Counted from the first letter of the stretch, positions 1-64,000 are shown. The stretch: 64,000 nt of DNA from an uncultured Candidatus Binatia bacterium (GCA_964291295.2 OZ219754.1:2112001-2176000), one strand, 5' to 3'. Translations and numbers: made by a program. Notes: generated by a model from the sequence alone, not told the origin.

Positions 1-654
1 TCTGGAACATTCCAGCAGGTCGAGGGCTCCCGGCCGGAGTTCCAGCACCAGAGGCTGGCGCCTTCCGCGCGAGGCAAGGACGGCAAGCGACCCAGGCCGT
101 TGGGACACCGGCTCGCCCGCTCGGGCGGGCTCGAACAGCGGCCGCACGTCGTACCGGCAGTGGACCAGGAGTGCGCACGGATGGGTGCGGTACCACAGGC
201 CGGCCGACGGTTGCGGACGCGCCATCAGCGCCTTGCGTTCCATGGCCGTGGGCCGAAGGGTTCGGGCTTCCGACAGGGCCAACTCGAGGGCCGCGACGTC
301 GGCCGCCCAGGCCGGGGTCGGCGGTTCCTGGGCGCTTCTTGCCACGAAGTGGTCATGAAAACACTTGGCGTCCGGGTAGCGTTCGTAGGTTTCGGGCGGA
401 CAGGTGGCCGCAAAGTCGCGCAGGAGCGCCTCGAACCCGTGTCCCAGCAGGGTTGCGGTGCGCGCGAATGTCTGGCGGATGCGCTTCATGCGCTTGTTGT
501 AGGAAAACTCCGCCTCCAGTCGCAGCCGCCGCAAGTCCATGCCCCGAAGGGCCGGTTCCAGGGCCGCGCTCTCCAGGTCGCGAGTGCCGAAGATGAAGGC
601 ATGGCTGGTCAGATGACGCAGCAGATTCGTCTGCATGCCGATGAGTCTATCCAT
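1..654 (-). CDS. DUF2063/HvfC-like partner protein of MNIO (partial, runs off the window start)
   Basis: Not in the ORF track. Read manually from ATG 654, overlapping the DUF692 stop: MDRLIGMQTNLLRHL...KRIRQTFARTATLLGHGFEALLRDFAATCPP...WAADVAALELAL..., open to base 1. The pattern and position match MNIO partner proteins. Confidence 0.75.
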   Translation of the reverse strand, partial: MDRLIGMQTNLLRHLTSHAFIFGTRDLESAALEPALRGMDLRRLRLEAEFSYNKRMKRIRQTFARTATLLGHGFEALLRDFAATCPPETYERYPDAKCFHDHFVARSAQEPPTPAWAADVAALELALSEARTLRPTAMERKALMARPQPSAGLWYRTHPCALLVHCRYDVRPLFEPARAGEPVSQRPGSLAVLASRGRRQPLVLELRPGALDLLECSR

Positions 655-1522
655 GGTTCGCAGCCCTCTCTTTCATTCGGGTCTTCCGCACCTGCTGGCG
701 GATGCGCGCCACGTCGGCCAGGAGCTCCTCGCCCTCCTCGACGTCGTTGTCCCGCTCCAGGATCACCGTTCCCGGACGCTGTCGGTCAAGGGCGCTTCCC
801 AACAGGTCCAATGCCTGCTCCGGCACCGGGTGGCTGTGGCTGTCGGCGTGGAACGGCGCGTCGAGGTAGGGCCGGCGGACCAACGGCCCGCCGGCCGCGT
901 GAATCCCGGTCACCACGCCGCCGGGGAGCTGGTCCAGGAACGCCGCCGGATCGACGCCGTGGTTCCTGGAGTTGACGAACAGGTTCTCCACGTCCAGCAA
1001 CATCTTGACGCCGGTTTCGCGGAACAGCAGGTTGAAGAACTCCGCGTCGCTCATCTCGGCGTTCGGGAAGTCGAAGACGTAGGAAATATTCTCGATGGAG
1101 AACGGCACCGGCAGGCGCGTCTGGACCCGCCGGATCTTGGGAATGAGCATGTCCGAGGCGGCGCGGGTCTTGGGTACCGGCAGCAGGTTGGCGAGGTCGA
1201 TGCCCGGTACCTTGGTCCATGCCAGGTGTTCGCTGTAGGAGGGTACCTTGAGATCGTCGATGGCCTCGGCCACGCCGTCCAGATAACGCTCGTCGAGGGG
1301 TGCGTCGGTGCCGATGGAAAGGCCCACCCCGTGCAACACCAGCGGGATCCGGTCCACCAGGTTGCGAATCGCCTTGCGCGTGTATTCGCCGCCCTTGATG
1401 TAGTGGTCCACCGTGATTTCGAGGACATCGAATCGGTGCAGATTGGCCAGCGTCCAACGGGCGATGGGAACGCGAAATCCGATGCCGACGAGAGGGAATG
1501 CTTCCTGCAGTGCCGTGTTCAT
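647..1522 (-). CDS. DUF692 family multinuclear non-heme iron oxidase (MNIO)
   Basis: Motifs HGVGLSIG, YSEHLAW, LLPVP, IENI, LLDVENLFVN, IHAAGG, DSHS, LERD; GGAGG RBS. Confidence 0.95.
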   Translation of the reverse strand: MNTALQEAFPLVGIGFRVPIARWTLANLHRFDVLEITVDHYIKGGEYTRKAIRNLVDRIPLVLHGVGLSIGTDAPLDERYLDGVAEAIDDLKVPSYSEHLAWTKVPGIDLANLLPVPKTRAASDMLIPKIRRVQTRLPVPFSIENISYVFDFPNAEMSDAEFFNLLFRETGVKMLLDVENLFVNSRNHGVDPAAFLDQLPGGVVTGIHAAGGPLVRRPYLDAPFHADSHSHPVPEQALDLLGSALDRQRPGTVILERDNDVEEGEELLADVARIRQQVRKTRMKERAANHG

Positions 1523-1709
1523 GCGACCTCCGGGTTCGATTCGTGAGTCACGCGCCGGTGCGCGCGGAGCGGGTGCCGGCGCACCTCGGGTGCCCGCAGG
1601 CCCCGCGCCGGCCTTGTGGAGCCGGACGCTGCCTGCAGCAATACTAATCGCTCGTTGGACGCTGAACTTTAGGATTCGAGGCGGGGGAGGCGCACGATTC
1701 GAGGCGGTG

Positions 1710-2720
1710 CTACCGCAGGTCCATGCCCACCACCTTCGCGGGGTTGCGGGTGCAGACGGTGTAGAGTTCGTCCGCGGTCAGGCCGAAGGCTTCCATGTAG
1801 CCCCGGATGAGGCGCATGGCTTCCACGGAGTCGGGGAACAGCGGCTCGCCGGCATCGCTCGACAGGGTGAAGTGCTCCACGCCCACCTCGCGGATGGTGT
1901 TGTACATGATCTGGGGATCGACGCCGAGAAGCGGCGACAGTTCGTCGAAGGTGAAGTTGAACAGCACGCCCAAGGGGGCGAGGGCCTTCATCTGCGCCAC
2001 CGACACGTCGAGAAACGGGCTGTAGGGATGGTCGATGACCAGCCGCCGGAGGCCGGCCTTGTCCGCCGCCTCGGCGATCTTGAAGATCTCCTTGTGGGTG
2101 GCGTGGCCGAAGAACAGTGTGACGTCCCGCTCCACGCACAGGCGGATGATGTCGCGCACCTCGGGCTTGAGTTCGCCCGAGTCGTCGAGATTGTAGTGTC
2201 CGTGCTCCAGGGCCTTCTCCCAGGACAGGGGGCCGATCCAGCCCTGGGCGTTCATGTCGTGCTCGATCAGCTCCCGGCGGCTGCCCACGATGTGCATCGT
2301 GTTGGCATGATTGAACACCGGCAGCCACAACGCGACGACGCCGGCGTCGATGGCCTTCTCGGCGAGCGCGGCGGACACCGGATCGTCATTCCGGCCGCAT
2401 ACGTAGCCGGCAAACAGGGTCACCGGCGCCCGGCTCTCCCGCGCGGCCCACTCGTCGAGTTGCTCCTGCAGCGCGCGGACCGCGGTTCCCGCGCTGCCGA
2501 CGATGGACTTGAACAGGATTCCCTTCATTTCGGCGCGTGATGCCTTCTTCACCAGGTCCAGAGCATCCTGTTGACCGGCGTGGGCGTGGGCGTGGATGTC
2601 GATGGCGTCCTTGACCCGGACATGCCCCGGATGGACCACTCCCGGCTTGTACTGGGTGCGCGCCGCGTAAGAGGTGACGCACCGCTCCCGGGTCGGGGTC
2701 GAGACCACATTCGCGCTCAT
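1710..2720 (-). CDS. Amidohydrolase-fold metal-dependent protein (DUF6282-like)
   Basis: IDIHAH, FGH, IDHP, LSSDAG and CTRNPA motifs; start reassigned to MSANVV (ATG 2720) after a GGAG RBS. Confidence 0.8.
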   Translation of the reverse strand: MSANVVSTPTRERCVTSYAARTQYKPGVVHPGHVRVKDAIDIHAHAHAGQQDALDLVKKASRAEMKGILFKSIVGSAGTAVRALQEQLDEWAARESRAPVTLFAGYVCGRNDDPVSAALAEKAIDAGVVALWLPVFNHANTMHIVGSRRELIEHDMNAQGWIGPLSWEKALEHGHYNLDDSGELKPEVRDIIRLCVERDVTLFFGHATHKEIFKIAEAADKAGLRRLVIDHPYSPFLDVSVAQMKALAPLGVLFNFTFDELSPLLGVDPQIMYNTIREVGVEHFTLSSDAGEPLFPDSVEAMRLIRGYMEAFGLTADELYTVCTRNPAKVVGMDLR

Positions 2721-2846
2721 CGTTCGTCTCCCTTCCGTTCGGGTCGAGGTGCCGTCTGATGTCGGGGCACAGCCCGACAGGGCTTGCCGTACACCACGAT
2801 TCCGATAGATAGTAGTCCGTCGAAACCCGAAACGAAAGAGGAGGGC

Positions 2847-3854
2847 ATGGGGCCTCTCACTCCGCTTCAGGCGTCCGTCGTGCTGGGCCTTGTGCTCGGC
2901 GCCATCTACGGTGTGCTGGCGCAGCGCAGCCGGTTCTGTCTCCGCCGCGGTCTGGTCGGAGACGGGGGCGGATGCCTGCCGGCGTTCGGCGTGTGGATCC
3001 TGGGGCTGGCCTCGGCGATTGCCGGGACCCAGGGTGCGGTGGCCGCGGGATGGCTTTCCTTCGACGCGCACCGGTTCCTCGCTCTTGACCTTCCGGTCGT
3101 TTCGGTCCTCTTGGGCGGAGCGCTGTTCGGCACCGGCATGGTGCTCAGCGGCGGCTGCGCCTCCCGCCTCACGGTTCTCGCCGGCACCGGCAACCTGCGG
3201 GCAGCTCTCGTCCTGGTGGTCTTTGCGGTCGTCGCCTACGCCGCGATGAAAGGTGTGCTGGCGCCGCTGCGCACCACACTCGGCGGGTGGACCGTTGATC
3301 CGGGAGGCAGGGTGGCGTTGACCGCCTTGCCCGGCGGCGCCGTCTGGATCTGGGGCCTGGCGCTCGCGGCCGCGGCCATGGCATGGCGCTCCGGTGCATC
3401 GCCGCGCCACCTGGTGATGGCCGCGGTGATCGGGCTTCTGGTGCCGGCGGGATGGGTCGGCACCGGCCTTGTCCTCCTGGACGATTTCGATCCGGTGCCG
3501 TTGCAGTCGCTGGGATTTACCAGGCCCATGGCCGACACCTTGTTCTGGACCATGGCGGCGACGGCCATTCCCGCGGGGTTCGGTACGGGCCTTGTGGCTG
3601 GCGTGATCGCCGGCAGCGCGGTGGCTGCGGTTTCAGCGGGCGAGTTCCGCTGGAGCAGCCTGGAAGGGCCGCGTCAGACCGGCCGCTACCTTGCGGGCGC
3701 CGCACTGATGGGAACGGGCGGTGTCCTGGCGGGTGGCTGTACGGTGGGGGCCGGATTGTCCGGGATATCGACCGGCAGCATCGCCGCGGTCCTGGCGCTG
3801 GCGGCCATGGCGGTGTCCGCAAGGGTCGTCGGAAGGCTTCTCGCGGCAGAGTGA
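2847..3854 (+). CDS. YeeE/YedE family sulfur-compound transporter
   Basis: RSRFCL, GMVLSGGCAS and LAGGCTVG motifs; multiple TM helices; GAGG RBS before ATG 2847. Confidence 0.9.
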   Translation: MGPLTPLQASVVLGLVLGAIYGVLAQRSRFCLRRGLVGDGGGCLPAFGVWILGLASAIAGTQGAVAAGWLSFDAHRFLALDLPVVSVLLGGALFGTGMVLSGGCASRLTVLAGTGNLRAALVLVVFAVVAYAAMKGVLAPLRTTLGGWTVDPGGRVALTALPGGAVWIWGLALAAAAMAWRSGASPRHLVMAAVIGLLVPAGWVGTGLVLLDDFDPVPLQSLGFTRPMADTLFWTMAATAIPAGFGTGLVAGVIAGSAVAAVSAGEFRWSSLEGPRQTGRYLAGAALMGTGGVLAGGCTVGAGLSGISTGSIAAVLALAAMAVSARVVGRLLAAE

Positions 3855-3882
3855 GCGCGGGCAGGCCCCAAGGGCCTGCCCG

Positions 3883-5169
3883 TCACCCGAACAGGTCCCG
3901 GGAAAAGCCCGAGTACCAGCCGAGCGACTCCTCGTAGGTTGCCTTGCGCGTTTCGGTGCTCTCTCCGGTCTGCGAGATGAAGCCGTCGGTCTTGGCGATC
4001 TTCTCGTCGGTGGCCCGGTAGGAGGCGCCGACCTTCACTCCGTCATCGGTTCCGATCAGCGACCAGCAGGTGTTCGAGAAACGGGCCGGAAATACTTTCG
4101 AGCCCGTCAGTGCCCCGCGTACGGCCATGGCGCACACCTTGGCCTGGCTGTTGGCGGAGAAGCCGGACTTCGGCATGTCGCCTTGCTGCGAAGCGTCGCC
4201 GAGCACATGGATGTTGTCGTCCGCCCGGCTTTGCATGGTATGCGGCACCACCGGAACCCAGCCGCCCTCGTTGGTGATCCCGGCAACCGCGGCGATACGC
4301 CCCGCCTGCTGCGCCGGAATGACGTTGCAGACGTCCACCCGGGTCACCTCGCCGTCGATCACCACCTCCATCGAGCCCGGCCGCACTTCGACCCGGTCGC
4401 CGCCGAAGTCCGGGCCGACCCGCTCGATCATGCCCGGGTAGTGGCGCTGCCAACCGTCCTCGAAGAGCGCTTGCTTGGAAAATTTCGCCTTCGGGTCGAC
4501 GATCAGGATCTTTGCCGTGGGGTTGTCCCGTTTCAGTGTGTGGGCCACCATCGAGACCCGTTCGTACGGTCCCGGCGGGCAGCGGAACGGATTCGGCGGT
4601 GCCACCATGCAGTAGATCCCGCCCTTGCGCATCGCCGCGACCTGCGCCTTGAGGAGCTGTGTTTGCGAGCCTGCCTTGTAGGCGTGGGGCATCCGGTTCT
4701 GCTGCGACAGGTCCCAGCCGCGCACCGAGTTCGGACGGAAGTCGATGCCGGGCGACAGCACCAGCCGATCGAAGGCAAGGCTGCCGCCGCCCGCCAGGCC
4801 CACCGTCCGGCGGTCGCGGTCGACGGCGACGGCCCAGTCGTGAACGACGTTGATCCCGTAGGCCGCTGCCAGGGTTCCGTAGCTGTGACCGAGGGAGGCG
4901 AAATCACGGAAGTCCCCCAGGTAGAGGTTCGAGAAGAAACATGAGTAATAGTGCCGAGCGGGTTCCACAAGAGTGACATCGATGCCCCCTTTCGAGTCCT
5001 TGGCGATGTAGCGGGCCGCGGTCGCGCCGCCGGCGCCGCCGCCGATCACCACCACCCGCGGACGGCTCTTCCCGAGGATGGGGGCTGTCCACAATGCCGT
5101 CGATGCGGCAAGCGTCGATGCCAGGAAGCGGCGGCGAGTCATGTCGCGGTTCTTGTCTTGCTGTTCCAT
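3883..5169 (-). CDS. soxF: Flavocytochrome c sulfide dehydrogenase flavoprotein (SoxF/FccB)
   Basis: Tat signal RRRFL, VVVIGGGAGG, CPPGPYER, MPKSGFSANSQAK, NTCWS. Confidence 0.9.
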   Translation of the reverse strand: MEQQDKNRDMTRRRFLASTLAASTALWTAPILGKSRPRVVVIGGGAGGATAARYIAKDSKGGIDVTLVEPARHYYSCFFSNLYLGDFRDFASLGHSYGTLAAAYGINVVHDWAVAVDRDRRTVGLAGGGSLAFDRLVLSPGIDFRPNSVRGWDLSQQNRMPHAYKAGSQTQLLKAQVAAMRKGGIYCMVAPPNPFRCPPGPYERVSMVAHTLKRDNPTAKILIVDPKAKFSKQALFEDGWQRHYPGMIERVGPDFGGDRVEVRPGSMEVVIDGEVTRVDVCNVIPAQQAGRIAAVAGITNEGGWVPVVPHTMQSRADDNIHVLGDASQQGDMPKSGFSANSQAKVCAMAVRGALTGSKVFPARFSNTCWSLIGTDDGVKVGASYRATDEKIAKTDGFISQTGESTETRKATYEESLGWYSGFSRDLFG

Positions 5170-5182
5170 GGCGGCTCCTCTT

Positions 5183-5905
5183 TCACGGACCGGTGACCGG
5201 CCCGGCGAAGTGCAGGGCGAGTGAGGCGATGTCCTCGTCGGACAAGCGTCTGGCGATGGTCTGCATGGCCTGGTGCCGCCGCTTGCCGTGCTTGTACGCT
5301 TGCAAAGTTATCACGAAGTCATGGACCGGCCAACCGATAATGGAGGGTATGCCGTCATCGGCTCCGTCGGTCCGGTGGCAGGTAGTGCATTCGGTGGCGA
5401 GATAGGCGCCGTATTCGGGATCTCCCGGGACTGCGAGAAGGCGCGAGTCGAGGCCGTATTCGGCCGCGGTCAGGGTCGGTTCCGCAGCCCGCAGTCCAGC
5501 CCGGGAGCCGGAGAGCGCGCGCAGCCACGCCACCAGGTCGGCCCGGTCCCCGGCCGCCGCCATGCCGTCATAACTCATGCGTGAGCGCGGCACCATCACC
5601 CGAGGGTTGGCCAGAAAGGCGTTCAGCGTTGCCTCGCTCCAGACCAGCCCGCCCGCCCCGGCCTTCTTCATTGCCGAGGAGTAACGGAAGTCCGCGAGCG
5701 AACCGGCGCGGCGCCCGAATACGTCGTTCAGGTGCGGCCCGATCCGGTGCTGCGCGCCCTGGCCGGCCTGATGGCAGCGTCTGCACTCCTGATAGAGGGC
5801 GTTGCCGCGTCGGGCGTCCGCGCCGTGGGCCACGGTGGCTGCGAGAACCGCAAGAAGAGCCAGCACGGGCATTGCGAAGCCCGCGGGTTTCGTGATGCCC
5901 GTCAT
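5183..5905 (-). CDS. soxE: Diheme c-type cytochrome (SoxE-like)
   Basis: Signal peptide; CRRCH and CTTCH heme motifs; cytochrome c2-like GPHLNDVFGR; lies between soxZ and soxF. Confidence 0.75.
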   Translation of the reverse strand: MTGITKPAGFAMPVLALLAVLAATVAHGADARRGNALYQECRRCHQAGQGAQHRIGPHLNDVFGRRAGSLADFRYSSAMKKAGAGGLVWSEATLNAFLANPRVMVPRSRMSYDGMAAAGDRADLVAWLRALSGSRAGLRAAEPTLTAAEYGLDSRLLAVPGDPEYGAYLATECTTCHRTDGADDGIPSIIGWPVHDFVITLQAYKHGKRRHQAMQTIARRLSDEDIASLALHFAGPVTGP

Positions 5906-5927
5906 CGGGCGCCGGTTACCGGGAAGG

Positions 5928-6257
5928 TCACGAGCGGACCTCGATGCGTCTGCGGATGCGGTATGTCGAGCCGTCGTCATCCGTCCATTCGAACTCCAGT
6001 TCGCCGGACTCCTGGACGGCCATCTCGAACTGGATGTAGGGATCGGCGGACACCGCCGGCTCGAGGTCCACGGCGAGGACCGTCTCGCCGTTGTAACGGG
6101 CCACGAACCGGTTGACGATCTGGCGGGGGATTCGTTTCCCGTCCCGGCCGAGCCGCAGCCCGGTGTGCATCGGGTGGGTGATTCGCGTCTTTACGGTGAA
6201 CGCGACGCCCGCGGCCACCGATCGCGGCAGCTTGATGCGCGGCTTGGGTTTCAGCAT
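5928..6257 (-). CDS. soxZ: Sulfur carrier SoxZ
   Basis: ITHPMHTGLR...GKRIPR, VSADPY, WTDDDG. Confidence 0.92.
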   Translation of the reverse strand: MLKPKPRIKLPRSVAAGVAFTVKTRITHPMHTGLRLGRDGKRIPRQIVNRFVARYNGETVLAVDLEPAVSADPYIQFEMAVQESGELEFEWTDDDGSTYRIRRRIEVRS

Positions 6258-6267
6258 CCGGCCGGTC

Positions 6268-6708
6268 CTACCCGCAGCCGCCCACCGTGACGATGATCGG
6301 GCGGGATGTCGTGCGAAACGTGCCGTCCGGCATCTCCGCGACGGCGATCAGCCTCTGACTCCGGGCCAGCCGGACTCGGGTCATTGCCGCGGGGGTCACT
6401 CCCTTCCCGAAAGCAAAGACCGCGACGCCGGGATACGGATTGCGGTCCGTGAATACGGCGATGCGCCGGGCACCCTTGGCGGAAACCCGGACCGGCACGG
6501 CGTTTCCGTTATCGGCGATTTCCGGGGCTTCGATGCGGACGCCGCCCTTCACCGGCACCTTCCCCTTGGTGAACGTGGCGATGGCGTGGGAGGTATCGGC
6601 GGGGGCTGCCCGGACGATGCGGGCGGGGACGAAACCGGCCAGACCCGCGGCCAAGGCCGCCAGGGCCGCTCCAGTCAAGGAAAGTACCTCTCTGCGTGTG
6701 GCAGTCAT
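6268..6708 (-). CDS. soxY: Sulfur carrier SoxY
   Basis: Tat-like TRRE signal, APEIADNGNAVPV, C-terminal VTVGGCG swinging arm; ATG 6708. Confidence 0.93.
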   Translation of the reverse strand: MTATRREVLSLTGAALAALAAGLAGFVPARIVRAAPADTSHAIATFTKGKVPVKGGVRIEAPEIADNGNAVPVRVSAKGARRIAVFTDRNPYPGVAVFAFGKGVTPAAMTRVRLARSQRLIAVAEMPDGTFRTTSRPIIVTVGGCG

Positions 6709-6777
6709 GTCAAGTCTTTTTTCGATCCGGAGGTGACAGCCCGGCCAGCCTCTGGCGGGCGCGAGGGTCCGGCTGCC

Positions 6778-6822
6778 GCCAATACGGGTCTTGCCAATAC
6801 GGGTCTTGCCAATACGGGTCTT
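6778..6822. repeat. Perfect tandem repeat, 3 x 15 bp (GCCAATACGGGTCTT)
   Basis: Read directly in the divergent soxY/LLM intergenic region; bracketed by GGGTCC...GGACCC. Confidence 0.9.
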
Positions 6823-6937
6823 GCGGACCCGGGCCGCGCGGACGGGGGAAGCCGCGGTCCGCGAAGTCGTCGCTTGTCGCCCCCCGCAATCCACATTTAT
6901 ATTAGACGCTGGAAGTTCGGAACAAAAGAGGGCGCTC

Positions 6938-7918
6938 ATGAAATTCGGCCTGTTCATCATCGGGGATGACGACCCGGAGCTCCAGCTTGACCTCAAGGAC
7001 TACTACGAGAGGATGCTGGAGCAGGTTCGGTGGGGCGAGTCCTTGGGTTACGAGGGTTTCTGGTTCGGCGAGCACCACTTCGACTTCCACGGCGTCATCC
7101 CGTCGCCCACCGTGCTCCTGTCGGCGGCGGCCGCGTGCACCGATTCCATCCGTTTGGGAGTGGCGGTGGCGTTGCTGCCGTACCGGTCCCCGATACTCAC
7201 GGCCGAAGAGTACGCCATGGTCGACGTGCTCAGCGGCGGCCGTCTCGACTTCGGGGTGGGACGCGGCACGCCGCCCGAGCTCGCGGGTTTCGGCGTCAAG
7301 GGAGACAACCGGGACCGGCTGGTGGAGAGCCTCGAGGTCGTGGAAATGGCATGGCGCGAGGGGCGGGTATCCTGCCAAGGGCGGTTCCATCATATCGATG
7401 ACGTTGCGCTGAACGTGATGCCGGTGCAGCGGCCGACGCCGCCGGTGTACTTTGCCGCCCTGAGCCAGGGTTCCTGCCAGGTGGCGGGGGAGCGCGGTTA
7501 TCCCATCCTCGGGATCCCCTTCGCCAGCTGCAGGGACATGGCGGAGGTGAAGCGGAAGGTGGACTTCTACAAGGAGACCCTCGGCCGCTCGGGCCATGAT
7601 GCCGGCGCGCTGGACGTGGTCCAGACCATCCATGCCCACGTGGCCGAGTCCGACGCCGCCGCCCGACGCCGCGCCCGCCCCGCCATGAGCCGCTACTACG
7701 AGATGCGAAAGGCGATACGCCCCCGCGGCTACGACGAACTCGACCGCCAGCGCATGCTGATGGTCGGCGGCCCCGACCGCTGCGTCGAGCAGATACGGGA
7801 GATCGCCGACACCGGCGCCAACTACATCATCTTTTCCATGAACTTCGCCGGCCTGGATCAGAAGAGTGTTCTCGACTCCATGGCGATGATGGCCGAGGAG
7901 GTGCTGCCCAGGTTGTAG
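6938..7918 (+). CDS. LLM class flavin-dependent oxidoreductase
   Basis: MKFGLF, WFGEHHF, SGGRLDFGVGRG, PVQRPTPP. Confidence 0.93.
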   Translation: MKFGLFIIGDDDPELQLDLKDYYERMLEQVRWGESLGYEGFWFGEHHFDFHGVIPSPTVLLSAAAACTDSIRLGVAVALLPYRSPILTAEEYAMVDVLSGGRLDFGVGRGTPPELAGFGVKGDNRDRLVESLEVVEMAWREGRVSCQGRFHHIDDVALNVMPVQRPTPPVYFAALSQGSCQVAGERGYPILGIPFASCRDMAEVKRKVDFYKETLGRSGHDAGALDVVQTIHAHVAESDAAARRRARPAMSRYYEMRKAIRPRGYDELDRQRMLMVGGPDRCVEQIREIADTGANYIIFSMNFAGLDQKSVLDSMAMMAEEVLPRL

Positions 7919-8100
7919 GGAGCCGGGCGCGCGTCCCCGGCGGCGCGGTTCGACTTCAGGCATGAACCCGCCGACACCGGAAAGGCTGGCCGGGAGTCGG
8001 TTGACGTTCCGGCGTGTGCCTTTCGCGAAGACGCCGTGCGAGCCGGCAGCACAGGACGGGCCGATGGAGGGAAGGGGAGGAAAGGGCGAATGCGTCTGCC

Positions 8101-9417
8101 CTACGCCATCAGCCCCGGCAGCCAGGTGGCGAGGGGGGGAAACAGCATCACCAGTGCCAGCGCGATGATGTTGATGAGAACGAAGGGGACGACGCCACGG
8201 TAGATGGCGCCCAGGGTGACGTCGGGGGGAGAAACCCCCTGGAGGACGAAAAGGTTCATGCCGAAGGGCGGGGTGATGAGCGAGAGCTCGATATTGACCA
8301 TGGTGACGATGGCGAACCACAGGGGGTCGAGGCCAAGGGAGCGGATGACCGGGAAGAAGATCGGCACCGTGATGAGCATGATGGAGATGGGTTCCATGAA
8401 CGAGCCCATGAGCAGGATCACGATCTGCATGCTGGCGATGATGACCCACGGCGGCACCGGCAGTTCGGTGGCGAACATGGACAGGCCCATGGCGGCGCCG
8501 GAATGGGCCAGGATCTGGCTGAAGGCGGTTGCGCTGGTGACGATGAGGAGCGCGAACCCTGAAACCTCCACCGTCCCCAGCAGCGACTTTCGCAGGACTT
8601 CCCGCGACAGCCGCCGGTACGCCACCGTCAGGAAGAAGGCTCCGGCCACGCCCATGGCGGCGGACTCGCTGGGGGTGGCGACGCCCATGAAGATCGATCC
8701 CAGCACCAGCATCACCAGCACCACCAGCGGCAGGAAGTACCTGAGGGCCGTCAGCCGCTCGCCCCAGGACACCTTCTCCAGTTCCACGGCTGGAGCCAGT
8801 TGCGGCCGGATGGTACAGGCGACGACGATGTAGCCGAACAACAGCGTTGCCAGCAGCAGGCCCGGCAGGATTCCGCCGATCAGCAGGTCTCCGACCGAGA
8901 GCTGGCTGATGCCGCCGAAAATGACCATCAACGCGCTGGGAGGGATGAGCACCGCAAGTCCTCCGGAGGTGGCGAGCGTGCCCACGGCCAGGCCGGTGTC
9001 GTAGCCCTGCTTGCGCATTTCCGGAATCAGGATGGTGCCCAGGGTGGCGGAACTGGCCATGCTGGAGCCGCTGGCAGCTCCGAAGGCGGTTCCCGCCAGC
9101 ACGGCCATCACGGCCAGGCGGCCGGGCACGGCGCCCAGCCACTTGCCGATGGAGGTGATGGCGGTGGCGGCCAGTCCCGAGTGCAGCACCAGTTCACCCA
9201 TGAGCACGAACAGGGGCAAGGCGATGAACGCGAAGGTTCCGATGCTCGTGAAGCTGCTCAACGCCACGGCCTGGACCGCGCCCGTGCCCACCAGCAGGTA
9301 GAGGAAACCCAGGTTCAATACGCCGAACGCGAACGCGATCGGGATGCCCGACGCCATCAGCAGGACCAGGGAGCCGAACATCACGATCAGGACGATCCAC
9401 CACTCGAGGAGAATCAG
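8101..9417 (-). CDS. dctM: TRAP transporter large permease DctM
   Basis: ALPLFVLMG, SGSSMA, LIPPS, TPSESAA, ITPPFGMNLF. Start probably CTG 9417 (see findings). Confidence 0.92.
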   Translation of the reverse strand: MILLEWWIVLIVMFGSLVLLMASGIPIAFAFGVLNLGFLYLLVGTGAVQAVALSSFTSIGTFAFIALPLFVLMGELVLHSGLAATAITSIGKWLGAVPGRLAVMAVLAGTAFGAASGSSMASSATLGTILIPEMRKQGYDTGLAVGTLATSGGLAVLIPPSALMVIFGGISQLSVGDLLIGGILPGLLLATLLFGYIVVACTIRPQLAPAVELEKVSWGERLTALRYFLPLVVLVMLVLGSIFMGVATPSESAAMGVAGAFFLTVAYRRLSREVLRKSLLGTVEVSGFALLIVTSATAFSQILAHSGAAMGLSMFATELPVPPWVIIASMQIVILLMGSFMEPISIMLITVPIFFPVIRSLGLDPLWFAIVTMVNIELSLITPPFGMNLFVLQGVSPPDVTLGAIYRGVVPFVLINIIALALVMLFPPLATWLPGLMA

Positions 9418-9929
9418 AGGCCTCCCTTCTCGGGAGCCGTCGTCGTGTGGGTGCGCGAAGCGGCGAGGATCCTGACCACGAAGGCCAGACCCAGCCACGC
9501 CGCGCCGACCGGTATGATCACGAGTGCCGGGAACTTCGGCAGGTTGAGCGCGGTGGAGAATCGGTGGCCGTTCTCGAACGCGTGCCACGCCACCGCCCAG
9601 GACTGCCACGCCAGGACAACGCAGTAGAGGAAGCCCAGGATGTCGGTGATGCGGCGCAGCCTGCGTCGCGATGCCGGCCGGAGCCGCGCGGTGACGATCT
9701 CCACCTTCACGTGGTGGTCGTTCATCAGGATCCACCCGGCCGGAACGAAGGTGAGGTAGACCAGCAGGTATTCGTTGATGTCGATGACCCAGATCGTGGG
9801 AGCGTGGAAGATCAGACGGGCGAACACGTCATAGAGAACCGTCACCGCCATCACCACCACGAACGCGGCGGATACATGGCCCAGCACGTGGTTCGTGTTG
9901 TCGAAGGCGCGGTTCAGCGAGTTCAGCAT
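9414..9929 (-). CDS. dctQ: TRAP transporter small permease DctQ
   Basis: Four TM helices, HVKVEI motif, between dctP and dctM. Confidence 0.9.
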   Translation of the reverse strand: MLNSLNRAFDNTNHVLGHVSAAFVVVMAVTVLYDVFARLIFHAPTIWVIDINEYLLVYLTFVPAGWILMNDHHVKVEIVTARLRPASRRRLRRITDILGFLYCVVLAWQSWAVAWHAFENGHRFSTALNLPKFPALVIIPVGAAWLGLAFVVRILAASRTHTTTAPEKGGL

Positions 9930-9953
9930 GGCGTGAACTGCGAGCGTCCCGGA

Positions 9954-10970
9954 TCAATTGTAGCGCGCCAGGGCCTTCTGGATCTGCGGACCGTACTGGG
10001 GCGATTGCTTGAGCAACTCGGGCCAGTAGGAATTGCGGGCGTCGGCCAGCCGCTTCCGGGCGGCGGCGTCCACCTCGATGATCTTCATGCCGTTCTTCTC
10101 AAGCCGTTTGATCGCGGCATTGTCGTTGGTTCGGAAGTAGCGGAGTATCGTGGGCTCCATTTCTGCAATGGTCCCCTCCAGCAACTGCGTCACGTTCTCC
10201 GGCAGCTTGTCCCACGCCCGTGTCGGCATGTAGATGCCGCCCGGGGCGAACTGGATGGGCGTCGCGATCATGGCCTTGTAGATCTTGTGTTCGCCGAAGC
10301 TCCACGCGTCGTTGGGCGCACGATAGGCGCCGTCCACCGTGCGGCGCTGCAACGCCGTATACAGCTCGTTGGCCTTGATGGTCTGGGGCGAGCCGCCGAG
10401 CGCCCGGATGGCGGCGGCGTCCTGGGCGCCCGAGGCGCGGATCCTTTTGCCCTTGATACCGTCGAGGTCCTTGATGGGCTTGGCCATGAGGAAGCGGAAG
10501 CCGGTTCCGGCCACGGTGATGCCCAGGAAGCGCATGGATGACTTCTCCCTGTAGGCCTTGTTGATGATCTCCATGACGCCGCTCTTGCGCAGGGCCTCCA
10601 GGTACGTCTCCAGGCTGTCGGGCGGGATCAGACTCATGGCCGCGGCTTCGATGGTCTCGCCCACATAGTACGCCGGGGCGGTGTTGGTCATGTCGGCGAT
10701 GCCGGTGCGCAGGGCCTGGAACTGCTCGAACGCGGAGGCCACTTCGTTTCCGCCCAAGAGCCGGATCCGCACCACGCCCTTGCCCCGCTTGTTTACTTCC
10801 TCAATGTACTTCTTGTACCAGGTGTTGCCGTCGATGCTCAGCGGCCAGGCCGAGATGGCGCGGATCACCACCTCCCTGGCGTCGGCCGGGGCGGCAGCGG
10901 TGAGGATCCACAGGGGCACGGTCAGCAATGGAGCCAGCAGAGAGACTCTCGCAAAGGACTTCAAGTACAT
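9954..10970 (-). CDS. dctP: TRAP substrate-binding protein DctP
   Basis: Signal peptide, KGKRIR, ELYTALQRRTVDG. Confidence 0.92.
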   Translation of the reverse strand: MYLKSFARVSLLAPLLTVPLWILTAAAPADAREVVIRAISAWPLSIDGNTWYKKYIEEVNKRGKGVVRIRLLGGNEVASAFEQFQALRTGIADMTNTAPAYYVGETIEAAAMSLIPPDSLETYLEALRKSGVMEIINKAYREKSSMRFLGITVAGTGFRFLMAKPIKDLDGIKGKRIRASGAQDAAAIRALGGSPQTIKANELYTALQRRTVDGAYRAPNDAWSFGEHKIYKAMIATPIQFAPGGIYMPTRAWDKLPENVTQLLEGTIAEMEPTILRYFRTNDNAAIKRLEKNGMKIIEVDAAARKRLADARNSYWPELLKQSPQYGPQIQKALARYN

Positions 10971-11018
10971 CGGGTACCTCCCATGGTCCTGTCGGAGAAG
11001 GTCTCCCGGACAGGATGT

Positions 11019-11519
11019 TCAGATCGCCTCGTAGGGGTAGCGCTTCACCTTCTCCATGTTCTTGCCCTCGATCCGGATCAATTTGGTGGTATCGGCCCGC
11101 CACGGCGAGTGAAGCTCCCCTTCATTGTAGAGGTGGGCCATGCCGGGCTTGAGGGTGTAGGTGCGCAGCTTGCGCGCCTTGCCCTTCCTGCCCTCGCTTG
11201 CGGGCTCGACCTTCTCCCAGTCGGTCATCTCGGTCTCGCCGCTGGCCTGACCGTAGATGGCCCAGGCCGGACCGTGGTCGTGGGGGTTGCTTCCCTTGGC
11301 GCCCTTGTTGTGGTGGGCCAGGATGCAGAAACCCAACTCGGGATCCTCATAGATCACTTTCCGCTCCGGCTGGTCCTGTTCGATATGTTCGGCGATGAAC
11401 GCCTGGTCCTGGCAGACCTCTTCCACCAGCGAAACCACCTTCCGGCGCCCCTCGGGGCCGGGTTCCGCCTGGAGGATACGACGACAGTCGGCGGCAAACT
11501 GTTCCAGCGTGTGACTCAT
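11019..11519 (-). CDS. Cysteine dioxygenase-like cupin protein
   Basis: PHDHGPAWAIYG...GELHS cupin His motifs. Confidence 0.7.
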   Translation of the reverse strand: MSHTLEQFAADCRRILQAEPGPEGRRKVVSLVEEVCQDQAFIAEHIEQDQPERKVIYEDPELGFCILAHHNKGAKGSNPHDHGPAWAIYGQASGETEMTDWEKVEPASEGRKGKARKLRTYTLKPGMAHLYNEGELHSPWRADTTKLIRIEGKNMEKVKRYPYEAI

Positions 11520-11908
11520 GACACGACTCCTTCGGAGAGTTGATTGGGGCCCGCCGAACTGGATTCCGGGCCCGTGGTTCGATGTTCCAGGCCCTTGTAC
11601 GTATCGCCGGCGACGGTGTCAAGCCGGATCACCGCATCCCGTCGCATCCGCCGAGCCCGCAGATCTCCTTGACATCGGACCGCGACTTGAACCCCAGGCG
11701 CGAAACGTTCGCCCTCGTCTCGCCGGTGGTGTCCCTCGAACGTTTCAAGGCCATCCGCCAACTCGAACCAACCGACGACGGGCTGTCCCCGCCGCACGGG
11801 CCGCCAACGGCAGCATGACGTCTTCTGCCATACGTTCCGGGTCGCACTCGGAACTTGTCATTCCACCCAGGCAGGGGCCCGGACGAAACGGCGCCTGCCG
11901 GGCACCTG

Positions 11909-12907
11909 CTATTCCGCCCACCCCACGATCGGAGTGAACAGCTCCTCCAGGGCGGGCCTCGGCTCGGCCACGAAGCCCTGCTCCACGAGATACTGCATGA
12001 AGGTGTCGAGGGTCGTGCGGTTGGCCTCCACCCCGTAGGGGTAGGGGTCTCCGCCGAACAGTTCGCGGATCTCGTCCATCTCCGCGTTGAGCCAGGGAAG
12101 CATGTACACCATGGTGCCGGTGAAGCTCATGTGATCCAGGGCCCACGCCTTGGCCGCATGGAAGGCCTTGAACATGCTCTCGGCGATCCACGGGTGCCTG
12201 AGATGCAGTTCCTCCCGCATCACGATGGTGTGCATGATCGGAAAGACGCCGGTTTCCCGAAAGTAGTCCCGTTCCACTCGCCGGTAGTCGGGAAAGAGCC
12301 TGACGATGCCCGGGTGCCGGCCCAGTGCTTGGGGTTGACGCGCGCCCAGGCAGGCGACGATGTCGCCTGCCTGCAGCAGGTCGTTGATGGACTTGTCCGC
12401 CGGTGCCGGTTCGATCTCCAGGGCGCCAGTCGGCCGCAGGTCCACGTCGCGGTCCGGCGGCCGCGGCGTGTTGACGCCGCCCTCCACCCAGTGGATCGAG
12501 GAGAGGTCCACGCCGTGGCGGTGTTGCAGGATGCCGCGGATCCATACCGCCGCGGTCTGTCCGTACTCCTGCACGCCGACGCGCGCACCGTCGAGGTCGC
12601 GGGGTTCCGCGATGCCCCGATCCCGGTTCACGCAGATGTACGCATGGCGAAAGAGCCGCGACGGGAATACCGGCAGCGCGATGAATGGGAACGAACCCCG
12701 GGAACGCCGGGTCACGTAGGTGGACAGCGACATCTCGCAGGGGTCGAAGGCCCGGGTCTTCATCATGCGGTTGAAGATCTCGGGCGGCGACTGGATCCGG
12801 AGGCAGGTGAGGTCGATGCCCTCGGGCCGCACCTCGCCCCTGGCGATGGCTTCAACCCGGTCATAGGGGCCGGTGGCCAGGGTCAGTGAAAGGTTTCCCA
12901 AGTTCAT
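11909..12907 (-). CDS. Substrate-binding-fold protein (4,5-dihydroxyphthalate decarboxylase-like)
   Basis: YDRV, CEMSLS, PVFPSRLFRH, YGQTAAVWIRG, FPIMHT, YPYGVEANR. Confidence 0.85.
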   Translation of the reverse strand: MNLGNLSLTLATGPYDRVEAIARGEVRPEGIDLTCLRIQSPPEIFNRMMKTRAFDPCEMSLSTYVTRRSRGSFPFIALPVFPSRLFRHAYICVNRDRGIAEPRDLDGARVGVQEYGQTAAVWIRGILQHRHGVDLSSIHWVEGGVNTPRPPDRDVDLRPTGALEIEPAPADKSINDLLQAGDIVACLGARQPQALGRHPGIVRLFPDYRRVERDYFRETGVFPIMHTIVMREELHLRHPWIAESMFKAFHAAKAWALDHMSFTGTMVYMLPWLNAEMDEIRELFGGDPYPYGVEANRTTLDTFMQYLVEQGFVAEPRPALEELFTPIVGWAE

Positions 12908-13147
12908 CTCCTCCGTGGCGGGAGCGGGTACGGCTCCACGCGTACCTGTTCACAATTGCCTTGAATCGCGGTCTTCAGGCCCGGTTCCCGCAGACGCCGC
13001 CGCTTTGCATCGGCCTCTTGCAGTCGCTATGATGCGGTGCGTGAGGCGACAACGTTCATGGAACCGGACGAAGCCTTCCAGAGTGCATCGCAAGTCTCAA
13101 CCCCGGTTTCAACCCCGGTGAACCCCCTCGGCGAGAGGATTCCATCC

Positions 13148-14140
13148 ATGCGAATGCAGTTCAGTCTTCACAGTCCCAACGGCGGTGTAAAGGAGGTGGC
13201 GCGGATCCGGGAGCGTGTCGTGCAGGCGGAGCGGTTCGGTTTCGAAGGCGTCTTTCTGGGCTCCAGCCAGCTCAGTACGCCCGATCCCTTTCAGGTGCTG
13301 GCCTGCTGCGCCATGGCCACGAGCCGCCTGAAACTCGGCACTGCCGTGAGCAGCATGGTGTACCAGGATCCCACGGTGCTGGCGGGCATGGCGGCGACGC
13401 TGAGCGAAATATCCGAGGGTCGGGCGGTGCTCGGTCTCGGCACCGGGGACGGCCCGGTCCATGCCATGGGCCGGAAACCGACCCGTCTCAAGGAGTTCGA
13501 GGACGGCGTCCGCACCATTCGCATGCTGCTGCAGGGGGGCGAGCTGGTGACGCCCACCAGCCGCGTGCGGGTGAACTACCGGCTGGTGCCGGCGCCGGTG
13601 TATCTTGCCATGGAAGGCCCCAAGGGTTTGCGCCTGGCCGGGCGGGTGGCCGACGGGGTGTTCCTCGGCAGCGGCGTGGAACCCGGCGCCGTGCGATGGG
13701 CGCTGGCGCGAATTGCCGAAGGCGCGGCCGCGGCCGGGCGGCCGTCCGACGAGATCACGGTCCTGGCCGCCGGCATGGTGTGCATCACGGAGGACGGCGA
13801 CCAGGCCCGCCGGGTGGTGCGCCGCCGTCTCGCCAACCGGGCGCACCACAATTTCCAGGCGACGCTGGAGACCGTGCCCGAGGAGGAGTTGGCAAGCGTC
13901 GAGAAATTCATGGCCGCCTTCGATCAGTCCAGGCCCATGGAGGAACGATCCGACCCCGCGCTCATCACGGACTATCTCGTGCGGCGTTTCGCCATTGCCG
14001 GTACGCCGAAGGAGTGCGTCGCGCAGTTGGAGGAGCTGGCGGCCACGGGCGTGGAGCGCGTCATGCTGACGCCGCCCCGGAGCGTATACGAGGAAACGGT
14101 GGACGCACTGGCGAAGCAGGTGATGCCGGTGTTTCGCTGA
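13148..14140 (+). CDS. LLM class (Mer-like) oxidoreductase
   Basis: GRAVLGLGTGD, GPKGLRLAGRVADG, IAGTPKEC. Confidence 0.9.
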   Translation: MRMQFSLHSPNGGVKEVARIRERVVQAERFGFEGVFLGSSQLSTPDPFQVLACCAMATSRLKLGTAVSSMVYQDPTVLAGMAATLSEISEGRAVLGLGTGDGPVHAMGRKPTRLKEFEDGVRTIRMLLQGGELVTPTSRVRVNYRLVPAPVYLAMEGPKGLRLAGRVADGVFLGSGVEPGAVRWALARIAEGAAAAGRPSDEITVLAAGMVCITEDGDQARRVVRRRLANRAHHNFQATLETVPEEELASVEKFMAAFDQSRPMEERSDPALITDYLVRRFAIAGTPKECVAQLEELAATGVERVMLTPPRSVYEETVDALAKQVMPVFR

Positions 14141-14164
14141 CCCGCGGCTCCACCCGGTGGCATC

Positions 14165-15181
14165 CTACAGATTGACCCGCGCCATGCCGTCGGGCGGGTA
14201 GCGGTCGCCGGCCGCCGCGCCGGGCGGAAAGGCGGAGGCCAGCGCCGCGAGATCTTCTTCCGTCAGGGCGAGGTCCAGGGCCTTGAGGTTCTCTTCCAGA
14301 TGGGTGCGCCGCTTGCAGCCGGGGATGGGAAACACGTTGCCGCCCCGCGCCAGCACCCAGGCGAGGCAGACCTGTGCCGGAGTCGCCCCGTGGCCATCGG
14401 CGACCTTTCGCACGGCGCCGGCGCGCTCTCGGTTGGCGGCGGCGTTGGCGTCCGAGAAACGCGGGAACTTGCGCCGGGTGTCGCCTTCCGGCAGCGCTTT
14501 GCCCCCGCTCACCGCGCCGGCCAGAAAGCCGTAGCCCAGCGGCGCATAGGCCATGAGCCCCAGGCCCAGGTCGCCGCACGCCTGCAGGTGGCCCTGTTCG
14601 ACATCGCGGGTCCAGAGCGAATACTCGTACTGCAGCGACACCAGCGGATGGACCTTCGCGGCCCGGCGCAGGGTCTCCGGTGCGGCTTCCGACAGGGCGA
14701 TGAAGCGGGTCTTGCCTTCTTCCACCAGTCGGGCCATGGCTCCCACAGTGTCCTCGATGGGCACGGTGGGGTCGACTCGCGACAGACAGAACGCATCCAG
14801 CGTCTCGATGCCGAGATTCCCGAGGCTGGTCTCGCAGACCCGGCGCAGCCGTTCCGGCGTGCCGCTGCCCCGTGCCACCGACGAGCCGTCGTTGGCGCGG
14901 ATGGTGCCGGTCTTGGAGTGGATGAAGACCTTCTGGCGCTTGCCGCCCTTCAGCGCTTCCCCGATCAATCGGTGGTTGTGCCCTTGGCCGTAGCTGGCCG
15001 ACGTGTCCAGCAGCGTGACCCCGAGGTCGATGGCGCGGTGGATGGCGGCGATGGACTCGGTGTCGTCCGCCGCACCGTACGCCCCGGACATGGAGAAACA
15101 GCCAAGACCGATGCGCGACAGCCTTTCGCCGGTATTGCCGAACCGTGCGGTTTCCATCGGAATGAGGCGGCTGCTTGCCAC
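14165..15181 (-). CDS. Aldo/keto reductase
   Basis: IGLGC, DTSASYG, QYEYSLW, PIPGCKR. Confidence 0.93.
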   Translation of the reverse strand: MASSRLIPMETARFGNTGERLSRIGLGCFSMSGAYGAADDTESIAAIHRAIDLGVTLLDTSASYGQGHNHRLIGEALKGGKRQKVFIHSKTGTIRANDGSSVARGSGTPERLRRVCETSLGNLGIETLDAFCLSRVDPTVPIEDTVGAMARLVEEGKTRFIALSEAAPETLRRAAKVHPLVSLQYEYSLWTRDVEQGHLQACGDLGLGLMAYAPLGYGFLAGAVSGGKALPEGDTRRKFPRFSDANAAANRERAGAVRKVADGHGATPAQVCLAWVLARGGNVFPIPGCKRRTHLEENLKALDLALTEEDLAALASAFPPGAAAGDRYPPDGMARVNL

Positions 15182-15209
15182 GGGCCATACCCGTGCCGGC
15201 GCGAGCTCG

Positions 15210-16463
15210 TCAGCGCGGCGCCACCAGGATCTCTTCCCGCGGGAAGTGGTCCATGATCTCGGCGCCGTCCCGGGTGACCACCACCATGTTCTCCAGCCGC
15301 ACCCCGCCCACGCGGGTCTCGCCCTCGCGGCTCTCGATGGCGATGGTCATGCCCTCCTCGAAAACCTGCGGATACTTGAGCGACCACTGGCGGTTGATGA
15401 TGGGGATATCGTAGTTGGTGCTTCCCTGGGTGAGGCCGATGCCGTGGCCGATCTCGCTGGCCAGCACCTCGCATTCCTCCTGGTAGCCCCAGTTGGACGC
15501 GGGCGGAAAGTGCTTGGCGGCGTCGGCGGTGGTGGCCCCCGGCTTGATGGCGTCGATGACACCGTCGATGCTGTCCCGCACCCGCTTGTACCAGTCCTGT
15601 TCCTTGGCGTTGGGCTTCCGGCCGACGATGAAGGTCCGGTAGGTGCAGGTGGCGTATCCCTGATAGGTGAGGCCGCAGAGCGAGCCGTACAGCAGGTCGC
15701 CGGTCTGCAGGAGCCGGCTGGATTGATGAAAGCCGCGGTCGAAGGTGCTGGGCCCGGACCGCCAGCCTCCGGGCGGTGCCGACTCCGCGCCCATGTCGTA
15801 GCCTGCCTTGGTGGCGATGCCCGAAAGCTCGGTGTCACGGACGCCCGGCCTGGCGTTCTCCCAGATGCGGTACCAGACGCCCTCCACGATGGCTGCGGCG
15901 CTCTTGAGGCAATCGATCTCGTCCGGGGTCTTGATCTTGCGGATCTCCTTCATCACCATGCTGAAGTCCACCAGGTGCTTGACGCCGGCATTGGCAAGGG
16001 CCTCCCGGGCAAGGCCGTCGAAGGCGCTGAAGCCGATCTTCTCGTTCAGCAGCCCCCGGCTCTTGAGTTCGTCGTGGATGTCGGCGGCGAACTGCCGGGC
16101 CTCGTCCCGGGCCGCCTCGATGCCGCAGGCCGCGGTGAGCCAGGCGCGCGCGGGACGCCATTCGGTGATCCACGGCGCCTGGTCCGGCATCTGGTGGAAA
16201 TGGCCGCTGTGTTCGTACATGATGGGGTCGTGGTCGGCGAAGAAAAGAGTGTAGCGGCACATCGGATAGTTGAAGCCCTTGAGGCCGGTGAGGTAGCGGA
16301 TGTTGGCGGAGTTGGCTTCCAGCAGCGCGGGAATGTCGTGCTCGCGCATGATCCGCCTGGCCCGCTCGGCCCGTTCCCGGCGCATGCGATGGGTGTTGAG
16401 CCGCTCCTGCCAGTCCGACGTCTCGTTGCCGTAGATGAGCTTGGATGCGTATCGTGGTGCCAT
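15210..16463 (-). CDS. M24 (Xaa-Pro peptidase/creatinase) family protein
   Basis: NIRYLTG, RKIKTPDEI, GHGIG, GVRLEN; start MAPRY (ATG 16463). Confidence 0.88.
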   Translation of the reverse strand: MAPRYASKLIYGNETSDWQERLNTHRMRRERAERARRIMREHDIPALLEANSANIRYLTGLKGFNYPMCRYTLFFADHDPIMYEHSGHFHQMPDQAPWITEWRPARAWLTAACGIEAARDEARQFAADIHDELKSRGLLNEKIGFSAFDGLAREALANAGVKHLVDFSMVMKEIRKIKTPDEIDCLKSAAAIVEGVWYRIWENARPGVRDTELSGIATKAGYDMGAESAPPGGWRSGPSTFDRGFHQSSRLLQTGDLLYGSLCGLTYQGYATCTYRTFIVGRKPNAKEQDWYKRVRDSIDGVIDAIKPGATTADAAKHFPPASNWGYQEECEVLASEIGHGIGLTQGSTNYDIPIINRQWSLKYPQVFEEGMTIAIESREGETRVGGVRLENMVVVTRDGAEIMDHFPREEILVAPR

Positions 16464-16642
16464 GAAGAGAAAACCTCCCTTGGGAAGACCGCTCCTGGTG
16501 ACGGTCGGAATCAGGGGTCGGCCGACGAAGGCGGGCCCGAAAACCGCCCCAACATGGCCACATGAGCCGGACCTTGTCAAGGTACGGGCGAGGGAGCCGG
16601 ATGAGCGGAAACGCCGGGGCGAGCGGCAGGAGGAACCGCGTC

Positions 16643-17089
16643 ATGCCGAAGGTTGCATCATTGGGTCACGTGGGTCTGCGGGTTCATGATATCGAGCGCT
16701 CCAAGGCCTTCTACCGGGACGTGCTGGGACTCGCCGTCAGCGACGAGAGCGACGCCGGCACGGTGTTCATGACCGCCCAGGACCGCCTTCACGAGCACCA
16801 CGAACTGCAGTTGCGCCCGGGTCGCAAGGACGGGGAAGTGGTCTCGCAGATCTCTTTCCGGTGTGAAACTCTGGACGCCCTGAAGGCGTTCCACCGGGAA
16901 TTCCTGGAACGCGGGGTGCCCATCCGGCAGGTCCACAGCCACGGCAATGCCATCGGCATCTATTGTGCCGACCCCGACGGCAACACCGTGGAAGTGTACT
17001 GGCCCACCGGCATCGACTGGCCCCAGCCGTTCCGCAAGGCCATCGATCTCAACCAGCCCGACGACGTGATTCTTGCAAGCCTGACCTGA
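16643..17089 (+). CDS. VOC/glyoxalase family protein
   Basis: LGHVGLRV, FYRDVLG, IYCADPDGNTVEVY; AGGAGG RBS. Confidence 0.9.
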   Translation: MPKVASLGHVGLRVHDIERSKAFYRDVLGLAVSDESDAGTVFMTAQDRLHEHHELQLRPGRKDGEVVSQISFRCETLDALKAFHREFLERGVPIRQVHSHGNAIGIYCADPDGNTVEVYWPTGIDWPQPFRKAIDLNQPDDVILASLT

Positions 17090-17195
17090 CGCCCTCGCGC
17101 GGGATGGTTCGACCCCTTGCCGGGAGCGGCTTCCGGCCCATCCATGTCTTCTGTTGGTTCCGGGCCGCAGCCGTCCCGTCCCGGCCGCTACGCCC

Positions 17196-19442
17196 CTACG
17201 CCTCCTTCAGTGCCGCGTACACCTTCTCCGCCGTCAGCGGAAGGTCGTGGATGCGCGCGCCGGTGGCGTCGGCCACGGCGTTGGCGACGGCGGCGGCGGT
17301 GGGCACGTTGGGCAACTCGCCGATGGCCTTGCCCTGGAACGGCACCGGCCCCTCGCCCTGCTCGACGAACACGGTGTCGAGTCGGGGGATGTCCTTGGCA
17401 CAGGGCAGCTTGAAGTCGCCGAGGTTCAGGGTGGTGATCCGGCCGTCGGCCATGGGGTTGTCTTCCATCAGTGCGAAGCCCACCCCGTTGACCACGCCGC
17501 CGTCGATCTGGCCCTGATAGGTCAGGTGATTCAGGATCCGGCCGGAGTCGTGGGCGGTGGTCACGCGGGTGACCCATACCTGTCCGGTCTCCGGATCCAC
17601 CGCCACTTCGGCCACCTGGGCGGCGAAGGAGGTGACCGGCGGTTGGCCGTCGGGGGCGAAGACCGTGTCGTGGTGGAATGATCCGCCGGCCTCGGCAATG
17701 GCGGCCCGGGCCACCTCCGCGAAGGACAGTTCGCCGCCCTCGGGTGCGGCGAAACGGCCGTCCACCCGGCCCACCTGGCCGGGTTCGCAGCCGAGCTTGC
17801 GGCTGGCGCATGCCACGAGTTGCGCGTGCACCTCCCGGGCGGCCTTGTGGGCCGCGTGCCCGGTGGTGTTGGTGGACTTGCTCCCGCCGGTGCCCGGATC
17901 CCAGGGTGAGTGATCGGTGTCCTCCACCCGGATGCGCACGCGCTCCGGCGCGACGCGCAGGGTCTCGCTGACGATCTGCGTGATGGCGGTGTGGATCCCG
18001 GGCCCCACGTCCGGCACGCCGACGAGAACGGTCACCGTGCCGTCTTCATGGAGTTCGATGCCGGCGTTGGCGTTGCCTCCGCCGGCGCCGCGTTCGTAGA
18101 GCGCGATGCCCCGCCCCCGGTTGGGTCCCGGCGGGCGCTTGCGCCATCCCGACGTCTCCACCGCCTTCTCCAGGGTCTCCCTGGCCAGGATGCCGTCCCA
18201 CCGGGCGCCCAGCGGCGAGGTGTCGCCGGGAACCACCAGGTTGCGCAGGCGGAAGTCCGCGGGGTCGATGCCCATCTCCCGGGCGATGTCGTCCATCTGC
18301 GACTCCACGGCAAAGACGATCTGCGGGCTTCCCGGCGTGCGGGTCTGGGTGCACGGAACCTGGTTGGTGTAGGCGCACAAGGTCTCGATGCGGATGGCCG
18401 GGATGCGGTAGTAGCTGGCCAGCCTTCGGGCGCCCATCACGGTGATCTCGGGGTTTGCCTTCCAGGCCGCGTAGGCGCCGCCCGCGAAGGCGACCTTGCC
18501 GTCGATGGCGGTCAGGGTGCCGTCGTTCCGGACCCCGACGCGCAGGTTCACGATGGCCGGATGGCGATGGGCGGCGGTGGCGATCTCCTCGGTGTAGGTG
18601 AGCACCATGCGCACCGGCCGGCCCGTTGCCCTGGCCAGGAAGTAGCACACCGGGGTGTCGATCATCGACGCCTTGCCGCCGAAGTCCCCGCCCACCGGGA
18701 GGATATGGACGTTGACCTTCCCGGGATCGATGCCGAGATCTTGCGCGAGCCGGTTTCTCAGGGCGAACGGCCCCTTGTTGGAGGCCCACACCTCCACGTT
18801 GCCGGCGGTATCCACGGCCACCGTGCAGGAGTGGGGTTCCAGGTAGCCATGGTGCGCCAGCTGCGTGGCGAAGGTGCCTTCGAACACCCGGTCGGCGCTG
18901 TCGAAGCCGGCGTCCAGGTCTCCGTTCCGCCAGATGCTGTGGGACTGGACGTTGGGCCGGTCCGGGTCGACGCCCTCCGCCAGCGGCGGCGCGTTCCGGT
19001 AGTCCCGCGGCGCGACGTGCAGCGGCGTGGCACCGGGCTTGACCGCATCCAATGGGTCGTAGACCCCCGGCAACTCCTCGTAGTCCACCGTGATGAGGCG
19101 CAGCGCCGCCTCGGCGCTCTCCGGCGTGTCCGCGGCCACCGCAGCCACCGGATCCCCCACGAACCGGACCTTGTCCCTGGCCAGCACCGGCATGTCCTTC
19201 ATGCGCAGCCCGACGTACACCTCGGGCAGGTCCGCGCCCGTGAGAACGGCATGCACTCCCGGCAGCGCCCGGGCCTCGGCGGTGTCCACGCCGCGGATAC
19301 GTGCGTGGGCCAACGGGCTGCGCAGCACCTTGGCGTGGAGGGATTCGGCGATGGGCAGATCCGACGCGTAGTGGGTGGCGCCGGTGACTTTGTCCGCGCC
19401 TTCGATGCGCGGCAGGGGCTTTCCGACTGTCTGAAAGGCCAA
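17196..19442 (-). CDS. Xanthine dehydrogenase family molybdopterin-binding subunit
   Basis: KVTGATHY, LRSPLAHA, VGGDFGGK, GQIDGG, KAIGE; TTG start after GGAGG. Confidence 0.93.
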   Translation of the reverse strand: MAFQTVGKPLPRIEGADKVTGATHYASDLPIAESLHAKVLRSPLAHARIRGVDTAEARALPGVHAVLTGADLPEVYVGLRMKDMPVLARDKVRFVGDPVAAVAADTPESAEAALRLITVDYEELPGVYDPLDAVKPGATPLHVAPRDYRNAPPLAEGVDPDRPNVQSHSIWRNGDLDAGFDSADRVFEGTFATQLAHHGYLEPHSCTVAVDTAGNVEVWASNKGPFALRNRLAQDLGIDPGKVNVHILPVGGDFGGKASMIDTPVCYFLARATGRPVRMVLTYTEEIATAAHRHPAIVNLRVGVRNDGTLTAIDGKVAFAGGAYAAWKANPEITVMGARRLASYYRIPAIRIETLCAYTNQVPCTQTRTPGSPQIVFAVESQMDDIAREMGIDPADFRLRNLVVPGDTSPLGARWDGILARETLEKAVETSGWRKRPPGPNRGRGIALYERGAGGGNANAGIELHEDGTVTVLVGVPDVGPGIHTAITQIVSETLRVAPERVRIRVEDTDHSPWDPGTGGSKSTNTTGHAAHKAAREVHAQLVACASRKLGCEPGQVGRVDGRFAAPEGGELSFAEVARAAIAEAGGSFHHDTVFAPDGQPPVTSFAAQVAEVAVDPETGQVWVTRVTTAHDSGRILNHLTYQGQIDGGVVNGVGFALMEDNPMADGRITTLNLGDFKLPCAKDIPRLDTVFVEQGEGPVPFQGKAIGELPNVPTAAAVANAVADATGARIHDLPLTAEKVYAALKEA

Positions 19443-19474
19443 GGTTCACCTCCGGGTCGTTGGCCGGGTACGTT

Positions 19475-20557
19475 TCAGTTCAGAATCCTGGCCGCGTTCC
19501 CGCCCAGGATCTTGCGCTTGTTCTCTTCCGTCAGCCTGTCGCTTTCGACGATGGGCCGGGTCACCTCGCCGGGAGGGGAGGAGTCCCAGTGCGGCGTGTC
19601 CGTGGCCAGTACGAGATTGTCGTCCCCCAGCATCTCCACCGCCACCTCGAAGTGCTCGTCCTCGAACGGTTCGCAGCCGACGTACACCTGCCGCTTGAAG
19701 TACTCGCTCGGCTTCATCTTGAGCCAGGGCACCAAGTGGGGCAGTTTTTCGAAGTGTTCGTCCATGCGCCCCAGCCACCACGGCATCTGGGAGGCGCCGG
19801 TTTCCAGGCACACCAGGTTCAGTCCGGGGAATCGCTCCAGCACGCCGCCGCAGATGAACGTCATCATGCACACCATGGATTCGAACACGCGTCCCACCAT
19901 GTGGGAAAAGAAGAAGTTGTCGGCAAACCGTTCCTGGCCCATGGACTCGTGCTTGGTGTCGTGGATGATGATGGGCCAGCGCAGGTTCTCCAACTCCGCG
20001 TAGACGGGGTCGTAGCAGGGATCCCACCACGGACGGCCCGCCACCGGCACCGCCTTCATGTTGAGGGCCCGGTTGCCCATGTCCGCCATCCGGTGCAGTT
20101 CCCGGAGCGCCAGCTTCCCGTCCTGCAGCGGGATCACGCCGGCCCATTGCAGCCGTTCGGGATACTCGCCGGCGTACTGCTGCATGTAGTTGTTCTGTGC
20201 GCGGCAATAGGCGGCCGCCAACTCCGGATCGTCCGGAAACCACACCAGGTCCAGCGCCGGCGAGTTGGGTGACAGAACCGCCACGTCGATGCCGTCCTTG
20301 TCGAGATTCCGTACCCGGCCCCCGGCCGCCAGGTCTTCCGCCTTGTGCCAGTTGGGTTTCTCGTCACTCTGCCGGGTGATCTCCGAACCCACCATGATCC
20401 GCGTGCCCACCAAGGTCTTGCGCCGTTCGTCCGGCCTGGTCGGAAGCGCCCGCGGCAGGTGTGGCTTCCATCTTTCCTCGATGCAGTGCGGCCACTGGCC
20501 CACATCGCCCACCAGATGGCTGTCGAGGTCGATGACCCGGATACCGTTGATGGCCAT
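19475..20557 (-). CDS. Amidohydrolase_2 family protein
   Basis: IDLDSH, GGVLERFP, LETG, ATDTPHWD; AGGAGG RBS before ATG 20557. Confidence 0.9.
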   Translation of the reverse strand: MAINGIRVIDLDSHLVGDVGQWPHCIEERWKPHLPRALPTRPDERRKTLVGTRIMVGSEITRQSDEKPNWHKAEDLAAGGRVRNLDKDGIDVAVLSPNSPALDLVWFPDDPELAAAYCRAQNNYMQQYAGEYPERLQWAGVIPLQDGKLALRELHRMADMGNRALNMKAVPVAGRPWWDPCYDPVYAELENLRWPIIIHDTKHESMGQERFADNFFFSHMVGRVFESMVCMMTFICGGVLERFPGLNLVCLETGASQMPWWLGRMDEHFEKLPHLVPWLKMKPSEYFKRQVYVGCEPFEDEHFEVAVEMLGDDNLVLATDTPHWDSSPPGEVTRPIVESDRLTEENKRKILGGNAARILN

Positions 20558-20958
20558 GGGATTCCTCCTGGCTGGACAAGGGTGCCGCGCGGGTGCCGCG
20601 CGTACCGGCGGTCTCCGGAACGCGCCCCCCGGCCGCGCCGGTTCGGCCCCGCACCGCGGTGCAGCCCCACGACCGCGGTGCGCCGCAAGGTCCTGCGCTA
20701 CGGCTGTTGAATAGCGTTCCCGGACTGGCAGTTCAAGGGATGGCAGACTGTCCCGGCGGGCTTCCGGGCCGCCTTGGCCCCATGCGCGCGGGACACCATC
20801 GTGCACGGATTCATGCTGTCCCTCAAGGAGACGCCGGTTGAGACCCTCATCCCCATGCCCAGACCATCCATGCGGTGGAGGCGTGGCTGGCGGAGACATC
20901 ACGCGGCAAAGCCGTTCCCGCGCAAGCGGCAGTCCGGGAGGGGCCGGGCGAACGGGCG

Positions 20959-21753
20959 TCACCGCTGCCTGAGCCGCAGGATCTCCCGCCGGACCATCTC
21001 TTGCCAGGAGGCTCCGGGGCGGTCGGTCCAGTTGCCCGGCAGATCGATGATTCGTCCCTTGCGCCGGAACGCGTGCGCCCGGCCCAGGGCTTCGGCCAGC
21101 AGCGCCTCCTGCCGGCGGCGCGCCCGGGGCCGGCCGAAGGTGCGGCCCACGGGGTTGTCCACGTACACCGCCCTGGGCGGCCTGACCCGCTCCACCACGT
21201 CCCGCACCGTGCCGATCAACAGTGTCGGCACGCCCAGCTCCTCCACGACGTTGGCGACGAGACTCACGGTCTCGTGGCAATAGGGTCAATAGGGGACCAT
21301 GACGGCCAGGTCCACCTTCATGGCCTTGAGCTTGCGGGCCAGCGCCGGCCCCAGTCGGTTGATGACGCCGTCGTGGTCGGCGATGCCGCCGTACATTGAG
21401 AAATGGCCGGGCGCGACGCCGCCCACCAGGCCTTTTCGCGCCAGTTCCCGGAGCGCGTGCCTGGGAAAGACCACTTCCGGGTCCCTGCGGGCGTCGGCGC
21501 CCACCGGCGAATGGTGATCGAGAGACAGCTCCACGGATGGGTCCGGGGCCACGCGGCGGTGGCTGGCGTCGCCCCTGAAGGGGAACGGGCGCTGGTCCGG
21601 ATGACGAACGGCCGCGCTCGTGAGGAGGCTCACACGCAGTTCCCCCAGCGCGCGGGTCAGGGGTTGCCACGCGGTCCCGGGCGGGCGCCGGAGTCTGCGC
21701 GGCGGTCGCGGAGCCGCGTGCTCCGCCAGGATGGGCAGATAGTCAAGTGGCAT
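20959..21753 (-). CDS. GrdB/PrdB-like selenoprotein (glycine/sarcosine/betaine/proline reductase B family), in-frame UGA read as Sec
   Basis: The two track ORFs are in frame and join as MVPY-U(TGA 21288-21286)-PYCHETVSLVAN, a UxxC motif; RVSLLTSAAV, VVFP, RPPRAVYV. Confidence 0.88.
21251..21280 (-). promoter_or_regulatory. Candidate bacterial SECIS hairpin
   Basis: Core stem ACGAGAC-CGTGA-GTCTCGT begins 10 nt after the UGA and extends through TTG/CAA pairing. Confidence 0.7.
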
Positions 21754-22210
21754 GGCGGCTGCCTGAAAGGGCGCGCCGGCCCTGTCCGGCCTTGTCCACG
21801 TGCACCGGCCCGCCCTTGCCGATGCGTTCCCGGTCCTCCTTGGGCAACTCCTTGATGTCCACCCGGAGCTCGTAGTTGATGTGCTTGATGTCCTCGGACG
21901 GACCGGATCGGTTGCCCATGAGGACCATCGGGCCGGCGCCGGTGTTTTCGAGCTGGTAGAAGTCGCCGCCGTGAATGAGCGCCACCATGCCCGGTTTCAG
22001 GACCGCCGCGCCGCCGTCCGGGAAATGCATGGTGCATTCGCCCTCGATGACATAGAAACTCTGATCGGCGTTGTGGCAGTGCATGTCGTCCTTGTCGCCG
22101 GGCTCGGGATAGACGTGCACCCAGCTGTGAAACCGCCGGGTGTTCATGACGACCTCGCGCTTCTTGTCCCTGTGCGCCTTCTCGATCAGATCCATGACTT
22201 GAATGGCCAT
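21743..22210 (-). CDS. Cupin domain protein
   Basis: MHCHNADQSFYVIEG, LKPGM, YQLENTG; overlaps the selenoprotein start. Confidence 0.85.
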   Translation of the reverse strand: MAIQVMDLIEKAHRDKKREVVMNTRRFHSWVHVYPEPGDKDDMHCHNADQSFYVIEGECTMHFPDGGAAVLKPGMVALIHGGDFYQLENTGAGPMVLMGNRSGPSEDIKHINYELRVDIKELPKEDRERIGKGGPVHVDKAGQGRRALSGSRHAT

Positions 22211-22381
22211 GACGTTCTCCTTTCCCGAAACGAACTTCGGCGCGCGTTTCCAGCGTTTCAAAGATGCCTGCGATCATGGCCGCGGTTCCGCCCGCCGGTG
22301 CGGCCTGGCCCCGCCGGCCGCTCATGGTGTATAGTCTCCGGCGGCGCGGACTCGCAAACGGCTCAAGGAGGTGACCCCCTC

Positions 22382-23356
22382 ATGCCGGAACCCGGATTGA
22401 CCATGGCCCTGTCCCACTACGACCGGCACGTGCCGTTGTTCGACGGCAGCGTCACCGCCGACGGCCTGGACCTCAAGGTGCTGGAAGTCGGCCAGTCGCA
22501 CCCGCTCCGGCACGGCGACCGCCGCCACGAGCGCATGCTGCGGAACGAAGAGTTCGACATCTGTGAGCTCTCGCTGTCGTCGTACCTCATCTCCCGGAGC
22601 CGCGGCCTGCCCATCACGGCCATTCCGGTCTTTCCGCGCCGTCTGTTCAGCCTGTCGCAGATGTGGGTCCACGTGGACGCGGGCATCGAGTCGCCCAAGG
22701 ACCTCGTCGGCAGGACGGTGGGGCTCAGCACGTTCCAGACCACGCTTTCGGTGCTCGCCAAGGGGGATCTCCAGAGCGAGTACGACGTTCCGTGGCGCGA
22801 GATCCAGTGGGTGATCGACAAGCCGGAGGCTTTGTCCATCCAGCTTGAGGGAGTGAGCCTGCGCTACCTCGAAAAGGATCGGCGCATCGGCGCCATGCTG
22901 GAGCGGGGCGACATCGACGCGCTGATGATGCCCCATCCGCCCGACGAGGTGGTGCAAGGGTCGGAGAAGATCCGACGCCTGTTCCGCGACCCGCGCGCCG
23001 AGGAGCTCCGCTACTTCCGCAAGAACGGCTTCTACCCCATCATGCACGTGGTGGCGTTCAGGAACGAGGTGCTGGAGCGGTACCCCTTCGCCGTGCGGAG
23101 CGTCACGGATGCCTTCGAGAAGGCCAAGGCGGCCTGCCGCGAATATTATGCCGACCCCAATTGGTCCAGCCTGGTCTGGACCCGGCATCTTTACGAAGAA
23201 GAGCGGGCGGTGCTGGGCGAGGACTACTGGCCCTATGGACTCCGGCGCAACCGCGCCAATCTGGAACGTTTCATGGGCTACTCCCGAGACCAGGGGTTGA
23301 TGGACCGGCCCCTCACGGTGGAGGAACTGTTCGTCGAATCCACGCTGGATTCATGA
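22382..23356 (+). CDS. Substrate-binding-fold protein (4,5-dihydroxyphthalate decarboxylase-like paralog)
   Basis: YDRH, CELSLS, PVFPRR, YPIMHVV, WPYG; AGGAGG RBS. Confidence 0.85.
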   Translation: MPEPGLTMALSHYDRHVPLFDGSVTADGLDLKVLEVGQSHPLRHGDRRHERMLRNEEFDICELSLSSYLISRSRGLPITAIPVFPRRLFSLSQMWVHVDAGIESPKDLVGRTVGLSTFQTTLSVLAKGDLQSEYDVPWREIQWVIDKPEALSIQLEGVSLRYLEKDRRIGAMLERGDIDALMMPHPPDEVVQGSEKIRRLFRDPRAEELRYFRKNGFYPIMHVVAFRNEVLERYPFAVRSVTDAFEKAKAACREYYADPNWSSLVWTRHLYEEERAVLGEDYWPYGLRRNRANLERFMGYSRDQGLMDRPLTVEELFVESTLDS

Positions 23357-23510
23357 GACCGGCGGGTGCGGGGGCGTCGGTCGGCCGGACCGGCGACCGC
23401 GCACGCCTTTCCCCTGGACGCAGCCGCGCTGCCGATTTCCCGTGAGGCCGGCCGCTCGGTTGACGGTGGCTCCGGCGGTTGTTATCACTGCCCGCAACGA
23501 GTCCGCACCG

Positions 23511-23540
23511 GTGTCCACCGGAATCGTGTCCACCGGAATC
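23511..23540. repeat. Tandem 2 x 15 bp (GTGTCCACCGGAATC)
   Basis: Ends about 20 bp upstream of the ferritin-like ATG. Confidence 0.85.
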
Positions 23541-23559
23541 TTCCGCACAGGGGTTGCTG

Positions 23560-24207
23560 ATGGACAGTCACGAATTCACCCGGAAGGTACAGCAGCGTGT
23601 CGCCGAGTTCTGCAAGGGCCTGGACGACAACCTGCCCGCCTACAGCTACATTCCGCTCGCCACCGACGAGATGCGCATCAAGGTGATGCAGAGCCGGCTC
23701 TTCAACGAAGTGCGTGCCGCGGAGGTCTTCGGCACATGGCTCAAGACCACCCCGCAACTCGAGGTCAAGGCGACTCTGGCAGAGGCCATCCACGAGGAGT
23801 TCGTCCACGCGGAGTATCTGTCGGAAGCGTTGAAGCGCAAGGGCGCCGTGCCCTACGACTACCGTCCGTTACCGGCCCAGACGGCGATGTTCAACAGCTT
23901 CGAGGCGCTGTCGGACACCTGCGAGCGGATCGCGGCCTTCCCGTTCGCCGGCGAGGGCGTGGCCGACTACCTCATCGGCAAGAGTCTCGAGGCCGGCACC
24001 GTGCCGGAGTGGGTCACCGGGCCTTACCAGAAAATCCACGACGACGAGGAGGAGCACGGCAACTATCCCTTCGAGTTGCTCGTCAAGTACGCCACCACCC
24101 CCGAAACGCAGGACCGCGTCGCGCGCGGCGTGGAGATGAGCCTGATGCTCCGGCGCCAGTACTTCGACAACCTCGACCGCTGGGTGTACGAGGATCGTTG
24201 GTCCTAG
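23560..24207 (+). CDS. Ferritin-like diiron domain protein
   Basis: Ligand pattern E...EEFVH...E...DEEEH typical of diiron four-helix bundles. Confidence 0.75.
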   Translation: MDSHEFTRKVQQRVAEFCKGLDDNLPAYSYIPLATDEMRIKVMQSRLFNEVRAAEVFGTWLKTTPQLEVKATLAEAIHEEFVHAEYLSEALKRKGAVPYDYRPLPAQTAMFNSFEALSDTCERIAAFPFAGEGVADYLIGKSLEAGTVPEWVTGPYQKIHDDEEEHGNYPFELLVKYATTPETQDRVARGVEMSLMLRRQYFDNLDRWVYEDRWS

Positions 24208-24222
24208 GAAGGCCGCGGGCGG

Positions 24223-25155
24223 TCAGGGAAGCAACAACCCGGACCGCAGCAGCGCCCGGCGGATGCGCTCGCGCTCCTCGTGGCCGATGCGTCTGAGAGG
24301 CGGACGCACCACGGCCCTGTCGATCCTTCCCAGCAGCACCAGCGCTTCTTTCATGCGGTTGTGCATGTCCACGAACGGCGGCGCGTAGAACACTTCCACG
24401 AGTGGCGCAAGCCGGTCGTTCAGGCGGCGGCCGGCTTCCAGGTCTCCGGCCTGAACGGCCCGGAACAACTCCGCGTGCAGGTCCGCGGTGACGCTCCCCA
24501 TACCCGAGATGGAACCGTCGGCGCCGAGCACGTAGCTGGCCAACAGCGACATGGTGTAGCTGCTCAACAGGGCCACGGGCCGGCCGGTGCCGCGCAGCGC
24601 CCGCAGATTGGCCTCCAGCGCCACCATGTCGTTGCTCCAGTCCTTGACCCCCACCACGGGATCGACCTCCGCCAGCCGCGCCAGGGTGTCCGGATCGTAG
24701 CCGATGCCGCTGGCCGGCGGATACTCGAAGACGATCAACGGCAGGTCCGTGGCCGCGGCCACGGTCTCGAAGTGGGAGACGGCCATCTCGGGACGCAGTC
24801 GGGCGCCCCACATGAAGAGCGTCGGCGGAAAGACCAGCAACCCGGCCGCGCCTTCGACCTTGGCGTCTTTGGCAAGCTCGGCGGCTTCCAGGGTGTTGTC
24901 CGTGTAGATGCCGGAGATGAGTTCCACCCGGTCGCCGACCGCGTCGGCGGCGATGGCCAGCGCACGGCGCCGCTCTTCCCGGTCCAGGGACGACACCTCG
25001 GCGGCGTGGCCGTTGCAGACAATGGCGTCGACGCCATCCACGGAGGCGAGCCATGAAAGGTGTCTCCGGTAGTTGGCCTCGTCGAAGGACAGGTCTTCCT
25101 GGAACGGGAGCAGATTGGCCGGGATGGCACCGCTGAAACGGAGTGTGCGTGTCAT
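24223..25155 (-). CDS. Dihydrodipicolinate synthase family aldolase
   Basis: NGHAAEVSSL, VFPP, Schiff-base Lys in VGVKDWS, VRPPL. Confidence 0.9.
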   Translation of the reverse strand: MTRTLRFSGAIPANLLPFQEDLSFDEANYRRHLSWLASVDGVDAIVCNGHAAEVSSLDREERRRALAIAADAVGDRVELISGIYTDNTLEAAELAKDAKVEGAAGLLVFPPTLFMWGARLRPEMAVSHFETVAAATDLPLIVFEYPPASGIGYDPDTLARLAEVDPVVGVKDWSNDMVALEANLRALRGTGRPVALLSSYTMSLLASYVLGADGSISGMGSVTADLHAELFRAVQAGDLEAGRRLNDRLAPLVEVFYAPPFVDMHNRMKEALVLLGRIDRAVVRPPLRRIGHEERERIRRALLRSGLLLP

Positions 25156-25889
25156 GGATCGTCTCCTGCGCGCGATTCAAGGGGAATCCGGCTGCGCGGC
25201 CTTTTGAAAAAGCGCGTCGGTCATGGTGCTTCCTCGATCTTGCCGAACTCCGGTGGTTTCCCCGTCATGCGGACAGCTGGCTCGAAGCATCGCGCTTGCG
25301 GCAGACGGTCCATGGTCCCCGGAGGTTTCGAAAGGCAGATTCGAGACCGCCAAGGGTGAATCCGCATACTGTCATGACATGGCGAAACGTGGACATGGCG
25401 AAGCATCAAGCATGGCGCAGCATCGGTCTCGAATCAGTTCATCCGGATCATCCGGAACGGGCAGACACTGCAGGCAAAGGCACCTTGAGGATTTGCTCTT
25501 CCTGGTCGAGACTGCCTACAATACCCCGAATATTGACGAAAGCCGAACGTGGACGGAGGCCGAGCGATATCTTCCTTGCCCGAAGTCTTTTGTCCGATGT
25601 CTTCCATCCTCGATTGTCTGTCCGAGAGTGTCTCCAGGAACGTCTTTGTCCTTGCCCGATCTCCACGAGGAGGCGAGGCACGATGGTGATCATGACCGGC
25701 TTGATTCGTCTCACGATACGGGTGCCGAAAGCCGGGGACGACCGTGAGCGCTTCCACCGGCTGCTGGCGGTCTCGGCACCGCGGGAGCGTCTCCTTGTCT
25801 TGTCATGGCGCTGATGCCGGTCACCCCGGCCGTATGCACGGGTCGACTCGCCTGTCCCGGTTTTGCGTACCGCATGACAGGGTGATCCA

Positions 25890-26177
25890 GTGAACCGATT
25901 GCTGACTCTGACGCTTGGCCCCGCGGTGGCTCTCTGCACCGCTTGCGCGGGTCCGGATGCACAGGACAACGCCCCCGACCCGAGGAGGCTTGGTTCTCCT
26001 GTCGTAAAGGATGGCACCATCTACACGCCTGTGAGCCAAGGACCGCAGGGGTGTTTGCTCTATAACGTCCGCATTCCGGGTGGACAGGCTCCAGCCGCCC
26101 TGGTGTACCGGAACGCGGAAGGACGATTCAGCCATGATCGTCCGGAGCGATGTACCAGGCGCGGCAAGGCTCCATAG
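25890..26177 (+). CDS. Small putative lipoprotein
   Basis: Signal-like N-terminus with lipobox-like CTAC; two further Cys. Confidence 0.5.
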   Translation: MNRLLTLTLGPAVALCTACAGPDAQDNAPDPRRLGSPVVKDGTIYTPVSQGPQGCLLYNVRIPGGQAPAALVYRNAEGRFSHDRPERCTRRGKAP

Positions 26178-26259
26178 CCGCCTGTTCTTGACAGAGTGCG
26201 CAACCGGGCGGAACGCTCAGGTTCCTGAAGCATCTGTTCCAGTCCGAACCCGGGGCGAC

Positions 26260-26380
26260 CCGGCGCAAACCGCTCACACTCTGCTTGACGATCTGGCGAC
26301 CCTAACCGTGAACACGTTCCAGGCTCGTTTGCCTGACGCCAGGCCATTCGAGGCCGCCACCCGGCCCACCCCGCTTTCCT
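26260..26380 (+). pseudogene. IS1634-like transposase C-terminal remnant
   Basis: HTLLDDLATLTVNT...FEAATRPTPL resembles the conserved IS1634 C-terminus; boundaries approximate. Confidence 0.6.
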
Positions 26381-26408
26381 TGACAGGCACGGTTTATTGG
26401 ACAAGACC

Positions 26409-26450
26409 TTGACTTGATGGGGGGGGGGGGGGAGGGGGGTAAAGTACTAT
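26409..26450 (+). promoter_or_regulatory. Putative sigma70-like promoter with poly-G spacer (G14-A-G6)
   Basis: TTGACT/TTGATG, G tract, TAAAGT/TACTAT, upstream of the RTX gene. Confidence 0.55.
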
Positions 26451-26510
26451 TCATGACAGGACGGTCTGGATGGGCCGGCATACGGGCACATACGAAAAGG
26501 AGGCGTAACC

Positions 26511-27976
26511 ATGGGTATTGAGCGAACCGGCGGCGATGGCAATGATGAACTGAGGGGCGGTGTTGGCGACGATACGCTGGACGGCGGCAAGGGCAACGAC
26601 ATTCTCTACGGGGGCGACGGCGGGGACAGGCTGTCGGGGGGCGACGGGTCCGACTGGCTGTATGGCGGCGGTGGTGATGACCCGCTCATAGAGGGCGGGG
26701 CGGGCAACGATTGGCTTTGGGGCGAAGAGGGCGATGACGTGCTGGACGGCGGCGCCGATGACGACACGCTGTATGGCCGTTCGGGCGATGACACGCTGAG
26801 GGGCGGCACGGGCGTGGACACGCTGTATGGCGGTTTGGGGGCGGACACCTTCGCGTTCGCGGTGGGGGACGGCGTCGACACGATCGCCGATTTCGAGGCC
26901 GGGGACACGATCGAGATTGCCGGGGTGTCTGGCGGTTTTTCTGCGCTGGTGATCGAGCAGGAGGGCGCCAATGCGGTCATCCGCTACGGCGAGGGCGACG
27001 CTATCACGGTGGAGGGGGTGACGGCGTCCTCGCTGGGCGCGGACGACTTCCTGTTTCCCGACGCCGAGAAGACCCCGCAGGCGAGCGGCGAGGAGGACAC
27101 CGCTGCGCAGAGTGCCCCTGCGCAGAGTACGCTGACGGGCGGCAAGGGCGACGACAGTATGAGGGGCAGCAAGGGCGACGACACGCTGAGGGGCGGCAAG
27201 GGCGACGATTGGCTGACCGGTGGCCGCGGGGATGACACGCTGGAGGGCGGCAAGGGCGACGACACGTTCGTCTTCGATTCGGGAGACGGGAACGATATCA
27301 TCACCGACTTCGGAGAAGGCGATAGGATTCACTTGTATGGCGTCGACGTCACATCGCTGCGTATCGAAGAGGACGGCGGCGATGCCGTCATCCATTACAG
27401 CGACGACGACACCATCACCGTGTCGGGTGTGTCGGTGGATTCTCTGGAATTTGGCAAGAACATGGCATACTCCACGGGCAGTGAGCGATTCTTCGGGACG
27501 CCGCCGGAGGATCCGGGCCTCAGCGGCGACGACTACATCAAAGGCAGCAAGGACGACGACAGGCTGAAAGGCCACGGAGGCGACGATACGATCTACGGCG
27601 ACGAGGGCGAGGACAAACTCTACGGCGGCGACGGCGACGATGGCGACGACTACCTCGACGGCGACGACATCATCTACGGCGGCAGTGGCGACGACAACCT
27701 CGCCGGCGAAAAGGGCAACGACACCCTCTACGGCGGCAAGGGCGACGACATCCTCGCCGGCGGCGACGGCAGCGACCGTTCGGTCTGGACGTCATTGAGA
27801 TCAAGAATTTCAGCAATTGGCCGTGGCACTTGCGCGCTTCCTTGAGTTTCGAAGACTTCACCATAAGCCAATCGGGCAACGACACGATCATCACCTGGAG
27901 TGGCGGATCCATCACGCTGGAGGGGATCCTGGCGTCGCAAATCAACGAGGCCGATTTCGATTTCACGGTGGGCTGA
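26511..27976 (+). pseudogene. RTX (hemolysin-type Ca-binding repeat) secreted protein, frameshifted near 27780
   Basis: Many GGxGxDxL nonapeptides. The natural C-terminus (GLDVIEI...GNDTIITWSGGSITLEGILASQINEADFDFTVG*) lies in another frame at 27782-27976, so the intact ORF ends at 27845. Confidence 0.85.
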
Positions 27977-28169
27977 CGCCACCGGACGCGGGCAGCTTGT
28001 GTTCAGCAAGGGCAGCCGCGGTAAAATATGGAACTTTGAGGATGGCAAGGACAAGATATCACGCAGCGCCGGCAACGACACGCTGGAGTGTGACTTTTGA
28101 GGAGGTATCCCAAGCGGACCTGCTTGAGGGATATCTTGATTTCTGCTGACACGCCTTGATGACCAGACA

Positions 28170-28195
28170 AAAGGGCGGCCCATGGGCCGCCCTTT
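28170..28195. terminator. Bidirectional intrinsic terminator (perfect 26-bp palindrome)
   Basis: AAAGGGCGGCCCA/TGGGCCGCCCTTT with A- and T-rich flanks. Confidence 0.8.
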
Positions 28196-28213
28196 CTTTA
28201 TCTGCCGGGCTGG

Positions 28214-28408
28214 TCAGGCAAGGGCGTCCTTCGTTTCGGTCAGCAGCCGCATGAGGCGGTTGGCTTCGGGATGCCCTTGGTGCTTGTCGGGGTGCACAAT
28301 CCCGGCCATGCGGGCGAAGGCTTGCTTCGCGCTGCGGCCTCGGCCAACTTTTCGGAACCGTTCGACTTCGAGCACGTGTTCATCGCCGGCACCATCGTGC
28401 CAGCGCAC
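28214..28408 (-). pseudogene. J-domain (HPD) fragment
   Basis: KQAFARMAGIVHPDKHQGHPEANRLMRLL; no clear intact N-terminus. Confidence 0.5.
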
Positions 28409-28621
28409 CCGAAGGCCGCCGGCGCATGCGGCCGGGGGCTCGGGCGCTCCCGGGGCGGATGGGCCTGCAGGATTGTCGCGGTTGCCGATGCGCTGGCTAT
28501 CGGGTGCGGTTCGTGGTCCTTCCCGGCCAGCGGCAGGGCCTCATGTGGACGCCGCAGCCGTGTTGGGCGGCTTTCCGTTCGAGGCCCGGATGGCCGGCCG
28601 GGCCTTTGACGCAACTGGCTG

Positions 28622-30214
28622 CTAGTGCGAGTCGAATATCTCCTGGTACCGCGCGATGGCCGCGAGCAAGGCCTCGCGCTCCCGCCCGGTCGGGCAGCGG
28701 GGGTCGCGCGCCTTGGGCAGACGTCCCAGGCGCAGCATGGCGGCGCGCAGCAGCACGCGGGCCTTGGTGGCGTCCAGGTTGTTCCCTTCGATGGTCAGAT
28801 CGTCGGGGTCGGAGGGCAGCGCGCCCTCCGGATCGCCCCGGCTCACCCGCACCACCGGCATGCCGCCGCAGGCGGCGATGGCGAGGGCGGCGGTCTGGCT
28901 CGGGAGTGCCGAGCCGGTGCCTGCGGCTCCCTCCAGGACGAAGCCGTGAAACCGCGGCGCGCCCGGCTCCGCGGACCGTTGCTGCGCGAGTCCCCGTTGA
29001 ATGCGGGCCATGATGTCCACTTCCGCGTCCGCGTCGTCCGCGTCGTCCTCCGCCATGTAGTGGCCGTACTTCACCACGTGCACCGGCGCGATGACATCGC
29101 CGCGCAGCGCGCCGTGGCCGTCCTTGATGCGGATGCCCGTCGCCTCGGGGCTGTCGCCGTATTTCTGAAAGCGGACTTCGGCGGGCAGGTTCTTCACCGC
29201 CAGCGCGGATGCCCCCGTGGTCCGGTACGCGGGGCGGAACCACACCCGCACCTCATGACCGGCGCTGCCGAGCACGCCCCCGTGTCCGCCGGTGGCGCGA
29301 TATCCGCCCGGACGCGCGTCGCCCTTCTTGAAGGTACGCGCCGCGAATATCTGTTCGTCCACGATGCCCACCGCGCCCAATCCCGCCCCGAGACCCGATG
29401 CGATATAGCGTGTGGCGTCGACGATGTTCCGGTCGCCGTCATTGGCCAGGGTTCCGTGCGCGCGCTGCGACGATATGCCCACGAAGGGCAGGGGTGTGTC
29501 CAGCACGAGGCTCAACCAGTACAGCGTCTCCTCCAGATGCGGGCTGCCCTCCAGCCAGATGAAGCCGTCGTGGCGCCCCGAGTCGATGGTCTGCTGGACC
29601 ACGTTGACCGCCCGCGCCATGGCTGAATGGGGCGGAAACTTGCCGAGGGGCCGGGGGCTGTACGGGAAGAAGTCGCGCCCGGCCAACTCGCCCCGCTTCA
29701 CATAGCCCGACGGTGGGAGTACGCGCACGAAGTCGAACTCCGCAAGCCGGTCCAACGCGCTCGCTGCGCCGTCGTGGCCGCGCCCGCTCAGCCCGCGGTC
29801 GATCTCCTCGAACAGCCGCGAGGCATCCGGAAAGAAGGTCTGCCGACCGCCGTAACCCATGCCCGCATCCCGCAGGTCGGCATCCTCGAAGGGTGTACCG
29901 TCCTTCGAGCCGTCGGCGCGGCGCGCCATGTAGGGCAGCGGATACGAGCCGTCCTCGGGGCGCAACTCCACCTCGTGGTACGGCTTCCCGTCGTCGTGAT
30001 AGACCTCGGCGGCGTCGGATTCCAGCGGGTGCGCGGTGAATTTCTCGATGCGCACCCGCACGGGCCGGTGCAGGCGCTGTGGTACGAGGTGATCGAACCG
30101 CCCCTCCAGTTGCCGTTCCCCCGCCATCCGCCCCTTGTTGCTGGTAACCAGCGCCGGTGTATTGGTGATGGTGGCTCGCGGTCCCGAGAATACCGCTATG
30201 CGAGGTCGGGTCAT
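28622..30214 (-). CDS. Asparaginase-domain protein (atypical, long)
   Basis: IAVFSGPRATI, EGSPHLEETLYWL, QRAHG..NDGDRN, NNLDATKAR; GGAGG RBS before ATG 30214. Confidence 0.75.
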   Translation of the reverse strand: MTRPRIAVFSGPRATITNTPALVTSNKGRMAGERQLEGRFDHLVPQRLHRPVRVRIEKFTAHPLESDAAEVYHDDGKPYHEVELRPEDGSYPLPYMARRADGSKDGTPFEDADLRDAGMGYGGRQTFFPDASRLFEEIDRGLSGRGHDGAASALDRLAEFDFVRVLPPSGYVKRGELAGRDFFPYSPRPLGKFPPHSAMARAVNVVQQTIDSGRHDGFIWLEGSPHLEETLYWLSLVLDTPLPFVGISSQRAHGTLANDGDRNIVDATRYIASGLGAGLGAVGIVDEQIFAARTFKKGDARPGGYRATGGHGGVLGSAGHEVRVWFRPAYRTTGASALAVKNLPAEVRFQKYGDSPEATGIRIKDGHGALRGDVIAPVHVVKYGHYMAEDDADDADAEVDIMARIQRGLAQQRSAEPGAPRFHGFVLEGAAGTGSALPSQTAALAIAACGGMPVVRVSRGDPEGALPSDPDDLTIEGNNLDATKARVLLRAAMLRLGRLPKARDPRCPTGREREALLAAIARYQEIFDSH

Positions 30215-30427
30215 CGGTTCACCTCCCTGCAAGGCCCCTGCCCCTTGGCTCACGTCCGGGTCCGGTGGTGGGCGCGGGCCGCCGGGGCGCCATCGCCGCA
30301 CCGCAAGCGGGAACCGGGCTCCCGGGCCGCCGCCGGCCGCGGCCCGTCTTCGTCCCGGCGCGGCCCGCCGCTCCGGTCCGGCGTATTTCCGGCACAAACG
30401 TGCGTCGTCATCACCGGGCCTGCCGTG

Positions 30428-32665
30428 TCACACCAACCCCCAGGTCCGCCGCAGCCACCATTCCGTCCCCAGCAGCAGCACCGCCAAGGTGAACAGCAGG
30501 GGTTCGTTCCAGAGTGCCACTTGCCTTCGCGCCACGATGCTGGATGGTGCGGCCCGCTCCATCAACTCCTCGAACTCCGACCAGTGGGCCTCGGTCAACG
30601 CGCCGGCGTTGACGAACAGGCCCTGGCTTCGGGCGGCCACGGCTTCCAGCAGTTCCGGCCGCGGCCGGCCGTCGTCGTTTTCCTCCGACGGCAGCGCCAC
30701 CAGGAAGTTGGCGGCGGCGTTGCCAATGGGCTGTCCCGAGGACGACGCGCGCGCCACGATGCGGTGAGAGCCCTCCAGCCGCGGCGTGAACTCGGAGCGG
30801 TACTCCCCCGGCTGGTCGGTGACGGCCGTTTCCAGCGGGGTCTTTTCACCCTCCGGCCCGGTGACCACCACCTGCAGGGCCGGATTCTCGGCCGGGGCGT
30901 GGTCGTCCCGCAACACCCGGATGCGGAACTCGAGGGGTGTTCCCGGCCGCCGGGAGCCGCCCACCGCCAGGATCTGCACCTGGTCGAAGGCCGGCTCCCG
31001 CGCCAGCCAGCGCACGCCGTTCCGAATGAGCTTCAGATGGAGCTGGGGGTTCTGGTTGCGGCCGACCGCATCGAAGTTCCAGCGCCAGAGATCGTCGCTG
31101 GCAAACGCCATGGATCGTCCCTTGTGGTATCGACCCACGGTCAGCAGCGGTGCCTCGCGTCCCCGATCCCGCGCCGAAAGCAGCACTTCGCCATTGGCCT
31201 GCGCCACCTCGTTGAGGGTGGTCAGCGGCGGCAGCGCGCGCCAAGCGTCCTCGTTGGCCGCGGGATCGGCGAACACGCGCGTCAGCGGGTGAGCCTTGCC
31301 GGCCGGCGTCAGGACAGGGCGCGCGGCCACGCCGGTCCTGAAGGCGCCGCGTCCGTCCAGCTTCACCGGCAGCACCGGGGCCAGAGCGGTTTCGTGGTAT
31401 CCGCCGCGGTCGAAGGCGCGGGCGCCGCCCATCATGGCGATGCCGCCGCCGTTCCGGACAAAGTCCCGGATGTTCTCGAAGTAGAGCGGGTTGAAGTAGG
31501 TGCGGTGCGAAAAGTTGTCCAGGATCAGGACGTCGAAGTTCTGGAGCTCCTCGACGAAGATCTCGTCGATGGGAAAGGGAATCAGGCTCAACTCGTTCTC
31601 GCGCACATCCACCACGTCGCTGGGAGTGCGCAGGAAGACGAACGACACCAGTTCCAGAAACGGATCCTGCTTCAACGCGAAGCGCAGGAACCGGTAGTTC
31701 CACGAAGGGGCTCCCGACAGGGTCAACACCCGGAGCTTGTCCCGGCGCACATCCATCCGGAACGCCTTGCGGTTGTTTCCGGCAATGCTCTCGCCCGCGA
31801 GTTCGGGCAGGGTCAGGGTGAAGCTGTGGGTCCCCAGTTCCCGCGGCGTGTAGTGGAGGGTGACACGGTTCTCGTAGACGTTTCGATCGATGGTGATGGG
31901 ATGGGTCGAGATGAGGTTGCGCCCGAGGTTGAAGTAGAGCGGCACCTCGGTGCCGGCCAGGCCATACGCCTGAATGATCAGGTCGATGGTGATGGCGCGG
32001 CCGCGAAAGGCCATCTCCGGGGCGCGCAGTCCGGCAAGGCGCAGGTCCCTGAAGCCGTCCGTCCGTCCCACCCCGATGGCCAGGATCGGCCTGGGGTGGC
32101 CCTCGAAATCGTCGAGGGCATCGGCCGGGTTGACGATGCCGTCGGACGCGACGATGATCCCGGCGGCGTCCGGCTCGTTTGCCGCCACCTGTTCGAGGGC
32201 GTCGAACAGCCGGCTGGCATCTCCCGTCGGAGCCGCGGCCGCAAGCGCGTCAGGATCCCGCGGCGTGGTCTCGCGGTCGAAGGCGTAGCGCTTGAGATCG
32301 TATTTTTCGGCCAGGTCCCGGGTCAGTCCCGCGGCCGCCAGTGCCTCTCTGGCGGCGTCGAGCCGGCTGCCGCCGCCGTGCCCGGCCGGGAGTCCCATGC
32401 TCTCGGAGGTATCCATCAGGACCACCAGCGGCCGCCGCAGCGGCGTGGGATCCTCCGCCGTGCGCACCGGTCCCAGGAGGAACAACAACAGCAGGAGATG
32501 GACCATGCCCCGCAGCAGCGTCAACAGCGAGCCCCGGCCCGGTCCGAGGCTCCGGTGCAGGAAGCGGAACTGGTGGACGAGGAAACCCGCCGCGGCCAAC
32601 GTCAGCCCTGCCACCAGCCACGGGGGGAGCCCTCCGCCGAAGACGATGTCCGAGATTCCCGTCAT
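30428..32665 (-). CDS. Membrane-anchored vWA + glutamine amidotransferase-like domain protein
   Basis: DTSESM MIDAS, GGGIAMMGG, DLWRW, C-terminal EWWLRR TM anchor. Confidence 0.8.
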   Translation of the reverse strand: MTGISDIVFGGGLPPWLVAGLTLAAAGFLVHQFRFLHRSLGPGRGSLLTLLRGMVHLLLLLFLLGPVRTAEDPTPLRRPLVVLMDTSESMGLPAGHGGGSRLDAAREALAAAGLTRDLAEKYDLKRYAFDRETTPRDPDALAAAAPTGDASRLFDALEQVAANEPDAAGIIVASDGIVNPADALDDFEGHPRPILAIGVGRTDGFRDLRLAGLRAPEMAFRGRAITIDLIIQAYGLAGTEVPLYFNLGRNLISTHPITIDRNVYENRVTLHYTPRELGTHSFTLTLPELAGESIAGNNRKAFRMDVRRDKLRVLTLSGAPSWNYRFLRFALKQDPFLELVSFVFLRTPSDVVDVRENELSLIPFPIDEIFVEELQNFDVLILDNFSHRTYFNPLYFENIRDFVRNGGGIAMMGGARAFDRGGYHETALAPVLPVKLDGRGAFRTGVAARPVLTPAGKAHPLTRVFADPAANEDAWRALPPLTTLNEVAQANGEVLLSARDRGREAPLLTVGRYHKGRSMAFASDDLWRWNFDAVGRNQNPQLHLKLIRNGVRWLAREPAFDQVQILAVGGSRRPGTPLEFRIRVLRDDHAPAENPALQVVVTGPEGEKTPLETAVTDQPGEYRSEFTPRLEGSHRIVARASSSGQPIGNAAANFLVALPSEENDDGRPRPELLEAVAARSQGLFVNAGALTEAHWSEFEELMERAAPSSIVARRQVALWNEPLLFTLAVLLLGTEWWLRRTWGLV

Positions 32666-32671
32666 GGCATC

Positions 32672-33430
32672 CTACTGGGTGAGCCGGCGCCGGATGAACG
32701 GCACGTGGATCAGGTCCTGCTTGTAGTTGCCGGTCATGGAGTAGAGGATCAGGTTGACGCCCAGGTGGAAGGCGTCGCGCCGTTGCGCTTCGCCGTTGGG
32801 CACGCAGGGATGACTCCAGCGTCCGAGGCCGTCCCGCTCCCAGGCACCCGCCAGATCGTTGTGGCAATAGACCACCGGCGTGGTCTCCGCGAGTTGGATG
32901 CCTTCGAGATAAGGGCTGGTGGCCACCCGCCCGCCTATCCGCCGGAGCAGGTAGTAGCTGCGCAGCAACGCGTGGGTCAGGGGTATCTTGCGCATCTCCC
33001 GTCCCGGGAACAATCGCTGCATCTCCGCGCGGAAGCGCCGGTCGAAGCCATAGCCCAGTTGGCCGAGGGTGTTGTCGGCCAGCAGGAACCCGCCGAAGGA
33101 AAGGAAGCGGCGCAGGGTCAGGGTCTCGTCCTGGGAGAACGGCTCGAAGTCGTACTTGCCGGCCATGTAGAGGAACGGGAACGAGAAGAGCTCGGGGTCG
33201 GTGAGCCGCACCACCCGGCGTTCCAGCGCCGCGTGGACGCTGGTCCGGCGCATGAGTTCCTCCATCAACGGGGTCGCCGCCCGGGGGCGCGGGTCCCAGT
33301 CGCCGCCGCGGTAGCGCACCTGCGCGAAGACGAACGGCGTCGATTCCGCCGCTTCGAGTGGCGCGGGCAGACCCCAGGCCGTGGTGGCGGCCGTTCCAAG
33401 GACGCCTCGCAGGAACCGTCGTCTATTCAT
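32672..33430 (-). CDS. DUF4159 domain protein
   Basis: Tat signal RRRFL, GGDW, FPFLYMAG, GGFLLAD, NDLAGAW, GVNLILY. Confidence 0.85.
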   Translation of the reverse strand: MNRRRFLRGVLGTAATTAWGLPAPLEAAESTPFVFAQVRYRGGDWDPRPRAATPLMEELMRRTSVHAALERRVVRLTDPELFSFPFLYMAGKYDFEPFSQDETLTLRRFLSFGGFLLADNTLGQLGYGFDRRFRAEMQRLFPGREMRKIPLTHALLRSYYLLRRIGGRVATSPYLEGIQLAETTPVVYCHNDLAGAWERDGLGRWSHPCVPNGEAQRRDAFHLGVNLILYSMTGNYKQDLIHVPFIRRRLTQ

Positions 33431-35522
33431 GGTTTCGCTGTCCCAGCCAGCTTTCGAACAGGAGCGTGAGCACCAGCAACACCACCAGCGCCAGCGCCAG
33501 GTCTGTGCGGGTGCCGCCCTCGGACAGGGCGCCGGCGGCAAGGACCTGGTGGCTCACGGGTCCGAGCTTTCGCTCCAGTTCGCCGGCGCCGATGCGTTCC
33601 AGGCGCGACTCCAGGGGCGGCGGGTTCACCGCGTACAGCGGGGCGATGTCCAACTCTCCACGGGGGGAGACCACCCGGTATATCCCGGCGAAGTCGTTGC
33701 CGTCGAAGGCCCCGGACGCCCCTCCCTCCGCCGGCTCCAGGAGGACCTCCCGCTCCCTGCGGTTGGGATCCACCACCCGCAGCCGCTTCCCCGCGTGAGC
33801 GGCATCGACGGTCCATCGCTTCTCGGTGCCCGCGGTGATCCCGGTGTCAAGGGAGCCGCCGCCGCCTCCCGCCATGTGAGCGGCCAGCGACTGCATCAGC
33901 GGTACGTAGCCGATCTTGAGGGGGAGATCGTTCCAGGCACTGTCGACGGTGGATGTGTAAAGGAGAACGCGGCCCTTGCCGTGCTCCTTCTCCACCAGCA
34001 GCGGCTCATCGTTGCTCAGGCGCATCAGGGTGCGCCCCCCGGCCGGTGCCACCGTGAAGTACGACGATACCTTGACCGAGCGCAGCGAATCCAGCAGGCG
34101 CGGGTCGGCAAAGGCCGCCAGGGCGGGGTGCGTCACATCCACCGCGCCCACGGCGACATTACGGTCCAGGGGCACCCGCCGCTGTTGCCCCAGAGGGCCG
34201 GGGAGGAGAGGCGATGCGTTGCGCCACAATGCCCGGTTGTGGCCTTCGGCCGTTACCCGGTCGCCCAGGGCCAGCAGCAGCCCGCCGCCGTTCTCGACGA
34301 AGGCCGCAAGCCGGGCCGCGAACGCCGCCGGCAACGTGGCGATGTTGGCCAGTACCACCGCCTGATATCCGTCAGGGTCGATCCGGTCGATGGCGCCCGG
34401 GAGCACGACCTCCGGCAACAGCACCGAGTTGGCCACGTCCCCGGCGGGGTTCAGCGCGCGGCTCAGGAAGAAGGTCTCGCTGACCGCCAGCGCCCTCTGG
34501 GGGTCGCCGTCCACCAGCAGGATGTTCGGACGGTCCCGGGTGTGCAGGGTGAAGTAGTGCCGCAGGCTGCCGGACAGTCCGGCTCCATGGAGCGACACGC
34601 GGCCGGAGTGGCTGCCGGGCCGGTCGAGCCTGAACCGGAAGTCCACGGTGGACGCCGCACCCGGCGACAGTGTCACCGGCTTTTCGTCCCGCACCTCGCC
34701 GTCGATGCTGAGACGAGCCGTCAGGTCGGGGATGGCGGCGTCGGCAAAGCTCTCGAGGGTGGCCTCCAGCCCGATGTCCATTCCCGGAGCGACATGGGCG
34801 GCCCGGGAGGCGAGCGCGGTGATGGTGGCGCTCGGCGGCGGATCGGACGAGCCCACGGTAACGATCTTCACGGGGACCGTGGGGTCGTACGCGCCCACCG
34901 CCGGCAGCGACAGGCGGTCCCAACCCGAAAGCCCCAGGTCGGTGATCACCCACAGCGCCTTCTGCCCTCCGCTTTTTCCCAGGAGTCCGTAGGCGGTGCG
35001 CAGGGCCGCCGTGAAGTCGGCGGTGCCGGCGGTGACGGCCAATGCCCCGAGGTCCTTGAGGGCCGCTTCCCGCGGATCCCTGAGCAGGGGTTGACGGCGC
35101 CCCGCCGGGTTGGTGGCGATGACCGCGGCGAGATCGTCTTCGTCGAGCGCCTCGAGGATGCGGCCGGCGGCCTGTTTCGCTTCGTTGAACGGCGCGCCCC
35201 GTTCGCGCACCTGCATGCTCAGGGAATTGTCCACGACGATGGCGGTGGCCAAGGGCGCGCCCCTGGCCGAGAGCCCCACCCCGGTCTCCCACAGCGGGTG
35301 GGCCATGAGCAGCACCAGCAGGATGATGGCCAGTGTCCGCACCGCCAGCAGCAGCCAGTTCCGCAGGTTGTAGGTGCGGGCCACGCGCCGTTGCGAGATC
35401 AGCACGAAACGCACCGCGGGGAAGCGCAGGCGTTTCTGCTGCCGCCGGTTGAGCAGGTGGATCACCAGCGGGATCACCGCCGTCACCAGCGCCGCGAGGT
35501 ACAAGGGGTAGAGGAATCCCAG
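33423..35522 (-). CDS. BatA N-terminal + vWA domain membrane protein
   Basis: GFLYPLYL..IPLVIHLL..FPAVRF..LLLAVR, DNSLSM; probable CTG start at 35522. Confidence 0.88.
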   Translation of the reverse strand: MGFLYPLYLAALVTAVIPLVIHLLNRRQQKRLRFPAVRFVLISQRRVARTYNLRNWLLLAVRTLAIILLVLLMAHPLWETGVGLSARGAPLATAIVVDNSLSMQVRERGAPFNEAKQAAGRILEALDEDDLAAVIATNPAGRRQPLLRDPREAALKDLGALAVTAGTADFTAALRTAYGLLGKSGGQKALWVITDLGLSGWDRLSLPAVGAYDPTVPVKIVTVGSSDPPPSATITALASRAAHVAPGMDIGLEATLESFADAAIPDLTARLSIDGEVRDEKPVTLSPGAASTVDFRFRLDRPGSHSGRVSLHGAGLSGSLRHYFTLHTRDRPNILLVDGDPQRALAVSETFFLSRALNPAGDVANSVLLPEVVLPGAIDRIDPDGYQAVVLANIATLPAAFAARLAAFVENGGGLLLALGDRVTAEGHNRALWRNASPLLPGPLGQQRRVPLDRNVAVGAVDVTHPALAAFADPRLLDSLRSVKVSSYFTVAPAGGRTLMRLSNDEPLLVEKEHGKGRVLLYTSTVDSAWNDLPLKIGYVPLMQSLAAHMAGGGGGSLDTGITAGTEKRWTVDAAHAGKRLRVVDPNRREREVLLEPAEGGASGAFDGNDFAGIYRVVSPRGELDIAPLYAVNPPPLESRLERIGAGELERKLGPVSHQVLAAGALSEGGTRTDLALALVVLLVLTLLFESWLGQRNHE

Positions 35523-35523
35523 G

Positions 35524-36414
35524 TTATTTCCTCCAGCTCAGGTAGCTCACCAGAGCCTGGTCCAGCGGCGTCGCCGTCGAGACCAGTTGGTAGTCGATGG
35601 CGTACTCGTGACAGCCTGACCGGAGCGTGTCGATGTGTTGCTCCACGACCCGGCGATATTCCGCCTGGATGGCCTTGGGGTCGGCGATGACCCGAAGGCC
35701 CGGGTCTTCGATGTCCTCGAACCGCGTGTTGCCGGAGAAAGGGAGGGTGATCTCCGCTTCGTCCATCAGGTGGAACACCAGCACATCGTTGCCCTTGAAG
35801 CGGAACAGGCGCAACCCCTGGAGCACCGACTCGGCGTCGTCCAGCAGGTCCGACACCAGCACCACCAGGCCGCGCCGCCGGATGCCGCCGGCCACTTCGT
35901 GCAGGATCCTGCCCACGGCGGTCTCGCCCCGAACGGTCTCGGCCTCGAGCCGCTGCAGGAGCTCCACCATGTAGCCTCGGGTGGCTCTGGGCGGCAGTTG
36001 CGAATCGATACGGTCCGAAAAGGTGGTCAGGCCCGCGGCGTCCTGCTGCCGGAGGATGAGGTAGGCCAGCGACGCCACCAGGATGCAGCCGTACTCGAAT
36101 TTGGTGACCTCGCCCGACGCGTAGTCCATGGAGCCGCTGACGTCCAGCAGCAGGTGAGTCCTGAGGTTGCTCTCGTCCTCGAATTCCTTGACGAAGTATC
36201 GGTCCAGCTTGCCCAGGGCCTTCCAGTCGATGCGGCGGATCTCGTCCCCCGGAGCATACTCGCGATGCTGCTCGAACTCGACGCTGAAGCCCTTGGCGCG
36301 GCTCCGGTGGAGCCCGGCCATGACGCCTTCGACGACCCAACGCGCCTTGAGGTGCAGGTTCGAGAGCCTCGCCAGCACCGCCGGGTCGAAGTAGCCTTGT
36401 TCAGGGGTTGCCAT
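35524..36414 (-). CDS. DUF58 domain protein
   Basis: EFEQHREYAPGDEIRRIDWK, LDVSGSM, VSDLL. Confidence 0.95.
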   Translation of the reverse strand: MATPEQGYFDPAVLARLSNLHLKARWVVEGVMAGLHRSRAKGFSVEFEQHREYAPGDEIRRIDWKALGKLDRYFVKEFEDESNLRTHLLLDVSGSMDYASGEVTKFEYGCILVASLAYLILRQQDAAGLTTFSDRIDSQLPPRATRGYMVELLQRLEAETVRGETAVGRILHEVAGGIRRRGLVVLVSDLLDDAESVLQGLRLFRFKGNDVLVFHLMDEAEITLPFSGNTRFEDIEDPGLRVIADPKAIQAEYRRVVEQHIDTLRSGCHEYAIDYQLVSTATPLDQALVSYLSWRK

Positions 36415-36609
36415 GAACGCCGAAGCGATAGTGGAATACCGCGTCAGTTAATCACCTTCATCGGGTGAACTCAAGGCGGTCCGGGCACCGGTGCCCGAAT
36501 CGCCGAGCCGTTGGCGTGGCGGTGCGCGGTGTCGGGTATGCTAAGATGCGCGGTTGTCGTTGCGGCGGGCGGGAAGACGGCGGTGACCGGCACGGGGACG
36601 TATCCATTC

Positions 36610-37821
36610 GTGACACGAAACAGCATACTTGGCGCCATCGGCAGGGACCGGTTGGCGCTGCTGGGATACATGACGGGCGGGCATTTTGCGGTGCACTGGT
36701 TCATCCAGCTGTTTCCGCTGATCCTGGAGCCCCTGAAGGCCGCCCTGCGTCTCAGCTACGTGCAGGTGGGGAGCCTGATGACCCTGCGGGAACTCACCAC
36801 CGGGCTCATGAATCTGCCCGCGGGGATCCTGGGGGACCGGCTGGCGCGCCATCGAACCGCGATTCTCTCCTCGGCGCTCTTGGCCTTGGGGGCGGCCTAC
36901 CTGCTCTTCGGCCTCGCCCCCGGCTACCTCTCCGCGTTGGTTGCGGCCGGCCTTGTGGGCGTCGGCATTGCACTCTGGCATCCCACGGCCATGGCGTCGC
37001 TCTCGAGCCGCTTCCCCGAGCACCGGGCCACCGCCTTTGCCATCCACGGCATGGGCGCCACCGTCAGCGACACCCTCACACCGGTGGCGGTGGGGCTCCT
37101 TTTCATTCTGTACCCCTGGCACCGACTCATGGTGCTGCAACTGTTGCTGGCCGTGCTGCTGGGCATTCCCTTGTGGCTCGGTCTGCGCCGTGTGCTGGCC
37201 ACGCCGCCGCCCGTGTCCACGGCCCGGGGCGCGCAGGCGTCGGGGCTGGGCGCGTTCCTGCGCAATCCGAGCTTCCTGGGCATGGCCCTCGCCAACGGCC
37301 TCATGAACACCGGCCGGGTGCTGGTCTACACGTTCTTTCCCTTGTACGTGCAGGAAACCCTCGGTTACACCTCCAGGGGACTGGGCGTCTACCTCGGTCT
37401 GCTGCACGTCCTGGGCACGGTGTCCCAACTGGCCCTCGGCTATCTGTCGGACCGGCTGGGGCGGAAGGGAGTGTTGTTGCCGGCGTTTCTGGCCTTGGGG
37501 GTGCTCTACATCCTGATCCCGCTGGTGCCGCCGGGGGTTCCCCTGGGGATCGTGGTGTCCCTCATCAGCCTCTTCTTCTACACCCTCACCAACGTCACCG
37601 CCGCCGCCATCGTGGATGTGGCCGGCTCCCGAATCCAGGCCACGTCCCTGGGGATCACGTTCCTGTTCAACAGCATGTTCACCCTGCCCGGCCCGGTCAT
37701 CGCCGGCTACCTGGTCGGGCACTACGGCATGGGCGCGGTGTTCTACCTTTCCGGCGGCGTGATGCTGGCGGCCGCCGCCGTCATCCTCCCGCTGCGGCTA
37801 TACCGGGGCTGGGGACGATGA
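36610..37821 (+). CDS. MFS transporter
   Basis: About 12 TM helices, GILGDR and GYLSDRLGRK MFS loops; start uncertain. Confidence 0.9.
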   Translation: MTRNSILGAIGRDRLALLGYMTGGHFAVHWFIQLFPLILEPLKAALRLSYVQVGSLMTLRELTTGLMNLPAGILGDRLARHRTAILSSALLALGAAYLLFGLAPGYLSALVAAGLVGVGIALWHPTAMASLSSRFPEHRATAFAIHGMGATVSDTLTPVAVGLLFILYPWHRLMVLQLLLAVLLGIPLWLGLRRVLATPPPVSTARGAQASGLGAFLRNPSFLGMALANGLMNTGRVLVYTFFPLYVQETLGYTSRGLGVYLGLLHVLGTVSQLALGYLSDRLGRKGVLLPAFLALGVLYILIPLVPPGVPLGIVVSLISLFFYTLTNVTAAAIVDVAGSRIQATSLGITFLFNSMFTLPGPVIAGYLVGHYGMGAVFYLSGGVMLAAAAVILPLRLYRGWGR

Positions 37822-38624
37822 CGGCCGGGCGTCTGTTTCGGATCGGGCCGGAGGCCCGGCGGCGGGAACGAAGCGTGACTTCCCGGTTCCCTCCGGAACG
37901 GAACATGGAACTCGCGCGCGGCGCGATCCACGTGTGGCGTGCGGCGACCGAGGTTTCCGCGTCTCGCCTGGCTCGCCTGTACGAACTGCTGGCGTCCGAC
38001 GAACGTGAGCGGGCGGCCCGTTTCCGCCGCGAGGCGGACCGGCGGCGGTACACGGTGGCCCGGGGCGTTCTCAGAAGCCTGCTCGGGCGTTACCTCGGCG
38101 TGGAGCCGGCGGCGCTCGCGTTCCGTTACGGTGCCCATGGAAAGCCGGCGCTGTCGCAAGCCGCCGCCGGCGGCGACCTGCGCTTCAATCTGTCCCATTC
38201 CCATGGGCTGGCGCTGCATGCCTTTGCAGTGGGCCGCGAGGTGGGTGTGGACATCGAGCGCATGCGTCCGGACACCGACATCATGGGCGTCGCCCGGCAT
38301 TCCTTTTCGCCCGCCGAGCTGGAGGCCCTGACAAGCCTTCCGTCGGCGTGGCGGCGTGCGGCCTTCTTCGATGGCTGGTGCCGCAAGGAGGCGTTCATCA
38401 AGGCCTGCGGGGAGGGCGTCGCGCTGGGGCTGCGGCGGTTCGATGTGACCTTGCGGCCGGACGAGTCGGCGGCGTTGCTGCGGTTCGAAGGCGATCCGGC
38501 GGCGGCGTCACGGTGGTCCATGCGCGCCCTGGACGCGGGCGAGGGCTACCGGGCGGCGCTGGTGGTGGAAGGAGAGGGATGGGACCTGTGGTGCGGGGAC
38601 TATCCCGGCGACGGCGTGATCTGA
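37818..38624 (+). CDS. Sfp/HetI-type 4'-phosphopantetheinyl transferase
   Basis: HGKP, FNLSHS, VGVDIE, WCRKEAFIKACGEG. Confidence 0.93.
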   Translation: MTAGRLFRIGPEARRRERSVTSRFPPERNMELARGAIHVWRAATEVSASRLARLYELLASDERERAARFRREADRRRYTVARGVLRSLLGRYLGVEPAALAFRYGAHGKPALSQAAAGGDLRFNLSHSHGLALHAFAVGREVGVDIERMRPDTDIMGVARHSFSPAELEALTSLPSAWRRAAFFDGWCRKEAFIKACGEGVALGLRRFDVTLRPDESAALLRFEGDPAAASRWSMRALDAGEGYRAALVVEGEGWDLWCGDYPGDGVI

Positions 38625-38676
38625 CGTGGGTCCGCTCAAGGAGAAGAAGGCAGGACGGGCAGGAAGGGGGAATCGC

Positions 38677-39225
38677 ATGGCGCGTATCGCGAAGATCGAG
38701 ACAAAGGACCAGCTGGACCCGGAACACCATGGGGTGTTCGATGCCATCGCGGAGAGCCGCGGCCGGGTGCAGGGACCGTTTCCCATGCTGCTGCACAGCC
38801 CGGAGCTGGCGGGCCGCGTGGCGCATCTGGGCGCCCATGTGCGCTTCGAGATGGGACTGTCCCGGAAGCTCAAGGAACTGGTGATCCTCACCGTGGCGCG
38901 GGAGCTGGACTGCCGCTTCGAGTGGTCGGTGCACGCCGGGCATGCGCGCGCGGCGGGGGTTCCCGACGACTGTATCGAGGCCCTGCGAACCCGGCGGGAA
39001 CCGGCCGGCCTCACTCCGGAGGAGACGGACGTCCGCCGCTACACACGGGAGCTGCTGCGGTCCCGCCGCGTGAGCGGCGAGACCTTCGCCGCCGTGGAGC
39101 GGAGGCTGGGGGCCGCGGGTTGCGTGGAGCTCTCGTCCCTCATCGGATACTATGTGTTGCTGGCCTGCGTCCTCAATTCCATGGAGGTGGAGCCGGCGGA
39201 GGGCGAGAAGCCGCTGGATCCATAG
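38677..39225 (+). CDS. Carboxymuconolactone decarboxylase/AhpD family protein
   Basis: GPFPMLLHSPELA, ELVILTVAR..C.FEWSVH. Confidence 0.88.
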   Translation: MARIAKIETKDQLDPEHHGVFDAIAESRGRVQGPFPMLLHSPELAGRVAHLGAHVRFEMGLSRKLKELVILTVARELDCRFEWSVHAGHARAAGVPDDCIEALRTRREPAGLTPEETDVRRYTRELLRSRRVSGETFAAVERRLGAAGCVELSSLIGYYVLLACVLNSMEVEPAEGEKPLDP

Positions 39226-39494
39226 GGAGGCGCCATCCCCGCTCCCGGGGATCCGGGTGAGGGGACGCTCGTCCCCGGCCGTCAGCGCTTGGGTGCGCGC
39301 GGTTCCAGACCACCGTGACAGCCGCCTTTCGCCGGACTCGCGGCCAGGGCCATTTCACAGGGTGATGCCACCCGGCCGACCTCACCCCGTGAACGAGCCG
39401 GCTCCCGTGCCGGACCGGCGAGCACACGTCAGGATGCCGCACCGGCGCGGCGGGAGCGTCGCACCGGCGCGGCGGAAGACACGGACGGAGCGCA

Positions 39495-41105
39495 ATGAGC
39501 GACAGACCCAAGAGCGACAGACCCAATTTTCTCTTCATCATCACCGACCAGCACCGGGCGGACCATCTCGGTTGTTACGGCAATCCGGTGGTGCGGACGC
39601 CGCACATCGACGGACTCGCGTCGTCGGGCACCCGCTTTGACCGCTTCTACGCGGCCACGCCCATCTGCATGCCCAATCGGGCCACGTTGATGACCGGCCG
39701 GATGCCGTCGCTCCACGGCGTCCGTCATAACGGCATCCCGCTTTCCCTGCAGGCCACCACCTTCACCGACATCCTGTCCGCGGCCGGCTACCGCACGGTG
39801 CTCATCGGCAAGTGCCATCTCCAGAGCATCAAGGACGACCTTCCGGTGGTCGGCATGCCGGAGCCGGACCCGAAGCGCACCCGGCCGCCCGAGGGGCTCC
39901 GCGAGGCGCGGAAGGATGCCGGCGGGCGTTATGACCAGGAGCTTCCGTCCACCTGGGCGCGGGATCCGGAGTTCGAGCCGGTGTTGCCCTACTACGGGTT
40001 CCAGCACGTGGAACTCTGCATCAGGCATGCAGACCAGGTGGTGGGACACTACGACCGATGGCTGCGTGCGCGTCACCCGGACCCCGACTCCCTGCGCGGG
40101 CGCGCCTGCCAGCTTCCCGGCAACCGCCGTCAGGCACCCCAGGCATGGCGCACCCGGATGCCCGAGGAGCTTTATCCCACCACCTACGTGGCCGAGCGCA
40201 CCCTGGCGTTCCTGGAGGAGCACGCGCGCTCCGGCCGGAAGCGGCCGTTCTTCATCCAGTGCTCGTTTCCCGACCCGCATCATGCGTTCACGCCTCCCGG
40301 CAGGTATTGGGACATCTACGACCCCGAGGCCATCGCGCTGCCGGGTTCGTTTCATCACGGCGAACATCCGGTGCCGCCGCATCTGGCACGGCTCCACGAG
40401 GAACGGGACCGGGGCGAGGCCAACCGCGACGGCCAGCGCACTTTCGCCATCACCGAGCGGGAAGCGCGCGAGGCCATCGCGCTCACGTACGGCATGATCA
40501 CCATGATCGATGATGCCATCGGGCGCATTCGAACCCGACTGGAGGCGCTGGGCCTGTCGGACGACACGGTGATCGTCTTCACCAGCGACCATGGCGATTT
40601 CATGGGCGACCACCAGCTTTTGCTGAAGGGCGCGCTGCACTATCGCGGTCTGGTGCGGGTGCCGTTCATCTGGGTGGATCCGAAGACGGAAACGAGGGGA
40701 GTCGTCAACCCGGGACTGTGCGGCACCCTGGACCTGCCCGGCACGATCCTGCATCGGGCCGGTCTGGCGGGGCATAACGGCATGCAGGGCATGAGCCTGC
40801 TGGCGGCCATGGACGGCTCCGACACCGGCTGTGACGCGCTCCTCATCGAGGAGCACCAGCGCCGGGGATACATGGGCTTCGACAACAACTTCCGCGCCCG
40901 CACGCTCATCACGCCGCATCGTCGCCTGACCCTCTACGAGGGGGCGGATCGGGGCGAGGTCTACGACCTGGAAAACGACCCCGACGAGATGCGCAACCTG
41001 TGGGACGAGCCGGGCTCCCGCCGCCACGAACTCACCGAGGCGCTGGCCCGCAAGATGATGGCCCTCACCGACACGAGCCCCCTGGCCACGCACCACGGTC
41101 CGTAG
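39495..41105 (+). CDS. Formylglycine-type sulfatase
   Basis: PNFLFIITDQHR, CMPNRATLMTG (CxPxR), GKCH, PDPH, SDHGD. Confidence 0.93.
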   Translation: MSDRPKSDRPNFLFIITDQHRADHLGCYGNPVVRTPHIDGLASSGTRFDRFYAATPICMPNRATLMTGRMPSLHGVRHNGIPLSLQATTFTDILSAAGYRTVLIGKCHLQSIKDDLPVVGMPEPDPKRTRPPEGLREARKDAGGRYDQELPSTWARDPEFEPVLPYYGFQHVELCIRHADQVVGHYDRWLRARHPDPDSLRGRACQLPGNRRQAPQAWRTRMPEELYPTTYVAERTLAFLEEHARSGRKRPFFIQCSFPDPHHAFTPPGRYWDIYDPEAIALPGSFHHGEHPVPPHLARLHEERDRGEANRDGQRTFAITEREAREAIALTYGMITMIDDAIGRIRTRLEALGLSDDTVIVFTSDHGDFMGDHQLLLKGALHYRGLVRVPFIWVDPKTETRGVVNPGLCGTLDLPGTILHRAGLAGHNGMQGMSLLAAMDGSDTGCDALLIEEHQRRGYMGFDNNFRARTLITPHRRLTLYEGADRGEVYDLENDPDEMRNLWDEPGSRRHELTEALARKMMALTDTSPLATHHGP

Positions 41106-41214
41106 GGCAGCGTTGCCATCCATCAGGAATCTCGCCGCACATCATGTTGTCGTGATGAACAAAGGCGGCGAGGGGCGCTACAGTCGCCATGGTCGACAGG
41201 AGCGGAGACCTTCC

Positions 41215-42774
41215 ATGATCGAAAGACGTCTCAGAGAACTGTGGGAGCAGTTGCAGGGAAAAAAACCCCACCTTCCGCATTTTCTCGTCGAAGTCTGTCT
41301 GAAAGGAATACGGGGCATCGACAACCTGAGGACCATGTTCGACTATCCGGTGAGCGTGATCGCGGGTGGCAATGCCAGCGGAAAATCGACCGTGCTGTTC
41401 GCGGCGGCCTGCGCCTACCGGGTCCCCGGTGCCGGCGTCAAGGATTTCGTGCCGTCCACGCTGTTTCCCGATTATCGCCCCAGGGCCGGGCAGCGCGAAG
41501 ACCACAAGGACGAAGTTGTCATCGACTTCGACTATGCGACCCCTGACGGTCGGCGCTCCATGCGCTGGCGGCGCTCCAAGGGCTGGAACCGGAGCTTCCT
41601 CGGCCGAAAAAATGCCAGCCAGCCGGAACGGCCCGTCTATCTGAGAACCCTCAGCAATCTGAGCAACCCGTCCGAAGTGCGCGGCGTCCTGAGCATGTCG
41701 CGTTCCGATCGTGCGCCGCGGGAAACGGCGCTGCCCGCGTCGCAGATAGAGTTCGCGCATCTCATGCTCCCGTTTCGGTATTCGGAGGTCGTGGATCTGT
41801 CCAGCGGGAGCAAGAAGCTGCTTTTCGCTGCCCAGGAAGGCGGCGCCGCCTGTTCCGAACTGCACATGTCCGCTGGCGAACGGGCCATTCTCCGTCTTTC
41901 CCGGGAAATCGCTCAATTGAAAGAGGCATTGGTCCTGATCGACGAGGTGGAGGCGGGTCTGCATCCCTGGGTGCAGCAACTTCTCATGTTGCAATTGCAG
42001 CAACTTGCGCTGCGCAACGACCTTCAAGTGATCGTCACCTCCCACAGCCCGGTGGTGCTTGACGCAGTGCCGGCGAACGGGCGTATCTTTCTCGAACGCG
42101 GCGATACGGGTCGGGTCACGGTTCGCCCTGCCTATCGCGATATTGTTCAGAATGCGCTTTATGGGCGATCGGGAGATGCACTCCATCTGCTCTGTGAAGA
42201 CGAGGCGGCCGAGGGCATTCTGCAAGGCGTGTTTGATGTGCTGCTTCTCCGGCTGGGAACAAGGATGGAATCGGTTCGCATCGGCCGCGATACCGGAGCC
42301 GACGAGTTCGTGTCCCATGCGGCGGCATTCCGGAAATTCGGCCAGATCGACAATTTTGTTTTCGTGCTGGACGGCGACAAGCGCGGAAGCGCTGCCGAAA
42401 TGAAGCTGCGCGGTCAGGCGGCAAGCAGTCCCCTGTTGTTTCTCCCCGGCAAGGTGCCGGAAGCCTGGGTGTGGGGCATGTTGAAGGGCTTGTCCGCCAA
42501 AGATGCCGCCCGGGCGGGGCTCGAAGCAACCGATCTTGCGACGCGGATGAGTCAACTGGACTCGATTTACGATTCTGCGTCCGATTCGCCCGCGCGGATC
42601 GCCAAGACAAAGCTGCGCAGCTTCGCCGAGGCTGTGCGCCGGAGTGTGCCGGATATCGCCCGCGCGATCGGGCGGCTGAAGACGGAGCAACCGGAGAGCG
42701 ACCTTCAGCCGTTGGCGGAGGGGCTGGAGACGATATTGCTCCAATGGCGCACCGCCGATCGGCCGCCGTACTGA
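41215..42774 (+). CDS. ABC-type ATPase fused to TOPRIM-like domain (OLD/PARIS-like)
   Basis: GGNASGKST, MSAGE, LIDEVEAGLHP, TSHSP; C-terminal LCEDE and VLDGD. Confidence 0.78.
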   Translation: MIERRLRELWEQLQGKKPHLPHFLVEVCLKGIRGIDNLRTMFDYPVSVIAGGNASGKSTVLFAAACAYRVPGAGVKDFVPSTLFPDYRPRAGQREDHKDEVVIDFDYATPDGRRSMRWRRSKGWNRSFLGRKNASQPERPVYLRTLSNLSNPSEVRGVLSMSRSDRAPRETALPASQIEFAHLMLPFRYSEVVDLSSGSKKLLFAAQEGGAACSELHMSAGERAILRLSREIAQLKEALVLIDEVEAGLHPWVQQLLMLQLQQLALRNDLQVIVTSHSPVVLDAVPANGRIFLERGDTGRVTVRPAYRDIVQNALYGRSGDALHLLCEDEAAEGILQGVFDVLLLRLGTRMESVRIGRDTGADEFVSHAAAFRKFGQIDNFVFVLDGDKRGSAAEMKLRGQAASSPLLFLPGKVPEAWVWGMLKGLSAKDAARAGLEATDLATRMSQLDSIYDSASDSPARIAKTKLRSFAEAVRRSVPDIARAIGRLKTEQPESDLQPLAEGLETILLQWRTADRPPY

Positions 42775-42811
42775 AGGAGCCGGCGCCTGTTCCAACGGCA
42801 AGGGCCGCGAT

Positions 42812-43840
42812 TCAGGCCGCGGCGTTGCCCTCGGCCGCGGGCCGGACCTCCGCCATGAGCCGGGCGATGATGTCCAGCGATGACAGCCCCTCGGCCTGGG
42901 CCTTGAAGTTGGGAATGATGCGGTGGCGCATCACCGAGGGCGCCATGGCCTGGACATCTTCCACCGACACGGCGAAACGCCCGTCGAGGAGGGTCCTGGC
43001 CTTGGCGCCCAGCACCAGGAACTGCGACGCCCGCGGCCCCGCACCCCATTCGACGCACTCCTTCACCACCGAGGGCGCCAGGGGGCTGCCGGGGCGGGTG
43101 GCCTGGGCCAGGGTGACGGCGAAATTCACCACGAAGGGCGACACCGGGACCCGCCGCACCAGTTCCTGGCAGGCGGCGATGGCCGGTCCGTCCATGACCT
43201 TGGCCGGCCATGGCCGCTCGGACGAGGTGGTCTGAAGCACGATCCGGACCTCCTCCTCCAGGGTCGGATAGGACACCTCGATGTTCAGCATGAAACGGTC
43301 GAGCTGCGCTTCCGGCAACGGATAGGTGCCCTCCTGTTCGATGGGGTTCTGGGTGGCCAGGACAAAGAACGGCAGATCCAGGGGGTAGGTGCTGCCGCTG
43401 GCGGTGACCCGGTACTCCTGCATGGACTGGAGCAGCGCCGCCTGGGTCTTGGGCGGCGTCCGGTTGATCTCGTCCGCCAGGAGGACGTTGGTGAAGATCG
43501 GCCCTCTCAGGAACTGGAACCGGCGCTGGCCGGTGGCGGCGTCCTCCTGGAGAATGTCGGTGCCGGTGATGTCGGAGGGCATCAGGTCCGGGGTGAACTG
43601 GATGCGGTTGAAACTCAGGTCCAGCACCTCGGCCAACGTGCTGATGAGCAGGGTCTTGGCCAGACCCGGTACGCCTACCAGGAGGCAGTGACCCTTGGAG
43701 AAGAGGGCGATGAGGACCTCGTCGATGACCTTGTCCTGGCCGACGATGACCTTGCGTATCTCCGCAATCATGGCACGGCGTTTCTGTCCGAACTCCTCGA
43801 TGGCCTGGAGTTCCTGGTCCAGGAGCTGGGTTTCGTCCAT
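42812..43840 (-). CDS. MoxR family AAA+ ATPase
   Basis: GVPGLAKT, RIQFTPDLMPSD, DEINR, ATQNPIEQEGTYPLPEAQLDRF. Confidence 0.96.
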   Translation of the reverse strand: MDETQLLDQELQAIEEFGQKRRAMIAEIRKVIVGQDKVIDEVLIALFSKGHCLLVGVPGLAKTLLISTLAEVLDLSFNRIQFTPDLMPSDITGTDILQEDAATGQRRFQFLRGPIFTNVLLADEINRTPPKTQAALLQSMQEYRVTASGSTYPLDLPFFVLATQNPIEQEGTYPLPEAQLDRFMLNIEVSYPTLEEEVRIVLQTTSSERPWPAKVMDGPAIAACQELVRRVPVSPFVVNFAVTLAQATRPGSPLAPSVVKECVEWGAGPRASQFLVLGAKARTLLDGRFAVSVEDVQAMAPSVMRHRIIPNFKAQAEGLSSLDIIARLMAEVRPAAEGNAAA

Positions 43841-43845
43841 GGCGT

Positions 43846-45474
43846 CTAGGTTCCTTCCGCGCGGCTCGGATCCTGGCCCTGGCGGCGCAGCGCCCGCAGG
43901 GTCGCCCGGGTCTTGCGCGCCGCCTCGTGGTCGCCGGAGGCCTCGTGGACCCCGCCCAGGATGTGGTACACGCCCGGGTGGAACGGATTGATCTGGAGCG
44001 CTTCCAGCAGCGGCGTGCGAGCCTGCGTGTAGTTGCCGGCCTCGTAGTGAAGCCGGCCCATCAGATAGTGGGTGTGCACCTGGTCGGGATCGAGATACCG
44101 GGCTCTCTCCAGGTGCGGCCGCGCTTCGTCGTAGCGCCGCGAGTGAATCAGGGCCTCGCCCAGGCGGTTCAGGATGACCGTGGAGTCCGGCCCCGCCCGG
44201 AGCGCCCGGCGATACTCGGCGCTGGCGGCCCGCAGGCGGCCGCGCTGGCGCAGGCGGTCGCCCAGCCGGGTGCGGTTCCTGGCGACCTCGGACTGGATCT
44301 CGCTCAACTCCACGGCCGGCTGCGTCTCGCCGTCCCGCGCCACCTTGTAGCGGCGCATGCGGCTGCCCCGGATCACCGACAGCCCCTGTCCCTGGACGAA
44401 ACGGCGCCAGTCGGCCTCGAAGCCGTCCAGCGGCACGCCCATGACCGCCTCGATGGCTTCGGCGGTGGACAGCCGGTTCACAAGCGCGAGGATGTCGCGG
44501 ACGCCCGCCAGCCCCTTGACCCGCCGGACGTAGTCAATGGCCGAGGCCACCTCGGCATAGGCGAGCTGGACCTGTTCCGGCGTGTCCAGCCGGATCAGCG
44601 ACGGCTCCATCTCCTTGAAGCTCACGAACTCCTGCCGCTCGATGGCGGTGGCCAGCAGGCTTTCGTTGGCCGGGGTCAGGTAGTCCGGCTTCGCCCCCTG
44701 CACGGGATTGCGCCACACCGTCTCGTAGTAGCGGGCGATGCCCTCGTGCAGCCAGATGGGCGCCTTGTTGCGGGTCATCCGGACGATGACGAGATGGATG
44801 TACTCGTGGACGAGGGCATCAAGCCAGCGGAATCCGTGGGCCATCACCCGGGGCGATAGGATCATGACCTTGTTGAACTTGCACAGTCCGATGGCTCCGG
44901 TCTCCTCGATGTCCCGGAGCGTGAAGGTCGTGATGGCGGTGAAGGACTGGACGTCCGGGGCGATCTCCACCCGCACCTTGCCGCGCGGCCGGTAGCCCAG
45001 CGCCCGTCCCACCTCCTCGCGCGCCCGTTCCAGCGCCGCCAGCGCCGGCTCTGCCAGGATGGCGTCGTCTTCCTCGTGGAGGTGTAGCAGGAAGTGGTCG
45101 CTTTCGTAGCGCCTGAAGTGCCGGGTGACGTCGCGGGTCTGTTGCAGCAGCAGCCGCAGGGCTTGCCGCCGCTCGTCCCCGGCATCAATGGCCAGGGCCT
45201 TCTCCACGGTGGCCAAGGCCCGGGGGTAGGCGCCCTCGTAGTAGGCCAGCAGCGCGGCCAGGTCCAGCGCCTCCACGGATTGCGGCCGCGCCTCCACAAG
45301 CCGCTGGATGATCGGCCGCGCTTCCTCCACCCGCCACGCGGCCATGAGTTCCCGCGCGGTCTTGACCTCGGAACCGTTCGGGACGGATTCCGCGCCCTGG
45401 CCGTGGTGGATGGCGCCAAGGGCGAGGAGCGCCGCCAGCCACAGGATGCGGCAAGTCTGTTTGCAGGAGGCTAT
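43846..45474 (-). CDS. Exported TPR + peptidase MA-like (HExxH) protein
   Basis: HEYIH...WLHEG, TPRs. An in-frame signal peptide upstream of ATG 45345 implies a start near ATA 45474. Confidence 0.78.
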   Translation of the reverse strand: MASCKQTCRILWLAALLALGAIHHGQGAESVPNGSEVKTARELMAAWRVEEARPIIQRLVEARPQSVEALDLAALLAYYEGAYPRALATVEKALAIDAGDERRQALRLLLQQTRDVTRHFRRYESDHFLLHLHEEDDAILAEPALAALERAREEVGRALGYRPRGKVRVEIAPDVQSFTAITTFTLRDIEETGAIGLCKFNKVMILSPRVMAHGFRWLDALVHEYIHLVIVRMTRNKAPIWLHEGIARYYETVWRNPVQGAKPDYLTPANESLLATAIERQEFVSFKEMEPSLIRLDTPEQVQLAYAEVASAIDYVRRVKGLAGVRDILALVNRLSTAEAIEAVMGVPLDGFEADWRRFVQGQGLSVIRGSRMRRYKVARDGETQPAVELSEIQSEVARNRTRLGDRLRQRGRLRAASAEYRRALRAGPDSTVILNRLGEALIHSRRYDEARPHLERARYLDPDQVHTHYLMGRLHYEAGNYTQARTPLLEALQINPFHPGVYHILGGVHEASGDHEAARKTRATLRALRRQGQDPSRAEGT

Positions 45475-48400
45475 TGCGACAACTCCCTGAAGTAGCGCTC
45501 GACCTGTTCCTTGTACGGGTCCGGCACGGCCTCTTTCAACGACTCGAGAACCTCCTGGCGAAACCTCTCGGGCTTGTAGTCGTCTTTGCCGGGAAGCTTG
45601 AACTTTTCCGTGTCCAGACCGCTGAGGCTCTCGTCGAGATCGTGGTAGGGAAACTCCGGTGTGCCGGTCGGGGGCAGGAACTGGCCGGAGGGCAGGAAAC
45701 GGCCCCGCCGGAACACGCGCACCAGGGGTACCCGCCCGAAGCGCCCCCGTTGCGCCAGCCGCTGCATGGCCTGTTGCATCTGCGCGCCGGACTCGGAGAG
45801 GAGGCGAATGGCCTCCTGTTCGGGCGGGATGGCCCGTCCCGGCCGCAGTGAGCCCAGTTCGCGGGCGGCCTCGCCCATGAAGTCGCCCGCCTCGGCGATC
45901 TTGTGGACGATCTTCGGATCCAGCGACGGGAAGAGTTGGAACAGATACCGAAGTCTGGCCACCAGATCCCGGGTTCTGGTGGTCAGCACGTCTTCACGGG
46001 TGGCCAGTGCCCGCACCGTACTCTTTCCGGGCAAGGTCCACCCGGGGCCGGGGATGTCGGCAAGGGCCTGATACTCCCGGGCCAGCGCCGCCAGCGTCGC
46101 CAGCGCCCCCTTGAGGGGGGACTGGAGGGGAGCCATTGCCGCAAGCTCCTCGGACACCGCCCCGAACCGCTTGACGAATGCGTCGAAGTCGCGGTTCCCG
46201 ATCATGTCCCGCAGCTCCGACAGGAGCCCGCGGACGGCGGCGTACCGGTGGCGTTCGGCCGGGGGCCGGCGGCGGTCGTGCCCCAGGCCGGGCGGGGTCA
46301 GCAGCGGATCCAGCACGGCCAGGTCGTCCTGCAGGCCGCCTGCGAAACGCTCGAGGGCCTCCGCGCGCAAAGCGTCGACGGCCGCATTGGCCTCCTTGTG
46401 GGCACTCTCGGTTCCCAGCAGGATCTCCTGCTGTTCCTGGAGGATCTGCTGCAGTTCGTCGCTGGAACGGTTCATGGCCCCTTGCATGCGGGTCATCATG
46501 GACTCCTGGGCCTGCTGCTGTCCGCCCCGGAGCGAAGCCGCCAGTTGCGCCATCTGGTTGAACAACTCCCGCGCCAACTGCATGGCTTCCTCGATCTTGC
46601 CTTCCATGAGCTTCTGGCGGATCTGGTCCATCATGGACTGCATGTCGGCGAAGGGCATGTCGCGCAGGTTCGCCGGATTGATGAACGGGTCCGGGACCTG
46701 TTGGGCGAACCGCATCAGCGAGGCCTGCAACTCCTGGAGCTGACGGGCCAGCTTCGACAGTTCCTCCAGCACCTCGTCGAGCTCCTTGTGGCCGCTCCGC
46801 AGCTTCTCGAGGGAGTCCACGAAGCGCTCCTGGTCCTTGACCGCGTCCCGGGCGGTGGCGGCCATGTTCTGGCCCGCGAGTCGTCGGCTCAGGTCTTCGC
46901 TCAGCAGGGACAGCCTTTCCAGTTCCGTGGACAGGGCGTCGTGGGCCTGTGCCTGCTCCGCCGCCGACACCGCCCGGCGCATCCTGTCCGCGGGACCGCT
47001 CCGTGCATGCTGGAGGTTTCGTTTCAGGACTTCCAGGTCGGACCAGGTGGCGAAATCACTCAGGCGGTCCTCGCGGGTACGCCGCATGGCTTCGTCCACG
47101 CGTTGCAACATCCTGTCGAGTCCCGCCACCAGCGGTGCGGCCGGGTCGTCCGAGGTCCATGCGCCGGGAGGGTTTTCCAGATGGTCCCCCAGAAGGTCCA
47201 CCATCTTGTCGGAGATGTCGCGGATGATCTCGGCCACCTCACGGTGCTCGGCCTCGAGGTTCTTGAGGCGAAGGCTCAGGGGACGCGACCGGACCCGCTT
47301 GGGGCCCGAGATGGTGTCGTTGTCCAGCACCTCGAGATGGTAGGTCACGACATCGCCTTCCTTGAGGCCAACGGTCTCCAGATCCCAGATGAAGGTCTCC
47401 TGGAGGGTGCGGGCAACCTCGCCGCGCCACACCGGGATGCGCTCCTCCCGGTCGCCGACGGCCGCCACCAGCGTGACCTGCCGGATGCCGTGATCATCGC
47501 TGGCGCGGTATTCCAGAGCCAGCCGCTCGTCTCCGTTCACTTCCAGGTCTTCCGACGGTTTGAGCAACTCCACCCGCGGGAAGCTGTCGGGCACGGCGAC
47601 CATTTCGTAGGGGACCGGCAGGTTCTCGAAGCCGAAGGGATCCTTGAGGCGGATGCGGTACGGCTGCGAGCGGAACAGGACGACACTTCCCTGGGCGTTG
47701 TCCCCGGTGAGCTTCAGTGGAACCTCCCGGCCGTCGGCCAGGGCCACCACCGCCTGCGCCATGCCCTTGTTGGTGGTGGCGGAGAAGTTCAGGGTCGAGC
47801 CCTTGACGCCGCGCACGTTGCCGCCGCCGAAGGTCTGGTGGGGGAGACCCGTGTAATGGGGCGGATAGAGCGTCACCGTCAGGCCGGTCACGGCCGGCCG
47901 GTCCACCGCCGTGATGGTGTACCACGGCGACGCGAACGGTCCGGTGACGACCTGGTACAGGAGATCCCCGGTGACCTCGGGGAGCACGGCCGCGTACCGG
48001 CCGGTCTCGCCCGGGTCCATGACCACGGTCTGCTCCGCACCGCCGGCGGCCGCCGGTTTGAACACGAGTTCCACCACGTCCGGCCGGGCTCCCGACGTGC
48101 CGGCCTCGACGGAAACCGCGGCGCCCCGGATCACCCGCACGTCCCGGGTGACCACGTGAATGAAGATGTCCGCCGGCGGCAGATGCTCCAGCGGATGCGC
48201 CACCAGCGCCAGGGTGCGGCCGGGAAAGTCGGGGAGCCAGACCGCCAGGGCCAGCACCGGCGCCGCGGCAAGCGCCAGCACCCGGGCCTTGTTCCGCAAG
48301 GGCCGGGTATCCACCAGCGTGTCGGGACGCACGCCCCGTATCTGCTCGCGGGTCTGGCGGAGCAGGGCCAGGATCATGGGGGCGGAATCCCCGGCCGGCC

Positions 48401-48830
48401 GGGCCGGATCCGCCACCTGCGGGTAGAGTTGCAGCGAGTTGATGAGGTTGTTGCGGAACTCCGGTCGTTGCCTTTCGATGGCCCGAGCCGCCCAGGACAG
48501 GCTCCGGGAGCGCAGGAAACGCAGCAGGGTGACCCCGGTGACCACCAGCAGGGTGGCGATGGACAACAGGCTGAACGCCAAGGGGGCGTAGGGCAGGAAC
48601 GTCTTGACCGCGTCGACGCCCAACCCCAGCGCCGCCAGCGCCGCCAGCGCGGTTCCGGCCAGGCACAGCGACTCCAGACCCTGGACTCTTCGGAGCCGTT
48701 CCACGAAGCGGCGCAGGAAGTCGTCTATCGGACGGTAGTCGTCTATCGAACGGTGGTCGTCTTCGTGCAATGGAGCGTCCTCACGGCGTTCGGGGAGTGC
48801 TGGACCGACGCTTTCGTTCTCTGACCTCAT
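45471..48830 (-). CDS. DUF4175-like large membrane/coiled-coil protein
   Basis: N-terminal TMs, PPHYTG, ASDDHG, DNDTISGP, Q-rich coiled coil, C-terminal PDPYKEQVERYFREL; start uncertain. Confidence 0.78.
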   Translation of the reverse strand: MRSENESVGPALPERREDAPLHEDDHRSIDDYRPIDDFLRRFVERLRRVQGLESLCLAGTALAALAALGLGVDAVKTFLPYAPLAFSLLSIATLLVVTGVTLLRFLRSRSLSWAARAIERQRPEFRNNLINSLQLYPQVADPARPAGDSAPMILALLRQTREQIRGVRPDTLVDTRPLRNKARVLALAAAPVLALAVWLPDFPGRTLALVAHPLEHLPPADIFIHVVTRDVRVIRGAAVSVEAGTSGARPDVVELVFKPAAAGGAEQTVVMDPGETGRYAAVLPEVTGDLLYQVVTGPFASPWYTITAVDRPAVTGLTVTLYPPHYTGLPHQTFGGGNVRGVKGSTLNFSATTNKGMAQAVVALADGREVPLKLTGDNAQGSVVLFRSQPYRIRLKDPFGFENLPVPYEMVAVPDSFPRVELLKPSEDLEVNGDERLALEYRASDDHGIRQVTLVAAVGDREERIPVWRGEVARTLQETFIWDLETVGLKEGDVVTYHLEVLDNDTISGPKRVRSRPLSLRLKNLEAEHREVAEIIRDISDKMVDLLGDHLENPPGAWTSDDPAAPLVAGLDRMLQRVDEAMRRTREDRLSDFATWSDLEVLKRNLQHARSGPADRMRRAVSAAEQAQAHDALSTELERLSLLSEDLSRRLAGQNMAATARDAVKDQERFVDSLEKLRSGHKELDEVLEELSKLARQLQELQASLMRFAQQVPDPFINPANLRDMPFADMQSMMDQIRQKLMEGKIEEAMQLARELFNQMAQLAASLRGGQQQAQESMMTRMQGAMNRSSDELQQILQEQQEILLGTESAHKEANAAVDALRAEALERFAGGLQDDLAVLDPLLTPPGLGHDRRRPPAERHRYAAVRGLLSELRDMIGNRDFDAFVKRFGAVSEELAAMAPLQSPLKGALATLAALAREYQALADIPGPGWTLPGKSTVRALATREDVLTTRTRDLVARLRYLFQLFPSLDPKIVHKIAEAGDFMGEAARELGSLRPGRAIPPEQEAIRLLSESGAQMQQAMQRLAQRGRFGRVPLVRVFRRGRFLPSGQFLPPTGTPEFPYHDLDESLSGLDTEKFKLPGKDDYKPERFRQEVLESLKEAVPDPYKEQVERYFRELSQ

Positions 48831-48867
48831 TCTAGGCCTTTTTTCTCCCGGATCACAAGAGTGAGTC

Positions 48868-49761
48868 TTGTCCAACGCAAAGTGAGCCTGAAGCAGGGGT
48901 GTCGGGGATCATCAGGAGATGATCGTGACACTTCGAACGGAACGCTTGGGGCCTATCGAGCAGGTTGCGGCCTTCGTCGAGGCGAGCGAGCCTGTAGACT
49001 TTTACCCGACCGAACGAGTCGACACCTGCGAGTTCGTGAAGCGGACCTTGGTGCGGCTCGGCTACAGTGGGTGGGACAAGCCGTCCAAGGCGCGGGTGAA
49101 GCGCTTTCTGGAAAAGACCACCGGCTACTCTCGGGCACGCGGCTGATTCGCCAGTACCGCAAGCAGTATCGCAAGACCGGCCGGGTCGTGGACCGACGCC
49201 AAGGCAACGTCCCTGCGCCCGGGTCTACTCGCCGGCGGACATTCGGCTACTGGCGCGGGTGGACGAGGACTTGGGCCCGATGTCAGGCCTGGCGACACGG
49301 GTCGTGCGGCAGCGCGAGTTCCATCTCTTCGGGGATCCGCGCTTCGAGCGTCGGGCGGGGATCTCGGCGAGCCATCTCTACGTGGCTCCCGCATCTACCG
49401 GAGGCAACGCACGGTTGTCGTCGGCACCCATGCGGGCGCCGGGTCTGTGGGCGAAGGGAGCGCCCCGCAGCCCAACGGTCGGCCCGGTTTCCTGCGCGTG
49501 GACACCGTCCACCAGGGCGACCGCGACGGTGCCAAGCGTGTCTATCTCATCAACCTCGTGGACGCACTCACCCGTACGAGTTCTTCGGCGTCGTAGCCGC
49601 CATTTTCTCCCCTCCGCACCCCCTCCGATACCCTGTCTCTTCCAGAGACCTCTCCCGAAAACAGCTCATGGATTACCCTCACGAGGCAACTCCTCCACTC
49701 TGCCTCCCTCAACCCTCCCGCGGCCCCATCCACAGGCTCATCTTCTTGTTGGAATATGCTG
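48868..49761 (+). mobile_element. Degenerate IS (integrase-core DDE transposase), copy 1
   Basis: Frameshifted MIVTLRTERL...GFLRVDTVHQGD..VYLINLVD; imperfect IRs TCCAAC..TGAGCCTG / CAGGCTCA..GTTGGA. Confidence 0.8.
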
Positions 49762-49832
49762 AGCCATCTGCCAAGGACCAGGTCGTCCCCCCCCCTGGCC
49801 ACGAAGACCAAGGGCAACTCGCGCGAAACCGT

Positions 49833-50630
49833 CAATCCGACGAGGAACTCGCGCCAGGAATGGGTGTCCAGGTCCAGCGTCTCACTGCTCCATGCGGTGT
49901 CGGCCCGCAACAGCGTCGCTTGGTCCAGCGCATGGGTGAGGTCGAGCCCGACGGAATCGATGTTGCCCTCGCCGAGATTGCCCTCCTCGTAGTCGATCCG
50001 CTCGCGGCTGAGCGACGCGCCCAGCCGCCATGTCTGCCCCGCCCGAAAGCCCGATACCCAGCGCCCGGCTGCAGGCGGTGCCGCCGAGCCAGCGCTGCCG
50101 CGCGGTCACGTCGGGACGCAGGTCGAACTTGTCGAACAGGAAGCGCGGCCCGGCGTACAGGTTCGACGATCTGTTCGTTGAAATCGCTCTCCCGGCAGGT
50201 TCGCGTCCGGAGCCCGCCGCCGACCCGGAACCGCAGGTCGGGCGAAATCCGCCCTTCGTAACCGCCCGACAGGCTGACCGTCACCCCGACGCCGCTGGTC
50301 CGGCGCGCATCCTCCGACAGCGTGGCCCGCTGGCCGAACAGGAGGATCTCCCGGGCATCGGTCCTGGCGTTGCTGTTGGTGTCGGGCACAAGCGCCACCA
50401 AGCCGGTAACCGACCATCGCTTGCGCCGCCGGATGCGGTCGAGAAAGGCGAGTGCCGAGGCGCGCACCGTCTCGGGCAGGTCCTTCGCGCCCAGCGCCAG
50501 GCGGAAATGACAGGCCGCATTGCCGTCATCCTCCGCCTGAAAATAAGCGCGAGCCGCACCCGGGGCAGATCGGGATTGCGCGCCAGCATCGCCCGGAACC
50601 GTGCCATCGCCTCCCGCCACTCCCCGCGCG
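49833..50630 (-). pseudogene. Slam/DUF560-like TPR + beta-barrel surface lipoprotein assembly modifier, degraded
   Basis: Frame-split AMARFRAMLARNPDLPRVRL / ARAYF...FLDRIRRRKRWS...PDTN; truncated at both ends. Confidence 0.72.
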
Positions 50631-50637
50631 GCTGTCG

Positions 50638-50679
50638 AAAAAGAAAAGGGCGCCCGATCCGGAGATGGATCGGGCGCCC
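50638..50679 (-). terminator. Intrinsic terminator of the lipoprotein gene
   Basis: 13-bp stem GGGCGCCCGATCC/GGATCGGGCGCCC followed by TTTTCTTTTT on the minus strand. Confidence 0.85.
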
Positions 50680-50717
50680 CGCTCCGTGAACCACCGCCGG
50701 TGACGGCGACCTGTTTA

Positions 50718-52505
50718 CTACCTGCGGCCGCCGAAGGAGCCGCGCAACTCGCCGTTCTTCTTGTCCTTGGACGTGATGTCGAACACGCCGCCCACCTCTT
50801 CGGCGTCCGGCCCGAAGAAATGGCCGCTGTACTCCCTCACCTCGTACAGGCTGCCGTCCACGCTCGTGGCCAGCTTCAATGCAGTACGATGGCGGGCCTG
50901 ATAGCCAGCCAGAAATCCCGGTGTATCGTAGCCGGCGCCTTCGGCGTTGACATTGGTCACTTTGCTGCCCGAGAACCCGTTCCCGTCGATGGTGCCGTGG
51001 AATGTGGCGATAATCCCGTCATATCCGCCTTGCAACAAGAAGTGCGCGCGATAAATATCGGTCTTGATGGTGCTTTTCCCGAAATCCACCGTTGTGGTTG
51101 AGGTTCCGTCAAGACCGGAGATACCTCCTTCGCCTTGAGCGTGCTGTGCGCGGTGTTGCCAAATTGCATTACCCCTGTAGGTGGCACTGCCGAAGCCTGG
51201 CATGTTGGCCGCCGGGGTCATGCCCTCGCCATCGGGCAGCACCGTGACGAATGAGATGCCAAGGTTGGTCCTGCCTGACTTCTGCGTGTGCCACATCCCG
51301 TAGTTCATGTGCTCATAGGGCCTCGCCTCCGGGAAATCCGGCACATCGTAGACGAAAATCTGCCGGTAGGTGAAGTTGTCGGTCCCGCTCGTTCCGGTGC
51401 GCAGAAGATAGATGTCCTTGCTGCCGTTGTTGTAGTAGTAGACGCCCACGCCCGCATTCGCGTCCTTGGTGCCCCCATTGATCCAGTCCCAGGCATTCGT
51501 CTTGTCCAGTTTCTTCGACTCCGGGGTATCAAGAATATGGAACTCCCCCTCCGCCCGCATGACCTTGTAGGTCTTTTCCCCTACCGTGACCGAACCGAAC
51601 GGGTTCTCGACCGTGATCGGGGCGGTCACGTTGATGGGCTGATCGCTGGCGTCCTTCGCCCTGCGGTAGGCCTTCACCCCCTTGGTGTTGCGGACATACT
51701 TGTCCATCAGCCAGAAACGGGACTTCTCCGAGTCGTTGTAGGAACCGACGGGGATGGTCCGTGCATGGATTCCCGTCCGGGAAACCACCTCCGGCTTGTT
51801 TGCCGTTGCCGCCACGTATTGGACGGGTTCCTTTCGGTAATTCCGTGATTTCTCGTCGATGTTGCCGCGCTTGCCGGTCTCGATGGTCTTGCCCCCGGTC
51901 GTGAGCTTGGCATAGGGTGCACCCGCCGTGATGGTCGTGTCGCCGTACCTGTAGGTCATGCCCTCGACACGCCGAACCTCCTTGGCCGCGGCCTCCTTCG
52001 CCATCTTCGCCTTTTCCGCGGCCATCGCCGCCTGAGCCTCGGCCTTCGCCTGCGCCGCCTCGGCTGCGACTTCGGCCTGGGCCGCCACACGCAAGTCGCT
52101 CGTGGCCGCAGCCTTGTCCGACTCCATCTTGGCCTTGTCGTACTCCGCCTTCGCCATGTCCGCCGCCGTCCGGGCCGCATCCGCGTAGCTCTTCGCCGTC
52201 ATCTCCCCCTTGGGAGTGAAAACGGGCACGACACCCAGGATCGCCGCTTCCGCCTCATCCGCCGACGTCCCCGCGTTGTCCGACGCCGTCTTGGCCTTGC
52301 CCGACGCCGCCATCGCCGCCGTCCGGGCCTCCTTGATCGCCGTCTCCACTGCCGTCGGCCCCGCCGGCGGCGGATCCGGGGTCGTCGCCGGGGTCCGGTT
52401 GTTGTTGCTGCTGCCTCCGCATGCCGCCAGCCCGAAGGCCAACACCACCGCGCAGAAGACCGCCGCCAGGTTCCTGTGCATCATCCCGTGCATCATTCCG
52501 TACAT
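50718..52505 (-). CDS. Surface lipoprotein with Ala/Lys stalk and TbpB-like C-terminal beta-barrel
   Basis: Lipobox LAAC-GGS, Ala-rich coiled coil, YGMW, ATYRG, GHFFGPDAEEVGGVF...GSFGG; GAGGAG RBS. Confidence 0.85.
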   Translation of the reverse strand: MYGMMHGMMHRNLAAVFCAVVLAFGLAACGGSSNNNRTPATTPDPPPAGPTAVETAIKEARTAAMAASGKAKTASDNAGTSADEAEAAILGVVPVFTPKGEMTAKSYADAARTAADMAKAEYDKAKMESDKAAATSDLRVAAQAEVAAEAAQAKAEAQAAMAAEKAKMAKEAAAKEVRRVEGMTYRYGDTTITAGAPYAKLTTGGKTIETGKRGNIDEKSRNYRKEPVQYVAATANKPEVVSRTGIHARTIPVGSYNDSEKSRFWLMDKYVRNTKGVKAYRRAKDASDQPINVTAPITVENPFGSVTVGEKTYKVMRAEGEFHILDTPESKKLDKTNAWDWINGGTKDANAGVGVYYYNNGSKDIYLLRTGTSGTDNFTYRQIFVYDVPDFPEARPYEHMNYGMWHTQKSGRTNLGISFVTVLPDGEGMTPAANMPGFGSATYRGNAIWQHRAQHAQGEGGISGLDGTSTTTVDFGKSTIKTDIYRAHFLLQGGYDGIIATFHGTIDGNGFSGSKVTNVNAEGAGYDTPGFLAGYQARHRTALKLATSVDGSLYEVREYSGHFFGPDAEEVGGVFDITSKDKKNGELRGSFGGRR

Positions 52506-52760
52506 CAATATTCTCCTCGTCCTTTTCGTTCTTCCCACTTCCTCATGGATAAACAGGCTGAATTCCTTCGCAATCGCGCGCCTCACCCCATGAAGTCCAA
52601 GGAACGTCCGAAAAAGGCCATGGCGCGACATTGAGCTACTCGCAACCTGTGGGTTGTATTGATTCAGCCCCAGCAAATCCGGGGTCGTTCGGACCTTCCC
52701 CAAGTCGGATTCGGCCAGCGCCGCTACGTCTACCCCCTCGTGATCCTGTCACGGACACAG

Positions 52761-52791
52761 ACCTTACCCCCCCCCCCCCCCCCACTGTCAA
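52761..52791 (-). promoter_or_regulatory. Sigma70-like promoter with G17 spacer
   Basis: Minus strand reads TTGACA-GT-G17-TAAGGT, a 19-bp spacer. Confidence 0.7.
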
Positions 52792-52800
52792 GCAGCAGCC

Positions 52801-53561
52801 TTGTCCAACGCAAATGAGCCTGAAAGCGTGAAGTCACTCCAACGCAATGTGAGCCTGAAGCAGCGGTGCCGGAGATCGTCAGGAGACGATCGTGTCACCT
52901 CGAACGGTACCCTTGGGTTCTATCCAGCAGATTCCGACCGGCGTCGAGGCGCGCAACCCTGTAGACTTTCTCCCGACCGACCGTGCCCACACCTCCCAGT
53001 TCCTCATGCCGACCTCGGTGCGACTCGGCTACAGTCGATTGGACAAACCCTCCAATACGCGGGTGCAACGCTTTCTGAAAAAAACACCCCTACTCTCGGG
53101 CTCGCCGATGATTCGCCCCTTCCGCAAAACCGCCCGGGCCGTGGACCGACGCCAGGGCAACCCCCCTTCGCCCACCTCTACGCGCCGGCGGACATGCGCC
53201 TACTGGCGCGAGTGGACGAAAACCTCGGCCAGTTGTCAGACTTGACGACACCGGTGGTGCTGCACCGCAAATTCCATCTCTTCGGGGATCCGCGCTTCAG
53301 CGGCGGGCGGCGACGTCGGCGAACCACCTCCACTGCCTCCCGCATCTGCCGGAGGCAACCCACGGTCGTCATCGGCACCCGTGCGGGCCGGGGCCGTGGG
53401 CGAACGGCGCGCCCCGCAGCCCAACCGCCGCTGCGCGGGGACACCTCCACCAGAGCGACCGCGACCGTGCCAAGCGCGCCTACCTCATCAACCTCGTGGA
53501 CCAACCCCTCAACCCTCCCGCCGCCCCCTGCATAGCCTCATCTTCTTGTTGGATTATGCTG
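52801..53561 (+). mobile_element. Degenerate IS, copy 2 (same family as 48868-49761)
   Basis: Colinear similarity to copy 1, same terminal motifs, left end duplicated (52804 and 52838). Confidence 0.8.
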
Positions 53562-53717
53562 GGTGAAGACCGGCCCGGGGACGGGGGCGGACGCTTTCGG
53601 GCATCGCCGCCGAGGGCCCATTCTGGCAACTCGCCGGGGCTTGTGCTATGACCCCTGCGTCACCCGCACTCCTCGAAACAGTTCCGTTGAGACAATTCCG
53701 TTGAAAGGATCCGTTGA

Positions 53718-55292
53718 ATGGACCGCGACCCCACGGCACTGCCGCTCGTCTGTCATGAAGGCCACGAAGAACACGCGGCACCGCTGCCCGATGAAGATCA
53801 CGCCATGTGGCGGTCCGAGCGCATCGCGCTGACCTCCGTCGGCATCGACATCGGCTCCTCCACGTCCCACCTGATCTTCTCCCGGCTGGTCCTTCGCCGG
53901 CAGGGCCTCTCGCTGTCGAGCCGTTTCGTGGTGGTGAGCCGGGAGATCGTCTACGAGTCGCCGATCCTGCTGACGCCTTACGTCGACAGGCGGACCATCG
54001 ACACGAGCAAGCTGAACGCGTTCATTCACGGCGCCTACGCCAGCGCCGGCCTCAGCCGGCGGGATGTCGACACGGGTGCCCTGATCGTGACCGGTGAGGC
54101 GGCCAAGAAGAAGAACGCCGAGGCCATCGCGGCCCTGTTCGCCGAGGAGGCGGGCAAGTTCGTGTGCGCCACCGCCGGCCACAATCTCGAGGCGATCCTC
54201 GCCGCCTACGGCTCGGGCGCGGTGGCGGCCTCGATGGGTGACGACGGCGTCGCGTGCATGAACGTGGACGTGGGCGGCGGCACCAGCAAGATCGCCATCA
54301 CCCGGGGCGGACAGGTGGTGGACACGGCGGCCCTGGAGGTGGGCGCCCGGCTGGTGGCCCTGGACGAGGACCGGGCGATCAACCGGCTTGAGGACGCGGG
54401 GGTGCGCATCGGCGAAGCGAGCGGCCTGTCGCTGGCCCTCGGCCAGGTGCTCGGGGAGGCCGACAAGGAACGCATGGCGGCCACGCTGACCGGGTGTCTG
54501 CTGGAGGTGCTCGGGCGCGGGCTGCTGTCGCCGTTGACCCGGGAACTGATGCTCACTCCGGCGCTTTCCTGCCGGGACCCGATTGATTCCATCCAGTTCT
54601 CCGGCGGAGTCTCGGAGTATGTCTACGGCCATGAGACCGCGGACAAGGGCGATCTCGGCAACCATGTCGGCCGCCGGATCCGCGCTGGCGCCGTGGAACT
54701 GGCCACGCGTGAATCATGGGAGTTCAAGGAGCCCGCGGTGCGCATCCGCGCCACGGTCATCGGCGCTTCCCAGTACACCGTGCAGGTGAGCGGCAACACG
54801 ATCTTCCTTTCAGACGAGTCCATGCTGCCGCTGCGGAATCTGCAAGTGGTCACGCCGCACTTCCGCCAGACCGAGCCGCTGACCACGGAGGACGTTCGCC
54901 GTTCCATCGAGAGCGCGCTGCAGCGATTCGACATGACCGAGGGCGACCGTGGCGCGGCGCTGGCGCTTCACTGGGATCTGGGACCTTCCTATCCCCTCAT
55001 CCGCACCCTGGCCGCCGGCGTGGTGGAGGGGATGAAGGAGTATCTTCGCCAGGGACACAAGCTCGTGCTCGTGTTCGATGCCGACATCGCCAGGCTGGTG
55101 GGCCACATCATCGACAAGGAGATCCTTCCGGGCTGCGGTGTCATTTCAATCGACGGCATCGACCTCAAGGACTTCGATTTCATCGACATCGGCGAGGAAT
55201 TGCCGGACGCCCAGGCCGTGCCGGTGGTGATCAAGTCGCTGATCTTCCGTCACGAGGAGTGGGGCCGGGGGCGTCTGTTGGCCAACGACTGA
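53718..55292 (+). CDS. eutA: EutA-like reactivating factor (ASKHA ATPase)
   Basis: SVGIDIGSSTSHLIFS, TGALIVTGEAA, CATAGH.LEA, VDVGGGT, IRATVIGA, VPVVIKSL. Confidence 0.85.
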   Translation: MDRDPTALPLVCHEGHEEHAAPLPDEDHAMWRSERIALTSVGIDIGSSTSHLIFSRLVLRRQGLSLSSRFVVVSREIVYESPILLTPYVDRRTIDTSKLNAFIHGAYASAGLSRRDVDTGALIVTGEAAKKKNAEAIAALFAEEAGKFVCATAGHNLEAILAAYGSGAVAASMGDDGVACMNVDVGGGTSKIAITRGGQVVDTAALEVGARLVALDEDRAINRLEDAGVRIGEASGLSLALGQVLGEADKERMAATLTGCLLEVLGRGLLSPLTRELMLTPALSCRDPIDSIQFSGGVSEYVYGHETADKGDLGNHVGRRIRAGAVELATRESWEFKEPAVRIRATVIGASQYTVQVSGNTIFLSDESMLPLRNLQVVTPHFRQTEPLTTEDVRRSIESALQRFDMTEGDRGAALALHWDLGPSYPLIRTLAAGVVEGMKEYLRQGHKLVLVFDADIARLVGHIIDKEILPGCGVISIDGIDLKDFDFIDIGEELPDAQAVPVVIKSLIFRHEEWGRGRLLAND

Positions 55293-56278
55293 CGGCGGAC
55301 CGCCCCGGGTCGCCCGATACGGCGACCTTTCATTCTCTCCTTCAGCCGCACCGGATGCTCCGGGTGAAGCGTCCGGAAGCCGGCCACCGACAGCCATACC
55401 CGCAGGAGATGACGCCCGGATCCCGCGTCGGCGAATCGGGTGCGCGTGTGCAGGACCACGTGGTTGTTGAAATACTCGATGTCGCCGGGTTGGAGTTCCA
55501 CTGCCGCCGCTGCCGTGTTCGCCACGCTGTTGAAGACTTCCAGTGCGTGTCTCTGCGCTTCGGTCAACTCGGGAACCCCGGCCTGCTTCTGGGCCCGCTT
55601 GATGTGAACCGGAAAGGCGCAGGCGTTGAACACGCCGTCCTGGAAGCCCAGGAAGGGCAGCTGGCTCCATCGGTGGCCGTGGTCCGGGTGCGGATGCTGC
55701 AACGCCACGTGAAATGGCCGGGTCAGGACGTCCAGCACGTCGGGGTGTTGCTTTGCCAGGATGTTGTAGACGGTGGCGGCACTGACGAACCGGCGCGTGC
55801 CGCCCGTGCGGGCGGGGTTCATGCACAGGAAGCCGATGACATCTTCCGGATCGGCGTGAAAGGGGAGCTCGCCGGCTGCGCGAAACCCGACGCGGTCGCG
55901 ATTCTCGGGTTCGGCCCGTACGTGCGCCAGATGGACCCCTCCCGGCTGCTCCACGACGTCGCCGATGTGCCGGCTCAGGGTCGAGAAGGCATGGGCCACC
56001 TCCGACTCGTTCAGGCCGGTCAGCGGCAGACCCCGGAGAATGCGAAAGCCGACGCCCGATTTGAGTTCCCGTGCGGTCGCCGCCATCCGTGAAGTCAGCA
56101 GCGGCCGGTCGAGGCGCTTGCCGCGCCCGTCGTCGGACCTCTCCCGTGCCAACGCCGCCAGCTCCTCCAGTTCGCCGGCGGTGAAATGATGGCACCCGTT
56201 TCCGGACTTCTCGACATCATCCGGACTCCAGGCCGCCGGGTCCACCGCCGGTGCCGATTCCTTTGTTCCGTCATCCAT
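55250..56278 (-). CDS. TauD/TfdA family Fe(II)/2-oxoglutarate dioxygenase
   Basis: FHAD (HxD), GG..FVSA, NNHVVLHTR, RHLLRVWL; AAAGGAG RBS. Alternative GTG 56305 is coupled to the hlyD stop. Confidence 0.9.
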   Translation of the reverse strand: MDDGTKESAPAVDPAAWSPDDVEKSGNGCHHFTAGELEELAALARERSDDGRGKRLDRPLLTSRMAATARELKSGVGFRILRGLPLTGLNESEVAHAFSTLSRHIGDVVEQPGGVHLAHVRAEPENRDRVGFRAAGELPFHADPEDVIGFLCMNPARTGGTRRFVSAATVYNILAKQHPDVLDVLTRPFHVALQHPHPDHGHRWSQLPFLGFQDGVFNACAFPVHIKRAQKQAGVPELTEAQRHALEVFNSVANTAAAAVELQPGDIEYFNNHVVLHTRTRFADAGSGRHLLRVWLSVAGFRTLHPEHPVRLKERMKGRRIGRPGAVRRQSLANRRPRPHSS

Positions 56279-56301
56279 GGCTGTTGCTCCTTTGGGGGGC
56301 G

Positions 56302-57639
56302 TCACTTCTCCCGGAAGGCGTCCTGCCGGTAGCCCCGAAGAGGTTGGAGAAGGTATTCGATGACCCGTTGCGTGCCGAGGATCAGCGCGGCTTCCGCTGC
56401 CATTCCGGGCAACAGCTCGACTCTCCGCCCCTCGATCTCCATATAGTTCTGGTCCAGTTCGATGATCGCCTTGAACACGGGACCGGCCGCTGTGGGCTGC
56501 GATGTGGTTGCCGATGCGTTGCCGGCCGCGGGGTTTTCGGGAACGGGTGTGCCGGCATGCGTGCCCGCGTTCACCGCGTCCTTGCCGATGTGCTTCACGG
56601 TTCCGTCCACGCCGCCGTAACGGCGGAAGTCGAAGGTGGTCACCCTGAGGGTGACCCGCTGGCCGGGCTTCACGAATCCGATGTCGGTATTGGCGACGAA
56701 CGCTTCGACCTGAATACCGGTATTGCGCGGCACGATGACCATGAGCCGGGCGCCGGGCTCCACCATGCCGTTCTCCGTGTGCACGGCGAGGTCCTGGACC
56801 ACGCCGTCGACCGGGGACAACAGGGTATGCCGGGCGCGGAATTCCCGCGCCTGACGGAGATCTTCCCGCAACACGATCATCCGCTCCCGGACCCTTGCCA
56901 GAGCCGACCGAAGTTCACGGTAGAACTCGGCGGTCGCCCGTTCCTTCTGTGCGCGGACCGCCGTCAGGGAGGCCTGGACCTCGGCCAACTCCCGGCGGCG
57001 GAGCGTGATGCCGCCCTCCAGCTCCACCAGCCGTTCCTGCTCCTGGAACAGGGCGAGGCGGGAGGCGTGATCCCGGCGGTAGAGAGTCTCGTGCATGGCG
57101 GTCCGCTCACGCAGGATGGGCAACAGCCTTCCCTGCTTGATGAGCGCGCCTTTGATGGTGTGGAGCCGCGCGCGCCGTTCCGCCAGGATGCCGTCCAGTT
57201 CGTGAAGGTGGGCCCGGTGTGCCGCCACCTGATCCGCCAGGAGCGCTTCGTTGATCGCGACGATCTCCGGCGGAGCGTCGGGGGGTGGATGGAAGGGCCG
57301 GTCCTGGTGCCAGGCCAGCGCGGCTTCGAGACGCGCCGCCTCGACGGACTTGATGCGGAGTTCGGCCGTGAGCTTGGAAATCTCGGCATCCACCAGGGTC
57401 GTGTCGAATTCGATCAGGACCTCGTTCCGCCTTGCGACGCTCCCTTCCTCAACGGCGATGCGCTTGATCTTCCCCTGCTCGAAGGAGCGGATCACCTTGA
57501 CCTGCCCGGTGGGAATGATGCGGCCCGGGGCCATGGCGGACAGTTCGACCTCCGCCACGGACGCCCATGTCAGGGTGGCGATGAGAAAGACGCAAAGCGC
57601 CACGAGCAGGAGGATATCGACACGACGCGGCGTGGTCAT
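56302..57639 (-). CDS. HlyD family type I secretion membrane fusion protein
   Basis: TM anchor, GRIIPTGQVKVI, coiled coil, SPVDGVV, DIGFVKPGQ, LLPGMAAEA..G.QRVIEYLL.P. Confidence 0.95.
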   Translation of the reverse strand: MTTPRRVDILLLVALCVFLIATLTWASVAEVELSAMAPGRIIPTGQVKVIRSFEQGKIKRIAVEEGSVARRNEVLIEFDTTLVDAEISKLTAELRIKSVEAARLEAALAWHQDRPFHPPPDAPPEIVAINEALLADQVAAHRAHLHELDGILAERRARLHTIKGALIKQGRLLPILRERTAMHETLYRRDHASRLALFQEQERLVELEGGITLRRRELAEVQASLTAVRAQKERATAEFYRELRSALARVRERMIVLREDLRQAREFRARHTLLSPVDGVVQDLAVHTENGMVEPGARLMVIVPRNTGIQVEAFVANTDIGFVKPGQRVTLRVTTFDFRRYGGVDGTVKHIGKDAVNAGTHAGTPVPENPAAGNASATTSQPTAAGPVFKAIIELDQNYMEIEGRRVELLPGMAAEAALILGTQRVIEYLLQPLRGYRQDAFREK

Positions 57640-58082
57640 GCCGAATTCCCGGGATTCTCATGCCTCGTGCGGCGGGATCGCACGATCCTTTCGCCGGCCC
57701 ACAGGATCAGGCATGCCACCGCGACAAGGACCATGGCCGTCCGCCACCATGCCAGCAGTCCCCGGGGATCCCAGAGACCGAGCCACATGGCCGCTTCACC
57801 CGCGACGAGAGCGAACAGCATGACGGCCGGGGCGGCGTAGGGTCGCCGTATCTCATCCGTGGAGGCCACAACGCCGAACACGAGGATCGAGAACACCGCG
57901 GCGCCGACCACGGCACCGGAGGGAGAGTCGCCCCGGTACTTCATCAGCCACGCCGTCTGTCCCATCAGCCAGAACGCTCCGGCAACGATGCCATGGCAGA
58001 CGGCGCTCGACACCCTCAGGTACTTGCTGAAACGGTCGTCCCCTTCCCGGTCATGGAAGATGCCCATGAATTCGAATCGCAT
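57636..58082 (-). CDS. Hypothetical 4-TM membrane protein (possible immunity/accessory protein)
   Basis: Four hydrophobic segments; AAAGGAG RBS; ATGA overlap with the hlyD start. Confidence 0.7.
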   Translation of the reverse strand: MRFEFMGIFHDREGDDRFSKYLRVSSAVCHGIVAGAFWLMGQTAWLMKYRGDSPSGAVVGAAVFSILVFGVVASTDEIRRPYAAPAVMLFALVAGEAAMWLGLWDPRGLLAWWRTAMVLVAVACLILWAGERIVRSRRTRHENPGNSA

Positions 58083-58289
58083 CCGTGTCTCCTTTGAAAA
58101 CGTGCCGATGATACGGTGTCGAGCCGGTTGGCCGACGGGGCCTTGCGTGACCCCGTCGGCGTTCCATCCCGAACCCTGTTTCGGCCCGGCAACCGCCGTC
58201 GGGTGACGGCGACCGACCCTGCGGCGCGGCCATGGCCCGGGACATGCCCGTGACCACTTCCCGCGCGCCGAGGGCGCAATCGTGATGCG

Positions 58290-58691
58290 TCATGTCGGGC
58301 CGTTGCAGTTTGGACTCGTCAAGGCCGCCTCCGCCGCACCGGCGACCGCACCGACGACCGCGCCCACGACAACGCCGCCGCCGGTGACGGCGGCTCTGGC
58401 CGCGCCCACGGCGGCACCCACTGCCGCAGCATGGGTCACGTCGTCCACGCACGATTGCTCGTCCTCTTCCTCGGCATCAGCGAGGGCCTCCGGATTGGCC
58501 ACGGCACAGTCCGAACAGTCCGAGCATGTGCAGCTGCAACCGCAGCCACAGTCACCGCACCCGCATCCACAACCGCATCCACACCCGCATCCGCATCCGT
58601 GAATCTCCAGGTCGAGTTCGCCCTCCTGGGCACCGAGCCGCCAAGGGACGGCTGCCGCCGCTTCGTCGATGGCAATGTGATGCTGTTCCAT
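58290..58691 (-). CDS. Cys-rich, glycine-zipper peptide (putative RiPP/bacteriocin precursor), 133 aa
   Basis: AAGGAGG RBS; (GC)7-GDCGCGCSCTCSDCSDC, acidic linker, AVGAAVGA...GAVVGAVAGA; mixed synonymous codons in the GC repeat. Confidence 0.8.
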   Translation of the reverse strand: MEQHHIAIDEAAAAVPWRLGAQEGELDLEIHGCGCGCGCGCGCGCGDCGCGCSCTCSDCSDCAVANPEALADAEEEDEQSCVDDVTHAAAVGAAVGAARAAVTGGGVVVGAVVGAVAGAAEAALTSPNCNGPT

Positions 58692-58982
58692 TACGGTGTT
58701 TCCTCCTTCGTTGGTTGGTTGAGAGTCATTTCGTCGCCCACATACCATGAGTCGGCCTGATGGGCGCGAACTTTAAACATGATTTCACTCAAAGGGCAAA
58801 TTTGTCCGATGCCGGTCCAGGGCCGGCGGTCGCGGAATCGGTGGCCGTTGGCATCGCGAGAGCTTTGCGCCATAATATCGCCCGGTGGAGACCCGGAGCG
58901 TGACGTTCCGGCGGAGTGGTGTCCGGGCCGGAAGCCTTCATCCGACCCCCTTCACCTCGTGCCGGAACGAGAGGAAAGCTGA

Positions 58983-59837
58983 ATGAGGCCGTTCATGGGT
59001 AGCAAGACCGACGAGTTCAGCCAGCGCGCGCCGATCCGGTTGCAGGCCGCACCCCCCAGCCTCGCCCGCCTGGACATGGCCAGACGCGTGGGAAAGAAGA
59101 AGTATGAACGCAAGCTTGCCAAATGGCAGGACCGGCTCCGGGAGGTGTCTCTCGCCTATCGGGCCCAGCAGCGGCGTGCGGTGATCGTGTTCGAGGGGTG
59201 GGACGCCGCGGGCAAGGGCGGCACCATCCGGCGCATGGCGTGGCCGCTGGATCCGCGCGGGCTCAAGGTCTGGCCCATTGCCGCCCCCACCGCGGAAGAG
59301 CAGGGCCAGCACTATCTCTACCGTTTCTGGAAGCGGCTGCCGCGGCCCGGACAGATAGTGATCTTCGACCGCTCATGGTATGGGCGGGTGCTGGTGGAAC
59401 GGGTGGAGGGCTTCGCCAGCACCATCGAGTGGCAGCGCGCCTATGACGAGATCAATGAGTTCGAGCGCATGCTGGACGACGATGGCATCCGGCTCGTCAA
59501 GCTGTTCTTCCACATTACGTCCGAGGAGCAACGGGTGCGGTTTCGCCAGCGCCTGGCCGACCCGCTCAAGCAGTGGAAGCTCTCTCCCGAGGACTTCCGC
59601 AACCGGTCGCGTTGGGGGGAATACGAGGCGGCCATCGAGGAGATGTTCCGCAGGACCTCGACGGTGCCTCAACCGTGGACGGCCGTCCCCGGGAACGACA
59701 AGCGGTACGGCCGCCTTGTGGCCATGAAAGCGGTGGTGAAGCGGTTGACGGACGGCGTCGACACGAAGCCCGACTCCATCGATTCCGATTTCGAGGGCGA
59801 AGCGCGCAAGCTGCTGGACGTCGAAGAAGCGGGATGA
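58983..59837 (+). CDS. ppk2: Polyphosphate kinase 2 family
   Basis: FEGWDAAGKGG, FDRSWYGRVLVERV, KLSPED. Confidence 0.95.
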   Translation: MRPFMGSKTDEFSQRAPIRLQAAPPSLARLDMARRVGKKKYERKLAKWQDRLREVSLAYRAQQRRAVIVFEGWDAAGKGGTIRRMAWPLDPRGLKVWPIAAPTAEEQGQHYLYRFWKRLPRPGQIVIFDRSWYGRVLVERVEGFASTIEWQRAYDEINEFERMLDDDGIRLVKLFFHITSEEQRVRFRQRLADPLKQWKLSPEDFRNRSRWGEYEAAIEEMFRRTSTVPQPWTAVPGNDKRYGRLVAMKAVVKRLTDGVDTKPDSIDSDFEGEARKLLDVEEAG

Positions 59838-59878
59838 GCCGGCCGGGCGTCCGCCGGGCAGGGAGGTTCGACAGGATC

Positions 59879-60532
59879 CTAGTGCGACACCTGGGCAATG
59901 GCCATGGTGATGGACTCTTCGATTTCGGCGATGACGCTGCCGACCTCGCGGCCGATGAGATCCATCATGCGGAGCTGCTCGATGCGGGGGCGGACCCGCT
60001 CCATCTCCCGTTCCGAGAAGATGTCGTTGAGAATGTCGCAGGCGTCCACCAGGCATATCAGGGCGACGTCCCGGGGGTCGGGCATGTCCTCGGACAGCAG
60101 CACGTCCTCCATGCGCAGCTTGACCCCGCGTTCCACGCGCCCGTCGATGGTGGGATAGCGCCGGGAATGGAACACCCACAGGAACTTCTTGTCCCGGGCT
60201 TCGAGGATGCCTGCATCAATGAGGCTTTCCATGGCCCGTTGACGGATGTCGGCGGCCTGTTCCCGTGCCAGCAGTTCCACCCACGCCTTGGTGCCCATCT
60301 CCTCCCCCGAGCGGGCGATTCGGTCCAGGGCTCCGTCCAGCAACGGATTGCCCGTGGGGGTCGCGTCGATCACTTGAAGTTTGTCGGGATCCGTGTCGAT
60401 GCGTTGAGCGAAGGCCAGATCCATCAGCACGGCGCCTGCCAGGATGTGCTCCACCGCCCCGCCCCGGATGGGCAGGAACAGTCCGTCGTCATCCAGCATC
60501 AACAGAAGGATTTCCTGGGTGAATGTCAGCAT
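59879..60532 (-). CDS. GOLPH3/GPP34 family protein
   Basis: EILLLMLDD, AGAVLMDL, TGNPLLD, RRYP. Confidence 0.85.
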   Translation of the reverse strand: MLTFTQEILLLMLDDDGLFLPIRGGAVEHILAGAVLMDLAFAQRIDTDPDKLQVIDATPTGNPLLDGALDRIARSGEEMGTKAWVELLAREQAADIRQRAMESLIDAGILEARDKKFLWVFHSRRYPTIDGRVERGVKLRMEDVLLSEDMPDPRDVALICLVDACDILNDIFSEREMERVRPRIEQLRMMDLIGREVGSVIAEIEESITMAIAQVSH

Positions 60533-60545
60533 GGCGTCCCCGGAC

Positions 60546-60878
60546 CTATTCTGCCGCCAGGGCGGCGTCACGGGTTTCGTGGTATTCGAGCATGTTGAGG
60601 AAGCCGCTGACCTCCATGACCGATTTGCACGATGGCTGCAACGAGCATACCGTCAGCTTGCCGCCTTCCTTCTGGCACTTCTTCGCGCTGGTGAGAATCA
60701 CGCGCAGCCCGGCGCTGCTGATGTACTCCATGTTCTCGCAATCCAGCAGTACGTTATGGTCGCCGCGCTCAATGATTCCGGAGATCCGACTCTCGAGCTC
60801 CGGGCTGGTGAAACCGTCGACGCGTCCGCTCGGTGCCACGACCACCAGCGACCCTCTGCTTTCCTCCTGAATCTCCAT
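60546..60878 (-). CDS. STAS-domain anti-sigma factor antagonist
   Basis: GRVD, YISSAGLRV phosphorylatable motif. Confidence 0.93.
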   Translation of the reverse strand: MEIQEESRGSLVVVAPSGRVDGFTSPELESRISGIIERGDHNVLLDCENMEYISSAGLRVILTSAKKCQKEGGKLTVCSLQPSCKSVMEVSGFLNMLEYHETRDAALAAE

Positions 60879-61135
60879 CCGTCACCCTTTTCTTCCGATT
60901 TCGAAGAACGTCTGTACAACCAAATGAAAACGGCAAAAACGCCACAGAAACGCCACGAATAAAACGTTCCGACGGTTGCCGCCCCGCCTTGGGTGGGCGG
61001 TCGACCGACGGGCGAAAATCAGCGGGATCAACCCTACCACACCAACGGGGCGCGGGCAACACGATCAGTTGCCGTAACCCGGCGGTCCGCTGACGCATTC
61101 GCCGGTGGCGGCGGTTCCGTGCCACCGGCGCACGG

Positions 61136-62707
61136 TCACGACTTTCCGGGCTCGAAGCCGCCCTGCTCGTGGTACACGACCTTTTTTTCTTCCTCGAAGG
61201 CCCGAACCGAGGGGATCGTCCCTCGCAGCCCGAGCTCCTTCCAGCGTTGCGCGACCTGCTCGTACATTTCCCGCCTCAGCGTCGTCCGCTTCGAGAAGAC
61301 CGGCAGGTAGCGGTGTTCCTTGCACGCGTTGATCAGCGCCTTGGAGCCGTAGGGACGCTCTTCCGGCGGGTTCTGGGTGGGGTCCAGCCAGGTGCTCCAG
61401 GTGTTGCGCAGGACATCGATGTCCTCAATGGGATTGCAACGGCTGCTCATGGCCCAGATCACCTGGTCCATGTCCGTGGGGTCGATGTCCTCGTCCACGG
61501 CGATGATCCATTTGGTATAGTACGCGCCGCCGGGCACCTGGGCCGCCAGCGCCAGGCACTGGGCCGCATGGCCGGCGTAGCGCTGCTCGAGACTGAGGAC
61601 CGTCATGCCGAAGCCGCCGGCGCCGGCGGGATGGGCGTAGACACCCTGAACCCCGGGCACGCCCAGCTTGTCCAGGTCGTCCCAGATGCGGGCCGACCGG
61701 ATGATGGCGAAGAAGCCGCTCTGTTCGTTGGATGGATAGTCCGCCATGATGGCGTTGGTGAGTACGGGCCGGGTGCGGTGGTGCACGCGCGTGATGTCCA
61801 CCAGCGGACAGCCGGCTTCCGGCCTGCCGTAGTATCCGGGAAACTCTCCGAAAGGCCCTTCGGTCCTCACCGAGTCGGGATGGATGACGCCCTCCACCAC
61901 CAGTTCGGCGTTGGCCGGCAGCAGCAGGTCGCTGGTCTGTGCCCGCACCACCGGTATCGGCTCGCCCTTGATGCCGCCGGCGAATTCGTACTCGGACACA
62001 TTCTTGGGGAAGGTCTGGGAGCCCACCAGCATGAACAGCGGATCGATGCCCCAGGCCGCCGCCACGGGCACGGACTCGCCCTTTTCCCAGCAGCGGGTGA
62101 TGTGAAGCCGTGCGTCCTTCCCCGGTGACAGGTAGAGCCCCACCTGGTTCCGGCTCTGGAACATCATCCGGTAGGTGCCGATGTTCAGGTATCCGGAGTC
62201 CGGATCGCGGGTGAAGACCGCATCGGCCGTGCCGGCATAGCGGCCCCCGTCGAGCGGCCAGTGCCGCGGGATCGGCAGTTGCTCCAGGTCGATGTCGGCC
62301 CCTGCCAGGGTGTTCTCGAACAACGGCGCCTCGGCGGGCGACACCTCGCGCGGCGGAATCCGCTGCTTCATCTTGTCCTTGAGCCGCCGGATCAGCTCCA
62401 GCGTCGGCGTCTCGGGCGGCTCCTCGATGGTCAGCGCGATGCGTTTCGGGCTGGGGCCCAGGATGTTCCACAGCATCCGCGCTGCGATGGGGCTGTCGTC
62501 ATACCCCCTGGGGTTCTCGAACAGGATGGCCGGGGACGGGTTCTGCTTGGCCACCAGGTAGGTGATGGCGCTCATCTCCTCGTCCCGGTCCACCGGTTTG
62601 TCGATCTGGATCAGTTCGTTGATTCCTTCCGCGCGGTCCAGCCACTCGCGGATGTCCTGAATCGGATGCGCGCCGGACGCCGACGCCGGCCTGTTCGCCT
62701 CGGCCAT
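61136..62707 (-). CDS. UbiD family prFMN-dependent decarboxylase
   Basis: DGGRY, NIGTYR, EGPFGEFPGYY, VDEDID, SKALINAC. Confidence 0.93.
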   Translation of the reverse strand: MAEANRPASASGAHPIQDIREWLDRAEGINELIQIDKPVDRDEEMSAITYLVAKQNPSPAILFENPRGYDDSPIAARMLWNILGPSPKRIALTIEEPPETPTLELIRRLKDKMKQRIPPREVSPAEAPLFENTLAGADIDLEQLPIPRHWPLDGGRYAGTADAVFTRDPDSGYLNIGTYRMMFQSRNQVGLYLSPGKDARLHITRCWEKGESVPVAAAWGIDPLFMLVGSQTFPKNVSEYEFAGGIKGEPIPVVRAQTSDLLLPANAELVVEGVIHPDSVRTEGPFGEFPGYYGRPEAGCPLVDITRVHHRTRPVLTNAIMADYPSNEQSGFFAIIRSARIWDDLDKLGVPGVQGVYAHPAGAGGFGMTVLSLEQRYAGHAAQCLALAAQVPGGAYYTKWIIAVDEDIDPTDMDQVIWAMSSRCNPIEDIDVLRNTWSTWLDPTQNPPEERPYGSKALINACKEHRYLPVFSKRTTLRREMYEQVAQRWKELGLRGTIPSVRAFEEEKKVVYHEQGGFEPGKS

Positions 62708-62781
62708 GTTTCACCTTCCTCGTCGTTTCGATGGTTCCGTTCCCGGTCGGCCGCATCCCGCTTCCGGGGGTGAGTCCGACA

Positions 62782-63546
62782 TCAGTCTTTCAGTTCGTCC
62801 GGCATGAGGCCGGCGAAATATGCGAATGCATGATGGGCGCGGCCGCGGTTGGTCGCCGCCATGATGGCGGTGTTGCGGTCCGGCATGGAGGCGGCCTGGC
62901 CCACGCTGCTGGCCACCCACTGCATGTAGGCGGTGCGTTCCAGGTAGATGGCGTGGAAGGCGGCCTGCTCCACGGTGTCGCCCACGGTCGTGATGCCGTG
63001 TCCCTGCATCAGCAGTGCCATGCGGTCGCCAAGCGTCGCCGCCACCTCGGTCCCGTCCCGCACGGTATAGATCAGGCGGGGGCTGTGGAAGATGGGCGTC
63101 TCCGGGGCGAAGGCGGCAGCCTGATTGTAGATGGGCCGGATGGGCACACCCGCGATGGCGAAGGCCGTGGCCAGCGGCTGGTGCGTGTGGACCACCGAGC
63201 CGACGTCCGGCCGCGCTTCGTAGATGGCCGCGTGGATCATGGTCTCGCGGGGCGGGGTCCTGAGCTTGATCGCGGCCTTCTGGTCGCCGGCCTTGGCCCA
63301 GTTGGCCTCGCAGTTCTTCTTGTAGTCGTCGATGTCCACCTCCATGATGTCCTTGCCGCGGATCGATCCCAGCGGTGCCAGCACAGGCTTGATCAGCAGC
63401 CGGTTGGTGCCGGGAATCCGCGCGCTGACGTGGCCGTGGTAGTCGGCAAGACCCTGGTCGAAAAGCATGCGCGTCGCCAGCGCCACGGTCTTCCTGAGCC
63501 GCCCGAGTGCGCGCGTGCCGCGTCTCTTCTGTTGTGACTTGGCCAT
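62782..63546 (-). CDS. Class II aldolase/adducin family protein
   Basis: GHVSAR, E..IHAAIY.ARPDV.SVVHTH, LMQGHG. Confidence 0.92.
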   Translation of the reverse strand: MAKSQQKRRGTRALGRLRKTVALATRMLFDQGLADYHGHVSARIPGTNRLLIKPVLAPLGSIRGKDIMEVDIDDYKKNCEANWAKAGDQKAAIKLRTPPRETMIHAAIYEARPDVGSVVHTHQPLATAFAIAGVPIRPIYNQAAAFAPETPIFHSPRLIYTVRDGTEVAATLGDRMALLMQGHGITTVGDTVEQAAFHAIYLERTAYMQWVASSVGQAASMPDRNTAIMAATNRGRAHHAFAYFAGLMPDELKD

Positions 63547-63865
63547 GGAGGTACCTCCTCGATAATGCCGAACCGGGCCCCGCGTCCGGACTGGCTGCTC
63601 ACAGGGACGAACGGCAAGGCGGAACGCTGCTTCGGCGGGAGTGATACCGGGCGGAGTACCCTCGGAAAACGGCTTTTCATATCACACGGGGTCTTGTGAA
63701 TCCAGCCGGCTTCCGTGGACTCCCGGCGCGCCTTTGTGCTAGAAATGCTCCGGCAGGGATTCAGGAAGGGAACGATCCTCTCGACGCCCGCCTCATCGGC
63801 CCGGATCAATACTCCTGCAGGGTTTCAGCGCTCCGAAAGTCGCTTGCCGGCAGGCAGGGGACGAA

Positions 63866-63901
63866 TCTGGACCAGGCTCTGGACCAGATTCCGGACCAGG
63901 T
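63866..63901. repeat. Imperfect tandem 3 x 12 bp (TCYGGACCAGRY) upstream of ileS
   Basis: TCTGGACCAGGC TCTGGACCAGAT TCCGGACCAGGT. Confidence 0.75.
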
Positions 63902-63912
63902 TGACGAAGTTC

Positions 63913-64000
63913 ATGGACTACAAAGAGACGCTCAATCTTCCCAGGACCACGTTCCCGATGCGCGGCAACCTGCCGCAGAAGGAGCCGGCGCGGGTCGAGA
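63913..64000 (+). CDS. ileS: Isoleucyl-tRNA synthetase (5' end, partial)
   Basis: MDYKETLNLPRTTFPMRGNLPQKEP, the canonical IleRS1 N-terminus. Confidence 0.93.
   Translation, partial: MDYKETLNLPRTTFPMRGNLPQKEPARVE

Follow-up and report, generated by a model that had tools for sequence, protein, structure and literature searches.

What four co-oriented minus-strand genes for a cysteine-rich peptide, a small membrane protein, a type I secretion adaptor and an Fe(II)/2-oxoglutarate dioxygenase might make together is the question raised by a locus of an uncultured Candidatus Binatia bacterium (GCA_964291295.2; the window analysed comprises 64,000 nucleotides, OZ219754.1:2112001-2176000). An initial annotation proposed one block encoding an exported, oxidatively modified peptide. 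The block is probably one half, contributing precursor and export genes, of a RiPP gene cluster that depends on an MNIO and is split in this genome; MNIO and transporter of this previously undescribed ribosomal-peptide system are encoded 55 kb from the block, at the window start.

The four-gene block

Flanked by the oppositely oriented eutA (53718-55292, plus strand; PF06277, 401 bits) and ppk2 (58983-59837, plus strand; 279 bits) are the precursor gene (58290..58691, 133 aa), tm4 (57636..58082, 148 aa), a gene for a HlyD-family type I secretion periplasmic adaptor (56302..57639) and a gene for a TauD/TfdA-family Fe(II)/2-oxoglutarate dioxygenase (55250..56305), all four on the minus strand and found where the initial annotation had placed them. 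The ATG of the precursor gene follows a AAGGAGGA Shine-Dalgarno sequence. Tight coupling of the last three genes had also been proposed, and both junctions can be read in the sequence: tm4 ends and HlyD begins within ATGA (57636-57639), and HlyD and TauD share GTGA (56302-56305). The second overlap depends on the annotated TauD start; an alternative ATG at 56278, which follows AAAGGAG, is as good or better and is probably the true start, which would leave a 24-nt gap and no overlap. The gap between the precursor gene and tm4 (58083..58289, minus strand) holds a structured intergenic RNA with an MFE of -115.3 kcal/mol (z = -3.5 relative to shuffles) and a 12-bp perfect hairpin; it lacks a U-tract.

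Both HlyD (TIGR01843, 321 bits, cut-off 208.65) and TauD (PF02668, 105 bits, cut-off 27) exceed their profile thresholds. Invariant in 13 aligned TauD sequences are H150, D152, H286 and R298, the first three of which we take to be the HxD...H facial triad; its relatives in the PDB are 7n7v (annotated 'Predicted hydroxylase') and FrbJ.

The precursor peptide and its membrane partner

Residues 33–62 of the precursor (58506..58595, minus strand) form a (Gly-Cys)n/(Ser-Cys)n tract of 14 cysteines, which bears out the poly-(Gly-Cys) peptide first described and is the predicted MNIO substrate region. The cysteines alternate with Gly, Ser, Asp or Thr, with no Lys in the repeat, and the underlying DNA repeats imperfectly with a 6-nt period (7.5 copies, 76% matches). 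Relatives' tracts contain 11–17 Cys (13 of 15 relatives, those parsed whole by script). Preceding the tract is a conserved, acidic N-terminal region of 32 aa (58596..58691, minus strand), the presumed leader or recognition sequence, with a VPW-x-L motif and a terminal ...DLDLE(I/V)HG; W17, L19, L26, L28, E29, H31, G32 and C33 are invariant in all 22 aligned precursors. Hydropathy reveals no hydrophobic segment before residue 91 and no Sec-type stretch in the leader. Following the tract are an acidic linker and a hydrophobic, glycine-zipper-like domain bounded by Cys81 and Cys129 (58305..58451, minus strand; Gly/Ala/Val-rich, hydropathy segment 91–126), which varies between family members. Leader, linker and hydrophobic domain were absent from the initial annotation.

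No Pfam or NCBIfam model matches the precursor above threshold; Bacteriocin_IIc reaches 13.8 bits (cut-off 27.1), and glycine-zipper models are also sub-threshold. The family is present in 26 of 27 other genomes of the genus, with one to three differing copies in each (one in the source genome), and a Shine-Dalgarno sequence stands at every listed copy; given this distribution and the invariant residues, the family is not a product of chance.

The four-TM topology proposed for tm4 is supported by hydropathy and by an AlphaFold model with helices at 19–50, 55–74, 83–100 and 107–142 (mean pLDDT 71.5). The protein belongs to an orphan family, with matches in only 26 representative clusters among 1.84 billion proteins searched. 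A DoxX (BufD-like) identity was rejected, the genome's only DoxX match (PF07681) lying elsewhere and hhalign against 12 DoxX sequences of the genus giving a probability of 0.1%.

Beside tm4 are all 16 precursors with a Cys-bounded Gly/Ala-rich domain, and none of the nine with another or no C-terminal domain. Relatives' tm4 sequences are 25–59% identical to the window copy, compared with 86–88% for EutA, a divergence like that of the C-terminal domains. The hydrophobic domain and tm4 form a matched pair, which would act either as membrane-active effector and self-protection or in membrane anchoring. An immunity role for tm4, as suggested at the outset, is consistent with its pairing with only one C-terminal type; a specific co-variation signal is not seen, since tm4 identity tracks that of the C-terminal domain (Spearman 0.43) no better than that of the leader (0.42).

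A further reading, which refines the preferred one and is compatible with it, takes the product to be a metallophore-toxin chimera, comparable to siderophore-microcins and polymorphic toxin systems, in which the Cys tract would be a metal 'handle', the C-terminal domain a membrane-active toxin and tm4 its cognate immunity protein. The pairing and divergence of tm4 fit such a design, as do the conservation of the precursor N-terminus relative to its variable C-terminal part (mean identity 56% versus 31%), the differing copies per genome, a dedicated type I secretion system and the weak resemblance to Bacteriocin_IIc and glycine-zipper models. The Bacteriocin_IIc score is far under threshold, however, the correlations do not single out the C-terminal domain, no orphan immunity arrays were seen, and a hydrophobic glycine zipper is equally explicable as a membrane anchor; we regard the chimera as possible but rather unlikely. 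Slightly more doubtful again is a new RiPP class in which one ribosomal protein would bear at least a dozen MNIO-made thiooxazoles in succession, a poly-heterocycle metal-binding 'wire' made from (Gly-Cys)n, joined to interchangeable membrane-active effector domains. Its product would leave through a dedicated type I system, with a separate four-helix immunity protein for each type of effector, and would amount to a ribosomally encoded metallophore-toxin chimera that diversifies in the manner of polymorphic toxins.

The MNIO locus and the proposed split cluster

Oxidative modification of the peptide had been linked to the dioxygenase. The central modifying enzyme is predicted not to be TauD but an MNIO (MbnB/TglH/ChrH family; 647..1522, minus strand; PF05114, 249 bits, cut-off 25), the sole member in the source genome, with its partner protein. 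The best NCBIfam matches of the MNIO are BufB (203.7 bits, cut-off 310) and HvfB (187.8 bits, cut-off 360); it is closest to these thiooxazole-forming enzymes but lies under both curated cut-offs, which makes thiooxazole chemistry an extrapolation. The iron ligands given for TglH in PMC10880893 (H71, H107, E151, D184, N187, H216, D229, H231 and E258) align, nine of nine, with H64, H99, E144, D177, N180, H208, D227, H229 and E256 of the MNIO, all invariant in 23 sequences, and the protein is predicted to be a Cys-modifying enzyme.

Overlapping the MNIO stop is the gene of the partner (1..654, minus strand; 261 aa, with its 3' end past the window start). Its AlphaFold model (pLDDT 78) matches TglI (8hi7_A; E 1.8e-6, TM 0.57) and NGO1945/3DEE (E 4.3e-5, TM 0.52/0.65). 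No Pfam family, DUF2063 included, matches the source genome's partner at E <= 0.01, and the copy of one relative (G005) reaches 21.3 bits with DUF2063 (cut-off 27.2).

Directly upstream of the MNIO is an ORF for a DUF6282 (amidohydrolase-like) protein (1710..3410, minus strand; PF19799, 102 bits), which is conserved at this position in type-1 loci only. Its N-terminal part shows little conservation and overlaps a plus-strand ORF; as conservation is confined to the C-terminal ~336 aa, the true gene probably spans about 1710-2720. Its membership in the RiPP system is uncertain. The YcaO cyclodehydratase model (PF02624) has no match in the source genome, and a TOMM or linear azol(in)e peptide identity was rejected on this ground.

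Some contiguous clusters of relatives in the same genus have the order precursor, MNIO, partner, HlyB-type ABC, HlyD, TauD and a short-chain dehydrogenase (SDR). On L060, L061 and L034 the precursor gene directly precedes MNIO–partner–ABC–HlyD–TauD, and the same order recurs on the more distant contig L108 (MNIO 69%, HlyD 54% and TauD 47% identical). The homologue search that had been recommended yields conserved synteny as well as a precursor family widespread in the genus, and the position of the precursor upstream of the MNIO supports the proposed RiPP-type system with this peptide as its precursor. Such adjacency is found in only 4 of 14 contiguous clusters, and most precursor–tm4 cassettes of relatives are far from any MNIO.

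HlyD and TauD, too, belong to the system as first assigned: among 31 TauD loci, 14 fall within the MNIO cluster, a further 15 occupy the eutA site and two are elsewhere, and HlyD is directly upstream of TauD in 29. Seen from the MNIO, the MNIO–partner–ABC–HlyD–TauD run is contiguous at 13 of the 22 loci examined, and HlyD–TauD is absent from the other nine, the source genome's among them. All eight genomes in which both sites could be read have HlyD–TauD at exactly one of them. The SDR gene follows TauD in contiguous clusters and the ABC gene in split ones. The source genome keeps MNIO, partner, ABC exporter and SDR together at one locus, with HlyD–TauD and precursor–tm4 between gpp34/ppk2 and eutA and 55 kb separating precursor from MNIO.

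At the eutA site, HlyD–TauD occurs without precursor–tm4 in 10 of 15 loci, and precursor–tm4 without HlyD–TauD in three. The block is accordingly not the single unit first envisaged but two modules, precursor–tm4 and HlyD–TauD, that occur independently of each other at the gpp34/eutA site in relatives, with no single ancestral operon. All three module combinations at one site, where ppk2 and gpp34 copies vary too, could also mean that the modules arrived separately in a recombination hot spot and are functionally unlinked neighbours. Other genomes, however, have each module joined separately to the same MNIO cluster, and the ATGA overlap joins tm4 to HlyD in the window; we consider chance neighbourhood improbable.

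Distance from the MNIO would also suit an unmodified, metallothionein-like metal binder acting together with tm4 in the membrane while the MNIO serves another substrate: most cassettes do not adjoin an MNIO, and 14 thiols in series would be expected to bind soft metals as they are. Set against this are the precursors directly before the MNIO in four contiguous clusters, the divergent L108 included, and a joint loss. An MNIO is found in 25 and a TauD orthologue in 26 of the 27 other genomes of the genus, and G013 (98% complete) lacks precursor, MNIO and TauD orthologue alike. Nor was any other Cys-rich precursor candidate seen beside the source genome's MNIO, and the conserved non-Sec N-terminal region would be left without a role. 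The metallothionein-like reading is unlikely, though marginally less so than unlinked neighbours.

Export, tailoring and known systems

An HlyB-type ABC exporter and the SDR are encoded just past the window start, at the MNIO locus. The expectation that an ABC protein would act in trans is borne out to this extent, whereas the peptidase-containing type named for it is absent: C39 peptidase (PF03412) has no match in the source genome (99% complete) and the cluster ABC is without an N-terminal C39-like domain, so a PCAT in trans is not the answer. The full-length cluster ABCs of relatives score 17 bits with PF03412 (cut-off 22). An S9 peptidase of type-2 clusters has no orthologue in the source genome either, and together with the lack of a C39-like domain this leaves leader removal unexplained. 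TolC-type matches in the source genome are below the family cut-off (203 versus 225 bits).

Class II microcins and siderophore-microcins use CvaAB/TolC-type export, with a HlyD-type adaptor and an ABC exporter, and double-glycine bacteriocin leaders have a Gly-Gly consensus. A self-contained system of this kind, in which TauD alone would tailor the peptide and a C39-peptidase ABC would act in trans, is suggested by the tight gene spacing and by a Gly-rich peptide that has HlyD and a small membrane protein as neighbours. It is largely refuted by the absence of a C39 peptidase, by a leader that ends in H-G-C rather than Gly-Gly and by HlyD–TauD inside the MNIO cluster at 14 of 31 loci, and we consider it very improbable. 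Shared with class II microcins are the adaptor paired with an ABC exporter, the adjacent small membrane protein and a hydrophobic, Gly/Ala-rich peptide domain flanked by Cys; the present system differs in lacking a C39 domain, a Gly-Gly leader and a significant bacteriocin-model match. Siderophore-microcins carry a metal-chelating siderophore attached to a membrane-active peptide. The idea of such a union may be common to both, although the chelator here would be made by the MNIO from the peptide's own Cys rather than be an attached siderophore.

Gene identities, conservation of the family and of catalytic residues, the layout of relatives' clusters and co-occurrence are observed here; the use of this precursor by the MNIO in the source genome, the chemistry, the export route and the function are inferred. 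For the split MNIO system, the following pathway can be proposed. The 133-aa precursor would be synthesized in the cytoplasm, where the MNIO–partner pair (window 1-1522) would recognize its conserved 32-aa N-terminal region. The multi-iron MNIO would then oxidize the cysteines in the (Gly-Cys)n/(Ser-Cys)n tract, most likely to 5-thiooxazole heterocycles, judging by its similarity to BufB and HvfB, giving up to 14 metal-binding units. TauD and the cluster SDR may carry out further oxidative tailoring, and export would proceed by type I secretion through the cluster's HlyB-type ABC, the block's HlyD and a TolC-like channel from another locus. A role in metal binding, antagonism or both may be proposed for the product.

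The combination had been thought to match no named class. It is better described as a divergent relative of the RiPPs made by an MNIO with a DUF2063 partner (bufferins, oxazolin and fontiphorin). Captophorins, as outlined by Gadgil et al. 2026 (PMC13097082) and also treated in the preprint of Leprevost et al. (10.1101/2024.03.18.585515), are RiPPs with an MNIO and a DUF2063/RRE partner: bufferins, oxazolin (HvfA), fontiphorin and gonophorin. Captophorins count as thiooxazole metallophores of the MNIO-PME1 kind, marked by 5-thiooxazole formation on Cys and by Cu binding. We regard the present system as a divergent, captophorin-like MNIO RiPP with predicted export by type I secretion. Common to both are an MNIO with an adjacent partner of the same fold, BufB and HvfB as top-scoring NCBIfam models, and a large, protein-like ribosomal precursor that is rich in Cys and has recurring Cys motifs, Gly after Cys and a flanking Cys pair that could form a disulfide; FonB-type MNIOs are described as favouring a Cys-Gly dyad (PMC13097082).

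The differences lie in precursor, export and gene content. The Gly-Cys/Ser-Cys dipeptide repeat without Lys falls outside the DUF2282, Lys-Cys 5-mer and Cys-Lys precursor groups described in PMC13097082, the C-terminal domain is polymorphic, and the MNIO is under both equivalog cut-offs. Bufferins have a Sec signal peptide and the present precursor has none, its export being predicted to use the dedicated ABC/HlyD type I system and not Sec. TauD and SDR genes are part of the present cluster, the membrane protein tm4 is not DoxX, and the cluster is split in the source genome.

With TglHI/MbnBC the system shares all nine TglH iron ligands and a partner model whose best structural match is TglI. 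Their precursors are unrelated to the present one, and the similarity of the MNIO to TglH (E 5e-16) and MbnB (E 7e-6) is low compared with that to 3bww (E 3e-33).

The four-gene block and its precursor family

Spanning positions 55250–58691 of the window are four co-oriented open reading frames on the minus strand, with EutA and PPK2 on either side, as the initial annotation had said. The first gene encodes the precursor (58290–58691, minus strand; 133 residues), whose ATG start is preceded by AAGGAGGA. The precursor is composed of an acidic N-terminal region of 32 residues (the presumed leader), a 30-residue tract in which 14 cysteines alternate mostly with glycine and then with serine, aspartate or threonine, an acidic linker, and a Gly/Ala/Val-rich hydrophobic stretch with a cysteine at both ends (Cys81–Cys129). 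Below it lie the genes for the four-helix membrane protein tm4 (57636–58082, minus strand; 148 residues), the type I secretion adaptor HlyD (56302–57639, minus strand; TIGR01843, 321 bits against a cut-off of 208.65) and a TauD/TfdA dioxygenase (55250–56305, minus strand; PF02668, 105 bits). The ATGA and GTGA overlaps claimed for these genes are both present in the sequence, and an alternative TauD start, ATG at 56278, has its own AAAGGAG.

One precursor copy is found in the window's genome. Among 60 relatives searched (E ≤ 0.01), precursor matches occur in 26 of 27 same-genus genomes, often in two or three copies, in none of five genomes of a second family of the order and in one of 28 of a third, the last being weak (E 0.006) and carrying an in-frame stop. 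A Shine–Dalgarno sequence stands at every copy listed. Invariant in a 22-member alignment are W17, L19, L26, L28, E29, H31, G32, C33, G34 and C35, and following this core are (Cys-Gly)n, (Cys-Ser)n, an Asp/Glu/Ser-rich linker and a C-terminal domain, of which there are several unrelated types. With residues 1–45 as query, only 15 matches were obtained from 5.8 billion proteins (E ≤ 0.001), none with a Pfam domain, 'hypothetical protein' being the sole source name. Related loci are labelled as MAGs of Candidatus Binatia, 'Deltaproteobacteria' or 'Thermodesulfobacteriota'.

A cluster divided between two chromosomal sites

Exactly one MNIO, an iron enzyme of the MbnB/TglH/ChrH family, is encoded in this genome (window 647–1522, 249 bits). 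Overlapping its stop is the gene for a 261-residue partner protein, which continues past the window start; right after it, just outside the window, begins an orthologue of a HlyB-type exporter (ABC), 77% identical to that of the related genome G005, with a conserved short-chain dehydrogenase (SDR) gene 3′ of it. A look for another precursor adjoining this MNIO gave only two short open reading frames, neither a Gly-Cys repeat. A long DUF6282 frame (1710–3410, minus strand) overlaps a plus-strand frame (2784–3854; 356 residues, rich in Gly/Ala membrane segments) that adjoins genes for FCSD (3883–5169) and a dihaem cytochrome c (5183–5980); the actual DUF6282 gene probably encodes only about 336 residues.

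In G005 (locus L034), genes for the precursor, an S9 prolyl-oligopeptidase-family protein, MNIO (PF05114, 241 bits), partner (262 residues, weak DUF2063 match), ABC (HlyB type, with a sub-threshold C39-like N-terminal domain), HlyD and TauD follow one another in that order on the same strand. The series MNIO–partner–ABC–HlyD–TauD is contiguous at 13 of 22 MNIO loci read, which are of two types: type 1 lies in the chromosomal context FCSD–DUF6282–...–SDR–...–SLT, and type 2 is flanked by a precursor or tm4 gene upstream and by the S9 peptidase gene downstream. The remaining nine, that of this genome included, comprise MNIO–partner–ABC–SDR without HlyD–TauD.

In this genome the missing pair is found at the gpp34/eutA interval (the eutA site), which holds the four-gene block. 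In all eight genomes with both sites read, HlyD–TauD occupies exactly one of them: the eutA site in this genome, G002, G020, G027 and G006, and the MNIO locus in G025, G014 and G004. A TauD profile scan over species-representative genomes returned 31 loci: the MNIO cluster accounts for 14 of them, the eutA site for 15 and other places for two, and in 29 HlyD directly precedes TauD. The precursor–tm4 pair is present at only five of the 15 eutA-site loci, and occurs without HlyD–TauD at three further loci. As module combinations vary in this way across loci, the four-gene block is a juxtaposition of two modules, each belonging to the MNIO system, and is not an ancestral operon. The system is a clear case of a biosynthetic cluster with its parts redistributed in the chromosome, and neighbourhood-limited genome mining centred on one half would probably miss the other. 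The gpp34/eutA interval is itself variable (window 55250–60571; L079–L092 and L096), with combinations of precursor–tm4, HlyD–TauD, a second gpp34 and ppk2, the last whole or as fragments.

Within the genus, MNIO was detected in 25 of 27 other genomes (missed in G013, 98% complete, and G018, 76% complete) and a TauD orthologue of at least 56% identity in 26 of 27, G013 having only a 32% paralogue. G013 thus has neither precursor, MNIO nor TauD orthologue; kin not being independent, this joint absence serves as a consistency check and not as a statistic. Beyond the genus, none of 300 sampled genomes of the phylum contains a TauD orthologue at E ≤ 1e-50. On a contig labelled Alphaproteobacteria (L108), the order precursor–S9–MNIO–partner–ABC–HlyD–TauD is kept at much lower identities (MNIO 69%, HlyD 54%, TauD 47%), so the association of precursor and MNIO cluster survives considerable divergence; the L108 precursor has the same leader ending and an even longer Gly-Cys tract. 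The more distant MNIO loci L151 (60% identity) and L153 (55%) have neither HlyD nor TauD, and no (Gly-Cys)n gene precedes MNIO there. About 6 kb from the L153 MNIO, in an Alphaproteobacteria-labelled MAG, is a 535-codon open frame (L153:13188–14792, minus strand) made up of Gly/Ser/Ile/Phe repeats, the last part being a 5-mer that contains Cys-Gly and recurs about 15 times; the frame may encode a further Cys-repeat substrate or be an artefact of antisense reading.

Besides its complete cluster, G005 has a truncated one (L034:10670–15609; MNIO, partner, and fragments of ABC and HlyD). Genes for a DDE transposase and a DruA-like protein lie between the two, which suggests that type 2 clusters are mobile.

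Likely chemistry, export and relation to known systems

MNIO enzymes are among the largest and least explored peptide-modifying enzyme families. For the present MNIO, the NCBIfam models of BufB, which matures bufferins (203.7 bits), and of HvfB (187.8 bits) score highest, both under their curated cut-offs (310 and 360, respectively), with ApyH, ChrH and MbnB lower; its closest PDB sequence is 3BWW. PMC10880893 gives TglH nine iron ligands, each of which falls on a residue that is invariant in this MNIO lineage. The AlphaFold model of the partner (pLDDT 78) has structural matches in TglI and in 3DEE, a PME1 protein from Neisseria. A complex of MNIO, partner and precursor residues 1–50 was predicted with a score of 0.78 and a control with MNIO replaced with 0.65, a difference that counts neither for nor against the complex.

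In the literature, 5-thiooxazole formation on cysteine and copper binding are assigned to enzymes of the BufB/HvfB/FonB type. For bufferin 1 a shift of −10 Da is reported, which can be read as about −4 Da for each converted cysteine, and PMC13097082 gives an absorbance near 305 nm as a mark of conversion. By analogy with this chemistry, and given the best model matches, the tract cysteines would most likely be converted to thiooxazoles; formation of oxazolone–thioamide, or another MNIO reaction, may take place instead. A YcaO/TOMM route is excluded for this genome (PF02624, 0 matches). In TauD, residues H150, D152, H286 and R298 are invariant across 13 orthologues, and its nearest solved relatives are FrbJ and 7n7v, an uncharacterised 'Predicted hydroxylase' for which a literature search found no paper.

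By hydropathy, the precursor lacks the Sec-type hydrophobic N-terminus that bufferins possess. The cluster ABC belongs to the HlyB type (TIGR01846, 520 bits, under the cut-off of 725) and comes in two versions across the genus, with or without a sub-threshold C39-like N-terminal domain of about 150 residues (L052, the MNIO locus of this genome, and L062, L071, L072 and L076–L078). This genome has the short form, beginning directly after the partner stop (L052:11852–11872, just outside the window). The proposal in the initial annotation that a C39/PCAT transporter acts in trans does not hold, there being no C39 peptidase anywhere in this genome. At L059:9287–11878, L064:7309–9150 and L065:8142–9206 the partner frame runs on into the ABC gene (864, 614 and 355 residues, respectively), either as a real fusion, with the partner in place of the C39-like domain, or through an assembly frameshift.

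This genome has no orthologue of the type 2 S9 peptidase at E ≤ 1e-10, and the amidohydrolase-like DUF6282 gene upstream of MNIO is, by position only, a candidate for any leader removal. TolC-like candidates elsewhere in the genome score 203 and 141 bits, below the 225-bit cut-off. At G000:C1:2631631–2634592, the same genome encodes another full set of ABC and HlyD (TIGR01843, 327 bits) for type I secretion.

The system works like the captophorins, the MNIO/partner RiPPs comprising bufferins, oxazolin and fontiphorin, but differs from them in failing the curated MNIO equivalog cut-offs, in a precursor outside their three described groups and in lacking their Sec signal. Its own additions are predicted type I secretion, predicted tailoring by TauD and SDR, the splitting of the cluster, and a polymorphic C-terminal module to which a membrane protein is dedicated. 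A copper-binding RiPP of Microbulbifer is reportedly the subject of one paper (PMC12538549). Literature searches found no paper combining MNIO with a Gly-Cys repeat, a group that could sit in the supplementary motif tables of PMC13097082; among the matches listed, there was nothing relevant for CGCGCGCG with RiPP peptides and no combination of thiooxazole with TauD, type I secretion or an ABC transporter. The thiooxazole-forming MNIOs described are reported to act on Sec-exported substrates with few or Lys-flanked cysteines. The present system would extend the family to a substrate with cysteine at every second residue, to export by a type I system of its own, to additional tailoring by Fe/2OG and dehydrogenase enzymes, and to a modular precursor in which C-terminal domains are exchanged from copy to copy. 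Its genes are a tractable set for asking how many adjacent cysteines one MNIO converts and what the product binds.

The membrane protein tm4 and the precursor C-terminal domain

Consistent with its earlier description as a 4-TM protein, the AlphaFold model of tm4 contains four long helices (mean pLDDT 71.5). It has no significant Pfam or NCBIfam match, and an ESM Atlas search gave a best score of 0.89 and no family. Searched with a tm4 profile, 1.84 billion representatives yielded 26 clusters, 25 of which belong, by score and length, to the same small family or are fragments of it, the exception being a 709-residue protein (E 2.7e-4); by sequence, tm4 is an orphan family. Its assignment as DoxX was ruled out, the only DoxX match of the genome lying elsewhere and hhalign against DoxX of the genus giving a probability of 0.1%.

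The tm4 gene adjoins all 16 precursors with the Cys-bounded Gly/Ala-rich domain and none of the nine with another or no C-terminal domain; at L063 it is present with no detectable precursor. This pairing with one domain type, the variability of the precursor C-termini and the presence of several dissimilar copies in one genome fit an effector/immunity pair formed by the C-terminal domain and tm4. Against this, co-variation of the C-terminal domain with tm4 (Spearman 0.43) is the same as that of the leader with tm4 (0.42) and hence nonspecific, and a role in anchoring to the membrane is just as plausible.

The 207-nt spacer between the precursor and tm4 genes (58083–58289, minus strand) has an unusually strong fold (z = −3.5), including a 12-bp perfect hairpin without a U-tract, and may act in transcript processing or stability to set the precursor:enzyme ratio. 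Elsewhere on this strand, at 50718–52703, a 661-residue frame whose N-terminal half is rich in Ala, Lys and Glu and whose C-terminal domain is a TbpB_B_D β-barrel (PF01298, 63 bits) looks like a surface-lipoprotein-type protein.
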